IMG/VR virus record: IMGVR_UViG_2711768047_000011
Origin: a virus
Taxonomy: Duplodnaviria > Heunggongvirae > Uroviricota > Caudoviricetes
DNA length: 37,931 nucleotides
Strand: one strand, 5' to 3'
Shown: piece after piece, positions 1 through 37,931 of the stretch
Numbering within the stretch: the first letter of the stretch is position 1
How the letters are laid out: every line of letters begins with the position of its first letter
Program-made: the position numbers and the translations under genes
Notes under the pieces: model-generated
Seen by the model: the letters and a program-made list of their open reading frames with translations, nothing else
What the model was told of the DNA's origin: nothing
Databases searched by the model: none

Positions 1-1056
1 TTATTGCGGGGTAATGCCAACCGCTGCCGCCACTTTGTCGCCATTTGGTAACGTTGCCAGTGGATTGAAACGGAGCGCCGTTTCCAAATGATCCGGTGCC
101 AGATGCGCATAACGCATAGTCATTTTTATATCGTGGTGTCCGAGAATTTTTTGTAAGGCCAAGATGTTTCCACCCGACATCATGAAGTGCGCCGCAAACG
201 TATGGCGCAGAACGTGTGTCAGTTGACCGCGAGGGAGAACGATAGACGTTTTTTCCATCACGGATAAAAATTGAAAATAGCAGTCTGTGAAGAAATTGAA
301 CCCATCGAGCGCCATGATCTCTTCATAAAGCTCTTTACTGATAGGGATGCTTCTGTTTTTCTTCCCCTTCGTTCTCACAAAGGTGATTCGGTACTTGGTG
401 ACCTGTGAGCGGGTAAGATTGATTGCTTCTCGCCAACGTGCGCCTGTACTTAGACATATTTTTACCACCAGTGCCAGAATTGGGTTCTGACGTTTGCAGT
501 CAGACAGTAATTCGATAATCTGCTCATGTGTAAGCCATGCCATTTCCTTTTCTGCGATAGTGAATTTGCGCATCTTCTCTAATGGGTTTGGAAGTGTCCA
601 TTCACCCAGGCGGGAAAGTTCTCTGAAAACGCTGCTTAGATGGCTTTGCTCCAGGTTAACAGTAACTGGGCTTGCTCCTTTCTTCCATTTTTCACTGAAG
701 TAGATTTCACCAGTAAGGCGTTTATCGCGATAGTGAGCAAACATTTTTGAGGTGAGATCAGTTGCAAGGGGATTTCCCAAGGCGTCAACCATCAACAGCA
801 GCTTGTTGTAGACATGCTGTCCGGCAGTAAGAGATTTGCCATGTAATTTGAACCATAGCTCAACCATATCTTTCAGTGTCCGACGATCCACTGATTCGCC
901 CAGCCAGGGCTTTGCTTCTATTTCCCCCATGGTGTATCGCTCGAAGGCCAGTGCTTCGCCTTTGGTGGCGAATTGTTTACGCACACGACGCCCATTACGT
1001 CCGGCGGGGTAACATTCGCAAAGCCATTTCCCTGTGGTGAGTTTTCGTACTGCCAT
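1..1056 (-). CDS. int: P2-type tyrosine integrase
   Basis: ORF 1..1212; likely true start at ATG 1054..1056 (MAVRKLTTGKW..., RBS GGAGGG upstream). C-terminal HxxR...Y-type region (LRHTFAAHF, MRYAHLAPDHL) typical of phage integrases. Confidence 0.85.
   Translation of the reverse strand: MAVRKLTTGKWLCECYPAGRNGRRVRKQFATKGEALAFERYTMGEIEAKPWLGESVDRRTLKDMVELWFKLHGKSLTAGQHVYNKLLLMVDALGNPLATDLTSKMFAHYRDKRLTGEIYFSEKWKKGASPVTVNLEQSHLSSVFRELSRLGEWTLPNPLEKMRKFTIAEKEMAWLTHEQIIELLSDCKRQNPILALVVKICLSTGARWREAINLTRSQVTKYRITFVRTKGKKNRSIPISKELYEEIMALDGFNFFTDCYFQFLSVMEKTSIVLPRGQLTHVLRHTFAAHFMMSGGNILALQKILGHHDIKMTMRYAHLAPDHLETALRFNPLATLPNGDKVAAAVGITPQ
23..44. repeat. attL core candidate (GCTGCCGCCACTTTGTCGCCAT)
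   Basis: 21/22 identical to 34631..34652; lies within the last codons of int, as expected for P2-type attP core overlapping the int 3' end. Confidence 0.6.
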
Positions 1057-1244
1057 AAAAAATGCCCTCCAGTAGAGAGCATTTTCACTGTATGTATAAC
1101 CAGTGTCAATGTATGAAATCCTACGACCATACATCTCACTGAAGCCATAATTAAGTTGGCTATTCTTTTTGCTATGTGAGCATGTAACTTTTGCGGTTAA
1201 CCTGCGGCTCATTTTTATTTTAGGCGCAGATATAAAAGCAAAAG

Positions 1245-1436
1245 TTATCGTGAGTTTTTAGTACAGATTTTTTTGGATTTACTAATAGTTCCATCATTGC
1301 AAACGAATTTGCCATCTGAGGTACAGTGAGAAACACCTCCCTTTTTCCCTGAACAGGGATAATTTCTAGCATAGGTAGTTAGTGGGTTTAATAACAAAGA
1401 ACATGACAAAACCACAAAAAATACCTTACCAAGCAT
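1245..1436 (-). CDS. small secreted Cys-rich protein, unknown function (63 aa)
   Basis: RBS GGGAGGAAA before ATG; N-terminal signal-peptide-like hydrophobic segment ([19 protein letters not shown]) then a basic mature part with 4 Cys; AT-rich. Confidence 0.5.
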
Positions 1437-1451
1437 AGTTTCCTCCCGGTA

Positions 1452-2021
1452 CTATTTAACATACTTGACTGTTAAACTTATAATTTTACCAATTATTTCA
1501 ATGTCTTCTATCTTGCATTCGAACGCTCTGTTTCCACCCTCGACGAAGATTCTTCCGCCGGGTAAACGAGTAATGTCACGGATCGTTATTTCACCATCAA
1601 TACTTATTACCCATTTACCATCACGTATATCATCAAATTCCTTATCACAAATAAATTCAGAATTATTATCTGTGATTACAAAAAGACTCTTGAATGCCGA
1701 CGGTAGAAATCCCCTATCGAAAATATAAAAACCGTCTTCACACAAGGCCCCATCAGATAATACATATTTAGCAACTTCCATAGTATTTGTATTACCTGAA
1801 GTTTGCTTTGAACCATGCCCGGTTGTGAGCCAATTAAGCGAGGTGCCCGTTTCAAGGGCGCACTGGATTACCCATTCTGCGGGGAATGAGTCACGCATGT
1901 AGCGTGTGGCGAGTGTACTTTTAGAGATTCCTAAATGATCGCACAACGCCTGTCGAGTCTTGAATCCATAAGCTTCTACCATGCGCTCTATAGCGCCTCG
2001 TCCGCCTTTCTCCAAATTCAT
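1452..2021 (-). CDS. cI: 186-type CI immunity repressor (HTH)
   Basis: Resembles phage 186 CI family (EAYGF...L...HLGIS.STL..RY, CALETG..L.WL.TG); no LexA-like S24 peptidase motifs. ATG at 2019..2021 with GGAG RBS preferred over GTG at 2027. Confidence 0.75.
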   Translation of the reverse strand: MNLEKGGRGAIERMVEAYGFKTRQALCDHLGISKSTLATRYMRDSFPAEWVIQCALETGTSLNWLTTGHGSKQTSGNTNTMEVAKYVLSDGALCEDGFYIFDRGFLPSAFKSLFVITDNNSEFICDKEFDDIRDGKWVISIDGEITIRDITRLPGGRIFVEGGNRAFECKIEDIEIIGKIISLTVKYVK

Positions 2022-2027
2022 GGTCAC

Positions 2028-2146
2028 TCCAAGTGAACTTTTGTCTTGACGATTTCATTGTGCGATCGTATGTTTATGGTGTTCACAAAATACAAACGAT
2101 CCGTATTCGTCCTGATTAATCATCATTAAACGAGGAATGTTGCATC
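2028..2146. promoter_or_regulatory. lysis/lysogeny switch region (divergent promoters/operators between cI and apl)
   Basis: AT-rich divergent intergenic region containing dyad TTGTG-N21-CACAA; position equivalent to 186 pR/pL. Confidence 0.4.
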
Positions 2147-2368
2147 ATGAGACCTAACATTTCAATCACTCTTACCACGCCTCATGTGACTATTGAACGC
2201 TATAGCGAGCTGACAGGGCTGTCCATCGATACCATCAATGACATGTTGGCTGATGGACGCCTTATCCGTCACCGTTTGCGTAAAGATAAAAAACGCGAAA
2301 AAGTGATGATCAACATAGCAGCCATGACCGTTGATGCGCTTTCAGAATGCAATCTAAACCTTAATTAG
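2147..2368 (+). CDS. Apl/Cox-like excisionase-repressor (73 aa)
   Basis: Small basic first gene of the rightward early operon, opposite cI, RBS GAGGAA; position and size as 186 apl / P2 cox. Confidence 0.6.
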
Positions 2369-2400
2369 TTCGATTCTGAAATACATCAGAGGCATTGACC

Positions 2401-2910
2401 ATGTTTGATTACCAAGTTTCCAAACATCCACATTTTGATGAAGCCTGTCGTGCATTCGCACTGCGCCACAATCTGGTGCAACTGGCAGAACGTGCAGGTA
2501 TGAATGTGCAGATTCTGCGGAACAAACTGAACCCAGCTCAACCTCATTTATTAACCGCACCAGAAATTTGGTTGCTTACCGATCTGACTGAAGATTCAAC
2601 GCTGGTAGATGGTTTTCTGGCACAGATTCACTGCCTGCCATGTGTTCCGATTAATGAGGTAGCAAAAGAGAAACTGCCGCATTACGTCATGAGTGCAACC
2701 GCAGAGATCGGGCGTGTTGCTGCAGGTGCGGTATCTGGCGATGTAAAAACCAGTGCAGGTCGTCGTGATGCTATCAGCAGCATTAACTCTGTAACACGAC
2801 TGATGGCGCTGGCTGCTGTTTCATTGCAGGCCCGTTTACAGGCTAACCCTGCGATGGCGAGTGCAGTTGATACCGTGACTGGCCTCGGTGCTTCATTCGG
2901 TTTGCTGTGA
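2401..2910 (+). CDS. cII: phage 186-type CII regulatory protein
   Basis: [20 protein letters not shown]... strongly resembles the 186 CII N-terminus; ATG at 2401 preferred over TTG at 2395. Confidence 0.8.
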
Positions 2911-2917
2911 GGTGCTT

Positions 2918-3118
2918 ATGCTTACGAAAGAACCATCATTTGCATCGCTGCTTGTTAAACAAAGCCCGGCAATGCACTACGGTCACGGCTGGATCATGGG
3001 TGAGGATGGTAAACGCTGGCATCCGTGCCGTTCACAAGATGAATTGCTGGCAGAACTATCTACGAAAAAACGGGGGAACAAATGGCTATTGAAGGCGCTG
3101 CGGCGACTGTTCCATTAA
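2918..3118 (+). CDS. hypothetical early protein (66 aa)
   Basis: ORF with GAGGTG RBS before ATG 2918; same strand, operon-packed. Confidence 0.4.
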   Translation: MLTKEPSFASLLVKQSPAMHYGHGWIMGEDGKRWHPCRSQDELLAELSTKKRGNKWLLKALRRLFH

Positions 3119-3423
3119 GCCCCGGTGAACGCCTGAATGGACTTAATCACATTGCGGAGTTAAGGGCGAAAGTTTTTGGTCTGAATATTGAGTCAGAGCT
3201 TGAACGGTTTATTAAAGATATGCGTGATCCACGGGATATTAATAGCGAACAAAATAAACGGGCACTGGCTGCCATATTCTTTATGGCAAAAATTCCAGCT
3301 GAACGTCATAGCATCAGCATTAATGAGCTGACCACTGACGAAAAGCGGGAGTTGATTAAAGCAATGAATCATTTTCGTGCAGTGGTGAGCTTATTTCCCA
3401 GACGGCTAACCATGCCGAATTAA
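3082..3423 (+). CDS. hypothetical early protein (113 aa)
   Basis: ATG 3082 with GGGGGAA RBS; packed in early operon. Confidence 0.45.
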   Translation: MAIEGAAATVPLSPGERLNGLNHIAELRAKVFGLNIESELERFIKDMRDPRDINSEQNKRALAAIFFMAKIPAERHSISINELTTDEKRELIKAMNHFRAVVSLFPRRLTMPN

Positions 3424-3490
3424 CCAACTAATGAAATTAATGGCGTAAACCCGCCAGGCATCCCTTTATCTAAATTCAGGAGAATTGATT

Positions 3491-3724
3491 ATGCGTAATA
3501 TTGAAACCCTCACGACCAAAACCGGACCGGATGACGCAGGGCTTAATATTTTACTGACAGAGGCTCGTCTGGAAGAACGCCGGGCAAGGGCTGAAGCAAT
3601 GGCAGCTCGCCTTGATAGCCTGGCGTGTCATATCACATCCCGCCAGCTAAACCACGTCGAAGCGGCAGAACTGCTTCGTGTGACTGCTGAAGCAATCCAG
3701 AACGAAGCGCAGGAGATCCACTAA
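3491..3724 (+). CDS. hypothetical early protein (77 aa)
   Basis: AGGAG RBS before ATG 3491; stop overlaps next start (TAATG). Confidence 0.45.
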   Translation: MRNIETLTTKTGPDDAGLNILLTEARLEERRARAEAMAARLDSLACHITSRQLNHVEAAELLRVTAEAIQNEAQEIH

Positions 3725-3951
3725 TGGCTGATGCAATGGATCTCGTACAGCAGCGCGTTGAAGAAGAACGCCAGCGTCATATCCATGCTGCCCGTGCCAA
3801 AACGCCGGGCGTGTCCCGCGTGCTTTGCATTGAGTGTGAAGCGCCAATTCCGCCAGCACGCCGCCGTGCCATTCCGGGTGTGCAGCTTTGCATTACCTGT
3901 CAGGAAATCGCAGAGCTGAAAGGCAAACATTACAACGGAGGTGATGTATGA
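3724..3951 (+). CDS. TraR/DksA-family C4 zinc-finger protein
   Basis: CIECEAPIP...CITCQ four-cysteine motif with basic linker, typical of phage TraR/DksA-like proteins. Confidence 0.65.
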   Translation: MADAMDLVQQRVEEERQRHIHAARAKTPGVSRVLCIECEAPIPPARRRAIPGVQLCITCQEIAELKGKHYNGGDV

Positions 3952-4805
3952 GCACCATCCTGAAATGGGCGGGAAATAAAACTGCCATAATGTCAGAACT
4001 GAAAAAACATCTTCCTGCTGGCCCGCGACTGGTTGAACCTTTCGCGGGTTCCTGTGCTGTGATGATGGAGACGGATTATCCCAGCTATCTGGTTGCGGAT
4101 ATTAATCCTGATTTAATCAACCTCTATAAAAAGGTTGCCGCTGATTGTGAATCATTTATATCTCGCGCCAGAGTTTTATTTAAGGAAGCAAACAGGGAGG
4201 TGGCTTATTACAACATAAGGCAGGAGTTTAATTACTCAACTGAAATTACTGATTTCATGAAAGCGGTATATTTCCTGTATCTCAATCGTCACGGTTACCG
4301 TGGTTTATGTCGCTATAACAAGAGCGGGCATTTCAACATTCCCTACGGTAATTATAAAAATCCGTATTTCCCTGAAAAAGAAATTCGCGCATTTGCAGAA
4401 AAAGCCCAGCGGGCAACGTTTATCTGCGCCAGCTTTGATGAAACGCTGGCGATGTTGAAGGCGGGGGATGTGGTGTATTGCGATCCGCCGTATGACGGTA
4501 CGTTTTCCAGCTATCACACTGATGGTTTCACTGAAGATGACCAGTATCACCTGGCATCCGTTCTTGAACATCGGTCATCAGAAGGACATCCGGTCATTGT
4601 TTCTAACAGTGACACATCCCTGATCCGTTCGCTGTATCGCAATTTTACTCACCACTATATCAAGGTAAAACGCAGCATCGGTGTGGCAGCTGGCGAGGGT
4701 AAATCAGCAACAGAAATCATTGCTGTTTCCGGGCCGCGCTGCTGGGTGGGATTTGATTATTCGCGTGGCGTGGATAGTTCTGCCGTGTACGGAGTACGTG
4801 CATGA
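3948..4805 (+). CDS. dam: DNA adenine methyltransferase (Dam family, N6-A)
   Basis: N-terminal LKWAGNK SAM-binding motif and catalytic DPPY (CDPPYDG); GGAGGTGA RBS. Confidence 0.85.
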
Positions 4806-7216
4806 GCCATGCCGATATGAACAACTGCTGCGGCTTTAACGAGGCTGCCGCAGCGTTCTCATGGAACAGCCCGAAAAAGGCCATTAACCCTTATCTGGAC
4901 CCGGCGGAAGTTGCGCCGGTTTCTGCGCTTTCAAACCTGATCACTCTGTACGCTGCCGATAACGAGCAGGAACAGTTGCGCCGCGAGGCACTGAGTGATC
5001 AGGTCTGGGAGCGTTATTTTTTTAATGAATCACGTGATCCTGTCCAGCACGAAATGGAGCAGGATAAGCTCATTAGCCGGGCAAAGCTGGCGCATGAGCA
5101 GCAGCGTTTTAATCCGGATATGGTCATTCTGGCGGACGTCAACGCCCAGCCTTCCCATATCAGCAAGCCGCTGATGCAACGTATTGAATACTTCAGCAGC
5201 CTGGGCAGGCCAAAGGCTTATTCCCGCTATTTACGTGAGACGATTAAGCCATGTCTGGAACGACTGGAGCATGTACGCGACAGCCAGCTATCTGCATCTT
5301 TTCGTTTTATGGCAAGCCATGTAGGGCTGGACGGCCTGCTGATTCTGCCTGAAATGAGTCAGGATCAGGTGAAACGCCTGTCTACCCTTGTCGCTGCGCA
5401 TATGAGCATGTGCCTTGATGCAGCTTGTGGTGATTTGTATGCCACCGATGACGTTAAGCCAGAAGAAATCCGCAAGACATGGGAAAAGGTGGCAGCGGAA
5501 ACCCTGCGTCTGGATGTTATCCCGCCTGCGTTTGAGCAACTCCGTCGGAAAAGAAACCGCCGTAAACCCGTGCCCTATGAACTCATTCCGGGTTCGCTGG
5601 CGCGTATGTTGTGCGCCGACTGGTGGTACCGGAAATTATGGAAAATGCGTTGCGAATGGCGGGAAGAGCAGTTGCGTGCTGTCTGCCTGGTCAGCAAAAA
5701 AGCATCTCCCTATGTCAGCTATGAAGCCGTGATGCATAAACGTGAGCAGCGCCGCAAGTCACTGGAGTTTTTCCGTTCTCATGAACTGGTGAACGAAGAG
5801 GGCGACACGCTGGATATGGAAGACGTGGTAAACGCCAGCAGCAGCAACCCGGCGCACCGCCGCAATGAGATGATGGCCTGTGTTAAAGGTCTGGAGCTTA
5901 TCGCGGAAATGCGCGGTGACTGCGCCGTTTTCTACACCATTACCTGTCCGTCACGTTTCCATTCCACGCTCAATAACGGCAGACCAAACCCAACTTGGAC
6001 AAATGCGACGGTAAGACAAAGCAGCGATTATCTGGTCGGCATGTTTGCTGCATTTCGTAAGGCGATGCACAAAGCCGGATTACGCTGGTATGGCGTGCGG
6101 GTGGCTGAGCCGCATCATGACGGTACAGTTCACTGGCACCTGTTGTGTTTTATGCGCAAAAAAGACCGCCGCGCCATCACTGCATTGTTGCGTAAGTTTG
6201 CCATCCGTGAAGACCGCGAGGAACTGGGTAATAACACTGGTCCACGCTTTAAATCTGAGCTGATAAACCCGCGCAAAGGAACACCGACAAGCTACATCGC
6301 GAAATACATTAGTAAGAACATTGACGGGCGTGGTCTGGCTGGCGAGATCAGCAAGGAAACGGGTAAATCCCTGCGTGATAACGCTGAATACGTTAATGCC
6401 TGGGCGTCTCTGCATCGTGTTCAGCAATTCCGCTTCTTTGGCATTCCGGGGCGTCAGGCTTACCGTGAACTGCGATTGCTGGCTGGTCAGGCGGCAAGGC
6501 AACAGGGGGACAAAAAAGCAGGTGCGCCGGTACTGGATAACCCGCGCCTTGATGCCATCCTGGCTGCTGCTGATGCCGGTTGTTTTGCCTCCTACATCAT
6601 GAAGCAGGGCGGCGTACTGGTTCCCCGCAAATATCACCTCATCAGAACCGCTTATGAAATCAACGAAGAGCCGACCGCCTATGGCGATCACGGTATTCGT
6701 ATTTATGGCATCTGGTCACCCATTGCAGAGGGTAAGATCTGCACTCATGCAGTGAAGTGGAAAATGGTTCGTAAAGCCGTTGACGTTCAGGAGGCGGCAG
6801 CCGACCAGGGCGCTTGCGCCCCTTGGACTCGTGGCAATAACTGTCCCCTTGCTGAAAATTTGTACCAACAAGGGAAAGACAAATCAGCTGATGGGGATAC
6901 CAGAACGGATATCATCCGTATGGATGACAAGGAGTTGCACGATTATCTGCACAGTATGAACAAAAAAGAGCGCCGAGAACTGGCTGCAAGGTTACGCCTG
7001 GTGAAACCGAAACGGCGTAGAGACTACAAACAGCGAATTACAGACCATCAACGACAGCAGCTCGTCTATGAACTGAAGTCCAGAGGATTTGATGGCAGCG
7101 AGAAAGAGGTCGATTTACTCCTTCGCGGCGGCAGCATTCCGTCAGGAGCAGGCCTGCGAATCTTCTATCGGAACCAGCGTTTGCAGGAAGATGATAAGTG
7201 GCGGAACCTGTATTAA
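4802..7216 (+). CDS. rolling-circle replication initiation endonuclease (P2 gpA-like)
   Basis: 804 aa; HUH-type motif (TVHWHLLCF) and tandem-Tyr region ([12 protein letters not shown]); start overlaps dam stop. Confidence 0.85.
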
Positions 7217-7308
7217 TTACGCGGGTTAACAATTCGTGCTCTTAATAATACCAGGCATATCAGGCTGATGAACGTAAAAAAACGTTTTACATCAGTAAGA
7301 TTATTATA

Positions 7309-7328
7309 TACTGTAAATATAAACAGTG
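7309..7328 (+). promoter_or_regulatory. LexA (SOS) box TACTGTAAATATAAACAGTG
   Basis: CTGT-N8-ACAG with AT-rich spacer, near-consensus; 40 bp upstream of the GGAGG RBS of the ORF at 7370. Confidence 0.6.
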
Positions 7329-7369
7329 GTTATACATACAGTATTGCTTGTGGTGTCATAGGAGGAAAA

Positions 7370-7558
7370 ATGCAGGACTATTTTTTGGAGTCTTTGAAGC
7401 TCCAACGCATTGATTTTTTTCTTAAGCTTGTAGCGGCTAGTGAGTGTAGTGATGAAGAGAAGGGGCTGGCTTTGCAGTGGGTTTCTGAACTAACAGATGA
7501 ACTCATGGCAAAAATCAGAACCCACGAATACAACCGCTCAATGGATGTCATCAGTTGA
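7370..7558 (+). CDS. small hypothetical protein (62 aa), first gene of putative SOS operon
   Basis: Strong GGAGG RBS then ATG 7370; the longer reading from 7268 would span the LexA box and is unlikely. Confidence 0.4.
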   Translation: MQDYFLESLKLQRIDFFLKLVAASECSDEEKGLALQWVSELTDELMAKIRTHEYNRSMDVIS

Positions 7559-7568
7559 GGTGACTTTT

Positions 7569-7802
7569 ATGCGCATTGAAATAATGATCGATAAAGAGCA
7601 GAAGATTAGCCAGTCTATCCTGGACGCCCTTGAATCCGAGCTTTACCGCAATCTGCGCCCCCTGTATCCAAAAACGGTAATTCGTATCCGCAAAGGTAGC
7701 TCTAACGGTGTGGAACTGACCGGACTGCAACTGGACGAAGAAAGGAAGCAAGTGATGAAAATTATGCAGAAGGTGTGGGAAGACGATAGCTGGCTGCATT
7801 AA
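7569..7802 (+). CDS. DinI-family (damage-inducible protein I-like) protein
   Basis: MRIEIMIDKEQ...LDALESELYRNL...KIMQKVWEDDSWL matches the DinI fold signature; own RBS GAGGTGA. Confidence 0.8.
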   Translation: MRIEIMIDKEQKISQSILDALESELYRNLRPLYPKTVIRIRKGSSNGVELTGLQLDEERKQVMKIMQKVWEDDSWLH

Positions 7803-7810
7803 GAAACGTT

Positions 7811-7840
7811 GCCCCCAGTAGGGTTCATTCTGATGGGGGC
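7811..7840 (+). terminator. hairpin after dinI-like gene
   Basis: GCCCCCA...TGGGGGC inverted repeat directly after the stop; no strong T-run. Confidence 0.3.
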
Positions 7841-7976
7841 TAGTTTGAGCAACGAGTGAAACGAGGCGTTAGGTGGGAGGCCATTTTGATAAGTTATCAC
7901 CCACTTTATACCAATAACAGAACTGCGTAATAACTATTTACCTCGGGGGAAGATGTGAGCCATACAAATTTCAGTA

Positions 7977-9035
7977 TTAATTTTCAATTCCCTCCATTTT
8001 ACAATGAGTTTTTTCCCAGAACTGTAATACAACAGGACTAGCCCACTCTGGCATCAGTGCGTTATTTAAAAAACTGAAAACATCATGAGACGCATCAGCA
8101 TTTTTTCTAAGGAATTTCCAGCCTTTTCTAGTATTTATCTCAACAATACCTAACCCACCATCATCAAACATATGCATCTTGAATTCAGGATTGTTTACAC
8201 CTAGAGATTTTATTTCTTTTATGTATGGACTATCTTCATCCATAAATATTTTCTCTATGTGCTTAGCACAATGATATATTTTATTTCGATAAGTTGATAC
8301 GCTCACAGCGGTACGCGCTGTTGTTATTCCCATTCCTAATGGGGCATATGCTTTTCCATCCATCACTACGGGCAGATTTATTCCATTTTTTCTTAAGTTT
8401 GCAATATCTGAATCTGTAGTTGGATGAATACAAGCTAAGCCTGAAATACCTTTCATTTCAAATATTTCTGCTGCTTCTGGCCAGTTGCGTATGAATGTTT
8501 CTACCAAATCTCTTTGAGAAAAAAGATTTGGTTCTATGTTTTTATCATGATGTTTTATATCAATAAAAAGCACAGCGTTTGAGTACACCTTCAGGAATAA
8601 TACCCACTCAGCACGATCTGAGTATTTTTTACTTGAACTTACTGGATTTAATGGCAGATGGAGGTGATGAATCCCCCAATCAGCCCATAGGTTATCCGTT
8701 CTTTTCGTCGCCTTTTTACCGCTTGTGTCATTGAATAATGTTAATGTTTTACTCTGATAAGGATTTACATCACCACCAGTAGTAAACAACATCTCGATTC
8801 TCTGCAATCCAACCCTTGCGCCATCGTGAATATTTTCAGGAAATCGATCTGATTTTAAAATTATTCGTTTTTGTGGAGCAATGTAGCGTAAAAGAAAATC
8901 ACACCACCTCAGTAGAGGATCGTGAAGATTTGAGTGCCCGGATTCATCATATAATAACCCAAATGCTTGAATTCCCTTCTCTGAAATTTCGTCAATATCT
9001 TTGATTAGATCAATATTTTTTCGTGCGTCCAACAT
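7977..9035 (-). CDS. hypothetical protein (352 aa), hotspot cargo of unknown function
   Basis: AT-rich ORF on opposite strand to flanking phage genes; GGAG RBS before ATG; no family recognised by eye. Confidence 0.6.
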   Translation of the reverse strand: MLDARKNIDLIKDIDEISEKGIQAFGLLYDESGHSNLHDPLLRWCDFLLRYIAPQKRIILKSDRFPENIHDGARVGLQRIEMLFTTGGDVNPYQSKTLTLFNDTSGKKATKRTDNLWADWGIHHLHLPLNPVSSSKKYSDRAEWVLFLKVYSNAVLFIDIKHHDKNIEPNLFSQRDLVETFIRNWPEAAEIFEMKGISGLACIHPTTDSDIANLRKNGINLPVVMDGKAYAPLGMGITTARTAVSVSTYRNKIYHCAKHIEKIFMDEDSPYIKEIKSLGVNNPEFKMHMFDDGGLGIVEINTRKGWKFLRKNADASHDVFSFLNNALMPEWASPVVLQFWEKTHCKMEGIEN

Positions 9036-9301
9036 ACTAACTCCGTTTAAATATAATTTTTTAGTATTTCAGTTAATTAATATCTATACGCCGTTATAGC
9101 TGAATTTTCCGGTGATTTCAGGGCACATTAACCAATTTAGATAATACTATAGTAATGGTTGGGCTGATTTTTCAAGAACAAAAGTAATTTTCAAGCTTTG
9201 TAACATGTTGATTTTCCACTTTTCGCTCAAGCGGGCTTTCATCTTTGCAAGCCCATATGTTCGTTTTTCAAGCGATTATTCAGATACGTTAACTTCCCAT
9301 G

Positions 9302-9410
9302 GCAGTGCATGACTATGCTGCATGAAATCGCATGATCGATCGAGGATCGTCTATGCTTAGACCAGCCAGAAATGGCGGGCTTTTGCTCATGTCATGCAGC
9401 TGCATGAAAA
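9302..9410. repeat. cos-flanking repeat cluster
   Basis: Direct repeat GCTGCATGAAA at 9317..9327 and 9399..9409; inverted pair GCAGTGCATGAC (9302..9313) / GTCATGCAGCTGC (9391..9403). Confidence 0.4.
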
Positions 9411-9429
9411 CCACTGCATAAAGTGGGCA

Positions 9430-9448
9430 GGCGTGGCGGGGATACGAG
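9430..9448. other. cos cohesive-end site candidate (GGCGTGGCGGGGATACGAG)
   Basis: First 13 nt identical to the 19-nt cohesive end I recall for 186 (GGCGTGGCGGGGAAAGCAT; P2 GGCGAGGCGGGGAAAGCAC); lies where cos sits in P2-like genomes. Confidence 0.5.
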
Positions 9449-9568
9449 CGCGCGCTAGAAACGTTTACTGATATTCTTGTAGTACATTGCATTTTTCTTT
9501 TTTTATGTCATATCATTAGCCATTTGAATAGGACATTATTATCAATTTGTTGTCTCTGAGGATAAGTT

Positions 9569-11350
9569 ATGAATTTTGATGCAACACCACTAAATATAAA
9601 AAACATTCTATCTGTAAAACAAAGATATGTTATTCCTCGTAATCAACGTGAGTTTAGTTGGGAAAAGCTTCAGCTTGAAGAGTTATGGCAAGATATTGTC
9701 AGAAACATAAGGTTGAATGAAGATGGACAGAACTTGGAGTGTTCAGAATATTTTATAGGGACTATTGTTCTTTCTGGAGCAGATAGTGATGATGTATTAG
9801 AAGTGGTTGATGGACAACAACGATTTTCAGTTATTACTATATTGCTTTCATTAATATCGCGTAAATTGCGTTCCTTAGGGCAAGATTCATTAGCGGATGA
9901 TATATTTAAAACATATATCGTTACTGTGAGTCCTACATTTAGCAGAAGCCAATTAGCTTCAAATGGTGAGACATTTATTGAAAAATTAGCAAAAAATAGC
10001 GATAGAACATATTTTAAGTTAAAATATCAAGATCGCGAAGAGCATCAAGTTGATGAATCTTGTGAAGAGGATGTACGTATAAGTTATGCAGGAATTTTTC
10101 TTTCTAGAAAACTAGGGAGGAAATCACTCTGTTCTGCATTGTTGCGAGATGGTGCAAAACATTATAATAACCAAGATTATATATTTTGTTTGACTGCTGT
10201 ATATAGAATGATTACCAATTATTTGAAGTTGGTAAAAATATCTGTAGGTAAGGAGGATGATGCTTATGATATTTTTGAAGTGTTGAATGCTCGAGGGATA
10301 AACTTAAGTTCAATTGATTTGATAAAGAATAAAGTATTCCAAACTTGCACTCAAACATATCCGGTAGATATTGCAAAAACAAAATGGGATTATATCGTTA
10401 CTCAAATTGAGTCTAGGGATAGTAATAGCACTATTGCTGATTATATTAGAACGTGGTGGCTTTCTAAGTATAATTATATTGGAGAAGATCAACTTTATCG
10501 TGCTTTTAAACGTGAGATTCAAGATGAGAATACTTTATTGTCATCAGCATCATTTCTGAACGAATTATATGATGATGTTGAATTATACTGTAAAATAATA
10601 GCGCCAAATACAGATGACTGGCCTCAACCTGATCAGCGTGAAATTTACAACTCGTTAAAAGCATTCGAGATTTTTAATGTGAGTATTCCTCGACCATTTG
10701 TACTCTCATTACTTAGAAAACGTAAAGAGAAACCGAGAGCCCTTACACAATCAATGCTGATAGAATGTTTGAAGTCCTTAGAGTCATTTCACTTTAAGTT
10801 TAATGCAGTATGTCGTCTAAGACCATCTGGAATCGATGCAAAATATTCTGTATTAGCAGTAAGAATGAATAAGGCATTAAATAAAAGAGATGTTGAGGGT
10901 GTTATTAATGACGCGTTAGATTATTTTACACAGAAAGGGCCTTCAGAAAATATATTCAAACAAGCATTTTCAAAGAATATTGTTTATACAAATAAAAAAT
11001 CTGGGCAAAGGAAGTTGATTGTTTATATTTTTGACAAATTGGAACGTATCAGACGAGGGACGCGAGAGTTAAAAATGGATATAGTTTCTTTGGAGCACAT
11101 ATCATCTCAAAGCAAAACTAACGAGTCAGTCGTGGGTATGATTGGTAATTTACTACCACTCTGTTTTTCACTTAATGAAGATTGCAAAAATTATGAGTTG
11201 CACAAAAAAATAGAATCTTATAAAAAATCTGATTTAAAATTAGTTACAGAGTTTGTTAGTGAGTCAGAAGCAAGAGAACATAAATGGGATGATTCATTAA
11301 TAAAAGAAAGAACAGATAGCTTGGCGTTAGAAACGTTTGCTAAAATATAA
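9569..11350 (+). CDS. DUF262/DUF1524 fusion protein (GmrSD-family type IV restriction-like nuclease)
   Basis: N-terminal ParB-like DUF262 motifs (IPRNQREFSW, DGQQR at 9809..9823, FEVLNARGINLSSIDLIKN); C-terminal His-Me finger-like DUF1524 region (LEHISSQS...IGNLLPL...N). AT-rich, GAGGA RBS. Confidence 0.75.
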   Translation: MNFDATPLNIKNILSVKQRYVIPRNQREFSWEKLQLEELWQDIVRNIRLNEDGQNLECSEYFIGTIVLSGADSDDVLEVVDGQQRFSVITILLSLISRKLRSLGQDSLADDIFKTYIVTVSPTFSRSQLASNGETFIEKLAKNSDRTYFKLKYQDREEHQVDESCEEDVRISYAGIFLSRKLGRKSLCSALLRDGAKHYNNQDYIFCLTAVYRMITNYLKLVKISVGKEDDAYDIFEVLNARGINLSSIDLIKNKVFQTCTQTYPVDIAKTKWDYIVTQIESRDSNSTIADYIRTWWLSKYNYIGEDQLYRAFKREIQDENTLLSSASFLNELYDDVELYCKIIAPNTDDWPQPDQREIYNSLKAFEIFNVSIPRPFVLSLLRKRKEKPRALTQSMLIECLKSLESFHFKFNAVCRLRPSGIDAKYSVLAVRMNKALNKRDVEGVINDALDYFTQKGPSENIFKQAFSKNIVYTNKKSGQRKLIVYIFDKLERIRRGTRELKMDIVSLEHISSQSKTNESVVGMIGNLLPLCFSLNEDCKNYELHKKIESYKKSDLKLVTEFVSESEAREHKWDDSLIKERTDSLALETFAKI

Positions 11351-11357
11351 GTTCAGT

Positions 11358-11376
11358 GGCAGGTATAGTACCTGCC
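11358..11376. terminator. bidirectional hairpin between convergent genes
   Basis: Perfect 8-bp stem GGCAGGTA/TACCTGCC with 3-nt loop, followed by an A/T-rich stretch. Confidence 0.5.
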
Positions 11377-11386
11377 ATTATTCAAT

Positions 11387-12421
11387 TTACATACACTCCA
11401 CAGAGTATTCACTGAATGAGATGATGTTTTTTTTAGCCCATTCATTAAGTTGCAGAATATGTTTTTGAATTGGTAGTAACTCATTCATAACAAATACTTT
11501 CGCGGCCTTTTCCACATCCCCAAACCCCCCAACATTATTAGGCATAATCCCCATCATTTGCGGTGGCACACGATGCGCCGCCATCATGTCATCCCGGCTC
11601 ACGTTCTTGATGTTTAGAAACTCATCCTTCGCCGCCACTTCTGACAACGGGATAATCTGAAGTCCGTCCTTTTTCCCGTTAGGCGAGTACATAAACAGGT
11701 TGCGGAAGTTACCTGGTCCTTTGGCGCTTTTCATCGCATTGCGGAGGTTGTTCACGTCCTCCTGGTTCTGCGCGGCATCGGTCATGTACATGATGAAGCC
11801 TGCATGGCTGCCGTTGATGTAATACTTACGGCGGAACAGCGTGGCGGACTCGTTGAGCAGGGCTGACGGAATGGCAGAAAGATAACCGGGCAGGCCGTAG
11901 ATCTCCTGGTTGATGTCCGGTTCCATCAGATGAAAAATGCTGCCTTTCGTGAACTGATACGGCTGCGTAGTCATGCCGTATTGCACAAACCAGTAGGTAT
12001 CCAGGTCTAATCCGCGTCGGGTGTATTTTGCCAGAGCAGGCTCAAGGGCGATAACTTCACCGAACCGGTTTGTGCGTTTCTCCAGGTAGGCGTTACCAAA
12101 TACCAGATAGTCCTGCACAAAACGCGAAAAAGCCTGCTGGCTGAGCAGCGGATGAGGGATATAGGTACTGGTCAGAATGTTGCACTTTACTGCAATCGGG
12201 GAACTGTGATGCACGGCAGCGCGGAAGGTGCGCGCCAGTCCGTCAAAGCTGACGGGCGGCTCATACCAACGGTCCATCTGTACGCATTCCACATAGTCCA
12301 GCAGTTCTCGGCGGTCCAGAACAGGAACGGGATCGCCGAAGCTGAATGCTTCGGCTGTAGTCTGGCTTTTAAGCTGGATCTGTTTCGTCGCCGCAGCGCG
12401 GTTTTTCTTACTCTTTCCCAT
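11387..12421 (-). CDS. portal protein (P2 gpQ-like)
   Basis: 344 aa from ATG 12419..12421 (same size as P2 gpQ); start overlaps terminase stop (ATGA). Confidence 0.9.
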   Translation of the reverse strand: MGKSKKNRAAATKQIQLKSQTTAEAFSFGDPVPVLDRRELLDYVECVQMDRWYEPPVSFDGLARTFRAAVHHSSPIAVKCNILTSTYIPHPLLSQQAFSRFVQDYLVFGNAYLEKRTNRFGEVIALEPALAKYTRRGLDLDTYWFVQYGMTTQPYQFTKGSIFHLMEPDINQEIYGLPGYLSAIPSALLNESATLFRRKYYINGSHAGFIMYMTDAAQNQEDVNNLRNAMKSAKGPGNFRNLFMYSPNGKKDGLQIIPLSEVAAKDEFLNIKNVSRDDMMAAHRVPPQMMGIMPNNVGGFGDVEKAAKVFVMNELLPIQKHILQLNEWAKKNIISFSEYSVECM

Positions 12422-14187
12422 CAAAAAATCTCCACAATATTGCTGGTATTGGCGGATTCGCCCTGCAGTGGTTCGTTAAACAGTGCGTGCATTGTTGCCC
12501 AGGCCAGATCGGCGTGGCTGGCTTCTTCGCTGCGGCTGGCTTCATAGGTTGGGCGGTTGCCACTGGCGGTGGTTGCGCGACGGATTGCCATGAATGACTG
12601 CGCAATGTCGGTGTGCCCGGCGTCAAACTCCAGACGGCGGTGGCTGATAATGTCGTAGGCCTTGAGTACCAGGGCGTTTTTAACGTTGGGGTTGTAGACA
12701 AACTCCCGGACGGCAGGAAAGAACGCTTTCACGTTCTCGTAAACCCCGTGACCAACGCCGGTTGAGTCGATACCGATATAAGTCACGTTGTACTGTTCGG
12801 TAAGTTTTTTGATGGCGTCAGCCTGGGCGCGGAAGTCCATCCCGCGCCACTGGTGACGCTCAAGAATGCGGAACTTACCACCCGGCACGGCTGGCGGTGC
12901 CACCACCACGCATCCAGCGCTGTCGCCGTTTTGCGTACCTTTTGCCGGGTCATAACCGATCCACACTTCGCGCCAGCCAAACGGGCGCAGCGCCAGTGCA
13001 TGAAAGTCGGTCCAGACTTCCCAACTGTCCACCATGCACGCCTGCAGCTCGCTGAGCGGGAACACGGACGCGAGATCGTCCACGAACTCGCACATCAGCA
13101 GGTTCTGGTATTCGTCCGGGCTGTACTCCATGCGTAGCTGGTCGAGGTCGAACAGGTTACAGCCGCCGCGCACCGCATCTTCCACGGTGACTATCTGGCG
13201 GTATTGCCCGTCTGCGCACAGCAGGCCGGGGGCCAGATTGCTGTGGGACAGGTCGATATCCACCTTGTCAGCTTTGTTGCGCCCACGGTTGAACAGCGCA
13301 CCGGACCAGAACGGATAAGCACTGTGGGTCAGGCTGGATGGTGTGGAAAAATAGGTCTGCCGCCATTTCTTGTGAATAGCCATACCGGAAGCCACTTTGC
13401 GCAGCTCCTGAAATTTCGGTATCCAGAAATATTCATCCAGATACAGGTTGCCGTGGTAACTCTGGGCCGTGCGGGCATTGGTGCCGAGGAAGTAAAGCGT
13501 GGCCCCGTTGGGAAGCACCATCGGATCGCCTTTCAGCTCCACCTCCACTTCTTTGGCGAAGTCGATGATGTACTGCTTAAAGACGTGAGCCTGTGCCTTA
13601 CTGGCAGAAAGGAAAATCTGGTTACGTCCGGTAAGCAGGGCGTCAATCAGGGCTTCACGGGCAAAGTAAAAGGTCGCGCCGATCTGGCGTGACTTCAGCA
13701 GGTTGCGGATGCGGTTGGTTTTTCCGGCTTCCCACCAGTGGCGCTGGTAGTTGAACATGGAGGAATGGAAGATTTCTTCCAGCTTCTCAATCTGTTCATC
13801 GGTGAAGACATTCTTTTCCGGCTGACGGCGCGGGCCTTTGTTGCGGTTGGCGACGTTAGGATTTAAGTCGGCTTCGTTGCCGCCATTGTTAAACTTGCCG
13901 ATCCGCGCGTGGCGCTCCGACTGGCGCGCCAGCAGGTCAATCTCTTTGAAATCTTTCCCTTCTTTGTGCTCCTTCATAATTAGCTGGCAGTAGCGTGCGG
14001 CGGTGGTGAGCTGCATCTGATCCAGCGGCCCATAGTCACCCCACTTGTCGCGTTTTTTCCAGCTGTGAACGGTTGCAACTTTCTCGCCCAGCATTTCAGC
14101 AATGCGGGCTACGCGGTATCCCTGAAAGTACAGCAGCATGGCCTGCCGACGGGGATCGAGATCTGCGGGTGTCAGTGTGGTGTTCAT
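12421..14187 (-). CDS. terminase large (ATPase) subunit (P2 gpP-like)
   Basis: 588 aa; position and size as P2 gpP; divergent from O. Confidence 0.9.
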   Translation of the reverse strand: MNTTLTPADLDPRRQAMLLYFQGYRVARIAEMLGEKVATVHSWKKRDKWGDYGPLDQMQLTTAARYCQLIMKEHKEGKDFKEIDLLARQSERHARIGKFNNGGNEADLNPNVANRNKGPRRQPEKNVFTDEQIEKLEEIFHSSMFNYQRHWWEAGKTNRIRNLLKSRQIGATFYFAREALIDALLTGRNQIFLSASKAQAHVFKQYIIDFAKEVEVELKGDPMVLPNGATLYFLGTNARTAQSYHGNLYLDEYFWIPKFQELRKVASGMAIHKKWRQTYFSTPSSLTHSAYPFWSGALFNRGRNKADKVDIDLSHSNLAPGLLCADGQYRQIVTVEDAVRGGCNLFDLDQLRMEYSPDEYQNLLMCEFVDDLASVFPLSELQACMVDSWEVWTDFHALALRPFGWREVWIGYDPAKGTQNGDSAGCVVVAPPAVPGGKFRILERHQWRGMDFRAQADAIKKLTEQYNVTYIGIDSTGVGHGVYENVKAFFPAVREFVYNPNVKNALVLKAYDIISHRRLEFDAGHTDIAQSFMAIRRATTASGNRPTYEASRSEEASHADLAWATMHALFNEPLQGESANTSNIVEIF

Positions 14188-14233
14188 GGCACAAACCTAC
14201 AGCCTTGAATGAAGGCTTTCCCCGCCTGCGGTT

Positions 14234-14251
14234 TGTGTGGTTGTCGGTACA
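14234..14251. promoter_or_regulatory. TGT-N12-ACA dyad (candidate Ogr-dependent late promoter element, P/O region)
   Basis: TTGTGTGGTTGTCGGTACAA in the P-O divergent region, centred 87 bp upstream of the O start. Confidence 0.45.
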
Positions 14252-14329
14252 AATACCGCGCATTGTTTCACTGCCCCCATCACCGCAACCATAAGGCTCC
14301 AGTAAGTTTTTTCTAACGGAGCACGGCTC

Positions 14330-15163
14330 ATGACAGTGAAAGCAAAGCGTTTTCGCATCGGGGTGGAAGGTGCCACCACCGACGGACGCGAAATCCAGCG
14401 TGAATGGCTGGAACAGATGGCAGCCAGCTACAACCCGGCGGTGTATACCGCGCTGATTAACCTTGAGCACATCAAGTCTTATCTGCCGGACAGCACCTTT
14501 AACCGCTACGGCAAGGTGACGGCGCTGTTTGCTGAAGAAATCACGGAAGGTCCGCTGGCAGGCAAGATGGCGCTGTATGCCGACGTTGAGCCAACGGAGT
14601 CCCTGGTGGAGCTGGTGAAAAAAGGCCAGAAATTATTCACATCTATGGAAGTCAGTCCGAAGTTCGCTGATACGGGCAAAGCCTACCTGGTTGGCCTGGC
14701 TGCCACTGATGACCCTGCCAGTCTGGGTACGGAAATGCTGACATTCAGCGCCAGTGCAGCCCATAACCCGCTGGCAAACCGCAAGCAGAATCCCGCCAAT
14801 CTCTTTACCGCCGCAGAGGAAACGGTGATCGAACTGGAAGAAATCCAGGAGGACAAGCCGTCCCTGTTTACCCGCGTCACGGCGCTGTTTACCAAAAAAG
14901 AGCAGTCCGATGACGCCCGGTTCTCTGATGTGCATAAGGCCGTGGAACTGGTCGCCACTGAGCAGCAAAACCTGAGCACGCGCACCGAAAAGTCCCTGTC
15001 TGAGCAGGAAGAACGCCTGTCTGAGATGGAGACTGCCCTGCAGGCACAACAAGCCGCCTTTAACGAACTGGTGGATAAGCTGAGTCATGAAGACAGCCGC
15101 CAGGACTACCGCCAGCGTGCAACAGGCGGTAACGCCCCCGCTGACACTCTGACCAATTGCTGA
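14330..15163 (+). CDS. capsid scaffolding protein (P2 gpO-like)
   Basis: 277 aa, acidic coiled-coil-like C-terminus; position before the major capsid gene. Confidence 0.85.
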   Translation: MTVKAKRFRIGVEGATTDGREIQREWLEQMAASYNPAVYTALINLEHIKSYLPDSTFNRYGKVTALFAEEITEGPLAGKMALYADVEPTESLVELVKKGQKLFTSMEVSPKFADTGKAYLVGLAATDDPASLGTEMLTFSASAAHNPLANRKQNPANLFTAAEETVIELEEIQEDKPSLFTRVTALFTKKEQSDDARFSDVHKAVELVATEQQNLSTRTEKSLSEQEERLSEMETALQAQQAAFNELVDKLSHEDSRQDYRQRATGGNAPADTLTNC

Positions 15164-15179
15164 TGGAGCACAAAACCCG

Positions 15180-16238
15180 ATGAAGAAGAATACCCGCTTT
15201 GCTTTTAACGCTTACCTGCAGCAGCTGGCGCGTCTGAACGGTGTGGCAGTTGAAGAACTGTCCAGCAAGTTCACTGTAGAGCCGTCTGTGCAGCAGACGC
15301 TGGAAGACCAGATCCAGCAGTCCGCCGCTTTCCTGACGCTGATTAACGTCACGCCAGTGACTGAGCAGTCCGGTCAGCTGCTGGGGCTGGGTGTTGGCAG
15401 CACCATTGCCGGAACCACTGACACCACCGCGAAAGAGCGTGAACCTGTCGATCCGACGCTGATGGTCGATGTGGAATACAAATGCGAACAGACCAACTTT
15501 GACACGGTGCTGACCTACGCGAAGCTGGACCTATGGGCGAAGTTTCAGGATTTCCAGGTGCGTATCCGTGACGCTATCGTGAAACGTCAGGCACTGGACC
15601 GCATCATGATCGGCTTTAACGGCGTGAAGCGTGCGAAAACCTCCAACCGTAGCGAAAACCCGCTGCTGCAGGATGTGAACAAAGGCTGGCTGCAAAAAAT
15701 TCGTGAGGATGCACCGGATCACGTAATGGGCAGCACCACCACGGGCGGTGAAACCACACCGGGTGCGGTGAAAGTCGGGAAAGGTGGCGAATATGCCAAC
15801 CTGGACGCTGTGGTGATGGATGCGGTCAATGAGCTTATCGATGTGGTCTACCAGGACGATGACGATCTGGTGGTGATTTGCGGTCGTGAACTGTTGTCTG
15901 ACAAGTATTTCCCACTGGTCAACAAAGAGCAGGAAAACAGTGAAAAACTGGCTGCCGATATGATCATCAGCCAGAAACGCATGGGTGGCCTGCAGGCCGT
16001 GCGTGCGCCGTTCTTCCCGCCGAATGCGCTGCTGATCACCCGTCTGGATAACCTGTCCATCTACTGGCAGGAAGACACCCGCCGCCGTTCAGTTATCGAC
16101 AACCCGAAACGTGACCGGATTGAAAACTTTGAATCCGTTAACGAAGCCTATGTGGTTGAGGACTACCGCTGCGCAGCACTGGTGGAAAACATCCAGATTG
16201 GTGACTTCAGCGCCGCCGCCGCAGAAGCCGGAGCATAA
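15180..16238 (+). CDS. major capsid protein (P2 gpN-like)
   Basis: 352 aa; position and size match gpN. Confidence 0.9.
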   Translation: MKKNTRFAFNAYLQQLARLNGVAVEELSSKFTVEPSVQQTLEDQIQQSAAFLTLINVTPVTEQSGQLLGLGVGSTIAGTTDTTAKEREPVDPTLMVDVEYKCEQTNFDTVLTYAKLDLWAKFQDFQVRIRDAIVKRQALDRIMIGFNGVKRAKTSNRSENPLLQDVNKGWLQKIREDAPDHVMGSTTTGGETTPGAVKVGKGGEYANLDAVVMDAVNELIDVVYQDDDDLVVICGRELLSDKYFPLVNKEQENSEKLAADMIISQKRMGGLQAVRAPFFPPNALLITRLDNLSIYWQEDTRRRSVIDNPKRDRIENFESVNEAYVVEDYRCAALVENIQIGDFSAAAAEAGA

Positions 16239-16241
16239 ACC

Positions 16242-16892
16242 ATGAGCCTGAGTCCCGCACGGCAGCATCGCCTGCGCGTTCAGGCTGAACAGGCCGCCCG
16301 CGAGGGCGGCAGTGTTCGCCACGCGTCGGGCTATGACCTGATGCTGCTGCAACTGGCGGAAGACCGCCGCCGTCTCAAGGGCGTTCAGTCCACGGTCAAA
16401 AAAGCGGAAATCAAGGTGGAGCTGCTGCCGAAGTACGCCGCCTGGGCAGAGGGTGTCCTGGCTGCCGGAGGCGCTCAACAGGATGACGTGCTGATGTACG
16501 TGATGCTGTGGCGCATTGATGCCGGAGATTATGCCGGGGCGCTGGAGATCGGGCGTCATGCCCTGCGTCATGGCTGGGTGATGCCGCTGGGTAACCGCAA
16601 CGTGCAGACCGTGCTGGCAGAGGAAATGGCAGACGCTGCGCAGAGCGCAATGCTTGCCACTACCGGCTTTGATGCCGATCTGTTGCTGCAGACGCTGGAG
16701 CTGACAGACGGTCTGGATATGCCGGACCAGTCACGGGCGCGTCTGCATAAAGCGATTGGCACTGTCCTGAGTGAAAGTAATCCGGCTTCCGCCCTTAATC
16801 ATCTCAACCATGCGTTACAGCTCGATCCCCGCTGTGGCGTGAAAAAAGACAAACAGCAGCTGGAGCGCAGATTGCGCAATGACAGTCGCTGA
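16242..16892 (+). CDS. terminase small/endonuclease subunit (P2 gpM-like)
   Basis: 216 aa immediately after N. Confidence 0.8.
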   Translation: MSLSPARQHRLRVQAEQAAREGGSVRHASGYDLMLLQLAEDRRRLKGVQSTVKKAEIKVELLPKYAAWAEGVLAAGGAQQDDVLMYVMLWRIDAGDYAGALEIGRHALRHGWVMPLGNRNVQTVLAEEMADAAQSAMLATTGFDADLLLQTLELTDGLDMPDQSRARLHKAIGTVLSESNPASALNHLNHALQLDPRCGVKKDKQQLERRLRNDSR

Positions 16893-16987
16893 CAGAACGT
16901 GCCCCCGCGCACGGGCGGCACGGGGTGGCGAAAGGCACCGCCACATCAAAACCTCGTCCACCGCCCTCTATTTCAGGAGAAAGCAGC

Positions 16988-17452
16988 ATGAAGTTTGTTG
17001 CGCCAGAACAGGCACCGGAACAGGCGGAAATCATCAGAAATACGCCGTTCTGGCCTGATGTGGACCTGTCGGAGTTTCGCAGTGTCATGCGCACTGACGG
17101 CACGGTGACGCAGCCGCGTTTAAAGCAGGTTGCGCTGTCGGCAATTTCGGAGGTCAACGCAGAGCTGTATGAGTTTCGCAGACGCCAGCAGATGCTGGGG
17201 TATGCCTCGCTGGCAGAAGTCCCGGCGGAACAACTGGACGGCAAAAGCGAGCGCATTCAGCACTATTTCAACGCGGTTTACTGCTGGGCACGCGCCATGC
17301 TCAACGAACGTTACCAGGACTATGACGCCACGGCATCGGGTGTGAAGCGAGGCGAGGAACTGGCAGAAGCCAGCGGTGATTTGTGGCGTGACGCCCGCTG
17401 GGCCATCAGCCGGGTACAGGATGCGCCGCACTGCACAGTGGAGCTTATCTGA
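16988..17452 (+). CDS. head completion/stabilisation protein (P2 gpL-like)
   Basis: ATG 16988 after AGGAG RBS; stop overlaps the X start. Confidence 0.8.
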   Translation: MKFVAPEQAPEQAEIIRNTPFWPDVDLSEFRSVMRTDGTVTQPRLKQVALSAISEVNAELYEFRRRQQMLGYASLAEVPAEQLDGKSERIQHYFNAVYCWARAMLNERYQDYDATASGVKRGEELAEASGDLWRDARWAISRVQDAPHCTVELI

Positions 17453-17655
17453 TGAAAGTACGTGCGCATCAGTATGACACGGTGGACGCGCTTTGCTGGC
17501 GTCATTACGGGCGCACGCAGGGTGTCACGGAGCAGGTACTGAAGGCAAATCCGGGGCTTGCCGAACACGGCCCCTTTTTACCTCACGGGCTGCAGGTGGA
17601 GCTGCCGGACATTCCGATCACCACCACCGTGCAGACCGTCCAGCTATGGGACTGA
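17452..17655 (+). CDS. tail protein X (P2 gpX-like)
   Basis: 67 aa; size and position as P2 gpX. Confidence 0.75.
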   Translation: MKVRAHQYDTVDALCWRHYGRTQGVTEQVLKANPGLAEHGPFLPHGLQVELPDIPITTTVQTVQLWD

Positions 17656-17658
17656 ATT

Positions 17659-17874
17659 ATGACGCTTGAGCGAATCAGCGCCTTTATCACGTATTGCATC
17701 GCCGTCGTGCTGGCCTGGCTGGGCGATTTGTCCATCAAGGATGCCTCAACGCTGGGCGGCCTGATGATTGGTGTACTGATGCTGGCTATCAACTGGTACT
17801 ACAAACACAAAGCCTACCAGCTTCTGCGCGACGGGCAGATCTCGCGGGAGGACTATGAATCCATCAATCGTTAA
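17659..17874 (+). CDS. small two-TMD holin (pinholin-like candidate)
   Basis: 71 aa with two hydrophobic helices and a charged C-terminus; directly upstream of the endolysin. Confidence 0.6.
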   Translation: MTLERISAFITYCIAVVLAWLGDLSIKDASTLGGLMIGVLMLAINWYYKHKAYQLLRDGQISREDYESINR

Positions 17875-18367
17875 ACGCTGCCTTGTCGGGGCCGTGCTGG
17901 CTATTGCTGCCACGCTGCCGGGTTTTCAGCAGCTTCACACCTCCGTGGAGGGGCTGAAACTGATTGCCGATTACGAAGGTTGTCGTCTGCAGCCGTATCA
18001 GTGCAGCGCGGGTGTCTGGACCGACGGCATTGGTAATACGTCAGGCGTCATTCCAGGCAAAACCATTACGGAACGACAGGCCGCGGAAGGGCTGATCTCC
18101 AACGTGCTGCGTGTGGAGCGGGCACTGGAAAGGTGTGTGAAGCAACAGCCACCGCAGAAAGTGTATGACGCGGTGGTGTCATTTGCCTTCAACGTGGGGA
18201 CAGGCAATGCCTGCAGTTCCACGCTGGTGAAATTGCTCAATCAGCGGCGCTGGGCGGATGCGTGCCGACAGTTGCCGCGCTGGGTTTATGTAAAAGGTGT
18301 GTTTAATCAGGGGCTGGATAACCGCCGTGCGCGGGAGATGGCCTGGTGTTTACAGGGAGCAAACTGA
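17855..18367 (+). CDS. SAR endolysin (P1 Lyz-type lysozyme, GH24)
   Basis: N-terminal weakly hydrophobic signal-anchor (CLVGAVLAIAATL); catalytic region YEGCRLQPYQCSAGVWTDGIGNT near-identical to P1 Lyz EGCRRDPYMCPAGVWTDGIGNT, including regulatory cysteines. Confidence 0.85.
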   Translation: MNPSIVKRCLVGAVLAIAATLPGFQQLHTSVEGLKLIADYEGCRLQPYQCSAGVWTDGIGNTSGVIPGKTITERQAAEGLISNVLRVERALERCVKQQPPQKVYDAVVSFAFNVGTGNACSSTLVKLLNQRRWADACRQLPRWVYVKGVFNQGLDNRRAREMAWCLQGAN

Positions 18368-18368
18368 A

Positions 18369-18746
18369 ATGAAAAAGAAATTAATCAGCGGACTGTTTCT
18401 GATGTTATGGATGGCGCTGTTAATCGCAGCAATGGTGTATCCGCAGGGGATTTTTCCGGTACTGGCAGCGTCCGGCGTTTGGGTAGCCTGTTTGCTGACA
18501 TGGGCGGTAATTCCGGTAGCACTGGCTGCGTTAATTAAGAATGGCCCGCTCTGGCAGGAGTTAAGGGCATCTTTGCTGAAGACAATTACCCGAAAAGAAA
18601 ACGTATTTACCAGTTGGGTGATGCGATTGCTGATTGTTGTAAGTCTCGCCTGGACGGGGTGGGCTATTACCCTGGTCTTTTATCTACTGACCGTTATTGC
18701 CTTCTGGATCACCTGTAATCAGATGGCGCAACAGGTAGCAGCATGA
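18369..18746 (+). CDS. LysA-like membrane protein (lysis timing)
   Basis: 125 aa with several TM helices; ATG 18369 two nt after the endolysin stop. Confidence 0.6.
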   Translation: MKKKLISGLFLMLWMALLIAAMVYPQGIFPVLAASGVWVACLLTWAVIPVALAALIKNGPLWQELRASLLKTITRKENVFTSWVMRLLIVVSLAWTGWAITLVFYLLTVIAFWITCNQMAQQVAA

Positions 18747-19171
18747 ACCGGTTGCTGCTGGTTGTGCTGGCGTTATTACTGGCGGCGCTGGGCTGGCAGA
18801 CGTGGCGGCTGGCTGATGCCAGCCAGACCATCAGCACGCAGGCAGACGAGCTGCAGAGCAAAAGGCAGGCACTGGCAAAGAGCAACAGCCAGCTTATCAG
18901 CCTGTCCATTCTGACTGAAACCAATAACCGGGAGCAGGCGCGGCTCTATGCCGAAGCAGAACAGACCAGCGCACAGCTGAGACAACGACAACGCCGGATC
19001 GAGGAACTGAAACGTGAGAACGAGGATTTACGCCGCTGGGCTGATACTCCTTTGCCTGCTGACATTATCCGGCTGCGGGAACGTCCGGCACTCACCGGAG
19101 GTGCAGCTTACCGTCAGTGGTTGTCCGCGAGTGACGCCGTGTCGGCTGGATCAGACAGCGCCGCGCACTAA
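18743..19171 (+). CDS. LysB / Rz-like inner-membrane spanin
   Basis: N-terminal TM anchor then coiled-coil-like periplasmic region; position as P2 lysB. Confidence 0.7.
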   Translation: MNRLLLVVLALLLAALGWQTWRLADASQTISTQADELQSKRQALAKSNSQLISLSILTETNNREQARLYAEAEQTSAQLRQRQRRIEELKRENEDLRRWADTPLPADIIRLRERPALTGGAAYRQWLSASDAVSAGSDSAAH

Positions 19172-19304
19172 CGGTGATCTGAACGCATTGCTGGATGAAA
19201 CGGAGGCCGCCTGGGCGGTCTGTGCAGACAAAGTGGACATGATTATTGCGTGTCAGGAGCGAAACAGTGAACAAACCACAATCCCTGCGCCACGCCCTCA
19301 ATAA
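19014..19304 (+). CDS. LysC / Rz1-like outer-membrane lipoprotein spanin
   Basis: Out-of-frame ORF overlapping the lysB 3' end; lipobox LTLSGC; 96 aa as P2 LysC; GTG start. Confidence 0.55.
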   Translation: MRTRIYAAGLILLCLLTLSGCGNVRHSPEVQLTVSGCPRVTPCRLDQTAPRTNGDLNALLDETEAAWAVCADKVDMIIACQERNSEQTTIPAPRPQ

Positions 19305-19698
19305 AGCGGTGCCTTATGTCCGCAATAACCCGGACAAACTACATCTGTTTGTGGATAACGGTTCGCTGGTTGCCACGGGGGCCAGCTCCATGTCATGGGA
19401 GTACCGTTACACCCTGAACGTGGTGATTGAGGATTTCAGCGGCGACCATAATCTGCTGATGGCCCCGGTTTTGCTGTGGCTGCGGGATAACCAGCCTGAT
19501 GCCATCAATAATCCGGCGTTACGGGAAAAACTATTCACCTTTGAAGTGGATATTCTGCGCAACGATGTCTGTGATATCAGCCTTAATCTGCAACTGACGG
19601 AGTGTGTGCTGGTCAGCACTAACGGCAGTGTGTCGAGTGTTGAAGCTGTAGCGGAACCCGATGAACCTGAAGAAATGTGGACGGTTAAACGTGGCTGA
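19267..19698 (+). CDS. tail completion protein R (P2 gpR-like)
   Basis: VNKPQSLRHAL...FVDNGS...RYTLNV...WLRDNQPD parallels the P2 gpR N-terminus; GTG 19267 after AGGAG RBS. Confidence 0.8.
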   Translation: MNKPQSLRHALNKAVPYVRNNPDKLHLFVDNGSLVATGASSMSWEYRYTLNVVIEDFSGDHNLLMAPVLLWLRDNQPDAINNPALREKLFTFEVDILRNDVCDISLNLQLTECVLVSTNGSVSSVEAVAEPDEPEEMWTVKRG

Positions 19699-20140
19699 AC
19701 TGCAGAAAGTGGACGACTGGCTGAGTGCCTTGCTGGCGAATCTGGAACCAGCCGCAAGAAGCCGAATGATGCGCCAGCTGGCGCAGGAACTGCGCCGGAC
19801 ACAGCAGCAGAATATCAGGATGCAGCGCAATCCTGATGGCAGCAGTTATGAACCGCGCAGGGTAACAGCACGCAGTAAAAAAGGCCGTATCAAACGGCAG
19901 ATGTTTGCAAAGCTGCGCACCACAAAATACCTGAAAACTTCCGCCAGCGCCGACTCTGCCAGCGTGCAGTTTGAAGGCAAGGTACAGCGCATTGCCCGTG
20001 TTCACCATTACGGCCTGCGCGATCGCGTTAGCCGTAACGGCCCAGAAGTGCGCTATGCGGTGAGGAAGTTGTTGGGTATCAACGAAGAAGTGGAAACTTT
20101 AACTCAAGACATATTATTAATGTGGATATCCAGGAAGTAA
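19661..20140 (+). CDS. tail completion / virion morphogenesis protein S (P2 gpS-like)
   Basis: 159-aa ORF after R; exact start uncertain. Confidence 0.7.
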   Translation: MNLKKCGRLNVAELQKVDDWLSALLANLEPAARSRMMRQLAQELRRTQQQNIRMQRNPDGSSYEPRRVTARSKKGRIKRQMFAKLRTTKYLKTSASADSASVQFEGKVQRIARVHHYGLRDRVSRNGPEVRYAVRKLLGINEEVETLTQDILLMWISRK

Positions 20141-20252
20141 TATTAGGTGATAAGGGAATGCGTAGACTCTTGCTAATTCCATGATCTTTCTCTTATTTTT
20201 TAATGCCGTGATCTGATAAATTGCCCTCTAGAGTTTGAGTTAGGAGGGTGTT

Positions 20253-21053
20253 ATGTCTGAAAAGTTAATTTTTTTATCCCATATAACAGAAGAAAAAGAA
20301 TTAGCGAAAATAATCAAAGATGCAATTGAAGACGAGTTTTCTGGATTCGTTGAAGTGTTTGTATCGTCAGATGGGAATACAATTAAAGCCGGTCAAAATT
20401 TCTTAAATGTTATTGAAAATGGGTTAGTAAATTGTATTGCTGCTATTTATCTGATAAGCCCAGAATCTGTCCAGAGAAGCTGGATTAGTTTTGAGTTAGG
20501 GGCTGTATGGGTTAGAAATGCTATCAGCCGGCAAAACGGCGGGCCAGAAATCCCTGCTATTCCTTTTTGCCACTCGGATATGACGTTTAGAGACTTGCCC
20601 CAACCTATCTGTAATCTAAATGGTATTGAAGCAAACCGATCTCATTCCTTGGAGTTTGCATTTAAGTCGATTCAGACCGCTGTTGGAGGAAAAGGACGAT
20701 TGAGAACTGATTTTGATGTTCTTGCCGAGAAAGTTAACATTTTTGAGAGAGATTATACAGTCTTCAAAAGTATAGGCGAAATTCTCGGTTTAATTGGTGT
20801 AGATAGCCAGCGTCGCGCACAATTAGTTCAGCTTGTTAATAGTTCAGCAGAGAATGAAGTTATAATTAAAACTGATACTAGGCAGGATTCAGCAGATATA
20901 ATATTTAAATTAGTTGATACTAAGTTAAGTCATTTCGCTAAATATAAAGTAACATCTTCTGGTTTAGGTATGGGACTTCAAGGCGCTTCCCCTTTCTGTG
21001 AATTTGAATTGAGAATGGATCGGAAAATACTCAGTGATTACTTGGCTCGATAG
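20253..21053 (+). CDS. TIR-like domain protein (266 aa), cargo between S and V
   Basis: N-terminal IFLSH...ELAKIIKDAIE...VEVFVSSDG.I.AGQNF...I...I..IYLISPESVQRSWISFELG follows the TIR beta-alpha pattern; very AT-rich; strong RBS TAGGAGGG. Confidence 0.6.
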   Translation: MSEKLIFLSHITEEKELAKIIKDAIEDEFSGFVEVFVSSDGNTIKAGQNFLNVIENGLVNCIAAIYLISPESVQRSWISFELGAVWVRNAISRQNGGPEIPAIPFCHSDMTFRDLPQPICNLNGIEANRSHSLEFAFKSIQTAVGGKGRLRTDFDVLAEKVNIFERDYTVFKSIGEILGLIGVDSQRRAQLVQLVNSSAENEVIIKTDTRQDSADIIFKLVDTKLSHFAKYKVTSSGLGMGLQGASPFCEFELRMDRKILSDYLAR

Positions 21054-21065
21054 TTTCTATTACCT

Positions 21066-21083
21066 TGTGTGAGGTGCCACACA
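21066..21083. promoter_or_regulatory. TGT-N12-ACA dyad upstream of V (candidate late promoter element)
   Basis: TTGTGTGAGGTGCCACACAA; centre only 55 bp from the V ATG, so the promoter geometry is unclear. Confidence 0.3.
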
Positions 21084-21100
21084 ATTCCCTATATTACTAA

Positions 21101-21128
21101 AGCCTGCCAATTTCTGGCAGGCTTTTTC
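21101..21128 (+). terminator. rho-independent terminator after the TIR-like gene
   Basis: AGCCTGCCA-loop-TGGCAGGCT stem followed by TTTTT, ending 2 nt before the V start. Confidence 0.5.
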
Positions 21129-21129
21129 T

Positions 21130-21708
21130 ATGAACGCACAATTAACCGAAATCATGCGCCTTATCACCAACCTGATCCGCACTGGGGTAGTCACCGAAGT
21201 GGACAGGGAAAACTGGCTTTGCCGGGTGAAAACGGGCGAGCTTGAAACCAACTGGATCAGCTGGCTGACGCTGCGTGCCGGGAATGCCCGGACATGGTGG
21301 CGACCATCGGAAGGTGAGCAGGTGGTGCTGCTGAGTCTGGGCGGCAATCTGGAAACCGCCTTTGCGTTACCGGCCATCTATTCGAATCAGTTCGCGCCAC
21401 CGTCGACGTCGGCGGACGCCTGCGTGACAGAACATCCTGACGGTGGCTGGTTTGAATACGAACCCGCCACCGGGCGCTGGTTTGTCAGGGGCATCAAATC
21501 AATGGTCATTGAGACCGCTGACAACATCACCATGAAAACCAGTGAGTTTGTGCTGGAGGCTGACCGCACGCGTATTAACAGCGAAGTGGTGATCAATGGT
21601 GGCGTTACCCAGAGCGGCGGTGCGATGAGTTCTAACGGGATCGTGGTTGATGCGCATCAGCATACTGGCGTCCTGAAAGGCGGCGATACAACCGGAGGCC
21701 CGGTATGA
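21130..21708 (+). CDS. baseplate spike protein (P2 gpV-like)
   Basis: MNAQLTEIMRLITNLIRTG... parallels the P2 gpV N-terminus. Confidence 0.85.
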   Translation: MNAQLTEIMRLITNLIRTGVVTEVDRENWLCRVKTGELETNWISWLTLRAGNARTWWRPSEGEQVVLLSLGGNLETAFALPAIYSNQFAPPSTSADACVTEHPDGGWFEYEPATGRWFVRGIKSMVIETADNITMKTSEFVLEADRTRINSEVVINGGVTQSGGAMSSNGIVVDAHQHTGVLKGGDTTGGPV

Positions 21709-22064
21709 CGCTTTATATCGGGATGAACAATACCAGCGGTAAAGCCATTACTGATATTGACCATCTGCGCCAGTCGGTGCGGGACATTCTGCTGACACCG
21801 CAGGGTAGCCGTATTGCCCGTCGGGAATATGGATCTCTGCTGTCGGCTTTAATAGATCAGCCACAAAATCCGGCATTACGCCTGCAGGTCATGTCGGCAG
21901 TGTATGTGGCGCTGAGTCGCTGGGAGCCACGGTTGACGCTGGATTCCATCACCATCAACAGCAATTTTGACGGTTCAATGGTGGTGGAGCTGACCGGGCG
22001 GCGGAATAACGGTGTGCCTGTGTCCCTTTCCGTATCAACAGGAGCAGAGAATGGCAGTGATTGA
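21705..22064 (+). CDS. baseplate protein (P2 gpW-like)
   Basis: 119 aa; ATGA overlap with V. Confidence 0.85.
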   Translation: MTLYIGMNNTSGKAITDIDHLRQSVRDILLTPQGSRIARREYGSLLSALIDQPQNPALRLQVMSAVYVALSRWEPRLTLDSITINSNFDGSMVVELTGRRNNGVPVSLSVSTGAENGSD

Positions 22065-22959
22065 CCTTTCGCAGTTGCCTGCACCGCAGATTGTGGATGT
22101 GCCGGACTTTGAGACGCTGCTTGCCGAACGCAAGGCAGAATTTGTGGCGCTTCATCCGAAAGATGAGCAGGAAGCAGTGATCCGCACGCTGGAACTGGAA
22201 TCTGAACCCGCCACTAAATTGTTGCAGGAGAACGCTTACCGTGAGTTGCTTCTGCGCCAGCGCATTAACGAAGCCGCGCAGGCGGTGATGGTGGCTTACG
22301 CGATGGGCGGCGATCTTGACCAGCTCGCTGCCAACTACAACGTGACACGCCTGACGGTGACGCCTGCTGATAATGATGCTGTGCCGCCCGTTGCAGCTGT
22401 GATGGAAAGCGATGAAGCGTTGCGCCTGCGTGTGCCTGCGGCCTTTGAAGGGCTTTCTGTTGCGGGGCCAACTGCAGCTTATGAATTTCATGCCCGAAGC
22501 GCCGACGGTCGGGTGGCGGATGCCAGTGCAACCAGCCCGGCACCTGCAGAGGTGGTGCTGACTGTCCTTAGCCGCGAAGGCGATGGAACTGCAGAAAAAG
22601 ACCTGCTGGACGTGGTGGAAAAAGCTCTGAACAGTGAGAACGTCCGCCCGGTGGCTGACCGTCTTACGGTTCGCAGCGCAGAAATCATCCCGTATCGCGT
22701 GGAAGCCACCATTTTTCTCTATCCTGGACCGGAAGCAGAGCCGGTAATGGCAGCGGCAAAAGCCAGCCTGCAGAAGTACATCGCCAGTCAGACGCGTCTT
22801 GGTCGGGATATTCGCCGTAGCGCCATTTTTGCCGCCCTGCATGTTGAGGGGGTGCAGCGTGTGGAGCTGGCTTCTCCTCTGGCGGATGTGGTCCTGAACA
22901 AAACACAGGCGGCATCATGTACGCAGTGGAGCGTAACCAACGGAGGAACGGATGAATAG
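22051..22959 (+). CDS. baseplate protein (P2 gpJ-like)
   Basis: 302 aa from ATG 22051 (RBS AGGAG), same length as P2 gpJ. Confidence 0.85.
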   Translation: MAVIDLSQLPAPQIVDVPDFETLLAERKAEFVALHPKDEQEAVIRTLELESEPATKLLQENAYRELLLRQRINEAAQAVMVAYAMGGDLDQLAANYNVTRLTVTPADNDAVPPVAAVMESDEALRLRVPAAFEGLSVAGPTAAYEFHARSADGRVADASATSPAPAEVVLTVLSREGDGTAEKDLLDVVEKALNSENVRPVADRLTVRSAEIIPYRVEATIFLYPGPEAEPVMAAAKASLQKYIASQTRLGRDIRRSAIFAALHVEGVQRVELASPLADVVLNKTQAASCTQWSVTNGGTDE

Positions 22960-23557
22960 TCTGCTGCCACCGGGTTCAACACCACTGGAGCGCCGACTGG
23001 CGCAAGCGTGCAGCGGGATTTCTGATTTGCAGGTGCCGCTGCGTGACCTGTGGGATCCGACGACCTGTCCGGTCAGTTTCCTGCCTTATCTCGCCTGGGC
23101 GTTCTCTGTGGATCGCTGGGATGAGGGCTGGACTGAAAGCGTCAAGCGCCAGGTGGTGAAGGATGCTTTTTATATTCATCAGCATAAAGGGACCACCAGT
23201 GCCGTGCGTCGGGTGGTGGAGCCGTTCGGCTTTCTGATCCGCATTATTGAGTGGTGGCAGACCGGAGAGACACCGGGCACGTTTCGTCTGGATATCGGCG
23301 TGCAGGACCAGGGCATCACTGAAGATACCTATCTGGAACTTGAGCGACTGATAAGCGATGCCAAACCATGTAGCCGTCACATGATCGGCATGTCCATCAA
23401 CCTGCAGACCAGCGGCCCGCATTGGGTGGGAGTCGCCAGCTATCTTGGCGAAGAAATCACGATCTATCCGTATATCAACGAAACGATTATTTCCGGTGGC
23501 ACCGCGCATGAAGGCGGGGCGGTCCATGTTATTGACACAATGAGAGTGAATCCATGA
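22952..23557 (+). CDS. baseplate/tail protein (P2 gpI-like)
   Basis: 201 aa; position after J. Confidence 0.8.
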   Translation: MNSLLPPGSTPLERRLAQACSGISDLQVPLRDLWDPTTCPVSFLPYLAWAFSVDRWDEGWTESVKRQVVKDAFYIHQHKGTTSAVRRVVEPFGFLIRIIEWWQTGETPGTFRLDIGVQDQGITEDTYLELERLISDAKPCSRHMIGMSINLQTSGPHWVGVASYLGEEITIYPYINETIISGGTAHEGGAVHVIDTMRVNP

Positions 23558-25059
23558 GCACAAAATTTTATACCCTGCTGACGGATATTGGCGCGGCGAA
23601 ACTTGCCAGCGCCGCCGCGCTCGGTGTGCCTTTAAAAATTACCCATATGGCGGTCGGCGATGGCGGCGGAACATTGCCAACGCCGGACGCAAAGCAGACA
23701 GCATTGGTAAATGAGAAACGCCGGGCTGCGCTGAATATGCTCTATATCGACCCGCAGAACAGCAGCCAGATTATTGCTGAACAGGTGATCCCTGAAAACG
23801 AGGGCGGTTGGTGGATACGTGAAGTGGGCTTGTTTGATGAGTCCGGGGCATTGATTGCCGTGGGTAACTGCCCGGAAAGCTATAAGCCGCAACTGGCTGA
23901 AGGCAGTGGGCGTACCCAGACCGTGCGCATGGTGCTGATTACCAGCAGTACGGACAATATCATCCTGAAAATCGACCCTGCTGTAGTGCTGGCAACACGC
24001 AAGTATGTGGATGACAAGGCACTGGAGCTGAAGGTGTACGTGGATGACCTGATAGCAAAACATCTTGCCGCACTGGACCCGCATTCACAGTATGCACCCA
24101 AAGAAAGTCCGACATTTACCGGAACCCCCAAAGCGCCAACGCCAGCGGCGGGGAATAATACCACTCAGCTTGCGACCACCGCATTTGTTCAGGCGGCACT
24201 GACGGCCCTGATTAATGGTGCGCCAGCCACGCTGGACACGCTGAAAGAAATAGCCGCAGCCATTAACAATGATCCGAAATTCAGTACCACCATTAACAAT
24301 GCACTGGCACAAAAAGCGCCGCTGTCGAGTCCGGCACTCACCGGAACGCCAACAGCACCTACTGCGGCGCAGTCGGTCAACAATACACAGATTGCCACTA
24401 CAGCTTTTGTGAAATCAGCGATTGCAGCAATGGTGGGTTCTGCACCTGCGGCACTGGATACACTGAACGAACTGGCGGCGGCACTGGGGAATGATCCGAA
24501 CTTTGCCACGACAATGCTTAATGCGCTGGCAGGTAAACAACCGCTGGACAATACGCTGACTCATTTGAGTGGAAAGGATGTAGCAGGTCTTCTCGCATAC
24601 CTTGGTTTGGGAGAAGGTGCTCCAGCTATTGGCGTTCCGTTCTTCTGGCCCTCCGCTGCAATGCCAAATTCTGTCATCGACAGCTGGTCCGGTATGGTGT
24701 TTTTGAAGTTCAACGGCGCGAAATTCTCTGCCACTGATTATCCTGTGCTGGCGAAAGTGTTTCCTTCGCTGGTATTACCTGAAGCCCGCGGTGATTTCAT
24801 TCGTATCTGGGATGACGGGCGAGGTGCAGACGGTGGTCGCGAATTATTAAGCTGGCAGGCAGCTACAAACTTTTCTCAGTTTGCCGGGAATATAGGCGAA
24901 GGTGCGGGACACGCAATTAACTTTCATGATGGCATCGCCGGAAATCAGCCAGGATTTTCACGATTTAATTTCACCAGTAACTCTGTGGGTGATGGTGTGA
25001 ATTTTGTTGCTGTCAGACCGCGAAATATTGCATTTAACTTTCTGGTGAGGGCTAAATAA
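23554..25059 (+). CDS. tail fibre protein (P2 gpH-like)
   Basis: 501 aa; internal tandem repeat (about 60 aa x2: ...TQLATTAFV...DTLKEIAAA...NDPKF... / ...TQIATTAFV...DTLNELAAA...NDPNF...). Confidence 0.85.
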   Translation: MSTKFYTLLTDIGAAKLASAAALGVPLKITHMAVGDGGGTLPTPDAKQTALVNEKRRAALNMLYIDPQNSSQIIAEQVIPENEGGWWIREVGLFDESGALIAVGNCPESYKPQLAEGSGRTQTVRMVLITSSTDNIILKIDPAVVLATRKYVDDKALELKVYVDDLIAKHLAALDPHSQYAPKESPTFTGTPKAPTPAAGNNTTQLATTAFVQAALTALINGAPATLDTLKEIAAAINNDPKFSTTINNALAQKAPLSSPALTGTPTAPTAAQSVNNTQIATTAFVKSAIAAMVGSAPAALDTLNELAAALGNDPNFATTMLNALAGKQPLDNTLTHLSGKDVAGLLAYLGLGEGAPAIGVPFFWPSAAMPNSVIDSWSGMVFLKFNGAKFSATDYPVLAKVFPSLVLPEARGDFIRIWDDGRGADGGRELLSWQAATNFSQFAGNIGEGAGHAINFHDGIAGNQPGFSRFNFTSNSVGDGVNFVAVRPRNIAFNFLVRAK

Positions 25060-25652
25060 TGAAACCTGTTTTTGATGAAAATGGGCTGGCTACAGTGCCG
25101 GGCGATATGCGTTGTTTTTATTATGATGCTGAAACATCTGAGTATACGGGCTGGTCTGATGAATATATTAATACTGGCGTAAGTATGCCCGCCTGTTCCA
25201 CTGGTATTGACCCTGGCGAAAACATTCCGGGAAAAGTGGCAGTATTTACGGGTAAGGGATGGAGCCATGAAGAAGACCATCGCAATGAGACCGTTTACTC
25301 AACTGAAAATGGCGCAGCTGTTACAGTGGATTATATCGGTGCCATCAAAGACGGTTATGTCACGCTTTCACCGTTAACGCCATACGATAAATGGGATGGT
25401 GAGAAATGGGTGACGGATACCGAGGCACAGCATAGCGCCGCAGTAGAAGCGGCAGAAGCACAGCGCCAGTCGCTGATTGATGCTGCAATGGCTTCCATCA
25501 GTCTGATTCAACTGAAATTACAGGCCGGACGGAAGTTGACGCAGGCAGAAACAACCCGACTTAACGCCGTGCTGGATTACATTGACGCGGTGGCGGCAAC
25601 AGATACCAGCACCGCGCCGGATGTCATCTGGCCTGAACTGCCGGAGGCGTAG
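25059..25652 (+). CDS. tail fibre assembly protein (P2 gpG-like)
   Basis: 197 aa; C-terminus ...LDYIDAV...DTSTAPDVIWPELP typical of fibre assembly chaperones. Confidence 0.8.
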   Translation: MKPVFDENGLATVPGDMRCFYYDAETSEYTGWSDEYINTGVSMPACSTGIDPGENIPGKVAVFTGKGWSHEEDHRNETVYSTENGAAVTVDYIGAIKDGYVTLSPLTPYDKWDGEKWVTDTEAQHSAAVEAAEAQRQSLIDAAMASISLIQLKLQAGRKLTQAETTRLNAVLDYIDAVAATDTSTAPDVIWPELPEA

Positions 25653-25902
25653 GCCATTCAATATCTGGTGCACTGGAAGTATCGACCAGTTCCAGTGCGT
25701 CCAGGTAATCCAGCCACAAATTATATTGTGCCAGTTCCTCACCTTTCAGACAACCAATAGCTGCTTTGCCAGGCCATTGCTTACTGTTTATAAACTCATT
25801 AGCCCAGTCTATTCGCAGCTGTTTCTCTGCTTCGGCAGCAATAACAATCTCATATAAATGAAACTGATAAGTTTTTATTAAAAGTAAGATGGATACCACC
25901 AT
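25624..25902 (-). pseudogene. inverted remnant of an alternative tail fibre assembly gene (G')
   Basis: Minus-strand ORF whose C-terminus (...LDYLDALELVDTSSAPDIEWPTPP) parallels the gpG C-terminus and converges on G with a 29-bp overlap; N-terminal about two-thirds missing. Confidence 0.55.
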
Positions 25903-25925
25903 TTAATATAAATGGTGGTTCACAG

Positions 25926-26798
25926 TTAACTAGCGTGTAATAAGTTGAACAGGTTTTTAGTTACTTCGTTTTTAGTACTAAAAAACATATCTTTAAGGTC
26001 AGGTAATGCAAAGAGAGCATTTGGGGTATTCGGTACAACAATAGGAGGTTCATATCCGTTGTCATACATTTTCTTTAAAGCGGCTACTATTTTTTTCTGA
26101 TTTCGATTGAATTCATTCATGTCAATAAAAATTTCTCCAGATAGTGTCCCGTCATCTTCACGTAGTATCGCTGGTTTGACACGACATATCTGATCCATTT
26201 CTCCAGTAGAAAAACCGGCAATCGCTGCATTAAATAACAAAGATGAAGTAGCCCATTTTTCATATAGTTTTTTGATAGCCATGCTTCTGATTTTTTTATC
26301 GTTGATATATCCAATGCCACTGGCCAAAACTTCGGTTAATGGATTTTCCCCGCGAGTTACTCCAGACCAATAGTTGTGCATCCAGGGCGCATTTTGCTCA
26401 AGTGGAGAGCCGAGATAATCAGTGATCCACTCTGAATCCACCTCTGTAAAGTTCAAACCATGAAAATCAATTTCTGCAATAGTATTTTTATAGTTTTGAT
26501 TTAAACTCCAACGGTCGATTGCTATTTCAGCCATTTCTTTTGTTTTGAATAGGTATATTCCGGTTAGGCGGGAAACCTTATCTCTGAAATTGTCTGAGCG
26601 AACCTTTTCAAGAGCTAACTCATTTTGTAATTTTTCATTGTGATTATCTGATAAGTATTTCCTTACTAGATTGTAGAACCAAATAGATACTCCAAACTCA
26701 CTTTTATAGCAAATTGATTCAATTCTTCCTATTGCAACCTCCCAGGCAACAATTGGATTATTTAAATTTAAGTAAGCATATAGTTTTCTCTGTTCCAT
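25926..26798 (-). CDS. hypothetical protein (290 aa), AT-rich cargo in the tail-fibre switch locus
   Basis: ATG at 26796..26798 with AAGGA RBS (MEQRKLYAYL...); very AT-rich; no family recognised. Confidence 0.55.
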   Translation of the reverse strand: MEQRKLYAYLNLNNPIVAWEVAIGRIESICYKSEFGVSIWFYNLVRKYLSDNHNEKLQNELALEKVRSDNFRDKVSRLTGIYLFKTKEMAEIAIDRWSLNQNYKNTIAEIDFHGLNFTEVDSEWITDYLGSPLEQNAPWMHNYWSGVTRGENPLTEVLASGIGYINDKKIRSMAIKKLYEKWATSSLLFNAAIAGFSTGEMDQICRVKPAILREDDGTLSGEIFIDMNEFNRNQKKIVAALKKMYDNGYEPPIVVPNTPNALFALPDLKDMFFSTKNEVTKNLFNLLHAS

Positions 26799-26935
26799 TT
26801 TTATTTTCCTTATAGATGCTATGAAGGTTATTATTACATAAATGTTCGATAAATATTTTAAAGTTTTAACTATGTTTCGGTGGCAATAAATATACATTAC
26901 AAGTGAAATTTATCAAGATAACAAAAGGATAGCTA

Positions 26936-27340
26936 ATGCTAATAGGCTATGTACTCGTGTCAACAAATGACCAGAACACCGAGCTGTAACTCTTTATGCT
27001 GACAGAAGAGTTGCGCCAGCATGGTGTGAATTTTAGAAGCCTGACTGACAGTATTGATACCAGTACCCCAATGGGCCGTTTCTTTTTTCATGTCACGGGT
27101 GCCCTGGCTGAAATGGAACGCGAACTGATAGTTGAACGTACCAGGGCGGGGCTTGCTGCAGCTCGCGCCAAAGGCAGAGTAGGTGGACGCCGTCCTAAGT
27201 TGACCACCGAACAGTGGGCACAGATTGGGCGTTTACTCGAGGCCGGAGAATCAAGACAGCGTATTGCACTGATTTTTGATGTGGGTGTTTCCACAATTTA
27301 TAGAAAATTTCCGCCAAATAAGAGCAATGAATCCCCCTGA
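26936..27340 (+). pseudogene. Gin/Hin/Pin-family serine DNA invertase, internally deleted
   Basis: N-terminus MLIGYVLVSTNDQNTEL then in-frame stop at 26987, resuming as LTEELRQHGVNFRSLTDSIDTSTPMGRFFFHV...GGRRPKLT (C-terminal HTH). About 58 codons of the catalytic domain absent and the conserved Arg in YVRVST is Leu. Confidence 0.7.
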
Positions 27341-27388
27341 ATCAGCATAATTTTGATTATCCCTGCAAGCAGACAAATACCGTCATTT

Positions 27389-27406
27389 TGTGTGAATAAC
27401 GGTACA
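27389..27406. promoter_or_regulatory. TGT-N12-ACA dyad upstream of FI (candidate Ogr-dependent late promoter element)
   Basis: TTGTGTGAATAACGGTACAA centred 86 bp upstream of the FI ATG, same spacing as the O element. Confidence 0.45.
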
Positions 27407-27482
27407 ACTGCGCTTAGCTGTTTGTCAGGCACAATCACTTCAACATAGGGCGAAGCCTAATCCAATCAGGAGGTTCGCCACT

Positions 27483-28655
27483 ATGGCTCAGGATTACCAC
27501 CACGGGGTGCGTGTTGTTGAAGTCAACGAAGGCACCCGATCCATTACCACGGTGAGCACCGCCATCGTGGGTATGGTCTGCACGGGCGATGATGCCGATG
27601 CAAAAATGTTTCCTCTTAATAAACCTGTGCTGATCACTGATGTGCTGACTGCAAGCGGTAAAGCGGGTGAGTCCGGCACATTGGCCCGCTCGTTGGATGC
27701 CATCGCTGACCAGGCAAAACCCGTGACCGTTGTTGTGCGTGTGCCGCAGGGTGAAACGGAAGACGAAACCACGACCAATATCATCGGCGCAGTGACTGCT
27801 GAAGGTAAAAAAACAGGCATGAAAGCCCTGTTATCTGCCCAGTCACAGCTCGGCGTTAAACCGCGCATTCTCGGCGTGCCAGGCCACGACACCAAGGCGG
27901 TAGCTACTGAGTTGCTGAGCGTGGCGCAAAGCCTGCGTGGGTTTGCTTACCTGTCAGCGTATGGCTGCAAGACGGTACAGGAGGCGATCACTTACCGTGA
28001 AAACTTCAGCCAGCGCGAAGGAATGCTGATTTGGCCTGACTTTACTGGCTGGGACACGGTGCTGAATGCCGACGCAACGGCATATGCCACCGCCCGTGCG
28101 CTTGGTCTGCGTGCCAAAATTGATGAGCAGACAGGGTGGCACAAAAGCCTGTCCAACGTGGGCGTGAACGGTGTCACCGGAATTTCTGCTGATGTGTTCT
28201 GGGATCTGCAGGACCCGGCAACTGATGCGGGACTGCTTAACCAGAACGATGTTACCACACTTATCCGCAAAGACGGCTTTCGCTTCTGGGGTTCCCGCTG
28301 CCTGAGTGATGACCCACTCTTTGCCTTCGAAAACTACACCCGCACGGCGCAGGTGCTGACGGACACAATGGCAGAAGCGCACATGTGGGCGGTGGACAAA
28401 CCGCTGAACCCGTCGCTGGCGCGCGACATTATCGAGGGTATCCGCGCCAAAATGCGCAGCTTGGTAAGTCAGGGGTATCTCATTGGTGGTGATTGCTGGC
28501 TGGACGAGTCGGTGAACGACAAAGACACCCTGAAAGCCGGAAAACTCACCATCGACTACGACTACACGCCAGTGCCGCCACTTGAAAATCTGATGCTGCG
28601 CCAGCGCATCACCGATCAGTACCTGGTGAATTTCGCCAGCCAGGTCAGCGCGTAA
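27483..28655 (+). CDS. contractile tail sheath protein (P2 gpFI-like)
   Basis: 390 aa; RBS AGGAGG. Confidence 0.9.
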
Positions 28656-28664
28656 GGGGACAAC

Positions 28665-29180
28665 ATGGCTTTACCACGCAAATTAAAACATCTGAACCTG
28701 TTTAACGACGGGAACAACTGGCAGGGGATCGTAGAGTCGCTGACGCTGCCGAAATTCACCCGCAAATATGAGAAGTATCGCGGCGGCGGAATGCCGGGTG
28801 CAGTGGATGTGGATCTGGGGCTGGATGACAGTGCGCTGGACACAGAATTTTCCATTGGTGGTACTGAACTGCTGCTGTTTAAGCAGATGGGCAAATCCAC
28901 GGTGGATGGTATCCAGTTGCGCTTTACCGGCTCTATTCAGCGTGACGATACCGGGGAAGTGCAGGCCGTGGAGCTTGTGGTGCGTGGACGTCACAAAGAA
29001 GTGGATTCCGGCGAGTGGAAGACGGGCGAAAGCAACACCACCAAAGTGACCAGTACCAACAGCTACGCGAAGCTGACCATCAATGGTGAGGTGCTCTACG
29101 AAGTGGACCTTATCAACATGGTGGAAATTGTGGACGGTGTGGACCTGATGGAAGCGCACCGCAACGCCCTCGGCCTCTGA
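28665..29180 (+). CDS. tail tube protein (P2 gpFII-like)
   Basis: 171 aa (P2 FII is 172 aa). Confidence 0.9.
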   Translation: MALPRKLKHLNLFNDGNNWQGIVESLTLPKFTRKYEKYRGGGMPGAVDVDLGLDDSALDTEFSIGGTELLLFKQMGKSTVDGIQLRFTGSIQRDDTGEVQAVELVVRGRHKEVDSGEWKTGESNTTKVTSTNSYAKLTINGEVLYEVDLINMVEIVDGVDLMEAHRNALGL

Positions 29181-29234
29181 TATATCTGAACGGCGCGGGA
29201 TACCGCGCCAGAACCCAATTTACAGGACAGCAAA

Positions 29235-29537
29235 ATGAGTGATAAGCAGACTGAAAAGACCATTCAACTGGATACCCCCATCAAGCGCGGTAAAACAGAA
29301 ATCACCGAAATTGTGCTGCGTAAACCGCAGTCCGGTGCGCTGCGCGGTACACGCCTGCAGGCCATTATGGATATGGATGTGAACGCGATGATGACCGTGA
29401 TCCCCCGCATCTCCAGTCCGGCACTGACTGCACAGGAAATTGCAGAGATGGACCCGGCAGATCTCACCGCTATGTCGGTTGAGGTTGTCACTTTTTTGTT
29501 GAAGAAGTCGGTGCTTGCCGGTTTACCGACAGCCTGA
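29235..29537 (+). CDS. tail assembly chaperone (P2 gpE-like)
   Basis: 100 aa between tube and tape measure genes. Confidence 0.8.
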   Translation: MSDKQTEKTIQLDTPIKRGKTEITEIVLRKPQSGALRGTRLQAIMDMDVNAMMTVIPRISSPALTAQEIAEMDPADLTAMSVEVVTFLLKKSVLAGLPTA

Positions 29538-29671
29538 CGGTTGACGATCTGGTGGCAGACATCGCCACCATTTTTCACTGGCCGCCATCCGTTACTGACG
29601 TTATGCCGCTGACCGAAGTGCTGGAATGGCGGTATAAAGCGATTCAGAGAAGCGGGGCCAACGATGAGTGA
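29235..29671 (+). CDS. gpE+E' -1 programmed frameshift product
   Basis: Slippery heptamer T_TTT_TTG at 29492..29498 in the E frame; the -1 frame is open from there to TGA 29669..29671, overlapping the T start, as in P2. Confidence 0.6.
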
Positions 29672-32600
29672 TAACAACCTGCGGCTGCAGGTCATTCTTA
29701 ATGCGGTTGACAAACTCACCCGCCCATTCCGTGTTGCACAGGCCAGTTCGAAAGAGCTGGCTGGCGCAATCAGAAACTCCCGTGACGCATTAAAGCAACT
29801 CAATCAGGCGGGTAATAGCCTGGAAAAATTTCGCAAGCTGCAGGCTGATAACAAGAAGTTAGGCGACAGGCTGAACTATGCCAGACAGAAGGCTAATTTG
29901 CTTAGCTCTGAGCTGGAGGCGATGGAACAACCATCACAACGGCACCTTGTGGCTTTAGGTCGGCAAACGCTGGCAGTCCAACGCCTGGAAGAACAGCAAA
30001 AATATTTGCAGAAGCAAACGGCGCTTGTGCGTGCAGAACTGTACCGGGCGGGAATTTCTGCGAAAGATGATGCGGGAGCAACTGCCCGTTTAGCCCGTGA
30101 AACATCACGTTATAACCAGGAATTGTCGAAACAGGAGGCGCGGCTGAAGCGACTGGGTGAAGCTCAGCGCAGGATGAATGCGGCGCGTGCCAGTTATGCC
30201 CGTTCGCTGGAGGTGCGCGATCGTATTGCAGGAGCCGGAGCCACTACCACGGCTGCAGGGCTGGCAATGGGGACGCCAGTGATGGCGGCAGTAAAAAGCT
30301 ATACCAGCATGGAAGATGCCATGAAAGGTGTGGCAAAGCAGGTCAATGGTCTGCGTGACGATAATGGAAACCGTACTGCACGTTTTTATGAAATGCAGGA
30401 TGCCATCAAGGCTGCCAGCGAACAGTTGCCGATGGAAAACGGTGCGGTGGACTTCGCTGCACTGGTTGAAGGTGGTGCGCGCATGAACGTCGCAAACCCT
30501 GACGACAGCTGGGAAGACCAGAAACGTGACCTGCTGGCCTTCGCCAGTACGGCAGCAAAGGCGGCAACAGCCTTTGAGCTGCCAGCGGATGAACTGTCAG
30601 AAAGTCTGGGGAAAATCGCCCAGCTCTACAAAATACCTACCCGCAATATTGAACAGCTCGGTGATGCGCTGAACTATCTGGATGATAACGCCATGTCGAA
30701 AGGGGCGGACATCATTGATGTGATGCAACGTCTGGGCGGTGTGGCTGACCGTCTGGATTATCGTAAAGCGGCGGCGCTGGGTTCCACCTTCCTGACACTG
30801 GGCGCTGCGCCGGAGGTTGCAGCCAGTGCAGCAAACGCGATGGTGCGTGAATTGTCCATTGCCACCATGCAAAGCAAGAGTTTCTTTGAAGGGATGAATC
30901 TGCTGAAACTCAATCCTGAAGTGATTGAAAAGCAGATGACGAAGGATGCGATGGGAACTATCCAGCGTGTGCTGGAGAAGGTGAACGCACTGCCGCAGGA
31001 CAAGCGTCTGTCTGCCATGACCATGTTGTTTGGTAAAGAGTTTGGCGATGACGCGGCGAAACTGGCAAACAACCTTCCGGAACTGCAGCGCCAGCTAAAA
31101 CTGACAGCGGGCAATGATGCGCTCGGTTCCATGCAGAAAGAATCCGACATCAACAAAGACTCACTTTCTGCTCAGTGGTTGCTGGTCAAAACCGGAGCGC
31201 AGAACACCTTCAGCAGCCTGGGCGAAACGCTGCGCCAGCCGCTGATGGATATTCTGTACACGGTGAAAAGCATCACGGGGGCGTTGCGCCGCTGGGTGGA
31301 AGCTAACCCGGAACTGACGGGCACACTGGTGAAAGTAGCGGCTGTTGTGGCTGCGGTTACCGTAGGCCTCGGCACCTTAGCGGTGGCGCTGGCTGCAGTG
31401 CTGGGGCCGCTGGCAGTCATCCGTCTGGGATTCTCTGTGCTGGGTATCAAAACGTTACCTTCCGTTACGGCAGCAGTAACACGAACCAGCAGCGCGTTAT
31501 CCTGGTTAGCTGATGCTCCACTGGCACTGCTGCGACGCGGGCTTGCTTCATCGGGCAACGCAGCGGGTTTACTTACTGCGCCGTTGTCGTCTTTGCGCCG
31601 CACGGCATCACTGACGGGAAATGTCCTGAAAACTGTAGCAGGTGCGCCGGTTGCACTTTTGCGGTCTGGATTATCCGGTTTACGTGCTGTTGCTGTGATG
31701 TTTATGAATCCTCTGGCGGTACTGCGCGGTGGACTGGTCGCCGCAGGCACGGTGCTGCGAGTACTGGCATCTGGTCCACTGGCGATGCTGCGCGTTGCCC
31801 TGTATGCCGTATCTGGTCTGTTAGGTGCTCTGCTCAGTCCGATAGGTCTTGTGGTTACTGCACTGGCGGGCGTGGCGCTGGTTGTCTGGAAATACTGGCA
31901 ACCCATCACCGCATTTCTTGGTGGCGTGGTGGAAGGATTCAAAGCGGCGGCAGGTCCCGTCAGTGCAGCATTCGAACCGCTTAAGCCCGTGTTCCAGTGG
32001 ATTGGCGACAAAGTACAGGCGCTGTGGGGCTGGTTTACTGATCTGCTGACGCCCGTTAAGTCGACCTCTGCCGAACTGCAGAGTGCTGCGGCAATGGGGC
32101 GGCGATTCGGAGAGGCACTGGCGGAAGGGCTGAATATGGTCATGCATCCGCTGGACTCCCTGAAATCCGGCGTTTCATGGTTACTGGAGAAACTTGGCAT
32201 TGTCAGTAAAGAGGCCGCAAAGGCAAAACTGCCGGAAAGCGTGACGCGTCAGCAACCTGCGACGGTGAATGCAGACGGTAAAGTGATGATGCCATCGGGT
32301 GGTTTTCCGTCATGGGGATATGGCTTTGCGGGGATGTATGACAGCGGCGGGTATATCCCGCGCGGGCAGTTTGGCATCGTCGGTGAAAACGGGCCGGAAA
32401 TTGTTAACGGCCCGGCAAATGTGACCAGCCGGAGAAATACAGCTGCACTGGCTGCCGTTGTTGCCGGAATGATGGGCGTTGCTGCCGCGCCAGCAGAGCT
32501 TCCACCGTTGCACCCTTTGGCACTTCCCGCGAAAGGTGGAGAAGCAATTGTGAGTCGCGCAGCCACTGTGCCGCTCGTTCAACGGATTGAGGCACCGACG

Positions 32601-32741
32601 CAGATCATCATCCAGACACAGCCAGGACAAAGTGCGCAGGATATTGCGCGGGAGGTGGCCCGCCAGCTTGATGAACGTGAACGCAGGCTGAAGGCAAAAG
32701 CCAGGAGTAACTACAGCGATCAGGGGGGATACGACGCATGA
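29664..32741 (+). CDS. tail tape measure protein (P2 gpT-like)
   Basis: 1025 aa; N-terminal coiled coil, central Ala/Gly/Leu-rich hydrophobic repeats. Confidence 0.9.
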   Translation: MSDNNLRLQVILNAVDKLTRPFRVAQASSKELAGAIRNSRDALKQLNQAGNSLEKFRKLQADNKKLGDRLNYARQKANLLSSELEAMEQPSQRHLVALGRQTLAVQRLEEQQKYLQKQTALVRAELYRAGISAKDDAGATARLARETSRYNQELSKQEARLKRLGEAQRRMNAARASYARSLEVRDRIAGAGATTTAAGLAMGTPVMAAVKSYTSMEDAMKGVAKQVNGLRDDNGNRTARFYEMQDAIKAASEQLPMENGAVDFAALVEGGARMNVANPDDSWEDQKRDLLAFASTAAKAATAFELPADELSESLGKIAQLYKIPTRNIEQLGDALNYLDDNAMSKGADIIDVMQRLGGVADRLDYRKAAALGSTFLTLGAAPEVAASAANAMVRELSIATMQSKSFFEGMNLLKLNPEVIEKQMTKDAMGTIQRVLEKVNALPQDKRLSAMTMLFGKEFGDDAAKLANNLPELQRQLKLTAGNDALGSMQKESDINKDSLSAQWLLVKTGAQNTFSSLGETLRQPLMDILYTVKSITGALRRWVEANPELTGTLVKVAAVVAAVTVGLGTLAVALAAVLGPLAVIRLGFSVLGIKTLPSVTAAVTRTSSALSWLADAPLALLRRGLASSGNAAGLLTAPLSSLRRTASLTGNVLKTVAGAPVALLRSGLSGLRAVAVMFMNPLAVLRGGLVAAGTVLRVLASGPLAMLRVALYAVSGLLGALLSPIGLVVTALAGVALVVWKYWQPITAFLGGVVEGFKAAAGPVSAAFEPLKPVFQWIGDKVQALWGWFTDLLTPVKSTSAELQSAAAMGRRFGEALAEGLNMVMHPLDSLKSGVSWLLEKLGIVSKEAAKAKLPESVTRQQPATVNADGKVMMPSGGFPSWGYGFAGMYDSGGYIPRGQFGIVGENGPEIVNGPANVTSRRNTAALAAVVAGMMGVAAAPAELPPLHPLALPAKGGEAIVSRAATVPLVQRIEAPTQIIIQTQPGQSAQDIAREVARQLDERERRLKAKARSNYSDQGGYDA

Positions 32742-33223
32742 TGATGGTGCTGGGATTGTACGTGTTTATGCTGCGCACCGTGCCGTATCAGGAGCTGCAG
32801 TATCAGCGCAGCTGGCGACATGCGGCTAACAGCCGGGTTAACCGACGCCCGTCCACGCAGTTTCTGGGACCGGATAACGACATGCTGACGCTTTCTGGCG
32901 TTCTTATGCCGGAGATAACAGGCGGCAGGCTGTCGTTACTGGCACTGGAGCAGATGGCAGAACAGGGGAAAGCATGGCCCCTGATTGAAGGCAGCGGCAC
33001 GATTTACGGCATGTATGTGATTGAGGGACTGAATCAGACTAAAACGGAGTTTTTCCGCGACGGTATGCCGCGCCGGATTGAGTTCACCCTGTCGCTCAAA
33101 CGGGTGGATGAATCCCTGTCCGATATGTTCGGTGATCTAAGTACGCAACTGAATAATCTGCAGGACACGGCAACATCTGCCTTAAGTGATATCAGTAAAA
33201 CGGTGGGAGGGCTGCTGTCGTGA
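32738..33223 (+). CDS. tail protein (P2 gpU-like)
   Basis: 161 aa (P2 U is 159 aa); ATGA overlap with T. Confidence 0.8.
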   Translation: MMMVLGLYVFMLRTVPYQELQYQRSWRHAANSRVNRRPSTQFLGPDNDMLTLSGVLMPEITGGRLSLLALEQMAEQGKAWPLIEGSGTIYGMYVIEGLNQTKTEFFRDGMPRRIEFTLSLKRVDESLSDMFGDLSTQLNNLQDTATSALSDISKTVGGLLS

Positions 33224-34320
33224 ATTTCAGCTCTGAACTGCTTAACAAAGGCAACAAAACTCCCGCATTCAGCATCAGTATTGAGGGCAGGGATATCACC
33301 ACTGTGCTGGATAACCGCCTGATGAGGCTGACGCTGACGGATAACCGGGGCTTTGAAGCGGACCAGCTTGATCTGGAGCTGGACGACGCCGATGGAAAAA
33401 TAGCGCTGCCGCGCCGTGGTGCGGTCATTACGCTGGCGCTGGGCTGGAAGGGGCAGCCGCTTTTCCCGAAAGGGGCATTCACGGTGGACGAGATTGAACA
33501 CACTGGCGCACCGGACCGCCTGACTATCCGGGCGCGAAGTGCTGATTTTCGGGAAACGCTGAATACCCGCCGTGAAAAATCGTGGCATAAGACCACCGTC
33601 GGGGAAGTGGTGAAGGAAATAGCCTCGCGGCATAAGCTGAAGATGGCACTGGGTAAAGAGCTGTCGGATAAGCTCGTAGAGCATATAGACCAGACTAATG
33701 AGAGTGACGGTAGTTTTCTGATGCGGCTGGCGCGACAGTACGGTGCCATCGCGTCGGTGAAAAATGGCAATCTGTTATTCATCCGGCAGGGGCAGGGCAA
33801 AAGCGCCACTGGTAAACCACTGCCGGTGATCACTATCACACGCAAGGACGGCGACAGTCACCGCTTTACCCTGGCAGATCGCGGAGCCTACACGGGCGTA
33901 ATTGCCAGCTGGTTGCATACCCGCGAACCCGCGAAGAAAGAAAGCACCACGGTGAAGCGTAAGCGCAGGACTAAGAAGCAGAAGAAAGAGCCGGAAGCGA
34001 AGCAGGGCGATTACCTGGTGGGTACAGATGAAAACGTGCTGGTACTTAATCGCACCTATGCCAACCGGAGCAACGCCGAACGGGCGGCGAAAATGCAGTG
34101 GGAACGCCTGCAACGTGGCGTTGCGTCATTCTCGCTACAACTGGCGGAAGGTCGGGCAGATCTCTACACGGAAATGCCTGTGAAGGTCAGCGGCTTTAAA
34201 CAGCCGATAGATGATGCGGAATGGACCATTACGACTCTGACACATACCGTCAGCCCGGATAACGGTTTTACGACCAGTCTGGAGCTTGAAGTGAGGATTG
34301 ATGATTTCGAAATGGAATGA
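33220..34320 (+). CDS. tail protein / late control protein D (P2 gpD-like)
   Basis: 366 aa; GTG start overlapping the U stop. Confidence 0.85.
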   Translation: MNFSSELLNKGNKTPAFSISIEGRDITTVLDNRLMRLTLTDNRGFEADQLDLELDDADGKIALPRRGAVITLALGWKGQPLFPKGAFTVDEIEHTGAPDRLTIRARSADFRETLNTRREKSWHKTTVGEVVKEIASRHKLKMALGKELSDKLVEHIDQTNESDGSFLMRLARQYGAIASVKNGNLLFIRQGQGKSATGKPLPVITITRKDGDSHRFTLADRGAYTGVIASWLHTREPAKKESTTVKRKRRTKKQKKEPEAKQGDYLVGTDENVLVLNRTYANRSNAERAAKMQWERLQRGVASFSLQLAEGRADLYTEMPVKVSGFKQPIDDAEWTITTLTHTVSPDNGFTTSLELEVRIDDFEME

Positions 34321-34410
34321 TTCTTCGCAATGGAGAACTTTTAAGTTTGCAAAATGGAATAATGCGGTATCATTATTGTGAATTTAGCAAAAATGGGGAG
34401 AACTCGAAAA

Positions 34411-34629
34411 ATGATGATTTGCCCACTGTGTGGAAGTGCCGCCCATACTCGCAGCAGTTTTCAGGTATCTTCATTGACCAAAGAGCGTTACAACCAGTGC
34501 CAGAACATTAACTGCAGCCATACTTTTGTTACCCATGAAACTTTTGTTCGTTCGATTGCAACGCCAAAAGAGTCAAATCCGGTTCAGCCGCATCCAATGA
34601 AATCAGGACAGGTGGCGCTCTCTCTTTGA
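34411..34629 (+). CDS. ogr: Ogr/Delta-family zinc-finger late gene activator
   Basis: 72 aa from ATG 34411; CPLC...TKERY.QCQN.NCS.TF motif as in P2 Ogr. Confidence 0.8.
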   Translation: MMICPLCGSAAHTRSSFQVSSLTKERYNQCQNINCSHTFVTHETFVRSIATPKESNPVQPHPMKSGQVALSL

Positions 34630-34630
34630 C

Positions 34631-34652
34631 GCTGCCGCCATTTTGTCGCCAT
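34631..34652. repeat. attR core candidate (GCTGCCGCCATTTTGTCGCCAT)
   Basis: 21/22 match to 23..44; begins 2 nt after the ogr stop. Confidence 0.6.
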
Positions 34653-34864
34653 CGTTAAAAAACAGTGCTTCTAACATCATGATTTTAAAAGGCATAAATT
34701 TCAGGCAACAAAAAACCCACCAACCTTGAACCGAAATGGCGGGGTTGATGGGCTCCACAAAATGGGGACATCAAAGAAAAGCAGTGGCACTAATTAAGAC
34801 TGATGCCCTGCGGAAAAGTTCTGCGGTTGTGCAAAAAAATTTCATTTTCAGGGCAACTTCAGTT

Positions 34865-36550
34865 TTATCCTAATCCTGGCCATACCATGACGATGATTGT
34901 CCCTGCCAGCGTCAGCAGGACGTTGGCGATTGCGTAAGTGCCCGCATAGCCCAGCGCCGGGATATTACTGCGAGCTGTATCACTGATGATCTCCATTGCC
35001 GGCGCGCAGGTGCGTGCGCCCATCATTGCGCCGAACAACAGTGCGCGGTTCATTCGCAATACATAAGCACCGAACAAGAAGCAGATAACCACTGGCACCA
35101 GACTGACAATCAATCCGGCAATCAACATTTGACCGCCAATCGCGCCCAGGCCGTTATTAATACCGCTACCGGCGCTCAGACCAACGCCTGCCATAAACAC
35201 CATCAAGCCGAACTCTTTCACCATGCTTAATGCACCTTGCGGAATGTAACCGAAGGTCGGGTGGTTAGCACGCATAAAGCCCAGCATAATTCCGGCGAAT
35301 AACAACCCGGCAGCGTTCCCCATGCCGAAACTGAATGTGCTGAACTGGAAGGTGATCATCCCGATCATCAACCCAATAACAAAGAAGGCGCAGAATGCCA
35401 GCAAGTCAGTGACCTGGCTGTGAATCGAGATAAAGCCGATGCGATCGGCGATGGTTTTTACCCGGCGGGCATCGCCGCTGACTTGTAAAACGTCACCTTT
35501 GTTAAGCACGACGTTGTCATCTATCGGCATCTCAATCTGGCTACGAATGACGCGGTTAAGGAAGCAACCGTGATCGGTCAACTTCAGTTGTGCGAGACGT
35601 TTACCTACAGCGTTATGGTTTTTAACGACCACTTCTTCAGTGACGATACGCATGTCGAGAAGGTCACGATCGAAAACTTCTTTACCGTTACGGAAGCTGG
35701 GATCGAGTCGGGCATGGGCGTCGGGATAGCCTACCAACGCTATTTCATCGCCCATTTGTAGCACGGCATCACCGTCTGGATTTGCCAGAATCCCGTTACG
35801 TCGAATACGTTCAATGTAACAGCCAGTTTGTCGATAAATACCCAGTTCACGCAGATTTTTGCCGTCGGTCCAGGCTACCAGCTCCGAGCCGACGCGGTAG
35901 GCGCGGATCACCGGCAAATAAACCTTACGGTTGGCATCTGTGTCCAGGCCACGTTCGCGGGCGATTTGCTGGGCGCTGGTCTGTAAGTCCTGATGCTGCA
36001 ATTTCGGCAAGTAACGCGCACCAACAATCAAACTCACCAGACCGATTAAATAGGTTAAGGCATACCCGAGGCTCAGATTATCCAGTGCCAGTGAGAGCTG
36101 CCTACTTTCCATGCCGGAATGACGCAGTGTATCGCCAGCACCGACCAGAACCGGTGTTGACGTCATAGAGCCTGCTAACATACCGGCCGTCAGGCCAATA
36201 TCCCAGCCAAACAGCTTACCTAACCCTAAGGCGATGACCAGCGCACTGCCAACCATCACCAGTGCTAACATTAGGTAATTTTTCCCATCGCGAAAAAAAA
36301 TGGAAAAAAAGTTCGGTCCGGCTTCGACCCCGACGCAGAAAATAAACAGCATAAAGCCAAGATTAAGCGCGTCGGTGTTAATGCTGAAATGTTGTTGGCC
36401 TAATAACAGCGATACGACTAAAACGCCAATGGAATTACCCAGTTGGATCGAACCAAGTCGTAATTTCCCGAGACATAGCCCAAGCGCGAGGACCACAAAT
36501 AATAACAGAATGTAATTCCCATTTAACAATTCGGCGACGTTTATATTCAC
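34865..36550 (-). CDS. ybjL: putative transport protein YbjL (AAE-family transporter with TrkA-C domains)
   Basis: 561-aa polytopic membrane protein whose sequence I recognise as E. coli YbjL; GC and codon usage differ from the phage cargo. Confidence 0.8.
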
Positions 36551-36819
36551 GGAGGCTAACTTCTTGTTTACTAGTAAGCTGTTGAAAGAAATGGTAATTT
36601 ACGATAATGTTTTTTACCAGAATTCAGGGCGCAGATTCATTCAGCGCACCTAAACGATAGTAAAGTAACAATATATTTTACTAGTGTAATCACATTAGGT
36701 ATCAACGGCTATATGAATTGCGTTGGCCTATATTAGCATGGAATGCGAAGCGGCTTTATCTTACTGAACGCCACACTGGCGAAAAATGTGTTCGATAGAC
36801 GCAGTGTCAGGAGGAACGA

Positions 36820-37197
36820 GTGAAACATAAACAACGTTGGGCGGGGGCAATCTGCTGTTTTGTCCTCTTCATTGTGGTGTGCCTTTTTCTGGCGACGCAC
36901 ATGAAAGGCGCTTTTCGGGCTGCCGGGCATCCTGAAATCGGCTTGCTGTTTTTCATTCTTCCTGGAGCAGTTGCCAGCTTCTTTTCACAGCGTAGAGAAG
37001 TCCTGAAACCTCTGTTTGGCGCAATGCTGGCGGCACCCTGTTCCATGCTTATTATGCGGCTGTTTTTTTCACCGACGCGCTCATTCTGGCAAGAGCTGGC
37101 ATGGTTATTAAGTGCGGTGTTCTGGTGTGCGCTGGGGGCACTGTGTTTCTTATTTATCAGTAGTTTGTTTAAACCACAGCACAGAAAAAATCAATAA
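36820..37197 (+). CDS. ybjM: inner membrane protein YbjM
   Basis: 125-aa membrane protein, GTG start after AGGAGG RBS; conserved neighbour of grxA. Confidence 0.75.
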   Translation: MKHKQRWAGAICCFVLFIVVCLFLATHMKGAFRAAGHPEIGLLFFILPGAVASFFSQRREVLKPLFGAMLAAPCSMLIMRLFFSPTRSFWQELAWLLSAVFWCALGALCFLFISSLFKPQHRKNQ

Positions 37198-37226
37198 AGC
37201 CCTCAACGCGAGGGCTTGTCAGACGA

Positions 37227-37484
37227 TCAGGCGTCCAGATTCTCTTTCACCCATGCAGCAAAATCGGTATAGCCGCCGATATGTTGCTGATCGACAAAAA
37301 TCTGCGGCACGGTTTCTACGGGTTTACCTGCCTTTTGTTGTAGATCTTCTTTAGTGATCCCTTCCGCACGAATATCTACATACTGATACTGAAAATCATC
37401 GCGTTCATTGCTCAATTTCTCAGCCAGATCTTTTGCACGCACACAGTAAGGGCAACCCGGACGACCAAAAATAACGGTTTGCAT
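37227..37484 (-). CDS. grxA: glutaredoxin 1
   Basis: 85 aa with CPYC active site (MQTVIFGRPGCPYCVRAK...). Confidence 0.9.
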   Translation of the reverse strand: MQTVIFGRPGCPYCVRAKDLAEKLSNERDDFQYQYVDIRAEGITKEDLQQKAGKPVETVPQIFVDQQHIGGYTDFAAWVKENLDA

Positions 37485-37643
37485 TATTTCTCTCCTCATA
37501 GATTTATGCCTGTAATGATCACGCTAAAATGTATTCGCTGAAAGTAGGTTTAACCTGTTGCATTAATTGCTAAAAGCTATAACTGTTAAACATAATACAG
37601 TGAAAAGTTTTAGACTGAAGGCTCACTTTGCAGAGGGAAGCGT

Positions 37644-37931
37644 ATGCGCGCGATCGGTAAATTGCCTAAAAGCGTGTTGATACTGGAATTTATCGGAATG
37701 ATGTTGCTGGCGGTGGCGCTGCTGTCGGTAAGCGGCTCCCTGTCGCTGCCTGAGCCATTTTCTCGGCCAGAAGTGCAGATTCTGATGATTTTTCTCGGTG
37801 TTTTGCTCATGCTTCCCGCTGCGGTGGTGGTTATTCTTCAGGTGGCAAAACGTCTTGCCCCACAGCTGATGAACCGTCCACCGCAATATTCACGTTCAGA
37901 AAGAGAAAAAGATAATGACGCCAACCATTGA
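37644..37931 (+). CDS. ybjC: small membrane protein YbjC (DUF1418)
   Basis: 95-aa two-TM protein ending at the window edge; conserved neighbour of grxA. Confidence 0.7.
   Translation: MRAIGKLPKSVLILEFIGMMLLAVALLSVSGSLSLPEPFSRPEVQILMIFLGVLLMLPAAVVVILQVAKRLAPQLMNRPPQYSRSEREKDNDANH

Follow-up and report, generated by a model that had tools for sequence, protein, structure and literature searches.

By what route is a P2-family prophage with a 186-type, non-self-cleaving repressor induced when the DNA of its host is damaged? The question is raised by a short operon in IMG/VR virus record IMGVR_UViG_2711768047_000011, of which the whole stretch of 37,931 nt was analysed and is called the window below. 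The initial annotation had proposed that the operon is controlled by a LexA box and encodes a Tum-like antirepressor followed by a DinI-like protein. From the analysis reported here, the locus is very probably the SOS induction operon of a Fels-2-like, 186-immunity-type P2-family prophage, in the split tumA/tumB form and working by the mechanism set out below. The arrangement has already been described and has been genetically tested in a near-identical prophage; it is real but ordinary.

Genomic setting

The 37.9-kb window is a complete P2-family prophage, with an integrase gene, a 186-type cI, an apl/cox-like gene, cII, and gene A. Capsid, tail, and lysis genes are found downstream of gene A, and an ogr-like gene comes last. 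The prophage is of the Fels-2/186 type and from E. coli. A 561-aa ORF that flanks the prophage in the window agrees with ybjL in length. Two genes define the setting of the operon:

1452..2027, minus strand: 186-type CI immunity repressor (Pfam Phage_CI_repr, 2.8e-33, and Phage_CI_C, 6.8e-27)
4802..7216, plus strand: replication gene A of the P2 gpA family (Pfam Phage_GPA, 2.1e-127)

For cI, ATG 2021 is the probable start codon, in line with the E. coli HS annotation. The repressor had been called a 186 CI without an autocleavage domain, and the Pfam search agreed, returning the Phage_CI_repr and Phage_CI_C domains and no significant Peptidase_S24 match for the window CI (below threshold, with no accepted stretch). 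No close relative of this CI was found in the phage collection, where the best identity was 56% and the values for Fels-2 and 186 were 41% and 33%.

The SOS operon (7286-7846) lies directly 3' of gene A on the same strand and outside the immunity region, and the order of gene A followed by the SOS operon is common to 186, PSP3, and Fels-2. The variable cargo region of P2-like phages lies beyond the hairpin that follows tumB. Its content in the window is as follows:

7977-9035, strand opposite to the operon: PD-T4-7 defence gene (PADLOC, 2.8e-144)
9569-11350: GmrSD/HEC-06-type enzyme, followed by the portal gene

Neither protein of the operon matched a defence system in PADLOC, and nothing was found in favour of the earlier idea that the defence genes nearby could be influenced by the DinI-like protein.

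The two genes of the operon

7370..7558, plus strand: tumA-like gene encoding 62 aa (ATG 7370, stop 7556-7558, RBS AGGAGG at 7360-7365)
7569..7802, plus strand: tumB-like gene encoding a 77-aa DinI-family protein (ATG 7569, stop 7800-7802, RBS GAGGTGA at 7557-7563)
7804..7846, plus strand: GC-rich hairpin just after the tumB stop (core 7811-7840, GCCCCCA...TGGGGGC)

Differences between the small ORF and seven diverged homologues fell on first, second, and third codon positions in the numbers 132/97/335, and those between the DinI-like gene and six diverged homologues in the numbers 98/64/326. This excess at third positions indicates that both genes are coding and under purifying selection.

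The 62-aa protein was without a family in Pfam. In PHROG, it matched phrog_698 (3.6e-38), phrog_8554 (2.4e-8), and phrog_1993, the family of PSP3 TumA (2e-3), while residues 1-70 of 186 Tum matched the same three families in the reverse order (phrog_1993, 1.5e-23; phrog_8554, 3.4e-12; phrog_698, 5.9e-6). Pairwise BLASTP gave no alignment of the 62-aa protein with 186 Tum or PSP3 TumA, so the alignment to 186 Tum that had been put forward as a check failed at the pairwise level and was obtained with profile methods only. With hhalign, residues 4-42 of the window family were aligned ungapped onto residues 4-42 of the 186 Tum family (E = 1e-4), with a probability of just 58% because the alignments are shallow. 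In the joint alignment, E7, L20, A34, and E40 are invariant and R13 and C26 nearly so; identity to the N-terminal half of 186 Tum is about 21%, and the ESSI-2-type proteins are visibly intermediate between the window family and the Tum family. The PHROG cross-hits and the hhalign match bear out the Tum-like character first suggested for the 62-aa protein, and they make it a distant homologue of the Tum N-terminal half in 186. An AF2 model of TumA is a confident helical hairpin (helices 2-23 and 28-61, mean pLDDT 89.9); 12 of the residues are acidic and 7 are basic. A profile search of the PDB turned up no solved structure related to TumA.

The second gene had been assigned to the DinI family with its own RBS, and both points were confirmed. 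Its product matches Pfam DinI (PF06183) over residues 14-76 (E = 1.3e-22, 80.4 bits, cut-off 24.2), and its residues 1-75 align with E. coli DinI (PDB 1GHH), the ...VWEDDSW tail included. It is also 41% identical to residues 71-145 of 186 Tum (E = 9e-25), which marks it as the predicted equivalent of the C-terminal half of Tum. The profile links of the first protein to Tum, together with the DinI-like second gene, show that the window carries a split tum. The stop at 7556-7558 and the separate RBS divide tumA from tumB, unlike the single 146-aa Tum polypeptide of 186.

The two genes are 10 nt apart. A hairpin at 7547-7564 covers the tumB RBS and may couple the translation of tumB to that of tumA; it is not significant against shuffled sequences and was the sole terminator-like site, a weak one, in the scan. 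The hairpin after tumB has a folding energy of -22.3 kcal/mol (z = -1.67, not significant alone) and a weak U tract. Homology to Fels-2 and most relatives stops at about 7800-7812, and this hairpin is probably the end of the operon, a positional analogue of the 186 terminator t95a. No RNA family was matched by Rfam between 7000 and 8200.

Comparison with known SOS operons

The locus resembles 186 in its site after gene A, in a LexA box placed on a TACTGT -10 element, in the homologue of the Tum N-terminal half, in the DinI-like moiety, and in the 186-type CI. The 186 record gives a LexA-repressed promoter p95, a LexA site starting at the -10 TACTGT, a 146-aa Tum, a partial terminator, and orf97. 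In 186, both moieties are fused in the 146-aa Tum, with internal starts that give DinI-like fragments, whereas the window has separate genes; the SOS box of 186 is single and that of the window double. The 186 layout of tum followed by a dinI-like ORF, as given in the initial annotation, was in error: in 186, Tum itself contains the DinI-like part, and orf97, which comes next, has no relation to DinI. No homologue of Orf97 was found in the window by tblastn.

The true match in layout is to tumA/tumB of PSP3 and to Fels-2. In PSP3, the same split layout follows gene A, in which a LexA box comes first, then a gene of about 60 aa, and then a 77-aa DinI homologue; the record annotates these as tumA ("similar to 5' end 186 tum; UV induction of prophage") and tumB ("similar to dinI and 3' end of 186 tum"). 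PSP3 TumB is 77% identical to the window tumB product, whereas PSP3 TumA belongs to another subfamily (phrog_1993, to which the window ORF has E = 2e-3) and the PSP3 SOS box is single and canonical. Fels-2 has 97.1% DNA identity across the module, where its genes are STM2728 ("hypothetical") and STM2726.1 ("DinI family, similar to PSP3 TumB"), but its CI is the one just 41% identical to the window CI. A tum split in two in Fels-2 and PSP3, with antirepressor activity of the upstream PSP3 gene, was described by Lemire et al. 2011 (PMC3121763).

Another likeness is to Gifsy-1, -2, and -3, where a small antirepressor is encoded together with a DinI homologue in an operon that LexA represses and that lies outside the immunity region; the repressor there is inactivated by antirepressor binding and not by cleavage (Lemire et al. 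2011, PMC3121763). The Gifsy phages differ in that dinI comes first, they are lambdoid, and their repressor and antirepressor belong to unrelated families.

The 62-aa protein as probable antirepressor

E. coli HS carries a P2-like prophage that no longer gives mitomycin C lysis or virion foci when tum is deleted in frame or when the host is lexA(Ind-) (PMC11195241). The primers of the HS deletion map to window positions 7350-7372 (one mismatch) and 7556-7578 (exact), from which it follows that what is lost in the deletion is precisely the 62-aa ORF homologue, and that the DinI gene and its RBS stay in place. The HS and window prophages share 61 of 62 residues in TumA (98%) and 187 of 189 in CI (99%), are 100% identical in the promoter and double box, and appear to occupy the same chromosomal site; ybjL flanks the HS prophage. 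HS and Fels-2 represent essentially the same element as the window prophage, with a different cargo downstream of tumB (in the window, the PD-T4-7 gene and the GmrSD-type enzyme). Induction through an SOS-controlled antirepressor, as proposed earlier, has thus already been tested, positively, on effectively the same phage, and the need for a cleavable LexA and for this ORF was shown by others in that near-identical prophage. Since lexA(Ind-) blocks the whole SOS response, it is alone no proof of direct LexA control of the tum promoter.

The 62-aa protein is probably the antirepressor of the prophage CI. Another reading, in our view improbable, is that it is needed for induction but acts elsewhere, on Apl/Cox, on RecA with the DinI-like protein, or on a host factor, and that its likeness to Tum is positional only. 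Such a role would agree with the weak sequence similarity to the N-terminal half of 186 Tum and with the pairing of the same TumA with dissimilar repressors, as phages with 98-100% identical TumA carry CIs of just 34-62% overall identity. The profile homology to the Tum and TumA families is, however, reciprocal and collinear, and the divergence of CI is unevenly spread over its domains. The N-terminal helix-turn-helix domain is 69-78% identical to that of the window in every phage with this TumA type, compared with 42-49% in phages with 186-, PSP3-, or ESSI2_ev015-type Tum and 60% in ESSI-2, while the C-terminal domain is 26-43% identical across all compared phages alike; as the comparison covered 13 phages only, with shared ancestry uncontrolled, it is a lead and not a result. 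In it, TumA type appears to track the CI N-terminal domain, as expected of a direct partner, and the pattern fits binding of TumA to the DNA-binding domain. Binding there would also explain a block of operator binding. 186 Tum is described, where PMC3121763 cites Shearwin 1998 and in the 186 annotation, as binding CI directly and reversibly and thereby blocking its DNA binding. A literature search on the CI domain bound by Tum was uninformative. On this evidence, direct action of TumA on CI is preferred.

The real effector is very unlikely to be the DinI-like protein, whether by itself or as a partner that the small protein cannot do without, in a scheme where the two ORFs would work only as a reconstituted two-piece Tum. 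The two parts are indeed one polypeptide in 186, and the 10-nt gap and the hairpin over the tumB RBS suggest coupled synthesis. The HS deletion nevertheless abolishes induction with the DinI gene and its RBS intact, from which TumB alone is insufficient. In ESSI-2-type phages, a LexA box precedes the small gene and there is no DinI gene; the antirepressor activity of PSP3 was attributed to the upstream gene, and the truncated DinI-like forms of 186 Tum are annotated as modulators.

Probable promoter and LexA operator

7286..7291, plus strand: probable -35 hexamer TTTACA of the SOS (p95-like) promoter, by likeness to annotated 186 p95
7309..7328, plus strand: LexA (SOS) box 1, TACTGTAAATATAAACAGTG, canonical CTGT-N8-ACAG, unique in the window and conserved
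7324..7343, plus strand: LexA box 2, CAGTGGTTATACATACAGTA, overlapping box 1 by 5 bp (shared CAGTG)

The -10 element is likely TACTGT at 7309-7314 (17-nt spacer), by analogy to 186, or else TATACT at 7307-7312 (15-nt spacer), and either candidate overlaps box 1. The annotated elements of 186 p95 are TTCACA, 18 nt, and TACTGT, compared with TTTACA, 17 nt, and TACTGT in the window. A simple sigma-70 consensus scan returned no promoter under its criteria, and the -10 element is weak.

The near-consensus SOS box noticed at the outset is found at 7309..7328, upstream of the 62-aa ORF and its strong RBS. It is the one occurrence of CTGT-N8-ACAG in the 37.9-kb window and the one site within three mismatches of the LexA consensus TACTGTATATATATACAGTA, and no such site arose in 100 dinucleotide-preserving shuffles. 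LexA-box control, as first described, was right as far as box 1 went and missed the overlapping box 2 (7324-7343), which makes the operator double. The left half of box 2, GTGG, deviates from the consensus (GTG for canonical CTG), and its right half is the consensus ATACAGTA. In an upstream alignment of ten phages, the single box of the 186, PSP3, and ESSI-2 types aligns with box 2 of the window. Box 1 is kept, and both boxes are present, in all Fels-2-type loci, and a LexA box is retained in every diverged relative, 186 included, where p95 is annotated as SOS-dependent.

Operator diversity was measured in 80 IMG/VR loci picked by protein identity alone; all 80 encode an identical 62-aa protein, so that the sample has no protein diversity but is unbiased for the operator footprint. 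It contained 53 upstream variants. Positions 7283-7298 were invariant in 79 loci. Nucleotide diversity (pi) was as follows:

-35 element to box 1: 0.007
Box 1: 0.02
Box 2 half-sites, 7326-7329 and 7337-7341: at most 0.05
Box 2 centre, positions 7334 and 7335: about 0.5
Third codon positions of the flanking genes: 0.08-0.10

Constrained half-sites around a very variable box 2 centre are the footprint expected of two functional LexA sites. A mutational hotspot at the box 2 centre was considered and rejected, as the most polymorphic third-codon sites in the vicinity show the same pi of about 0.5, and the centre reads simply as the unconstrained centre of a LexA site. From these features, the operator is predicted to consist of two SOS boxes that overlap in the manner of colicin promoters.

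The reading in which the SOS-box match is a non-working operator and the operon answers to the phage switch (CI or late activators), with SOS dependence indirect, could lean on the global block of SOS by lexA(Ind-) and on the weak promoter consensus, but it has next to no chance of being correct given the absence of comparable matches from shuffles, half-sites in both boxes more constrained than third codon positions around a varying box 2 centre, the box retained in every diverged relative down to the SOS-dependent p95 of 186, and an operator nearly the same as the LexA-binding operators of colicins.

Ahead of int, in a promoter-like site, another conserved box of the LexA type was observed.

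Likeness to colicin operators

The same 35-nt double box, CTGT-N9-CAGTGG-N7-TACAG, precedes colicin K, pesticin, a klebicin-like tRNase bacteriocin, and a ColE1-like plasmid gene. The window operator is 83-86% identical to these colicin-type operators over the 35-nt composite and has in common with them the shared CAGTG and an A-rich first spacer. The placement differs, as the boxes of colicin promoters lie just downstream of a TTGACA-type promoter whereas box 1 of the window overlaps the -10 element. The flanks of the window and colicin operators are without similarity, so common descent and convergence of the double boxes are indistinguishable. Among 120 sampled matches to the double-box pattern in viral contigs, 96 were immediately upstream of a TumA-type ORF.

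Two LexA dimers reportedly bind to double boxes of the colicin type, which hold expression under very tight control (PMC2994835). It is probable, by analogy, that the tum promoter is also very tightly repressed and is released only once LexA is deeply depleted. No paper connecting tum promoters with double boxes of the colicin type was found in a literature search that did not extend to Bunny et al. 2002 (PMC151935).

Proposed mechanism

In the undamaged lysogen, we infer that LexA would occupy both overlapping boxes, box 1 covering the -10 region and box 2 the probable transcription start, so that the promoter downstream of gene A would be shut. DNA damage would activate RecA and thereby the self-cleavage of LexA, and a short transcript for the two proteins would be made. 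The acidic, helical TumA would then bind the non-self-cleaving 186-type CI directly, probably at its N-terminal domain, and free the lytic promoter, and lytic growth would follow. TumB would most likely bind RecA filaments and tune the strength or duration of the SOS signal, and would be dispensable for antirepression as such.

Distribution and significance

A 644-nt region is 96-98% identical in many P2-family phages of Klebsiella, Salmonella, and Escherichia, and the module was found in 1124 of 5426 complete E. coli genomes. It explains the SOS switch to lytic growth of a P2-family prophage in about one fifth of complete E. coli genomes, and the same switch is present in many Klebsiella and Salmonella strains, the damage that sets it off including that from antibiotics. 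The operon borders a variable defence-gene hotspot, and its double operator points to a need for deep depletion of LexA before induction, as with colicins. The current understanding of the 186-type switch is unchanged. Beyond the initial observation, the analysis points to the colicin-type double operator, to a TumA type that varies together with the N-terminal domain of CI, and to the LexA-type box before int.

A wider role for the module is offered tentatively and with some doubt. One near-invariant TumA may serve as a common antirepressor for Fels-2-like prophages with divergent CIs (34-62% identity overall, 23-43% in the C-terminal domain), acting through their conserved N-terminal domain (60-78% identity). 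SOS induction could then cross-induce relatives in the same cell, and the prophage may have a small SOS regulon of its own, made up of the tum double operator and the LexA-boxed int promoter.

The module is also of value for annotation, as the antirepressor is "hypothetical" almost everywhere. Database labels of the small protein were "hypothetical" or, wrongly, "levan regulatory protein", and its PHROG entry was "unknown function".

A second LexA-type box upstream of the integrase gene

A second LexA-type box in the window was found on the minus strand before int, within a promoter-like block located upstream of the gene.

1054-1056, minus strand: likely int start codon (ATG)
1081-1109, minus strand: promoter-like block around the int box, consisting of TTGACA (1104-1109), 17 nt and GAAAAT
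1086-1105, minus strand: LexA-type box CACTGGTTATACATACAGTG (CTG-N10-CAG)
1260-1440, minus strand: small ORF (about 63 aa) lying as an insertion between cI and int

The box fills the spacer between TTGACA and GAAAAT and is placed 30 nt upstream of the likely int start. Over its central 16 nt it matches tum box 2 (the second, overlapping LexA box of the tum operator) exactly. The box and block are kept in the near-identical prophage of E. coli HS, in Klebsiella phage Kp4860-7 and in phage 813R9; in the latter two, the sequence further upstream is unrelated and the block itself is still conserved. This arrangement suggests that int has a putative SOS-controlled promoter of its own. In Fels-2, int directly follows cI, and no such LexA-type site is needed. 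The ORF between cI and int carries the label "hypothetical" in E. coli HS; it has the look of a lysogenic-conversion moron, one that sets int apart from the cI transcript. The start of its product resembles a signal peptide, and the protein contains several cysteines.

Divergence of CI and constancy of TumA

Among 50,697 phage records, none held a close relative of the window CI (the 186-type immunity repressor; 1452-2027, minus strand), the closest being 56% identical, whereas TumA, the 62-aa probable antirepressor, was 98-100% identical in many of the same records. The window CI was compared with loci L215-L225. In the CIs paired with this TumA, the N-terminal domain was kept at a mean identity of 73% to the window CI, and the C-terminal domain had diverged to a mean of 37%. 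As annotated, PSP3 cI (L225) encodes 286 aa and includes, upstream of the usual CI start, a second stretch like the CI N-terminal domain (...VRCCLDTGADINWLVNGE...), which suggests either that part of the sequence is duplicated or that the annotation extends too far.

Defence genes beside the tum operon

The variable region from the tum operon to the portal gene contains two defence genes.

7977-9035, minus strand: PD-T4-7 defence gene (PADLOC, 2.8e-144)
9569-11350, plus strand: GmrSD/HEC-06-type type IV restriction enzyme (Pfam GmrSD_N and GmrSD_C)

The PD-T4-7 gene had no match in Pfam or PHROG. Its orientation is convergent to that of the SOS operon, and any transcription running on from the tum promoter would consequently yield RNA antisense to PD-T4-7.

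TumA homologues and double boxes elsewhere

In the P2-family phages ESSI2_ev015 (L007, 701-913) and ESSI-2 (L008, from 701), one canonical LexA box is followed by a TumA homologue (41-49% identical) whose C-terminal tail is longer and which has no DinI gene beside it; in the ESSI-2 record, this ORF is wholly unannotated. The tumA homologue of phage 500465-1 (L009, 701-886) has ...EERGWLCSGVSEL... at the place occupied by ...EEKGLALQWVSEL... in all the others, a difference that looks like either a compensated frameshift pair or a sequencing error in the record. The DinI gene of the same phage is annotated with an N-terminal extension. The scan for the double-box pattern covered viral contigs and also found it in contexts other than tum: L129 and L211 carry a double box TTGACTGT..., a double box precedes a 267-aa ORF in L191 and L209, and in L120 (approximately 925-1010) some four LexA boxes overlap in a row (CTGTACGTTTATACAGTACTGTACAGAAAAACAGTGGTTATTTATACAGTACTGTGCATCCATACAGTA) before a 225-aa ORF.

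Follow-up and report, generated by a model that had tools for sequence, protein, structure and literature searches.

A solitary GmrSD-superfamily nuclease gene between cos and the portal gene of a 186/P2-like prophage, probably an anti-phage defence cassette

The gene at positions 9569..11350 (+ strand) of the window, which is the whole 37,931-nt stretch of DNA that was analysed (IMG/VR record IMGVR_UViG_2711768047_000011), codes for a 593-residue nuclease of the GmrSD superfamily and has cos on one side and the portal gene on the other, in a 186/P2-like prophage of E. coli. Both the protein family and the site are already described, the latter as a defence hotspot. The gene is real and probably functions in defence, and we consider it very likely that its product works as a GmrSD-superfamily defence nuclease. 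The explanation that we prefer as a whole, and hold to be reasonably probable, is that of a solitary type IV-like cassette that would attack the modified DNA of superinfecting phages.

The open reading frame runs from an ATG through a stop codon (593 codons translated) and is annotated in RefSeq as WP_001008289.1. As the first-pass annotation had reported, it is a 593-residue frame with DUF262 motifs: its boundaries were exact, and the two quoted strings were found in the translation, VIPRNQREFSWE at residues 21-32 of WP_001008289 and VVDGQQRF at residues 79-86. The description of the gene as AT-rich cargo was also accurate, as its G+C content is 32.3%, whereas the portal gene next to it has 50.9% and the window as a whole 49.9% (AT-rich cargo, 0.32-0.39; flanks, about 0.55). 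Comparison with a 69% identical homologue gave a pN of 0.21 and a pS of 0.78, the latter saturated, and the gene is under purifying selection; every allele keeps a full-length reading frame. A 1.8-kb frame in DNA of 32% G+C, combined with strong profile matches and a pN far below pS, makes a chance open reading frame far from plausible. In the RefSeq annotation of strain G4/9 the prophage is truncated and the nuclease gene is still present.

A profile search found both of the domains that had been read from the motifs, with matches above the curated Pfam cut-offs. The DUF262 (GmrSD_N, ParB-like NTPase) domain occupies residues 10-257 (9596..10339, + strand) and matched PF03235 over the full profile (2.1e-32), and the DUF1524 (GmrSD_C) His-Me finger domain occupies residues 458-586 (10940..11326, + strand; PF07510, 1.1e-11). 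Between them lies an all-helical linker or middle domain (residues 258-457; 10340..10939, + strand), modelled by AlphaFold2 mostly at pLDDT >80; in the model its helices span residues 268-470 approximately, and the order is colinear with that of HEC-06 and DndI. The motifs listed for the superfamily (QR, DGQQR and FxxxN in DUF262; H...N...H/N in DUF1524; Machnicka et al. 2015) are represented in the first domain by Q26-R27, D81-G-Q-Q-R85 (nt 9809-9823) and F236-x-x-x-N240, and an alignment of 35 homologues with 37-83% identity to the nuclease showed Q26-R27, D81-R85, F236 and N240 to be invariant, as were E509, H510, N527, N536 and K547. The His-Me finger (nt 11084-11185) is visible in the AlphaFold2 model, whose pLDDT is 86.6, as a beta-beta-alpha finger in which E509-H510 ends strand 506-510, N527 falls just before strand 528-532 and N536 lies inside helix 533-539. 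Foldseek searches with the model matched only GmrSD-like structures, and the NCBIfam profiles gave no informative match for the protein. With the DUF262 motifs, the DUF1524 finger and the helical linker all present, the protein is a member of the GmrSD superfamily, and the earlier proposal of a GmrSD-type architecture with intact catalytic motifs was borne out. Position 25, the sensor site in DndI (Y25) and SspE (Y30), is occupied by Asn in the nuclease (IPRNQREF), and among the 35 aligned members this residue is Asn in 17, Phe in 10 and Tyr in 8. Since the Asn that the nuclease and its subclade have in the PR(N/F/Y)QR motif is replaced by Phe in HEC-06, and by Tyr or Phe in other subclades, these proteins may sense their substrates differently.

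The best profile match was to the PADLOC model PDLC04154 (7.4e-75, residues 3-587), one of the HEC-06 models PDLC04154-04157, and PDLC04157 gave 2.7e-73. The DndI-family 'Orf5' model PDLC02687 also matched the nuclease (5.8e-66), and on account of such strong cross-matches the HEC-06 and DndI/'Orf5' model sets overlap and form one clade. HEC-06 itself, whose anti-phage activity is known for WP_096851903.1, aligned colinearly with residues 9-427 of the nuclease at 24% identity (E 1e-27); bit scores were 101 to HEC-06 versus 60 to DndI, and 119 on DndI's own model. The nuclease belongs to a separate subfamily whose members are at least 37% identical to one another and 24-28% identical to HEC-06. 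The latter has been described as acting alone, with DGQQR and E-H essential, and as blocking T4 (Payne et al. 2024 preprint, 10.1101/2024.01.29.577857), and its 22% identical homologue HEC-06_Bact protects against T2, T4 and T6 but not against unmodified T4-GT7. The general claim that the gene encodes a defence nuclease was therefore strengthened, since the best-matching profile is that of a validated, T4-blocking single-gene defence with a distant homologue that protects against T-even phages. HEC-06 shares with the nuclease the single-gene DUF262-linker-DUF1524 organisation, a similar length and the DGQQR and E-H residues; it was found inside Hma systems, whereas the nuclease is carried by a P2-like prophage.

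The closest solved structure is DndI from Salmonella Cerro 87 (PDB 9JFL; Foldseek E 4e-17, TM 0.69-0.72 over about 590 residues), which was also the best sequence match in the PDB (9e-12) with 17-20% identity. DndI combines a DGQQR NTPase with an HNH-type nickase and cuts unmodified DNA, and Tyr25 senses the host phosphorothioate (PT) and so shields self. It has the same length, architecture and overall fold as the nuclease and falls in the same PADLOC clade, but it is encoded with dndBCDE/dndFGH and has the PT-sensing Tyr25, whereas the nuclease has no linked dnd genes and has Asn25. A literature search found no paper naming both DndI and HEC-06.

Other members of the superfamily are more distant. 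The single-chain, solitary GmrSD/BrxU enzymes (Eco94GmrSD, EcoCT596 GmrSD and BrxU, PDB 7P9K) share with the nuclease the Pfam domains and the QR, DGQQR, FxxxN and H...N...N motifs, and by analogy the expected common function would be restriction of hypermodified phage DNA. However, phmmer gave no match between the nuclease and BrxU at E<=1, BLAST gave only local matches of about 25 bits, Foldseek gave E 5e-6 with a TM of 0.32, and the PADLOC mREase_IV model matched only a 50-residue stretch (2e-14); the RLFDS nucleotide-binding motif of BrxU and its embedding in BREX are also absent. SspE (PDB 6JIV/7DRS), a PT-sensing nicking nuclease of about 770 residues that is coupled to sspABCD, resembles the nuclease mostly at the N-terminus, where its DUF262 domain aligned at 8e-6 (Foldseek E 2.5e-15; full-chain TM 0.43). 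Both BrxU and SspE are thus further from the nuclease than are HEC-06 and DndI.

The distance from the nuclease gene to cos is 121 bp, and that to the portal gene 36 bp. The cos core, a 19-nt cohesive-end sequence (GGCGTGGCGGGGATACGAG; 9430..9448, + strand) found by regular-expression match and cos alignment, aligns with the cos of P4, Klebsiella P4-like elements, P2 and 186, the P4 and P4-like cores being those given in Table S2 of Rousset et al., and the site that had been a candidate in the first-pass annotation is therefore genuine. Likeness to other P2-like and P4-like cos regions extends to about position 9455, some 26 bp into cos, and is followed by an allele-specific upstream region (9456..9568, + strand) whose sequence is unrelated between alleles. 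It contains a GAGGA ribosome-binding site (9558-9562) and a weak sigma-70-like candidate (TTGCAT at 9487-9492, an 18-nt spacer and TATCAT at 9511-9516), which has 8 of 12 matches and is sub-threshold; the promoter scan of the + strand 5' of the gene gave nothing at or above threshold. On the other side, a terminator scan found a hairpin with an 11-bp stem (11355..11379) where the nuclease and portal genes converge, in the place of tQ of P2 and tW of 186, and the right border is formed by the portal gene, a gpQ homologue (11387..12424, - strand; PF04860 and RefSeq annotation). When the alleles were compared by alignment no common promoter or terminator was found, and the upstream regions and hairpins were non-homologous. 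An upstream region of its own, a single open reading frame and a terminator hairpin of its own make this, most probably, a self-contained defence cassette. In P2 (cosL 1-19, tQ 160-181, Q from 187) and in 186 (cos 1-19, tW 164-187, W from 196) there is no gene between cos and the portal gene. A 23-nt direct repeat flanking the nuclease was considered as an insertion site and rejected, as it is missing from empty sites and from other alleles. An Rfam scan of the window found no known RNA element near cos, the sole match being RybB in the host flank.

The cargo genes old and tin of P2 sit on the gpA side of cos, whereas the nuclease is found across cos, towards the portal gene; in P2, as in the window (gpA, 4802-7216), the cargo lies between gpA and gpQ beside cos. 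This cos-proximal gpA-gpQ region is the published P2 defence hotspot (the old/tin locus; Rousset et al. 2022; Vassallo et al. 2022), and as consulted here these two papers do not tell the two sides of cos apart. Being variable and AT-rich and lying beside cos, with gpA and gpQ to either side, the nuclease locus falls within the hotspot as defined. The earlier placement of the gene between cos and Q, in a slot that is empty in P2, was correct, but the novelty of this location had been overstated: supplementary Table S5 of the published hotspot work lists WP_001008289 as 'DUF262/DUF1524', and the cos-portal slot is occupied in 51 of the 61 P2-like prophages examined, which come from different species. 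All nine of the occupants that were sampled match PADLOC defence models, and this, together with the filled slots and the published listing of the accession, indicates a defence role for the slot. WP_001008289 is not among the hotspot systems described as assayed in the consulted text and table of Rousset et al., and a literature search on the accession found no paper.

Alleles of the nuclease occupy the cos-portal slot in 25 of 51 viral loci examined, at identities that range from 100% down to 35% and fall mainly at 100, 83, about 69 and about 37%. The gene itself was found in 73 of approximately 1270 E. coli genomes with the same prophage lineage, and at least 50 complete genomes, many of human source, have it at ≥99% identity. 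Homologues were found in P2-like and lambdoid prophages, on an IncFII plasmid and on the Aeromonas chromosome; they are solitary in each, and no dnd, ssp (both within 6-7 kb) or methyltransferase partners were found beside them in these four kinds of context. Similarly, the RefSeq annotation around the nuclease gene has no dnd or ssp genes and no BREX context, and in P0011 prophages the stretch from DinI to the portal gene holds no cargo gene other than the nuclease. The hosts examined were gammaproteobacteria throughout; the family is also found in Cyanobacteria and Bacteroidota. A search of 50,697 deposited phage genomes gave no close homologue; the matches were confined to Listeria phage records, with 23% identity.

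Two other genes of the prophage were considered as possible partners. The predicted Dam gene proved to be a D12-class N6-adenine methyltransferase (3948..4805, + strand; PF02086, 1e-76) that belongs to the phage backbone, outside the cassette. The special relation to the nuclease that had been proposed for it did not hold up: among 5426 E. coli genomes 1239 have Dam and 73 the nuclease, and the P2-like phage L111, with a 69% homologue in its cos-portal slot, has a PAPS-reductase gene (PAPS_reduct) rather than Dam upstream of gpA. As its E. coli hosts are Dam+ themselves, the nuclease could be carried only if it spared DNA methylated at GATC, and such sparing poses no puzzle. The other gene, a 352-residue PD-T4-7 homologue (7977..9035, - strand; PADLOC PDLC04066, 2.8e-144), is a second defence gene of the AT-rich island and lies on the gpA/DinI side of cos, opposite the nuclease. 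PD-T4-7 has been described as an abortive-infection, toxin-antitoxin-like defence that was found through selection on T4. The two genes occur together in 47 genomes, but a two-gene system was rejected, as PD-T4-7 is not beside the 69-83% alleles, which stand alone between DinI and the portal gene, and the genes are on opposite sides of cos.

From these features we infer expression in the lysogen, an anti-phage phenotype and, above all, a preference for modified DNA. The ParB-like DUF262 domain with its DGQQR motif would bind and hydrolyse NTP and serve as sensor and regulator, the helical linker would couple it to DUF1524, and the His-Me finger of the latter (E509-H510...N527...N536) would nick or cut DNA. 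In a lysogen the nuclease would most probably attack the DNA of superinfecting phages when its bases bear modifications foreign to the host, with T-even-type hypermodified cytosine as the prime candidate, and host and prophage DNA would be spared, having only Dam/Dcm-type methylation. This would amount to single-protein type IV-like restriction to the benefit of both host and prophage and, with PD-T4-7 across cos, may form a two-layer anti-T-even island. In keeping with the type IV criterion, the gene is solitary and has no cognate methyltransferase or modification genes, and on the indirect evidence that HEC-06 blocks T4 and HEC-06_Bact fails against T4-GT7 we lean slightly towards modification-dependent discrimination as the likeliest mode. 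Points against the preferred explanation are the 24% identity to the tested HEC-06, the opposite polarity of DndI, Asn25, the sub-threshold promoter and the lack of close homologues among the 50,697 deposited phage genomes.

That polarity could in principle apply here as well: the nuclease would nick any DNA by default, DUF262 would sense a mark found in all of its hosts, for instance Dam methylation of GATC, NTP hydrolysis stimulated by that mark would release the enzyme from self-DNA, DNA without the mark would be restricted, and the phage Dam could top up the mark. The full-length likeness to DndI in fold, the single clade suggested by the PADLOC cross-matches, the Dam gene in the window prophage and the restriction of the examined hosts to gammaproteobacteria, which are generally Dam+, are consistent with such a scheme. 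We nevertheless judge it improbable, as the nuclease scores nearer to HEC-06, dnd and ssp genes are unlinked in every context examined, Asn replaces the PT-sensing Tyr, Dam has no specific association and gives way to another gene in one nuclease-carrying relative, the family reaches Cyanobacteria and Bacteroidota, and a HEC-06 relative failed against unmodified T4-GT7, which is the contrary outcome. There is a similarly slim chance that the Asn25 subclade reads a DNA mark other than glc-hmC/hmC (GmrSD, BrxU) or phosphorothioate (SspE, DndI), with DndI-like polarity and Dam GATC as self signal at the extreme; were that extreme true, one protein would restrict unmethylated DNA without a dedicated methyltransferase. 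The nuclease might also stay inactive until a phage protein, or an intermediate of replication or recombination, rather than a base modification, triggers it to degrade phage and host DNA alike, given that many hotspot cargo genes, PD-T4-7 included, work by abortive infection, that its DUF262 NTPase has a regulatory role and that some GmrSD variants are toxic when overexpressed. This appears unlikely, as the characterised DUF262-DUF1524 enzymes (GmrSD, BrxU, TgvAB, SspE, DndI and HEC-06_Bact) all discriminate by DNA chemistry and no partner or antitoxin gene was present in the contexts examined.

Readings in which the gene has no defence function are less probable still. Proximity to cos, the ParB-like character of DUF262 and the partition systems carried by about a quarter of P2-like hotspots could point to a role in the phage life cycle, as a cos-associated nuclease, packaging accessory or ParB-like partition protein, but P2 and 186 package normally with the slot empty, unrelated genes matching defence models fill it elsewhere, most E. 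coli genomes with the prophage lineage lack the nuclease, and solitary homologues occur on plasmids, chromosomes and in lambdoid prophages; we regard such a role as very improbable. It would be just as surprising if the gene were a decaying or inactive remnant, for although its AT-rich DNA was acquired horizontally and shows no strong match to a promoter, and although the prophage of one carrier strain is truncated, all alleles have full-length reading frames, the catalytic residues are invariant, pN is far below pS and the gene is retained in that very strain (G4/9). In a milder version of the Asn25 reading, likewise given a slim chance, the series of diverged alleles in one slot (100/83/~69/~37%) would stem from diversifying selection that is exerted by inhibitors of the Ip1-3 type which phages inject.

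The analysis places HEC-06 and DndI in one clade of the GmrSD superfamily, and as the two are reported to have opposite self/non-self logic, domain architecture alone has no power to predict polarity. It also adds that the P2 hotspot is two-sided, with the cos-portal side filled in most P2-like prophages, that this slot swaps complete cassettes, with one edge some 26 bp into cos and the other at the stop codon of the portal gene, and that one nuclease family recurs there as strongly diverged alleles. If active, the nuclease would add to the resistance of E. coli lysogens against T-even-like or other modified-DNA phages, and would be relevant to phage therapy and to the prediction of host range.

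Translation of the window confirmed the ORF proposed in the first-pass annotation (9569..11350, plus strand), which starts at an ATG 6 nt beyond a ribosome-binding site (GAGGA) and encodes 593 residues that include both of the motif strings quoted there. The proposed DUF262/DUF1524 architecture was borne out by profile search, as both Pfam domains matched over their curated thresholds: GmrSD_N (PF03235) at residues 10-257 (2.1e-32) and GmrSD_C (PF07510) at residues 458-586 (1.1e-11). In RefSeq the protein is WP_001008289.1, with the product name 'DUF262 domain-containing protein'. A search of a collection of 5.8 billion proteins returned 890 relatives at E ≤ 1e-5; the 120 of these that were listed were mostly 570-600 residues long, nearly all with both Pfam domains, and came from Enterobacterales, Aeromonas, Vibrio, Shewanella, Cyanobacteria and Bacteroidota. 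When 35 members (37-83% identity) were aligned, Q26, R27, S30, W31, D81-G-Q-Q-R85, F236 and N240 were invariant in the N-terminal domain and E509, H510, N527, N536 and K547 in the C-terminal domain, and these correspond to the family-defining QR / DGQQR / FxxxN and H…N…H/N motifs. In an AlphaFold2 model (mean pLDDT 86.6), H510 ends a strand (506-510), N527 lies just ahead of a second strand (528-532) and N536 falls inside a helix (533-539), a predicted beta-beta-alpha His-Me finger.

Comparison with characterised systems refined this identity. The single-gene defence HEC-06 matched over the full length of the nuclease by PADLOC (7e-75), with 24% identity over residues 9-427 (E 1e-27); it has no solved structure. 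The Salmonella nuclease DndI, represented by the PADLOC 'Orf5' models, matched at 6e-66 (PDLC02687), by phmmer against PDB 9JFL at 9e-12, and by Foldseek against the PDB at E 4e-17 (TM 0.69-0.72). SspE gave a PADLOC match of about 1e-15, a phmmer match of 8e-6 and a Foldseek match of E 2.5e-15 with TM 0.43, while BrxU gave none by phmmer at E ≤ 1 and E 5e-6 with TM 0.32 by Foldseek. The generic type IV model mREase_IV matched only a stretch of about 50 residues (2e-14). In an all-against-all BLAST limited to the N-terminal ~440 residues, for which the tested HEC-06 was represented by the first ~400 residues given in the preprint supplement, the order of similarity was the protein's own subfamily (≥37% identity), HEC-06 (100-124 bits), DndI (60-73) and BrxU (~25), and the protein therefore belongs to the HEC-06/DndI clade of the GmrSD superfamily. 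The GmrSD-like architecture stood, but none of GmrSD, BrxU, SspE and DndI is its orthologue. The 'Orf5' models (PDLC02686-02702) were themselves shown to be the DndI family, since a DndI fragment scored 707 bits on PDLC02701; the same fragment matched HEC-06 models at 5e-48. The 'Orf5' and HEC-06 (PDLC04154-04157) models cross-match strongly for DndI and the window protein alike, so that automated naming of this clade as one or the other is close to arbitrary. No paper naming both was found in the literature searched.

The window is a 186/P2-like E. coli prophage, flanked in the annotated record by the host genes rcdA and ybjL; past the last prophage ORFs and before ybjL, the host flank carries the RybB sRNA gene (34707-34785, minus strand; Rfam RF00110, 104 bits). 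The nuclease gene has a G+C content of 32.3% (window 49.9%) and lies within an AT-rich island at about 8000-11500. The cos candidate of the first-pass annotation proved genuine: its core, GGCGTGGCGGGGATACGAG (9430-9448), matches those of P4 and of two P4-like elements from Klebsiella given in Table S2 of Rousset et al., and also agrees with the cos ends annotated in P2 and 186. Cos is 121 bp from the start of the nuclease gene, which ends 36 bp from the stop codon of the convergent portal gene (11387..12424; PF04860), with an 11-bp-stem hairpin (11355-11379) between the two genes. The slot had rightly been described as empty in P2, because the interval from cos to the portal gene holds a terminator only both there (cosL 1-19, tQ 160-181, Q from 187) and in 186 (cos 1-19, tW 164-187, W from 196).

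Alignment from cos to the ATG of nine alleles, all from this slot, showed that conservation ends about 26 bp inside cos (…TACGAGCGCGCGC), with no relation past that point even between the 100% and 83% alleles; each allele also has its own, non-homologous GC-rich hairpin ahead of the portal stop codon. Because upstream conservation stops near cos and the hairpins are allele-specific, the exchangeable cassette is the upstream region, ORF and terminator together (~9456-11386). A promoter scan upstream of the gene found none reaching the scan threshold, and a weak candidate was read by eye at 9487-9516 (TTGCAT, 18-nt spacer, TATCAT). The cassette is flanked by a 23-nt direct repeat (9452-9474 and 11324-11346; 19/23 identical), the left copy beginning at the point where the sequence ceases to resemble other cos regions and the right copy forming the final eight codons of the nuclease ORF. 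Its core, TAGAAACGTTT, occurs twice solely in loci with the identical allele and was not found in empty sites or other alleles; the repeat may be fortuitous or a trace left when the cassette was acquired.

The cos-proximal region between gpA and gpQ has been published as a defence hotspot (Rousset et al., 2022; Vassallo et al., 2022), and WP_001008289 is entered in its list as 'DUF262/DUF1524' (Rousset et al., 2022, Table S5). The nuclease is therefore already catalogued, being in that table and recognised by an existing PADLOC model, although the searchable part of the literature gave no account of its experimental test. Among 80 P2-like loci encoding portal-protein relatives in species-representative genomes (L017-L096), 61 had a cos core no more than 4 kb past the portal stop codon, and the gap between them was under 300 bp in 10, 300-1000 bp in 8 and 1 kb or more in 43 (above 300 bp in 51/61; median 1657 bp). 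Filled gaps were AT-rich with ORFs of varied size, none of them related to the nuclease or PD-T4-7, and all nine large ORFs sampled had PADLOC matches (IetS, Old-like, bSEFIR, PDC-S12, PDC-S49, PDC-S59, PDC-M01A, a pAgo-associated protein and a type II methyltransferase). The filled slot is thus not unusual, and with the hotspot published and the accession listed the location is already known; the sole refinement is that cargo is widespread on the portal side of cos in its own right.

A PD-T4-7 homologue (352 aa; 7977-9035, minus strand; PADLOC 2.8e-144) occupies the other side of cos, towards gpA and DinI. PD-T4-7 was found by selection on T4 and has been described as an abortive-infection, toxin-antitoxin-like defence (Vassallo et al., 2022). 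Since this homologue sits opposite the nuclease across cos, the island holds two candidate anti-T4 genes, possibly a layered defence. Five complete genomes match the 4.5 kb around the nuclease gene at 100% identity, and 47/5426 cover at least 80% of it. In E. coli G4/9 (L001; NZ_CP060073.1, 12888-14923), a prophage remnant that has lost most structural genes, with a truncated portal gene (N-terminus missing in the annotation) abutting gene D and ogr, retains the early region, PD-T4-7 and the nuclease gene at 100% identity. A third candidate defence gene, at a site separate from the two published P2 hotspots, is an AT-rich 266-aa TIR-domain ORF (20253-21053, plus strand; N-terminal PF13676, 1.5e-7; weak PADLOC matches to PDC-S66 and spbK) inserted between the tail genes gpS (19661-20140) and gpV (21130-21708). 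Another AT-rich segment (25926-27340), between the tail-fibre assembly (25059-25652) and sheath (27483-28655) genes at the Z/fun position of P2, carries a minus-strand 323-aa ORF that Pfam and PADLOC did not match and a 114-aa serine resolvase/invertase fragment (Resolvase C-terminal end and HTH_7).

A relation between the nuclease and the phage Dam had also been raised. This D12-class adenine methyltransferase (3948..4805) lies directly upstream of gpA in the early operon and is found in 1239/5426 E. coli genomes. The nuclease gene is in 73/5426 (50 at ≥99% identity and 23 at 60-80%), five of the places being on plasmids. In a P2-like viral contig with a 69% homologue in the slot (L111), Dam was not found within the 2 kb available upstream of gpA; its position just upstream of that gene (977-1987) is taken by a PAPS-reductase-domain protein (PF01507, 6e-35; SGGKDS PP-loop motif). 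These counts and this replacement argue against any specific association with Dam. This early-operon position may itself vary in which DNA-modification-type gene it holds. The E. coli host itself methylates GATC, so any resident nuclease must tolerate this methylation.

The domains do not by themselves imply the dependence on modification predicted in the first-pass annotation, because one architecture serves opposite self/non-self logic in the two nearest relatives. HEC-06 acts as a single gene, loses activity with Q79A/R80A (DGQQR) or E471A/H472A (Payne et al., 2024), and is reported to block T4. DndI instead nicks DNA whatever its modification and is toxic to PT-deficient cells; its Tyr25 senses host phosphorothioate, which stimulates the ATPase and releases the enzyme from self-DNA. 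A DndI-like polarity would suit the shared fold, yet the window protein is nearer HEC-06 in the N-terminal BLAST, and its homologues stood alone in all the contexts examined: as the one gene between DinI and portal in other P2-like prophages, on an IncFII plasmid, within the nin region of lambdoid prophages of Klebsiella and on an Aeromonas chromosome, with no dnd, ssp or methyltransferase neighbours in any of these. At the position of DndI Y25 and SspE Y30, HEC-06 has Phe and the window subclade Asn; across the 35 aligned members, 17 have N, 10 F and 8 Y. A gene that crosses genera on mobile elements must also spare naive hosts, which argues for recognition of something that hosts lack. On these grounds, type IV-like restriction of modified DNA is the reading we favour, by a modest degree, as plausible if unproven; a nuclease activated by some other trigger seems to us unlikely, and a DndI-like polarity very improbable.

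Relatives of the nuclease were encoded at 72 loci in a scan of IMG/VR. Across the 51 of these covered by the counts, 25 carried the nuclease homologue in this slot, where the portal gene follows after 43-206 bp; a cos core lies 90-145 bp upstream in 22 of the 25. Against a 69%-identical homologue from the same slot, pN was 0.21 and pS 0.78 (saturated), which shows that the gene is under purifying selection. The slot alleles share 100%, 83%, ~69% or 35-39% identity with the nuclease while the flanking portal proteins are mostly 72-99% identical, a disparity that points to cassettes being replaced repeatedly, or diverging rapidly, at a single site. Such allele divergence would be consistent with reports of diverse GmrSD variants and of the specific inhibitors that phages inject against them.

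What the first reader, a model, noticed from the sequence alone, without database searches (positions are those of the whole stretch)
24590..27340. Fossil Gin/Pin-type invertible tail-fibre switch with an internally deleted invertase
The invertase reading frame starts with the canonical serine-recombinase N-terminus (MLIGYVLVSTNDQNTEL, but with Leu for the conserved catalytic Arg), hits a stop at 26987, and resumes in the same frame with the C-terminal half (...GVNFRSLTDSIDT...GGRRPKLT...), so about 58 codons are missing. Together with the truncated inverted G' (25624..25902) this shows that a host-range switching system was disabled and its alternative arm replaced. A possible hix/gix-like crossover remnant lies in H near 24595..24615 (ATACCTTGGTTTGGGAGAA), with a weaker one just upstream of the invertase (about 26910..26935).
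Basis: partly seen in the sequence, partly recalled or inferred. Interest (0 to 1): 0.5.

Follow-up and report, generated by a model that had tools for sequence, protein, structure and literature searches.

The report
Dead tail-fibre inversion switch in prophage
This is the decayed, locked remnant of a phage Mu Gin-type DNA-inversion switch that once let a P2-like E. coli prophage alternate its tail-fibre tips; it is an ordinary kind of decay, and the more interesting item is the intact, conserved gene of unknown function sitting beside it.

Summary
The window is a P2-like E. coli prophage. Reading frame 26936-27340 is a Gin-family invertase with three lesions: Arg7 changed to Leu, a stop at 26987, and an in-frame loss of 54 codons (19-72), not about 58. 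Only the C-terminal 75 codons of the inverted tail-fibre-assembly gene remain (25627-25851). The 26-bp crossover site inside H (24590-24615) is fully intact. No second site exists anywhere in the window. The proposed "weak site" before the invertase is not a site. It is the invertase leader, overlapping the -35 box of a promoter-like match.

The interpretation needs one correction. The AT-rich gene (25926-26798, minus strand, 290 aa) did not replace the alternative arm. In the one relative (L006) whose contig spans a complete switch, it lies outside the invertible segment, between the right crossover site and the invertase. The window lineage then lost the right site, Hv' and half of tfa' by deletion.

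Eight independent assemblies carry the identical invertase lesion, and the seven that span the whole region have the same orientation. A second lineage shares the left junction but has a larger invertase deletion. The cargo protein has an ADP-ribosyltransferase-superfamily fold of the DUF2441/BC2332 type. It is under purifying selection and also occurs in the other P2 hot spot, so it is a candidate defence gene.

The parts
23554..25059 (+). Tail-fibre gene H (501 aa), an intact ORF now fixed as Hc fused to one Hv variant
   Evidence: ORF. Pfam Phage_tail_fib N-terminal domain, E 2.5e-64. Collinear with H of phage 500465-1.
24590..24615 (+). Left 26-bp crossover site (gix/hix type) at the Hc/Hv junction, with central TT at 24602-24603. 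It is intact but orphaned.
   Evidence: Identical to the left site of the MB50 switch and 25/26 to phage 500465-1. Matrix score 32.6 bits against a next-best 11.1 in the window. The same matrix finds exactly the two annotated G-segment boundaries of Mu.
25059..25652 (+). Tail-fibre assembly gene (P2 G / tfa), intact, 197 aa
   Evidence: Caudo_TAP E 1.1e-27.
25627..25851 (-). Remnant of the inverted alternative tfa'. Only codons 73-147 remain, with the stop at 25624-25626. The rest of the listed ORF, up to 25902, is unrelated read-through.
   Evidence: tblastn 81% identity to residues 73-147 of tfa' of phage 500465-1. Caudo_TAP profile positions 65-130 only. RefSeq marks it 'incomplete, missing N-terminus' in strain C4.
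25852..25855 (.). Deletion joint. tfa' homology ends at 25851 and cargo-cassette homology starts at 25856. The right crossover site, Hv' and tfa' codons 1-72 are gone.
   Evidence: In L006 and L016 the right site begins within a few bases of the point that aligns with 25856.
25895..25919 (.). Hairpin with an 11-bp stem (ACCACCATTTA-ATA-TAAATGGTGGT) just 3' of the cargo gene, probably its terminator
   Evidence: Read from the sequence. Nearly identical sequence in L003, L006 and L016, and a comparable hairpin in L010 and L017. The terminator-like scan hit at 25900-25888 overlaps it.
25926..26798 (-). Cargo gene: 290-aa protein of unknown function (DUF2441/BC2332-like, ADP-ribosylation-superfamily fold). 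It is AT-rich and intact.
26889..26916 (-). Promoter-like site (TTGATA-16-TATATT) upstream of the cargo start.
   Evidence: a consensus match only. It lies downstream of the ATG at 26897, which favours the 26798 start also used by RefSeq.
26936..27340 (+). Invertase pseudogene. Codons 1-17 with R7L, TAA at 26987-26989, codons 19-72 deleted, codons 73-188 retained (end of the catalytic domain, E-helix and HTH_7).
   Evidence: RefSeq marks it 'recombinase family protein, incomplete'.
27483..28655 (+). Tail sheath gene FI, the right border of the P2 G-FI (Z/fun) variable locus
   Evidence: ORF. Annotated as tail sheath in relatives.

Best explanation
The region is the inactivated remnant of a Gin/Cin/Pin-class serine-invertase switch in a P2-like (Peduoviridae) E. 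coli prophage.

Ancestral state, as seen in relatives: Hc - left site - Hv - tfa > < tfa' - Hv' - right site - (terminator - cargo <) - invertase >. The invertase flipped the segment between two inverted 26-bp sites, so that the constant part of H was fused to either of two receptor-binding tips.

In this lineage one deletion removed the right site, Hv' and the first 72 codons of tfa'. It measures about 0.6 kb in the geometry of phage 500465-1. The invertase acquired R7L, a stop at codon 18 and an in-frame 162-bp deletion. That deletion removes the Asp/Arg catalytic cluster. By inference it also removes at least part of the Fis-dependent enhancer that lies inside the 5' end of such genes.

With one site and no enzyme the segment cannot invert. 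The prophage is locked to H(501 aa) plus G.

The 290-aa AT-rich gene is an independent moron of the P2 G-FI hot spot. It has its own promoter-like site and hairpin, and it is kept by selection while the switch decays around it. Its likely role is NAD-dependent, in anti-phage defence or exclusion. That role is inferred, not shown.
For: Switch identity and layout:
- Intact relatives have the layout above, with inverted 26-bp sites about 56 bp before the invertase.
- The relative's invertase matches Mu Gin at E 3e-93.
- A site matrix built from the relatives finds exactly Mu's annotated G boundaries.

State of the window:
- It has one site only.
- tfa' is reduced to residues 73-147.
- The invertase lacks codons 19-72 and has R7L and a stop.

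Cargo position in relatives:
- The cargo coexists with a complete switch in L006, where it lies outside the invertible segment.
- It sits beside intact invertases in L007-9, L016 and L017.

Decay series:
- GN02461 shares the left joint and the T of the Leu7 codon, but has a larger invertase deletion.
- L010 keeps only invertase residues 133-183 and a half-site.

Not an artefact:
- The exact invertase lesion (26936-27010) is present in eight independent assemblies. The seven whose contigs span the whole 3929-bp region (23554-27482) are collinear with the window, with no gap and no inversion.

Selection:
- Cargo dN/dS is 0.04-0.15. The invertase remnant carries 5-7 replacements, against 1-2 between intact alleles.
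Against: - The order of events is inferred from present-day comparisons only.
- L006 is only 87% identical in the cargo and has different tfa'/Hv' modules, so it is a model of the ancestor, not the ancestor.
- The invertase coding sequence is of the 500465-1 type, while its leader is of the cassette type. Recombination has therefore reshuffled this locus, and a one-step replacement cannot be fully excluded.
- Loss of the enhancer was not tested.
- The function of the cargo rests on fold and neighbourhood alone.
Confidence: 0.88

Rival explanations
1. One-step replacement. A foreign cassette carrying the AT-rich gene recombined into a resident switch. This overwrote Hv', half of tfa', the right site and the 5' part of the invertase, and created both joints at once.
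For: The invertase leader and cargo are homologous only to cassette-bearing relatives, whereas the invertase coding sequence is 94-96% identical to the cargo-less 500465-1 allele. The sequence at the invertase joint is unusually diverged.
Against: Homology to the 500465-1 allele resumes at 26927, just before the ATG, so the cassette/invertase joint is not at the internal deletion. Relatives carry the cassette together with a complete switch and intact invertases, so acquiring it does not require replacement. GN02461 shares the left joint but has a different invertase lesion, which shows the lesions arose separately.
Confidence: 0.1
2. Sequencing or assembly artefact: the invertase and tfa' are really intact.
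For: None beyond the general possibility.
Against: The identical 75-nt lesion region is present in eight independent assemblies. The seven that span the region are collinear with the window over 3929 bp. Three complete genomes are 99.9-100% identical. The identical cargo protein is indexed in 1158 blocks of the collection. In all seven contexts shown the gene layout and spacing are the same, apart from gene calls missing in some and one altered left flank (L021).
Confidence: 0.01
3. The retained C-terminal 114-residue ORF (26996-27340: E-helix remnant plus HTH) is made by re-initiation 9 nt after the stop. It would serve as a site-binding or regulatory protein rather than being junk.
For: An ATG lies 6 nt after the end of the TAA. 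The remnant's dN/dS against intact alleles is below 1, at 0.12-0.27. The HTH_7 domain is complete.
Against: There is no Shine-Dalgarno sequence before the ATG. Other lineages truncate the remnant further, to 90 and 51 codons. Most of the measured divergence may predate inactivation. Six or seven replacements have accumulated in 116 codons.
Confidence: 0.04
4. The switch still works, using an invertase supplied in trans by another prophage (for example e14 Pin).
For: The left site is perfectly conserved, and Gin-family invertases are known to cross-complement (established knowledge).
Against: Inversion needs two inverted sites, and the window has only one. All seven sampled assemblies that span the region have the same orientation.
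Confidence: 0.02

Closest known systems
Phage Mu G segment / Gin (also P1 C segment/Cin and e14 P segment/Pin)
   Same: It shares the constant-part/variable-part tail-fibre gene with a 26-bp crossover site at the junction. It has the paired forward and inverted tfa genes and a Gin-family invertase immediately downstream. The relative's invertase matches Gin at E 3e-93, and the site class is cross-validated on Mu.
   Different: Here the right site, Hv' and half of tfa' are deleted and the invertase is broken, so nothing can invert. The host phage is P2-like, not Mu- or P1-like. A 1.07-kb cargo cassette lies between the former right site and the invertase. In Mu and phage 500465-1 that gap is about 55 bp.
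Intact invertible tail-fibre switches of P2-like coliphages, e.g. Escherichia phage 500465-1 (Wadgaonvirus), Klebsiella phage KP12, and prophages of strains MB50 and SA31-1
   Same: The flanks are the same (gene I, H, tfa ... sheath FI) at 95-96% DNA identity. The left site and the invertase allele are the same.
   Different: Those relatives keep tfa' (147 aa), Hv', the right site and a 188-aa invertase, and they have no cargo gene.
Cargo of the P2 Z/fun (G-FI) hot spot
   Same: The position between the tail-fibre genes and FI is the same. The literature describes this hot spot as mixed-purpose, often holding a DNA invertase, swapped tail-fibre modules and defence-like cargo (bioRxiv 10.1101/2024.10.15.618418).
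   Different: The cargo here matches no PADLOC defence model and has no tested function.
BC2332 (PDB 2AUA) / Pfam DUF2441, ADP-ribosylation superfamily
   Different: The direct Pfam score is below threshold: 13.7 bits against a cut-off of 25. The protein is about 80 residues longer, with an extra C-terminal region. No catalytic motif has been verified.

Membership tests
DNA-invertase (Gin/Hin/Cin/Pin) subclass of serine recombinases | Complete N-terminal catalytic domain with the Ser nucleophile and the Arg/Asp pocket (Arg8, Asp67, Arg68, Arg71 in gamma-delta resolvase numbering) | tested here: not met
   Only residues 1-17 and 73-188 remain. Ser9 is present, but Arg7 is Leu, codon 18 is a stop, and the KLDRLGRS block is deleted. 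The Pfam Resolvase match covers only profile positions 85-144.
DNA-invertase (Gin/Hin/Cin/Pin) subclass of serine recombinases | C-terminal HTH_7 DNA-binding domain and close sequence kinship to Gin | tested here: met
   HTH_7 E 2.7e-15. PHROG 125 'DNA invertase' E 1e-48. The remnant is 94% identical to an intact relative that matches Gin 3UJ3 at 3e-93.
Invertible tail-fibre (host-range) switch | Two 26-bp crossover sites in inverted orientation flanking the segment | tested here: not met
   One site at 24590-24615 scores 32.6 bits. No other position in 37.9 kb exceeds 11.1 bits. Relatives each have two.
Invertible tail-fibre (host-range) switch | Alternative Hv' and tfa' genes in inverted orientation | tested here: not met
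   Hv' is absent and tfa' is reduced to residues 73-147.
Invertible tail-fibre (host-range) switch | Fis-dependent recombinational enhancer within the 5' part of the invertase gene | not tested
   The location is known for Hin (about 100 bp from hix; PMC3798978). For Gin it is indicated by the title of Kahmann et al. 1985, cited there. The 162-bp deletion of codons 19-72 probably removes at least part of it. No Fis-site analysis was done.
Invertible tail-fibre (host-range) switch | Both orientations present in a population | tested here: not met
   Seven independent assemblies that span the region are collinear in one orientation. This is indirect evidence; no read-level data were available.
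P2-like phage G-FI (Z/fun) hot-spot moron | Accessory gene between the tail-fibre assembly gene and the tail sheath gene, with atypical composition and its own signals | tested here: met
   Position. GC 27-42% against about 55%. Promoter-like site and hairpin. Homologues occupy the same slot in L006, L010, L016 and L017.
DUF2441 / ADP-ribosyltransferase clan (cargo protein) | Significant match to the Pfam model | tested here: inconclusive
   Direct hmmscan gives E 0.063 and 13.7 bits, below the cut-off of 25. Precomputed PF10386 hits are on record for the identical protein and most homologues. tblastn gives 3e-13 to a Legionella protein annotated as DUF2441.
DUF2441 / ADP-ribosyltransferase clan (cargo protein) | BC2332-like ART fold | tested here: met
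DUF2441 / ADP-ribosyltransferase clan (cargo protein) | NAD-binding/catalytic motif (R-S-E or H-Y-E) in the right geometry, and enzymatic activity | not testable with these tools
   Invariant residues are R25, S38, E60, E64, R67, R77, D121, S122, Y143 and E156. Model coordinates could not be inspected.
Known anti-phage defence systems (PADLOC 2.0) | Match to a defence-protein model | tested here: not met
   No hit at E <= 1.

The most novel reading that the evidence does not exclude
The 290-aa DUF2441/BC2332-like protein is a new single-gene, NAD-utilising (ADP-ribosyltransferase or NADase) anti-phage or exclusion factor. It is carried in both canonical P2 hot spots and in integron-like cassette arrays. 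Its value to the lysogen would explain why this cassette persists unchanged in hundreds of E. coli assemblies while the neighbouring host-range switch decays.
Probability: 0.35. Interest if true: 0.6.

Novelty: new member of a known kind. Interest (0 to 1): 0.3.

Why it matters
The fossil switch is a clear example of how a phase-variable host-range module decays once a prophage becomes resident. It comes with an unusually complete decay series: intact, then site-less with a point-mutated invertase, then internally deleted, then an HTH stub. It also warns annotators that an orphan gix-type site can survive inside H.

The more useful lead is the neighbouring gene. It is an uncharacterised ART-superfamily protein under strong purifying selection. 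It sits in the P2 G-FI slot here, in the old/tin slot in Aeromonas, and in a toxin-antitoxin cassette array in Vibrio. That pattern is typical of defence genes, and it is cheap to test.

Tried and rejected
- Pfam, NCBIfam and PADLOC scans of the 323-aa and 290-aa versions of the cargo gave nothing significant. PHROGs gave only two families of unknown function.
- tblastn of the cargo against 50,697 phage records found nothing. Against plasmids it found only four distant hits.
- Sequence search of the PDB found nothing with the single sequence, and only E 0.37 to 2AUA with the family profile.
- The AFDB50 fold library was unavailable. BFVD gave only two short uncharacterised phage proteins.
- A five-sequence MAFFT alignment across the invertase joint misaligned the 5' fragment. 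It was replaced by protein alignment and local pairwise alignments.
- I considered whether the left deletion was made by the invertase itself, by crossover at the core. I rejected this because no half-site is left at the joint: the break lies at the outer edge of the former site, not at its centre.
- I considered the 323-aa start at 26897. I rejected it in favour of 26798 because all homologues are about 290 aa, RefSeq uses that start, and the promoter-like site lies downstream of 26897.
Full report
**What the window is**

The 37.9-kb window is a P2-like prophage.
- It has an integrase at the left end, replication gene A at 4802-7216, and the P2 tail and baseplate genes.
- Region 23500-27500 matches P2-like phages of Escherichia and Klebsiella at 95-96% identity, but only over about 51% of its length.
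- The same architecture at 99.9% identity occurs in three complete E. coli genomes (C4, SCU-105, SW070912). A 95% variant occurs in four more.

**Checking the observation**

Invertase frame:
- The frame opening at ATG 26936 reads MLIGYVLVSTNDQNTEL, stops at TAA 26987-26989, and continues in frame to 27340.
- The downstream part matches Pfam Resolvase profile positions 85-144 (E 1.5e-19) and HTH_7 (E 2.7e-15). It also matches PHROG 125 'DNA invertase' at E 1e-48.
- Against the intact 188-aa invertase of Escherichia phage 500465-1, residues 1-17 are 88% identical and residues 73-186 are 93.9% identical. That invertase matches Mu Gin (PDB 3UJ3) at E 3e-93.
- Alignment with Gin taken from the Mu record shows that codons 19-72 are absent: 54 codons or 162 bp, not about 58. 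Codon 18 is CAA changed to TAA. Arg7 is Leu.
- Arg7 corresponds to Arg8 of gamma-delta resolvase, a known catalytic-pocket residue (established knowledge). The deleted block contains the KLDRLGRS motif, which supplies the other pocket residues.

Inverted tfa':
- The inverted ORF 25624-25902 carries Caudo_TAP profile positions 65-130 (E 6.8e-18).
- Real homology to tfa' is confined to 25627-25851, which is residues 73-147 of 147.

**The crossover sites**

- Phage 500465-1 has inverted repeats TTCTCACATACCTTGGTTTGGGAGAAG (in H) and CTTCTCCCAAACCAACGTTTAAGAAAA. The second lies 56 bp before the invertase ATG.
- Strains MB50 and SA31-1 and metagenomic contig L006 have equivalent pairs.
- The window has TTCTCGCATACCTTGGTTTGGGAGAA at 24590-24615. 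This is identical to the MB50 left site.
- I built a half-site matrix from the four relatives. The window site scores 32.6 bits. The next best of 37,906 positions scores 11.1, and it lies far away.
- As an independent check, the same matrix picks out exactly the two annotated G-segment boundaries of phage Mu, at 21.6 bits each against a next best of 6.6.
- The site in H is therefore a complete gix/hix-class site, not a remnant, and it is the only one in the window.
It aligns with the invertase leader of L006 and overlaps a promoter-like TTGATA-16-TATATT match on the minus strand.

**What sits between tfa' and the invertase**

- A 1.07-kb AT-rich block (GC 27-42% against 50-57% in the flanks) carries one minus-strand gene.
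- All 104 homologues found are about 290 aa, and RefSeq starts the protein at MEQRKL. I therefore take 25926-26798 as the gene.
- An 11-bp-stem hairpin (25895-25919) follows it. Relatives carrying the cargo have the same or a comparable hairpin at that position.

The genomic contexts of the homologues decide the interpretation:
- **L006** (87% identical cargo). The order is H with left site, tfa, inverted full tfa' (134 aa), an inverted Hv' piece, the right site (2521-2546), the hairpin, the cargo, then an intact 183-aa invertase. The cargo is thus outside the invertible segment, between the right site and the invertase, and it coexists with a complete switch.
- **Citrobacter sedlakii (L007-9), L016 and L017.** Here the cargo lies beside intact invertases of 185-192 aa.
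- **Contig ends.** Two of these contigs stop at the right site: L016 exactly at the ...AAACCTT core and L008 nine bases past the site. L007 and L017 run 40-105 bases beyond it into Hv. A break at the core is what an actively inverting segment does to a short-read assembly. This is suggestive only.
- **L010** (78% identical cargo). Only invertase residues 133-183 and half a crossover site survive, and there is no tfa'.

**Reconstruction**

- Homology between the window and the cassette of L006/L016 runs leftwards to 25856. In those relatives that point lies a few bases from the outer edge of the right site. tfa' homology ends at 25851.
- One deletion therefore removed the right site, Hv' and tfa' codons 1-72. 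It measures about 0.6 kb in 500465-1 geometry.
- No half-site remains at the joint, so the deletion was not a crossover at the core.
- The GN02461 lineage (four genomes) shares this joint. Its invertase sequence jumps from ATGCTAATAGGCTATGTACT directly to CCAATGGG, between two GTAC repeats. The T after GTAC can only come from the CTC (Leu7) codon. This suggests R7L predates the split and that the larger deletions came later and independently.
- The invertase coding sequence is 94-96% identical to the cargo-less 500465-1 allele. Its leader matches only cassette-bearing relatives. The switch-over point is at about 26927. The locus is therefore a recombinant mosaic, but the internal 162-bp loss is a simple deletion within a 500465-1-type gene.

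**Not an artefact, and fixed**

- Eight independent assemblies contain the exact 26936-27010 sequence.
- Seven of them span the region and align collinearly with the window over 3929 bp, with no gap and no inversion. The eighth contig ends inside the region.
- The identical cargo protein is indexed in 1158 blocks of the assembly collection. In all seven contexts shown the layout and spacing are the same: 114-aa invertase stub, 92-aa tfa' ORF, 197-aa tfa, 501-aa H. Some gene calls are missing in individual records, and one (L021) has a different left flank.

**Selection**

- Cargo dN/dS is 0.04-0.15 in all comparisons. This includes 0.15 between the two fossil-bearing E. coli lineages.
- The invertase remnant carries 5-7 amino-acid replacements in 116 codons relative to intact alleles. 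Those alleles differ from each other by 1-2. This is consistent with relaxed constraint, though the numbers are small.

**The cargo protein**

- It matches no PADLOC, NCBIfam or above-threshold Pfam model. Every source calls it 'hypothetical'.
- With a 61-sequence alignment, AlphaFold gives pLDDT 95.2 and pTM 0.90.
- SCOP lists 'BC2332-like' as a family of the ADP-ribosylation superfamily (PMC3000352). Pfam places DUF2441 in the ART clan (PMC7955679).
- More distant homologues sit in other accessory-gene locations:
  - the other P2 hot spot (ogr ... gene A) of an Aeromonas prophage;
  - beside Ogr and portal remnants with kinase and AAA neighbours in Pantoea;
  - among ParE/Phd cassettes and IS elements in Vibrio cincinnatiensis;
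  - beside tail-fibre genes in Yersinia.
- The P2 G-FI locus is described as a mixed-purpose hot spot that often contains an invertase, swapped tail-fibre modules and defence-like cargo (bioRxiv 10.1101/2024.10.15.618418). The old/tin locus is a proven reservoir of defence systems (PMC9122126).
- A defence or exclusion role through NAD chemistry is therefore the best guess. It is inference only.

**Verdict**

- The finding is real. It is correctly classified as a dead Gin-type tail-fibre switch.
- Three corrections apply: 54 codons are missing, not 58; there is no second site; and the arm was deleted, not replaced.
- This is a new member of a well-known kind, and RefSeq already flags both remnants as pseudogenes.
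- The decay series and the conserved ART-fold moron are the parts worth following up.

Noticed in passing
window 7977-9035 (-) and 9569-11350 (+): The other P2 hot spot, between replication gene A and the portal gene, carries two defence-type genes. One is a PD-T4-7 homologue (PADLOC E 2.8e-144). The other is a GmrSD-type type IV restriction / HEC-06-like protein (GmrSD_N E 2e-32, GmrSD_C E 1e-11).
   Followed up: partly
L016 end (5960), L008 end (6964); also L007 and L017: In relatives with an intact invertase next to the cargo, two short-read contigs stop at the right crossover site. L016 ends exactly at the ...AAACCTT core and L008 nine bases past the site. L007 and L017 continue 40-105 bases beyond it. 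A break at the core is what active inversion in the sampled population would cause.
   Followed up: partly
window 23631-24450: 51 of the 53 differences between the window and strain C4 (and several other assemblies) over 23554-27482 cluster in the constant part of H. The cluster ends about 140 bp before the crossover site. This looks like a recombination patch. Assembly L022 has the window's version.
   Followed up: partly
L002 955-2460 (E. coli C4): RefSeq annotates H in strain C4 as two pseudogene fragments. The 1506-bp frame has no internal stop, so this is probably an annotation artefact.
   Followed up: partly
L010 2059-2300: A further-decayed relative keeps half a crossover site (TTCTCTAAACCTT) right after the cargo hairpin, and only the last 51 codons of the invertase.
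   Followed up: partly
window 26987-26998: An ATG (26996) lies 6 nt after the premature TAA, in the same frame. Re-initiation could yield a 114-aa E-helix and HTH fragment. No Shine-Dalgarno sequence is visible.
   Followed up: no
L021 1584-3501: One E. coli assembly with the identical cargo has gpU and gpD genes close to the cargo. No sheath, tube or invertase-stub genes are called between them, which suggests a further rearrangement or an annotation gap.
   Followed up: no
window 24590-24615: An orphan but perfect gix-type site could still pair with sites of other Pin-type prophages in the same chromosome, if an active invertase is present. That would give a possible route to large rearrangements. 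This is speculative.
   Followed up: no

Follow-up and report, generated by a model that had tools for sequence, protein, structure and literature searches.

In phage P2, the interval between the tail fibre assembly gene G and the tail sheath gene FI carries fun(Z), a non-essential gene that lies antisense and whose 528-aa product blocks T5 according to the AF063097 annotation. The fun locus is a P2 hotspot enriched in defence genes: three experimentally selected defence systems were found there in P2-like prophages by Vassallo et al. (PMC9519451), and the locus has been described as one of mixed purpose, where defence-like cargo is often accompanied by an invertase (bioRxiv 2024.10.15.618418). 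CmdTAC (PD-T4-9) is among the systems that came from exploring the P2 diversity regions (bioRxiv 2024.10.15.618418). In CmdTAC and in DarTG, both multi-gene toxin-antitoxin(-chaperone) systems, an ART-fold toxin with canonical ART motifs modifies DNA or mRNA during infection. Tail-fibre inversion switches are also well described, as in the Gin/Cin/Hin-type segments of Mu (G), P1 (C) and a P2-like prophage of E. coli W. The hotspot, the type of switch and ART-based defence are therefore already known, and unknown defence genes in P2 hotspots are expected by specialists.

A further described relative is a protein of solved structure. BC2332 of Bacillus cereus (PDB 2AUA) is the structural representative of DUF2441 (PF10386), a family listed in the Pfam ART clan (PMC7955679), and 2AUA matches catalytic-site templates of diphtheria toxin, exotoxin A and cholix toxin (PMC3024214).

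The window is a stretch of 37,931 nucleotides (IMG/VR record IMGVR_UViG_2711768047_000011, Caudoviricetes) from a P2-like prophage, and its fun slot derives from a segment of the Gin/Cin/Hin type. In contrast to those segments, the switch of the window is dead, and a foreign gene, here called the cargo gene, separates the invertase from the former right crossover site, a spacing of only about 63 bp in E. coli W. The cargo gene has the slot and the antisense orientation of fun(Z), and both genes are non-essential; like fun(Z), it would be expressed from the lysogen. Its product is a 290-aa cytoplasmic protein with no detectable sequence similarity to Fun(Z) by tblastn. Unlike DarTG and CmdTAC, it is encoded by one gene with no partner, has no match in PADLOC and lacks the canonical ART histidine.

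The cargo gene and the remains of the inversion switch

The left border of the slot is gene G (25059-25652, plus strand; 197 aa and intact, as in the annotation of the E. coli C4 locus), which follows the intact 501-aa tail fibre gene H (23554-25059, plus strand), identified by its reading frame and by tblastn to relatives and now fixed in one orientation. The right border is FI (27483-28655, plus strand), placed by reading frame, annotation and the P2 map. Between the two borders lies the cargo gene (25926-26798, minus strand), in the same G-FI interval and antisense orientation as fun(Z) on the P2 map, in agreement with the Z/fun-equivalent position assigned in the preliminary description. 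The longest minus-strand reading in the six-frame ORF list is 323 aa (25926-26897); the 290-aa reading begins at an ATG (26796-26798) that is kept in all relatives, and it is the CDS given by PGAP, as "hypothetical protein", in E. coli C4 and GN02461.

Several features mark the cargo gene as a self-contained unit. The sequence AAGGA, 8 nt before the ATG (26807-26811, minus strand), provides a ribosome-binding site of its own, and the GC content of the gene is 0.27-0.42 compared to about 0.55 in the flanking tail genes. Together with the ORF list, these findings bear out the original account of an AT-rich 290-aa frame on the opposite strand with its own ribosome-binding site. The stretch that separates the divergently oriented genes for the cargo protein and the invertase (26799-26936, minus strand) holds the AAGGA as well as a promoter-like TTGATA-16-TATATT (26916->26889), a class of match that showed no enrichment over shuffles when the region was scanned; the region is 83% identical to that of a metagenomic relative, L015 (see below), along with the cargo gene itself. 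Directly 3' of the cargo stop codon is a hairpin, ACCACCATTTA / TAAATGGTGGT (25895-25919, minus strand). The same hairpin follows the cargo stop in L015, and a scan placed a terminator-like site near it, so the hairpin is likely to be the terminator of the cargo gene. Neither tandem repeats nor Rfam RNAs were found near the gene.

Of the switch itself, only fragments are left in the window. On the left, a 3' remnant of the alternative assembly gene G' (25624-25856, minus strand) matches positions 65-130 of the 131-position Caudo_TAP profile, and in relatives this remnant is annotated as a partial pseudogene. On the right, the invertase survives as a pseudogene in two parts: an N-terminal piece of about 17 codons plus a stop, MLIGYVLVSTNDQNTEL* (26937-26990, plus strand), which matches the E. 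coli W invertase (4772-4835), and a C-terminal part (26994-27340, plus strand) that covers Pfam Resolvase positions 85-144 and HTH_7 at 26996-27340. Compared to the intact E. coli W gene, to which the remnant is about 97% identical at the DNA level, 165 bp are missing internally, with the blastn alignment resuming at position 5001 of L013. A pattern search of the window found a single crossover site of the cix/gix type, the near-palindromic TTCTCGCATACCTTGGTTTGGGAGAA within H at the constant/variable junction (24590-24615), where 0.01 would be expected by chance; no partner site is present in the window. The alternative fibre end Hv' is absent from the locus, and just the 3' part of G' is left. 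With no intact invertase, one crossover site and neither Hv' nor a full G', the inversion switch of the window is non-functional, and the earlier account of a decayed switch with only a 3' fragment of G' is upheld. Sequence matches to invertases of this switch type are common in E. coli (891 of 5,426 complete genomes), in contrast to the rarity of the cargo gene (7 of the same 5,426).

The position of the cargo gene next to the G' remnant, where Hv' would be expected, invites the reading that it encodes a receptor-binding module or the tip of an alternative tail fibre, or that it is a chance ORF in decaying DNA. The second possibility was ruled out by evidence of purifying selection and by a globular model of high confidence: in comparisons with the second E. 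coli lineage and with the 87%-identical relative, dN/dS is 0.15 and 0.10, respectively, and the AlphaFold2 model, built from a 68-sequence alignment, has a pLDDT of 95.2 and a pTM of 0.90. The cargo gene is shown by these values to be a real gene under purifying selection and not a pseudogene. As for a fibre identity, Pfam yields no fibre, collar or tip domain, the structure search gave no fibre-like neighbour of the cargo protein, and in L015 a true Hv' (Gp53-like_C) and G' lie beside the cargo gene. A tail-fibre or receptor-binding identity was rejected on these grounds, and the combined reading retains almost no probability. Homology to a fibre or receptor-binding domain had been named at the outset as the finding that would count against a non-fibre protein, and neither the Pfam search nor the fold search found any.

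Order of insertion and decay

The history of the slot can be reconstructed from relatives in which the switch is intact. In L015, a metagenomic P2-like contig with an 87%-identical cargo protein, the order is H, G, G', Hv', the site TTCTACAAAACCTTGGTTTAGGGGAA, the cargo gene, an intact 183-aa invertase and the sheath gene, and a second, inverted crossover site lies inside H. In Citrobacter sedlakii (L003; 61% identical), the cargo gene adjoins an intact 185-aa invertase, and a cix-like site and the start of Hv' are found just downstream of the cargo gene, at the contig end. The E. coli W prophage has no cargo gene, and its crossover site is 63 bp from the invertase ATG. Because the cargo gene stands beside an intact switch in L015 and L003 and the corresponding spacer in E. 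coli W is short, the gene must have entered the spacer, outside the invertible segment. The alignment of these loci shows an insertion between the right crossover site and the start of the invertase gene, divergent from the latter. The preliminary description had proposed that the cargo replaced the alternative fibre, and this part of it fails: in the relatives with an intact invertible segment the cargo gene lies outside the segment and does not replace it, standing alongside an intact invertase and Hv' in both L015 and L003 and, in L015, alongside G' and both crossover sites as well. The cargo gene is compatible with a working switch.

A minor observation concerns the ends of three of these contigs. 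The C. sedlakii contig and two sequencing-run assemblies (L003-L005) all break about 100-190 bp past the cargo gene, at approximately 8964-9061, and the breaks fall inside the start of Hv', just beyond the crossover site. Breaks at this place would be expected if both orientations of the invertible segment coexist in the sequenced population.

Homology between the window and L015 extends from the N-terminus of the invertase through the cargo gene and its hairpin and ends at 25856, the expected place of the crossover site; beyond this point, the window has the 3' fragment of G'. Since L015 and L003 carry the cargo gene together with an intact switch, the loss of Hv', the 5' part of G', the right site and the invertase must have come later, and the comparison shows that the switch decayed after the insertion while the cargo gene was kept. 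A second E. coli lineage (L002) has the same left junction as the window, that of the G'/Hv' deletion, and a different, larger invertase deletion, arguing that decay of the switch went on after the two lineages split. The two invertase deletions were compared at 7052-7057 of L002 and 26957-27062 of the window. A relative with 78% identity (L016) retains only a G' fragment and a remnant of the invertase HTH. Judging from these junctions, loss of the switch has occurred in several lineages whose fun slot bears the cargo, with the cargo gene itself remaining intact. A clean invertase-mediated deletion from the right site to a quasi-site in G' was also considered for the left junction and found no support, there being no half-site at the junction; homology to L015 stops a few bases short of the crossover site.

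Taken together, the comparisons show that the cargo gene was inserted between the right crossover site and the invertase, complete with promoter region, ribosome-binding site and terminator hairpin, and that the switch decayed later in this prophage lineage: Hv', the right site, the 5' part of G' and the central part of the invertase were lost, and the cargo gene stayed under purifying selection. The fun(Z) hotspot is a place where cargo can enter between a tail-fibre switch and its invertase, and where the host-range machinery can then decay and the cargo be kept. The locus accordingly bears on how prophages trade infectivity for lysogen benefit.

A DUF2441/BC2332-like domain joined to a family-specific domain

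The cargo protein consists of two parts, a DUF2441/BC2332-like (ART-clan) domain of residues ~1-165 and an alpha/beta domain of residues ~166-290. The preliminary description had recognized no domain; this does not hold for the N-terminal half, which has the fold of the solved DUF2441 member BC2332 (2AUA). The match is faint at the level of single sequences. Against Pfam DUF2441, the window protein scores 13.7 bits (E 0.063), short of the gathering threshold of 25 bits, and 9 of 68 relatives reach the family at E<=0.01, the best at 3.2e-5. A full-length member from a Legionella plasmid, annotated as DUF2441, matches 2aua by sequence at E 5e-5, and 2aua is the sole match of a PDB-sequence profile search (E 0.04). 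The hhalign comparison with BC2332 covers only the SRL core, at a probability of 72%. The two proteins also differ in layout: BC2332 is a single domain of about 200 residues with an insertion of about 50 residues after strand 1, unlike the cargo family, and the cargo family adds a C-terminal domain of 125 residues. No informative structural or sequence neighbour was found for residues 166-290, and this C-terminal domain is confined to the cargo family. Other libraries add little to the N-terminal domain: two short uncharacterised phage proteins in the BFVD viral fold library, two families in PHROGs that have no assigned function, and, in a fragment search for BC2332-like proteins, two short fragments only.

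Alignment of the cargo family with BC2332 gives eleven invariant residues (E60, E64, R67, R77, L78, D121, Y143, W144, P153, E156 and G161). Within the cargo family, Y82 (in G-x-Y-F-F) and E156 (in P-L-T-E) are strictly conserved. We take the family motif S-R-L-x-G-[VI]-Y-F-F to resemble the G-x-Y motif of diphtheria-toxin-like ARTs and PARPs, the motif P-L-T-E-V-L to resemble the strand that bears the catalytic glutamate, and Y-A-Y-H of BC2332 to resemble the Y-H-G-T strand. The histidine of YAYH in BC2332 is likely to be the ART histidine, and at this position every member of the cargo family has Leu, Ile or Val (YAY[LIV]). Neither the canonical H-Y-E nor the R-S-E triad is present in the cargo family, the triad positions being placed by motif resemblance, and the mapping of Y82, E156 and the missing histidine onto the ART triad is putative in the same sense. 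Because the histidine is replaced throughout the family, the canonical triad would be incomplete and NAD+ chemistry becomes less credible; for the cargo protein, such chemistry is doubtful.

ART-fold proteins that lack the triad histidine, such as PARP13 and PARP9, are inactive. The family-wide replacement of the H of the putative H-Y-E triad by Leu, Ile or Val would fit a catalytically dead, ART-derived binder of nucleic acid or protein, for which a defence role would still be conceivable. Against this reading, Y82, E156 and numerous clustered charged residues are strictly kept, a pattern seen more typically in active sites than in such binders, and we regard the dead-binder reading as improbable. 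The alternative, that the domain is an enzyme, would have it act through a conserved ART-like pocket (Y82, E156, R77, D121 and E60/E64/R67) that modifies a phage or host macromolecule using NAD+, or that consumes NAD+. A chemistry of NAD+-dependent modification, or one that consumes NAD+, is itself unlikely, at a level a little above that of the dead binder. If the pocket is active, the C-terminal domain may keep the enzyme silent until infection.

Distribution of the family and its possible role

The cargo family is small and has a uniform two-domain architecture. A protein search returned 104 homologues at E<=1e-3, with identities from 100% down to 28%, in Escherichia, Citrobacter, Yersinia, Pantoea, Vibrio, Moritella, Aeromonas, betaproteobacteria and others. 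When 1.84 billion cluster representatives were searched with a profile, 535 clusters were retrieved at E<=1e-3, including 145 at E<=1e-30, and among the matches listed most are 260-310 residues long and match most of the profile. The cargo gene is rare. Beyond the seven E. coli genomes mentioned above, it occurs on five IMG/VR contigs, and a motif-based scan of representative genomes of 100,044 species located the family at 13 loci. Four distant copies are on plasmids. A tblastn search (E<=1e-3) of 50,697 sequenced phage records, P2 (AF063097) included, found the cargo gene in none.

No member of the family has been characterised, and neither PADLOC-DB v2 nor NCBIfam nor the literature searched includes it. 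The window protein has no match in PADLOC-DB v2 at E<=1, nor do three diverse relatives at E<=0.01; NCBIfam and the annotated PHROGs gave no match to the window protein; and no study of the cargo gene was found in papers or in the Rousset 2022 supplements.

The genomic contexts show a gene that travels by itself. In about 20 independent contexts, no conserved neighbour gene was found and the cargo gene is always alone. The fun(Z) slot holds it in both E. coli and Citrobacter, and a Moritella relative occupies the other P2 hotspot (the tin/old slot, from A/ogr to the portal gene), beside a PLD/NgoFVII-type nuclease. The relatives in Pantoea and at L019 and L021 adjoin decayed P2 remnants, the L019 relative being also beside an AAA_15/AAA_21 ATPase, and a Yersinia relative is at the edge of a P2/HP1-like prophage. 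Further afield, a Vibrio cincinnatiensis relative sits in a superintegron-like cassette array with ParE/Phd, a relative on a Legionella conjugative plasmid lies between RelE, HEPN and a type I-F CRISPR-Cas system, and one on a small Acinetobacter plasmid adjoins RelE/ParE. Contexts of this kind are typical of accessory immunity genes. Around members from distant taxa, the genes are housekeeping or unannotated ones, and the argument from association is a strong one only for members from enterobacteria, Vibrio and Moritella. The cargo gene is a horizontally mobile, single-gene "moron" of P2-like prophages.

Two other features of the relatives were noted in passing. On the Legionella longbeachae plasmid pB1445CHC_73K (L022), a Hin/Gin-family recombinase (5393-5950), 47% identical to the tail-fibre invertase of E. 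coli W, lies 15 bp upstream of a full-length family member (5965-6852) on the same strand, and a resolvase fragment lies near the family member of Candidimonas (L012). A general link of the family to serine recombinases was examined by tblastn across 36 loci and was set aside as unproven, invertases being present only at the P2 fun-slot loci and on this one Legionella plasmid. On a non-P2 phage contig (L018), a 32%-identical member (5989-6921) is inserted between the genes for the small and large terminase subunits, an unusual position for a moron.

A defence or lysogenic-conversion role of the cargo gene is plausible from its genomic context. The more specific proposal, and the one that we favour over its rivals, is that the cargo protein would be expressed from the lysogen and would exclude or abort infection by other phages, acting as a single polypeptide; we consider the chances of this exclusion or abortive-infection role to be evenly balanced. 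P2 hotspots also hold non-defence cargo (PMC9122126), and the cargo gene could instead be a moron of another kind, either a factor affecting lysogenic conversion or host physiology, or a counter-defence enzyme that benefits the phage and not the lysogen (NAD+-derived immune signals being one conceivable target). Against this, the gene runs opposite to the late tail operons and carries a promoter region of its own, an arrangement shared with fun(Z) and other morons that lysogens express; relatives are also known from non-phage settings, namely a cassette array, plasmids and chromosomal islands; and none of the 50,697 isolated phage records carries it. We judge the non-defence reading unlikely, with a probability well below that of the exclusion role.

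The neighbours of some relatives suggest yet another possibility. Those in Vibrio, Legionella, Acinetobacter and Candidimonas lie beside toxin-antitoxin cassettes, and a lone gene with a two-domain architecture might be a selfish, toxin-like addiction element, in which an ART-like domain restrained by its own C-terminal domain stabilises the mobile element and has no anti-phage role. Single-polypeptide modules have no obvious mechanism of differential stability, and defence accounts better for the repeated presence of the family at two distinct P2 defence hotspots; the addiction reading is accordingly slightly more improbable than that of a dead binder.

If the exclusion role is correct and the cargo gene protects against phages, a compact single-gene system would be added to the catalogue, and a first function would be available for DUF2441/BC2332, a structurally solved orphan domain family. 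It would also raise the question of how a toxin-like fold with neither an antitoxin nor the canonical histidine is kept silent. A single-gene anti-phage family of this kind, with a histidine-less ART-like domain controlled by a fused C-terminal domain in place of an antitoxin, and with a chemistry or target that may be unlike those of DarT and CmdT, is a tentative suggestion, one that we hold with distinctly less confidence than the exclusion role itself.

The prophage of the window carries three other AT-rich cargo genes, all with matches to defence families. Two are in its tin/old hotspot, which has a GC content of 0.32-0.37 and lies between the replication gene A (4802-7216) and the portal gene (11387-12424): PD-T4-7 (7977-9035, minus strand; PADLOC E 2.8e-144) and a GmrSD-type type IV restriction enzyme (9569-11350, plus strand; Pfam GmrSD_N/C; PADLOC HEC-06, E 7e-75). 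The third encodes a 266-aa TIR-domain protein (20253-21053, plus strand; Pfam TIR_2, E 1.5e-7; PADLOC PDC-S66, E 9e-7, with weaker ThsB/SpbK matches) and is located between a virion-morphogenesis gene and the baseplate gene V. In E. coli C4 (L001) this slot is occupied by an FRG-domain protein, and in L015 and L016 by unannotated proteins of 167-177 aa, which suggests that it is a further variable hotspot of these P2-like prophages.
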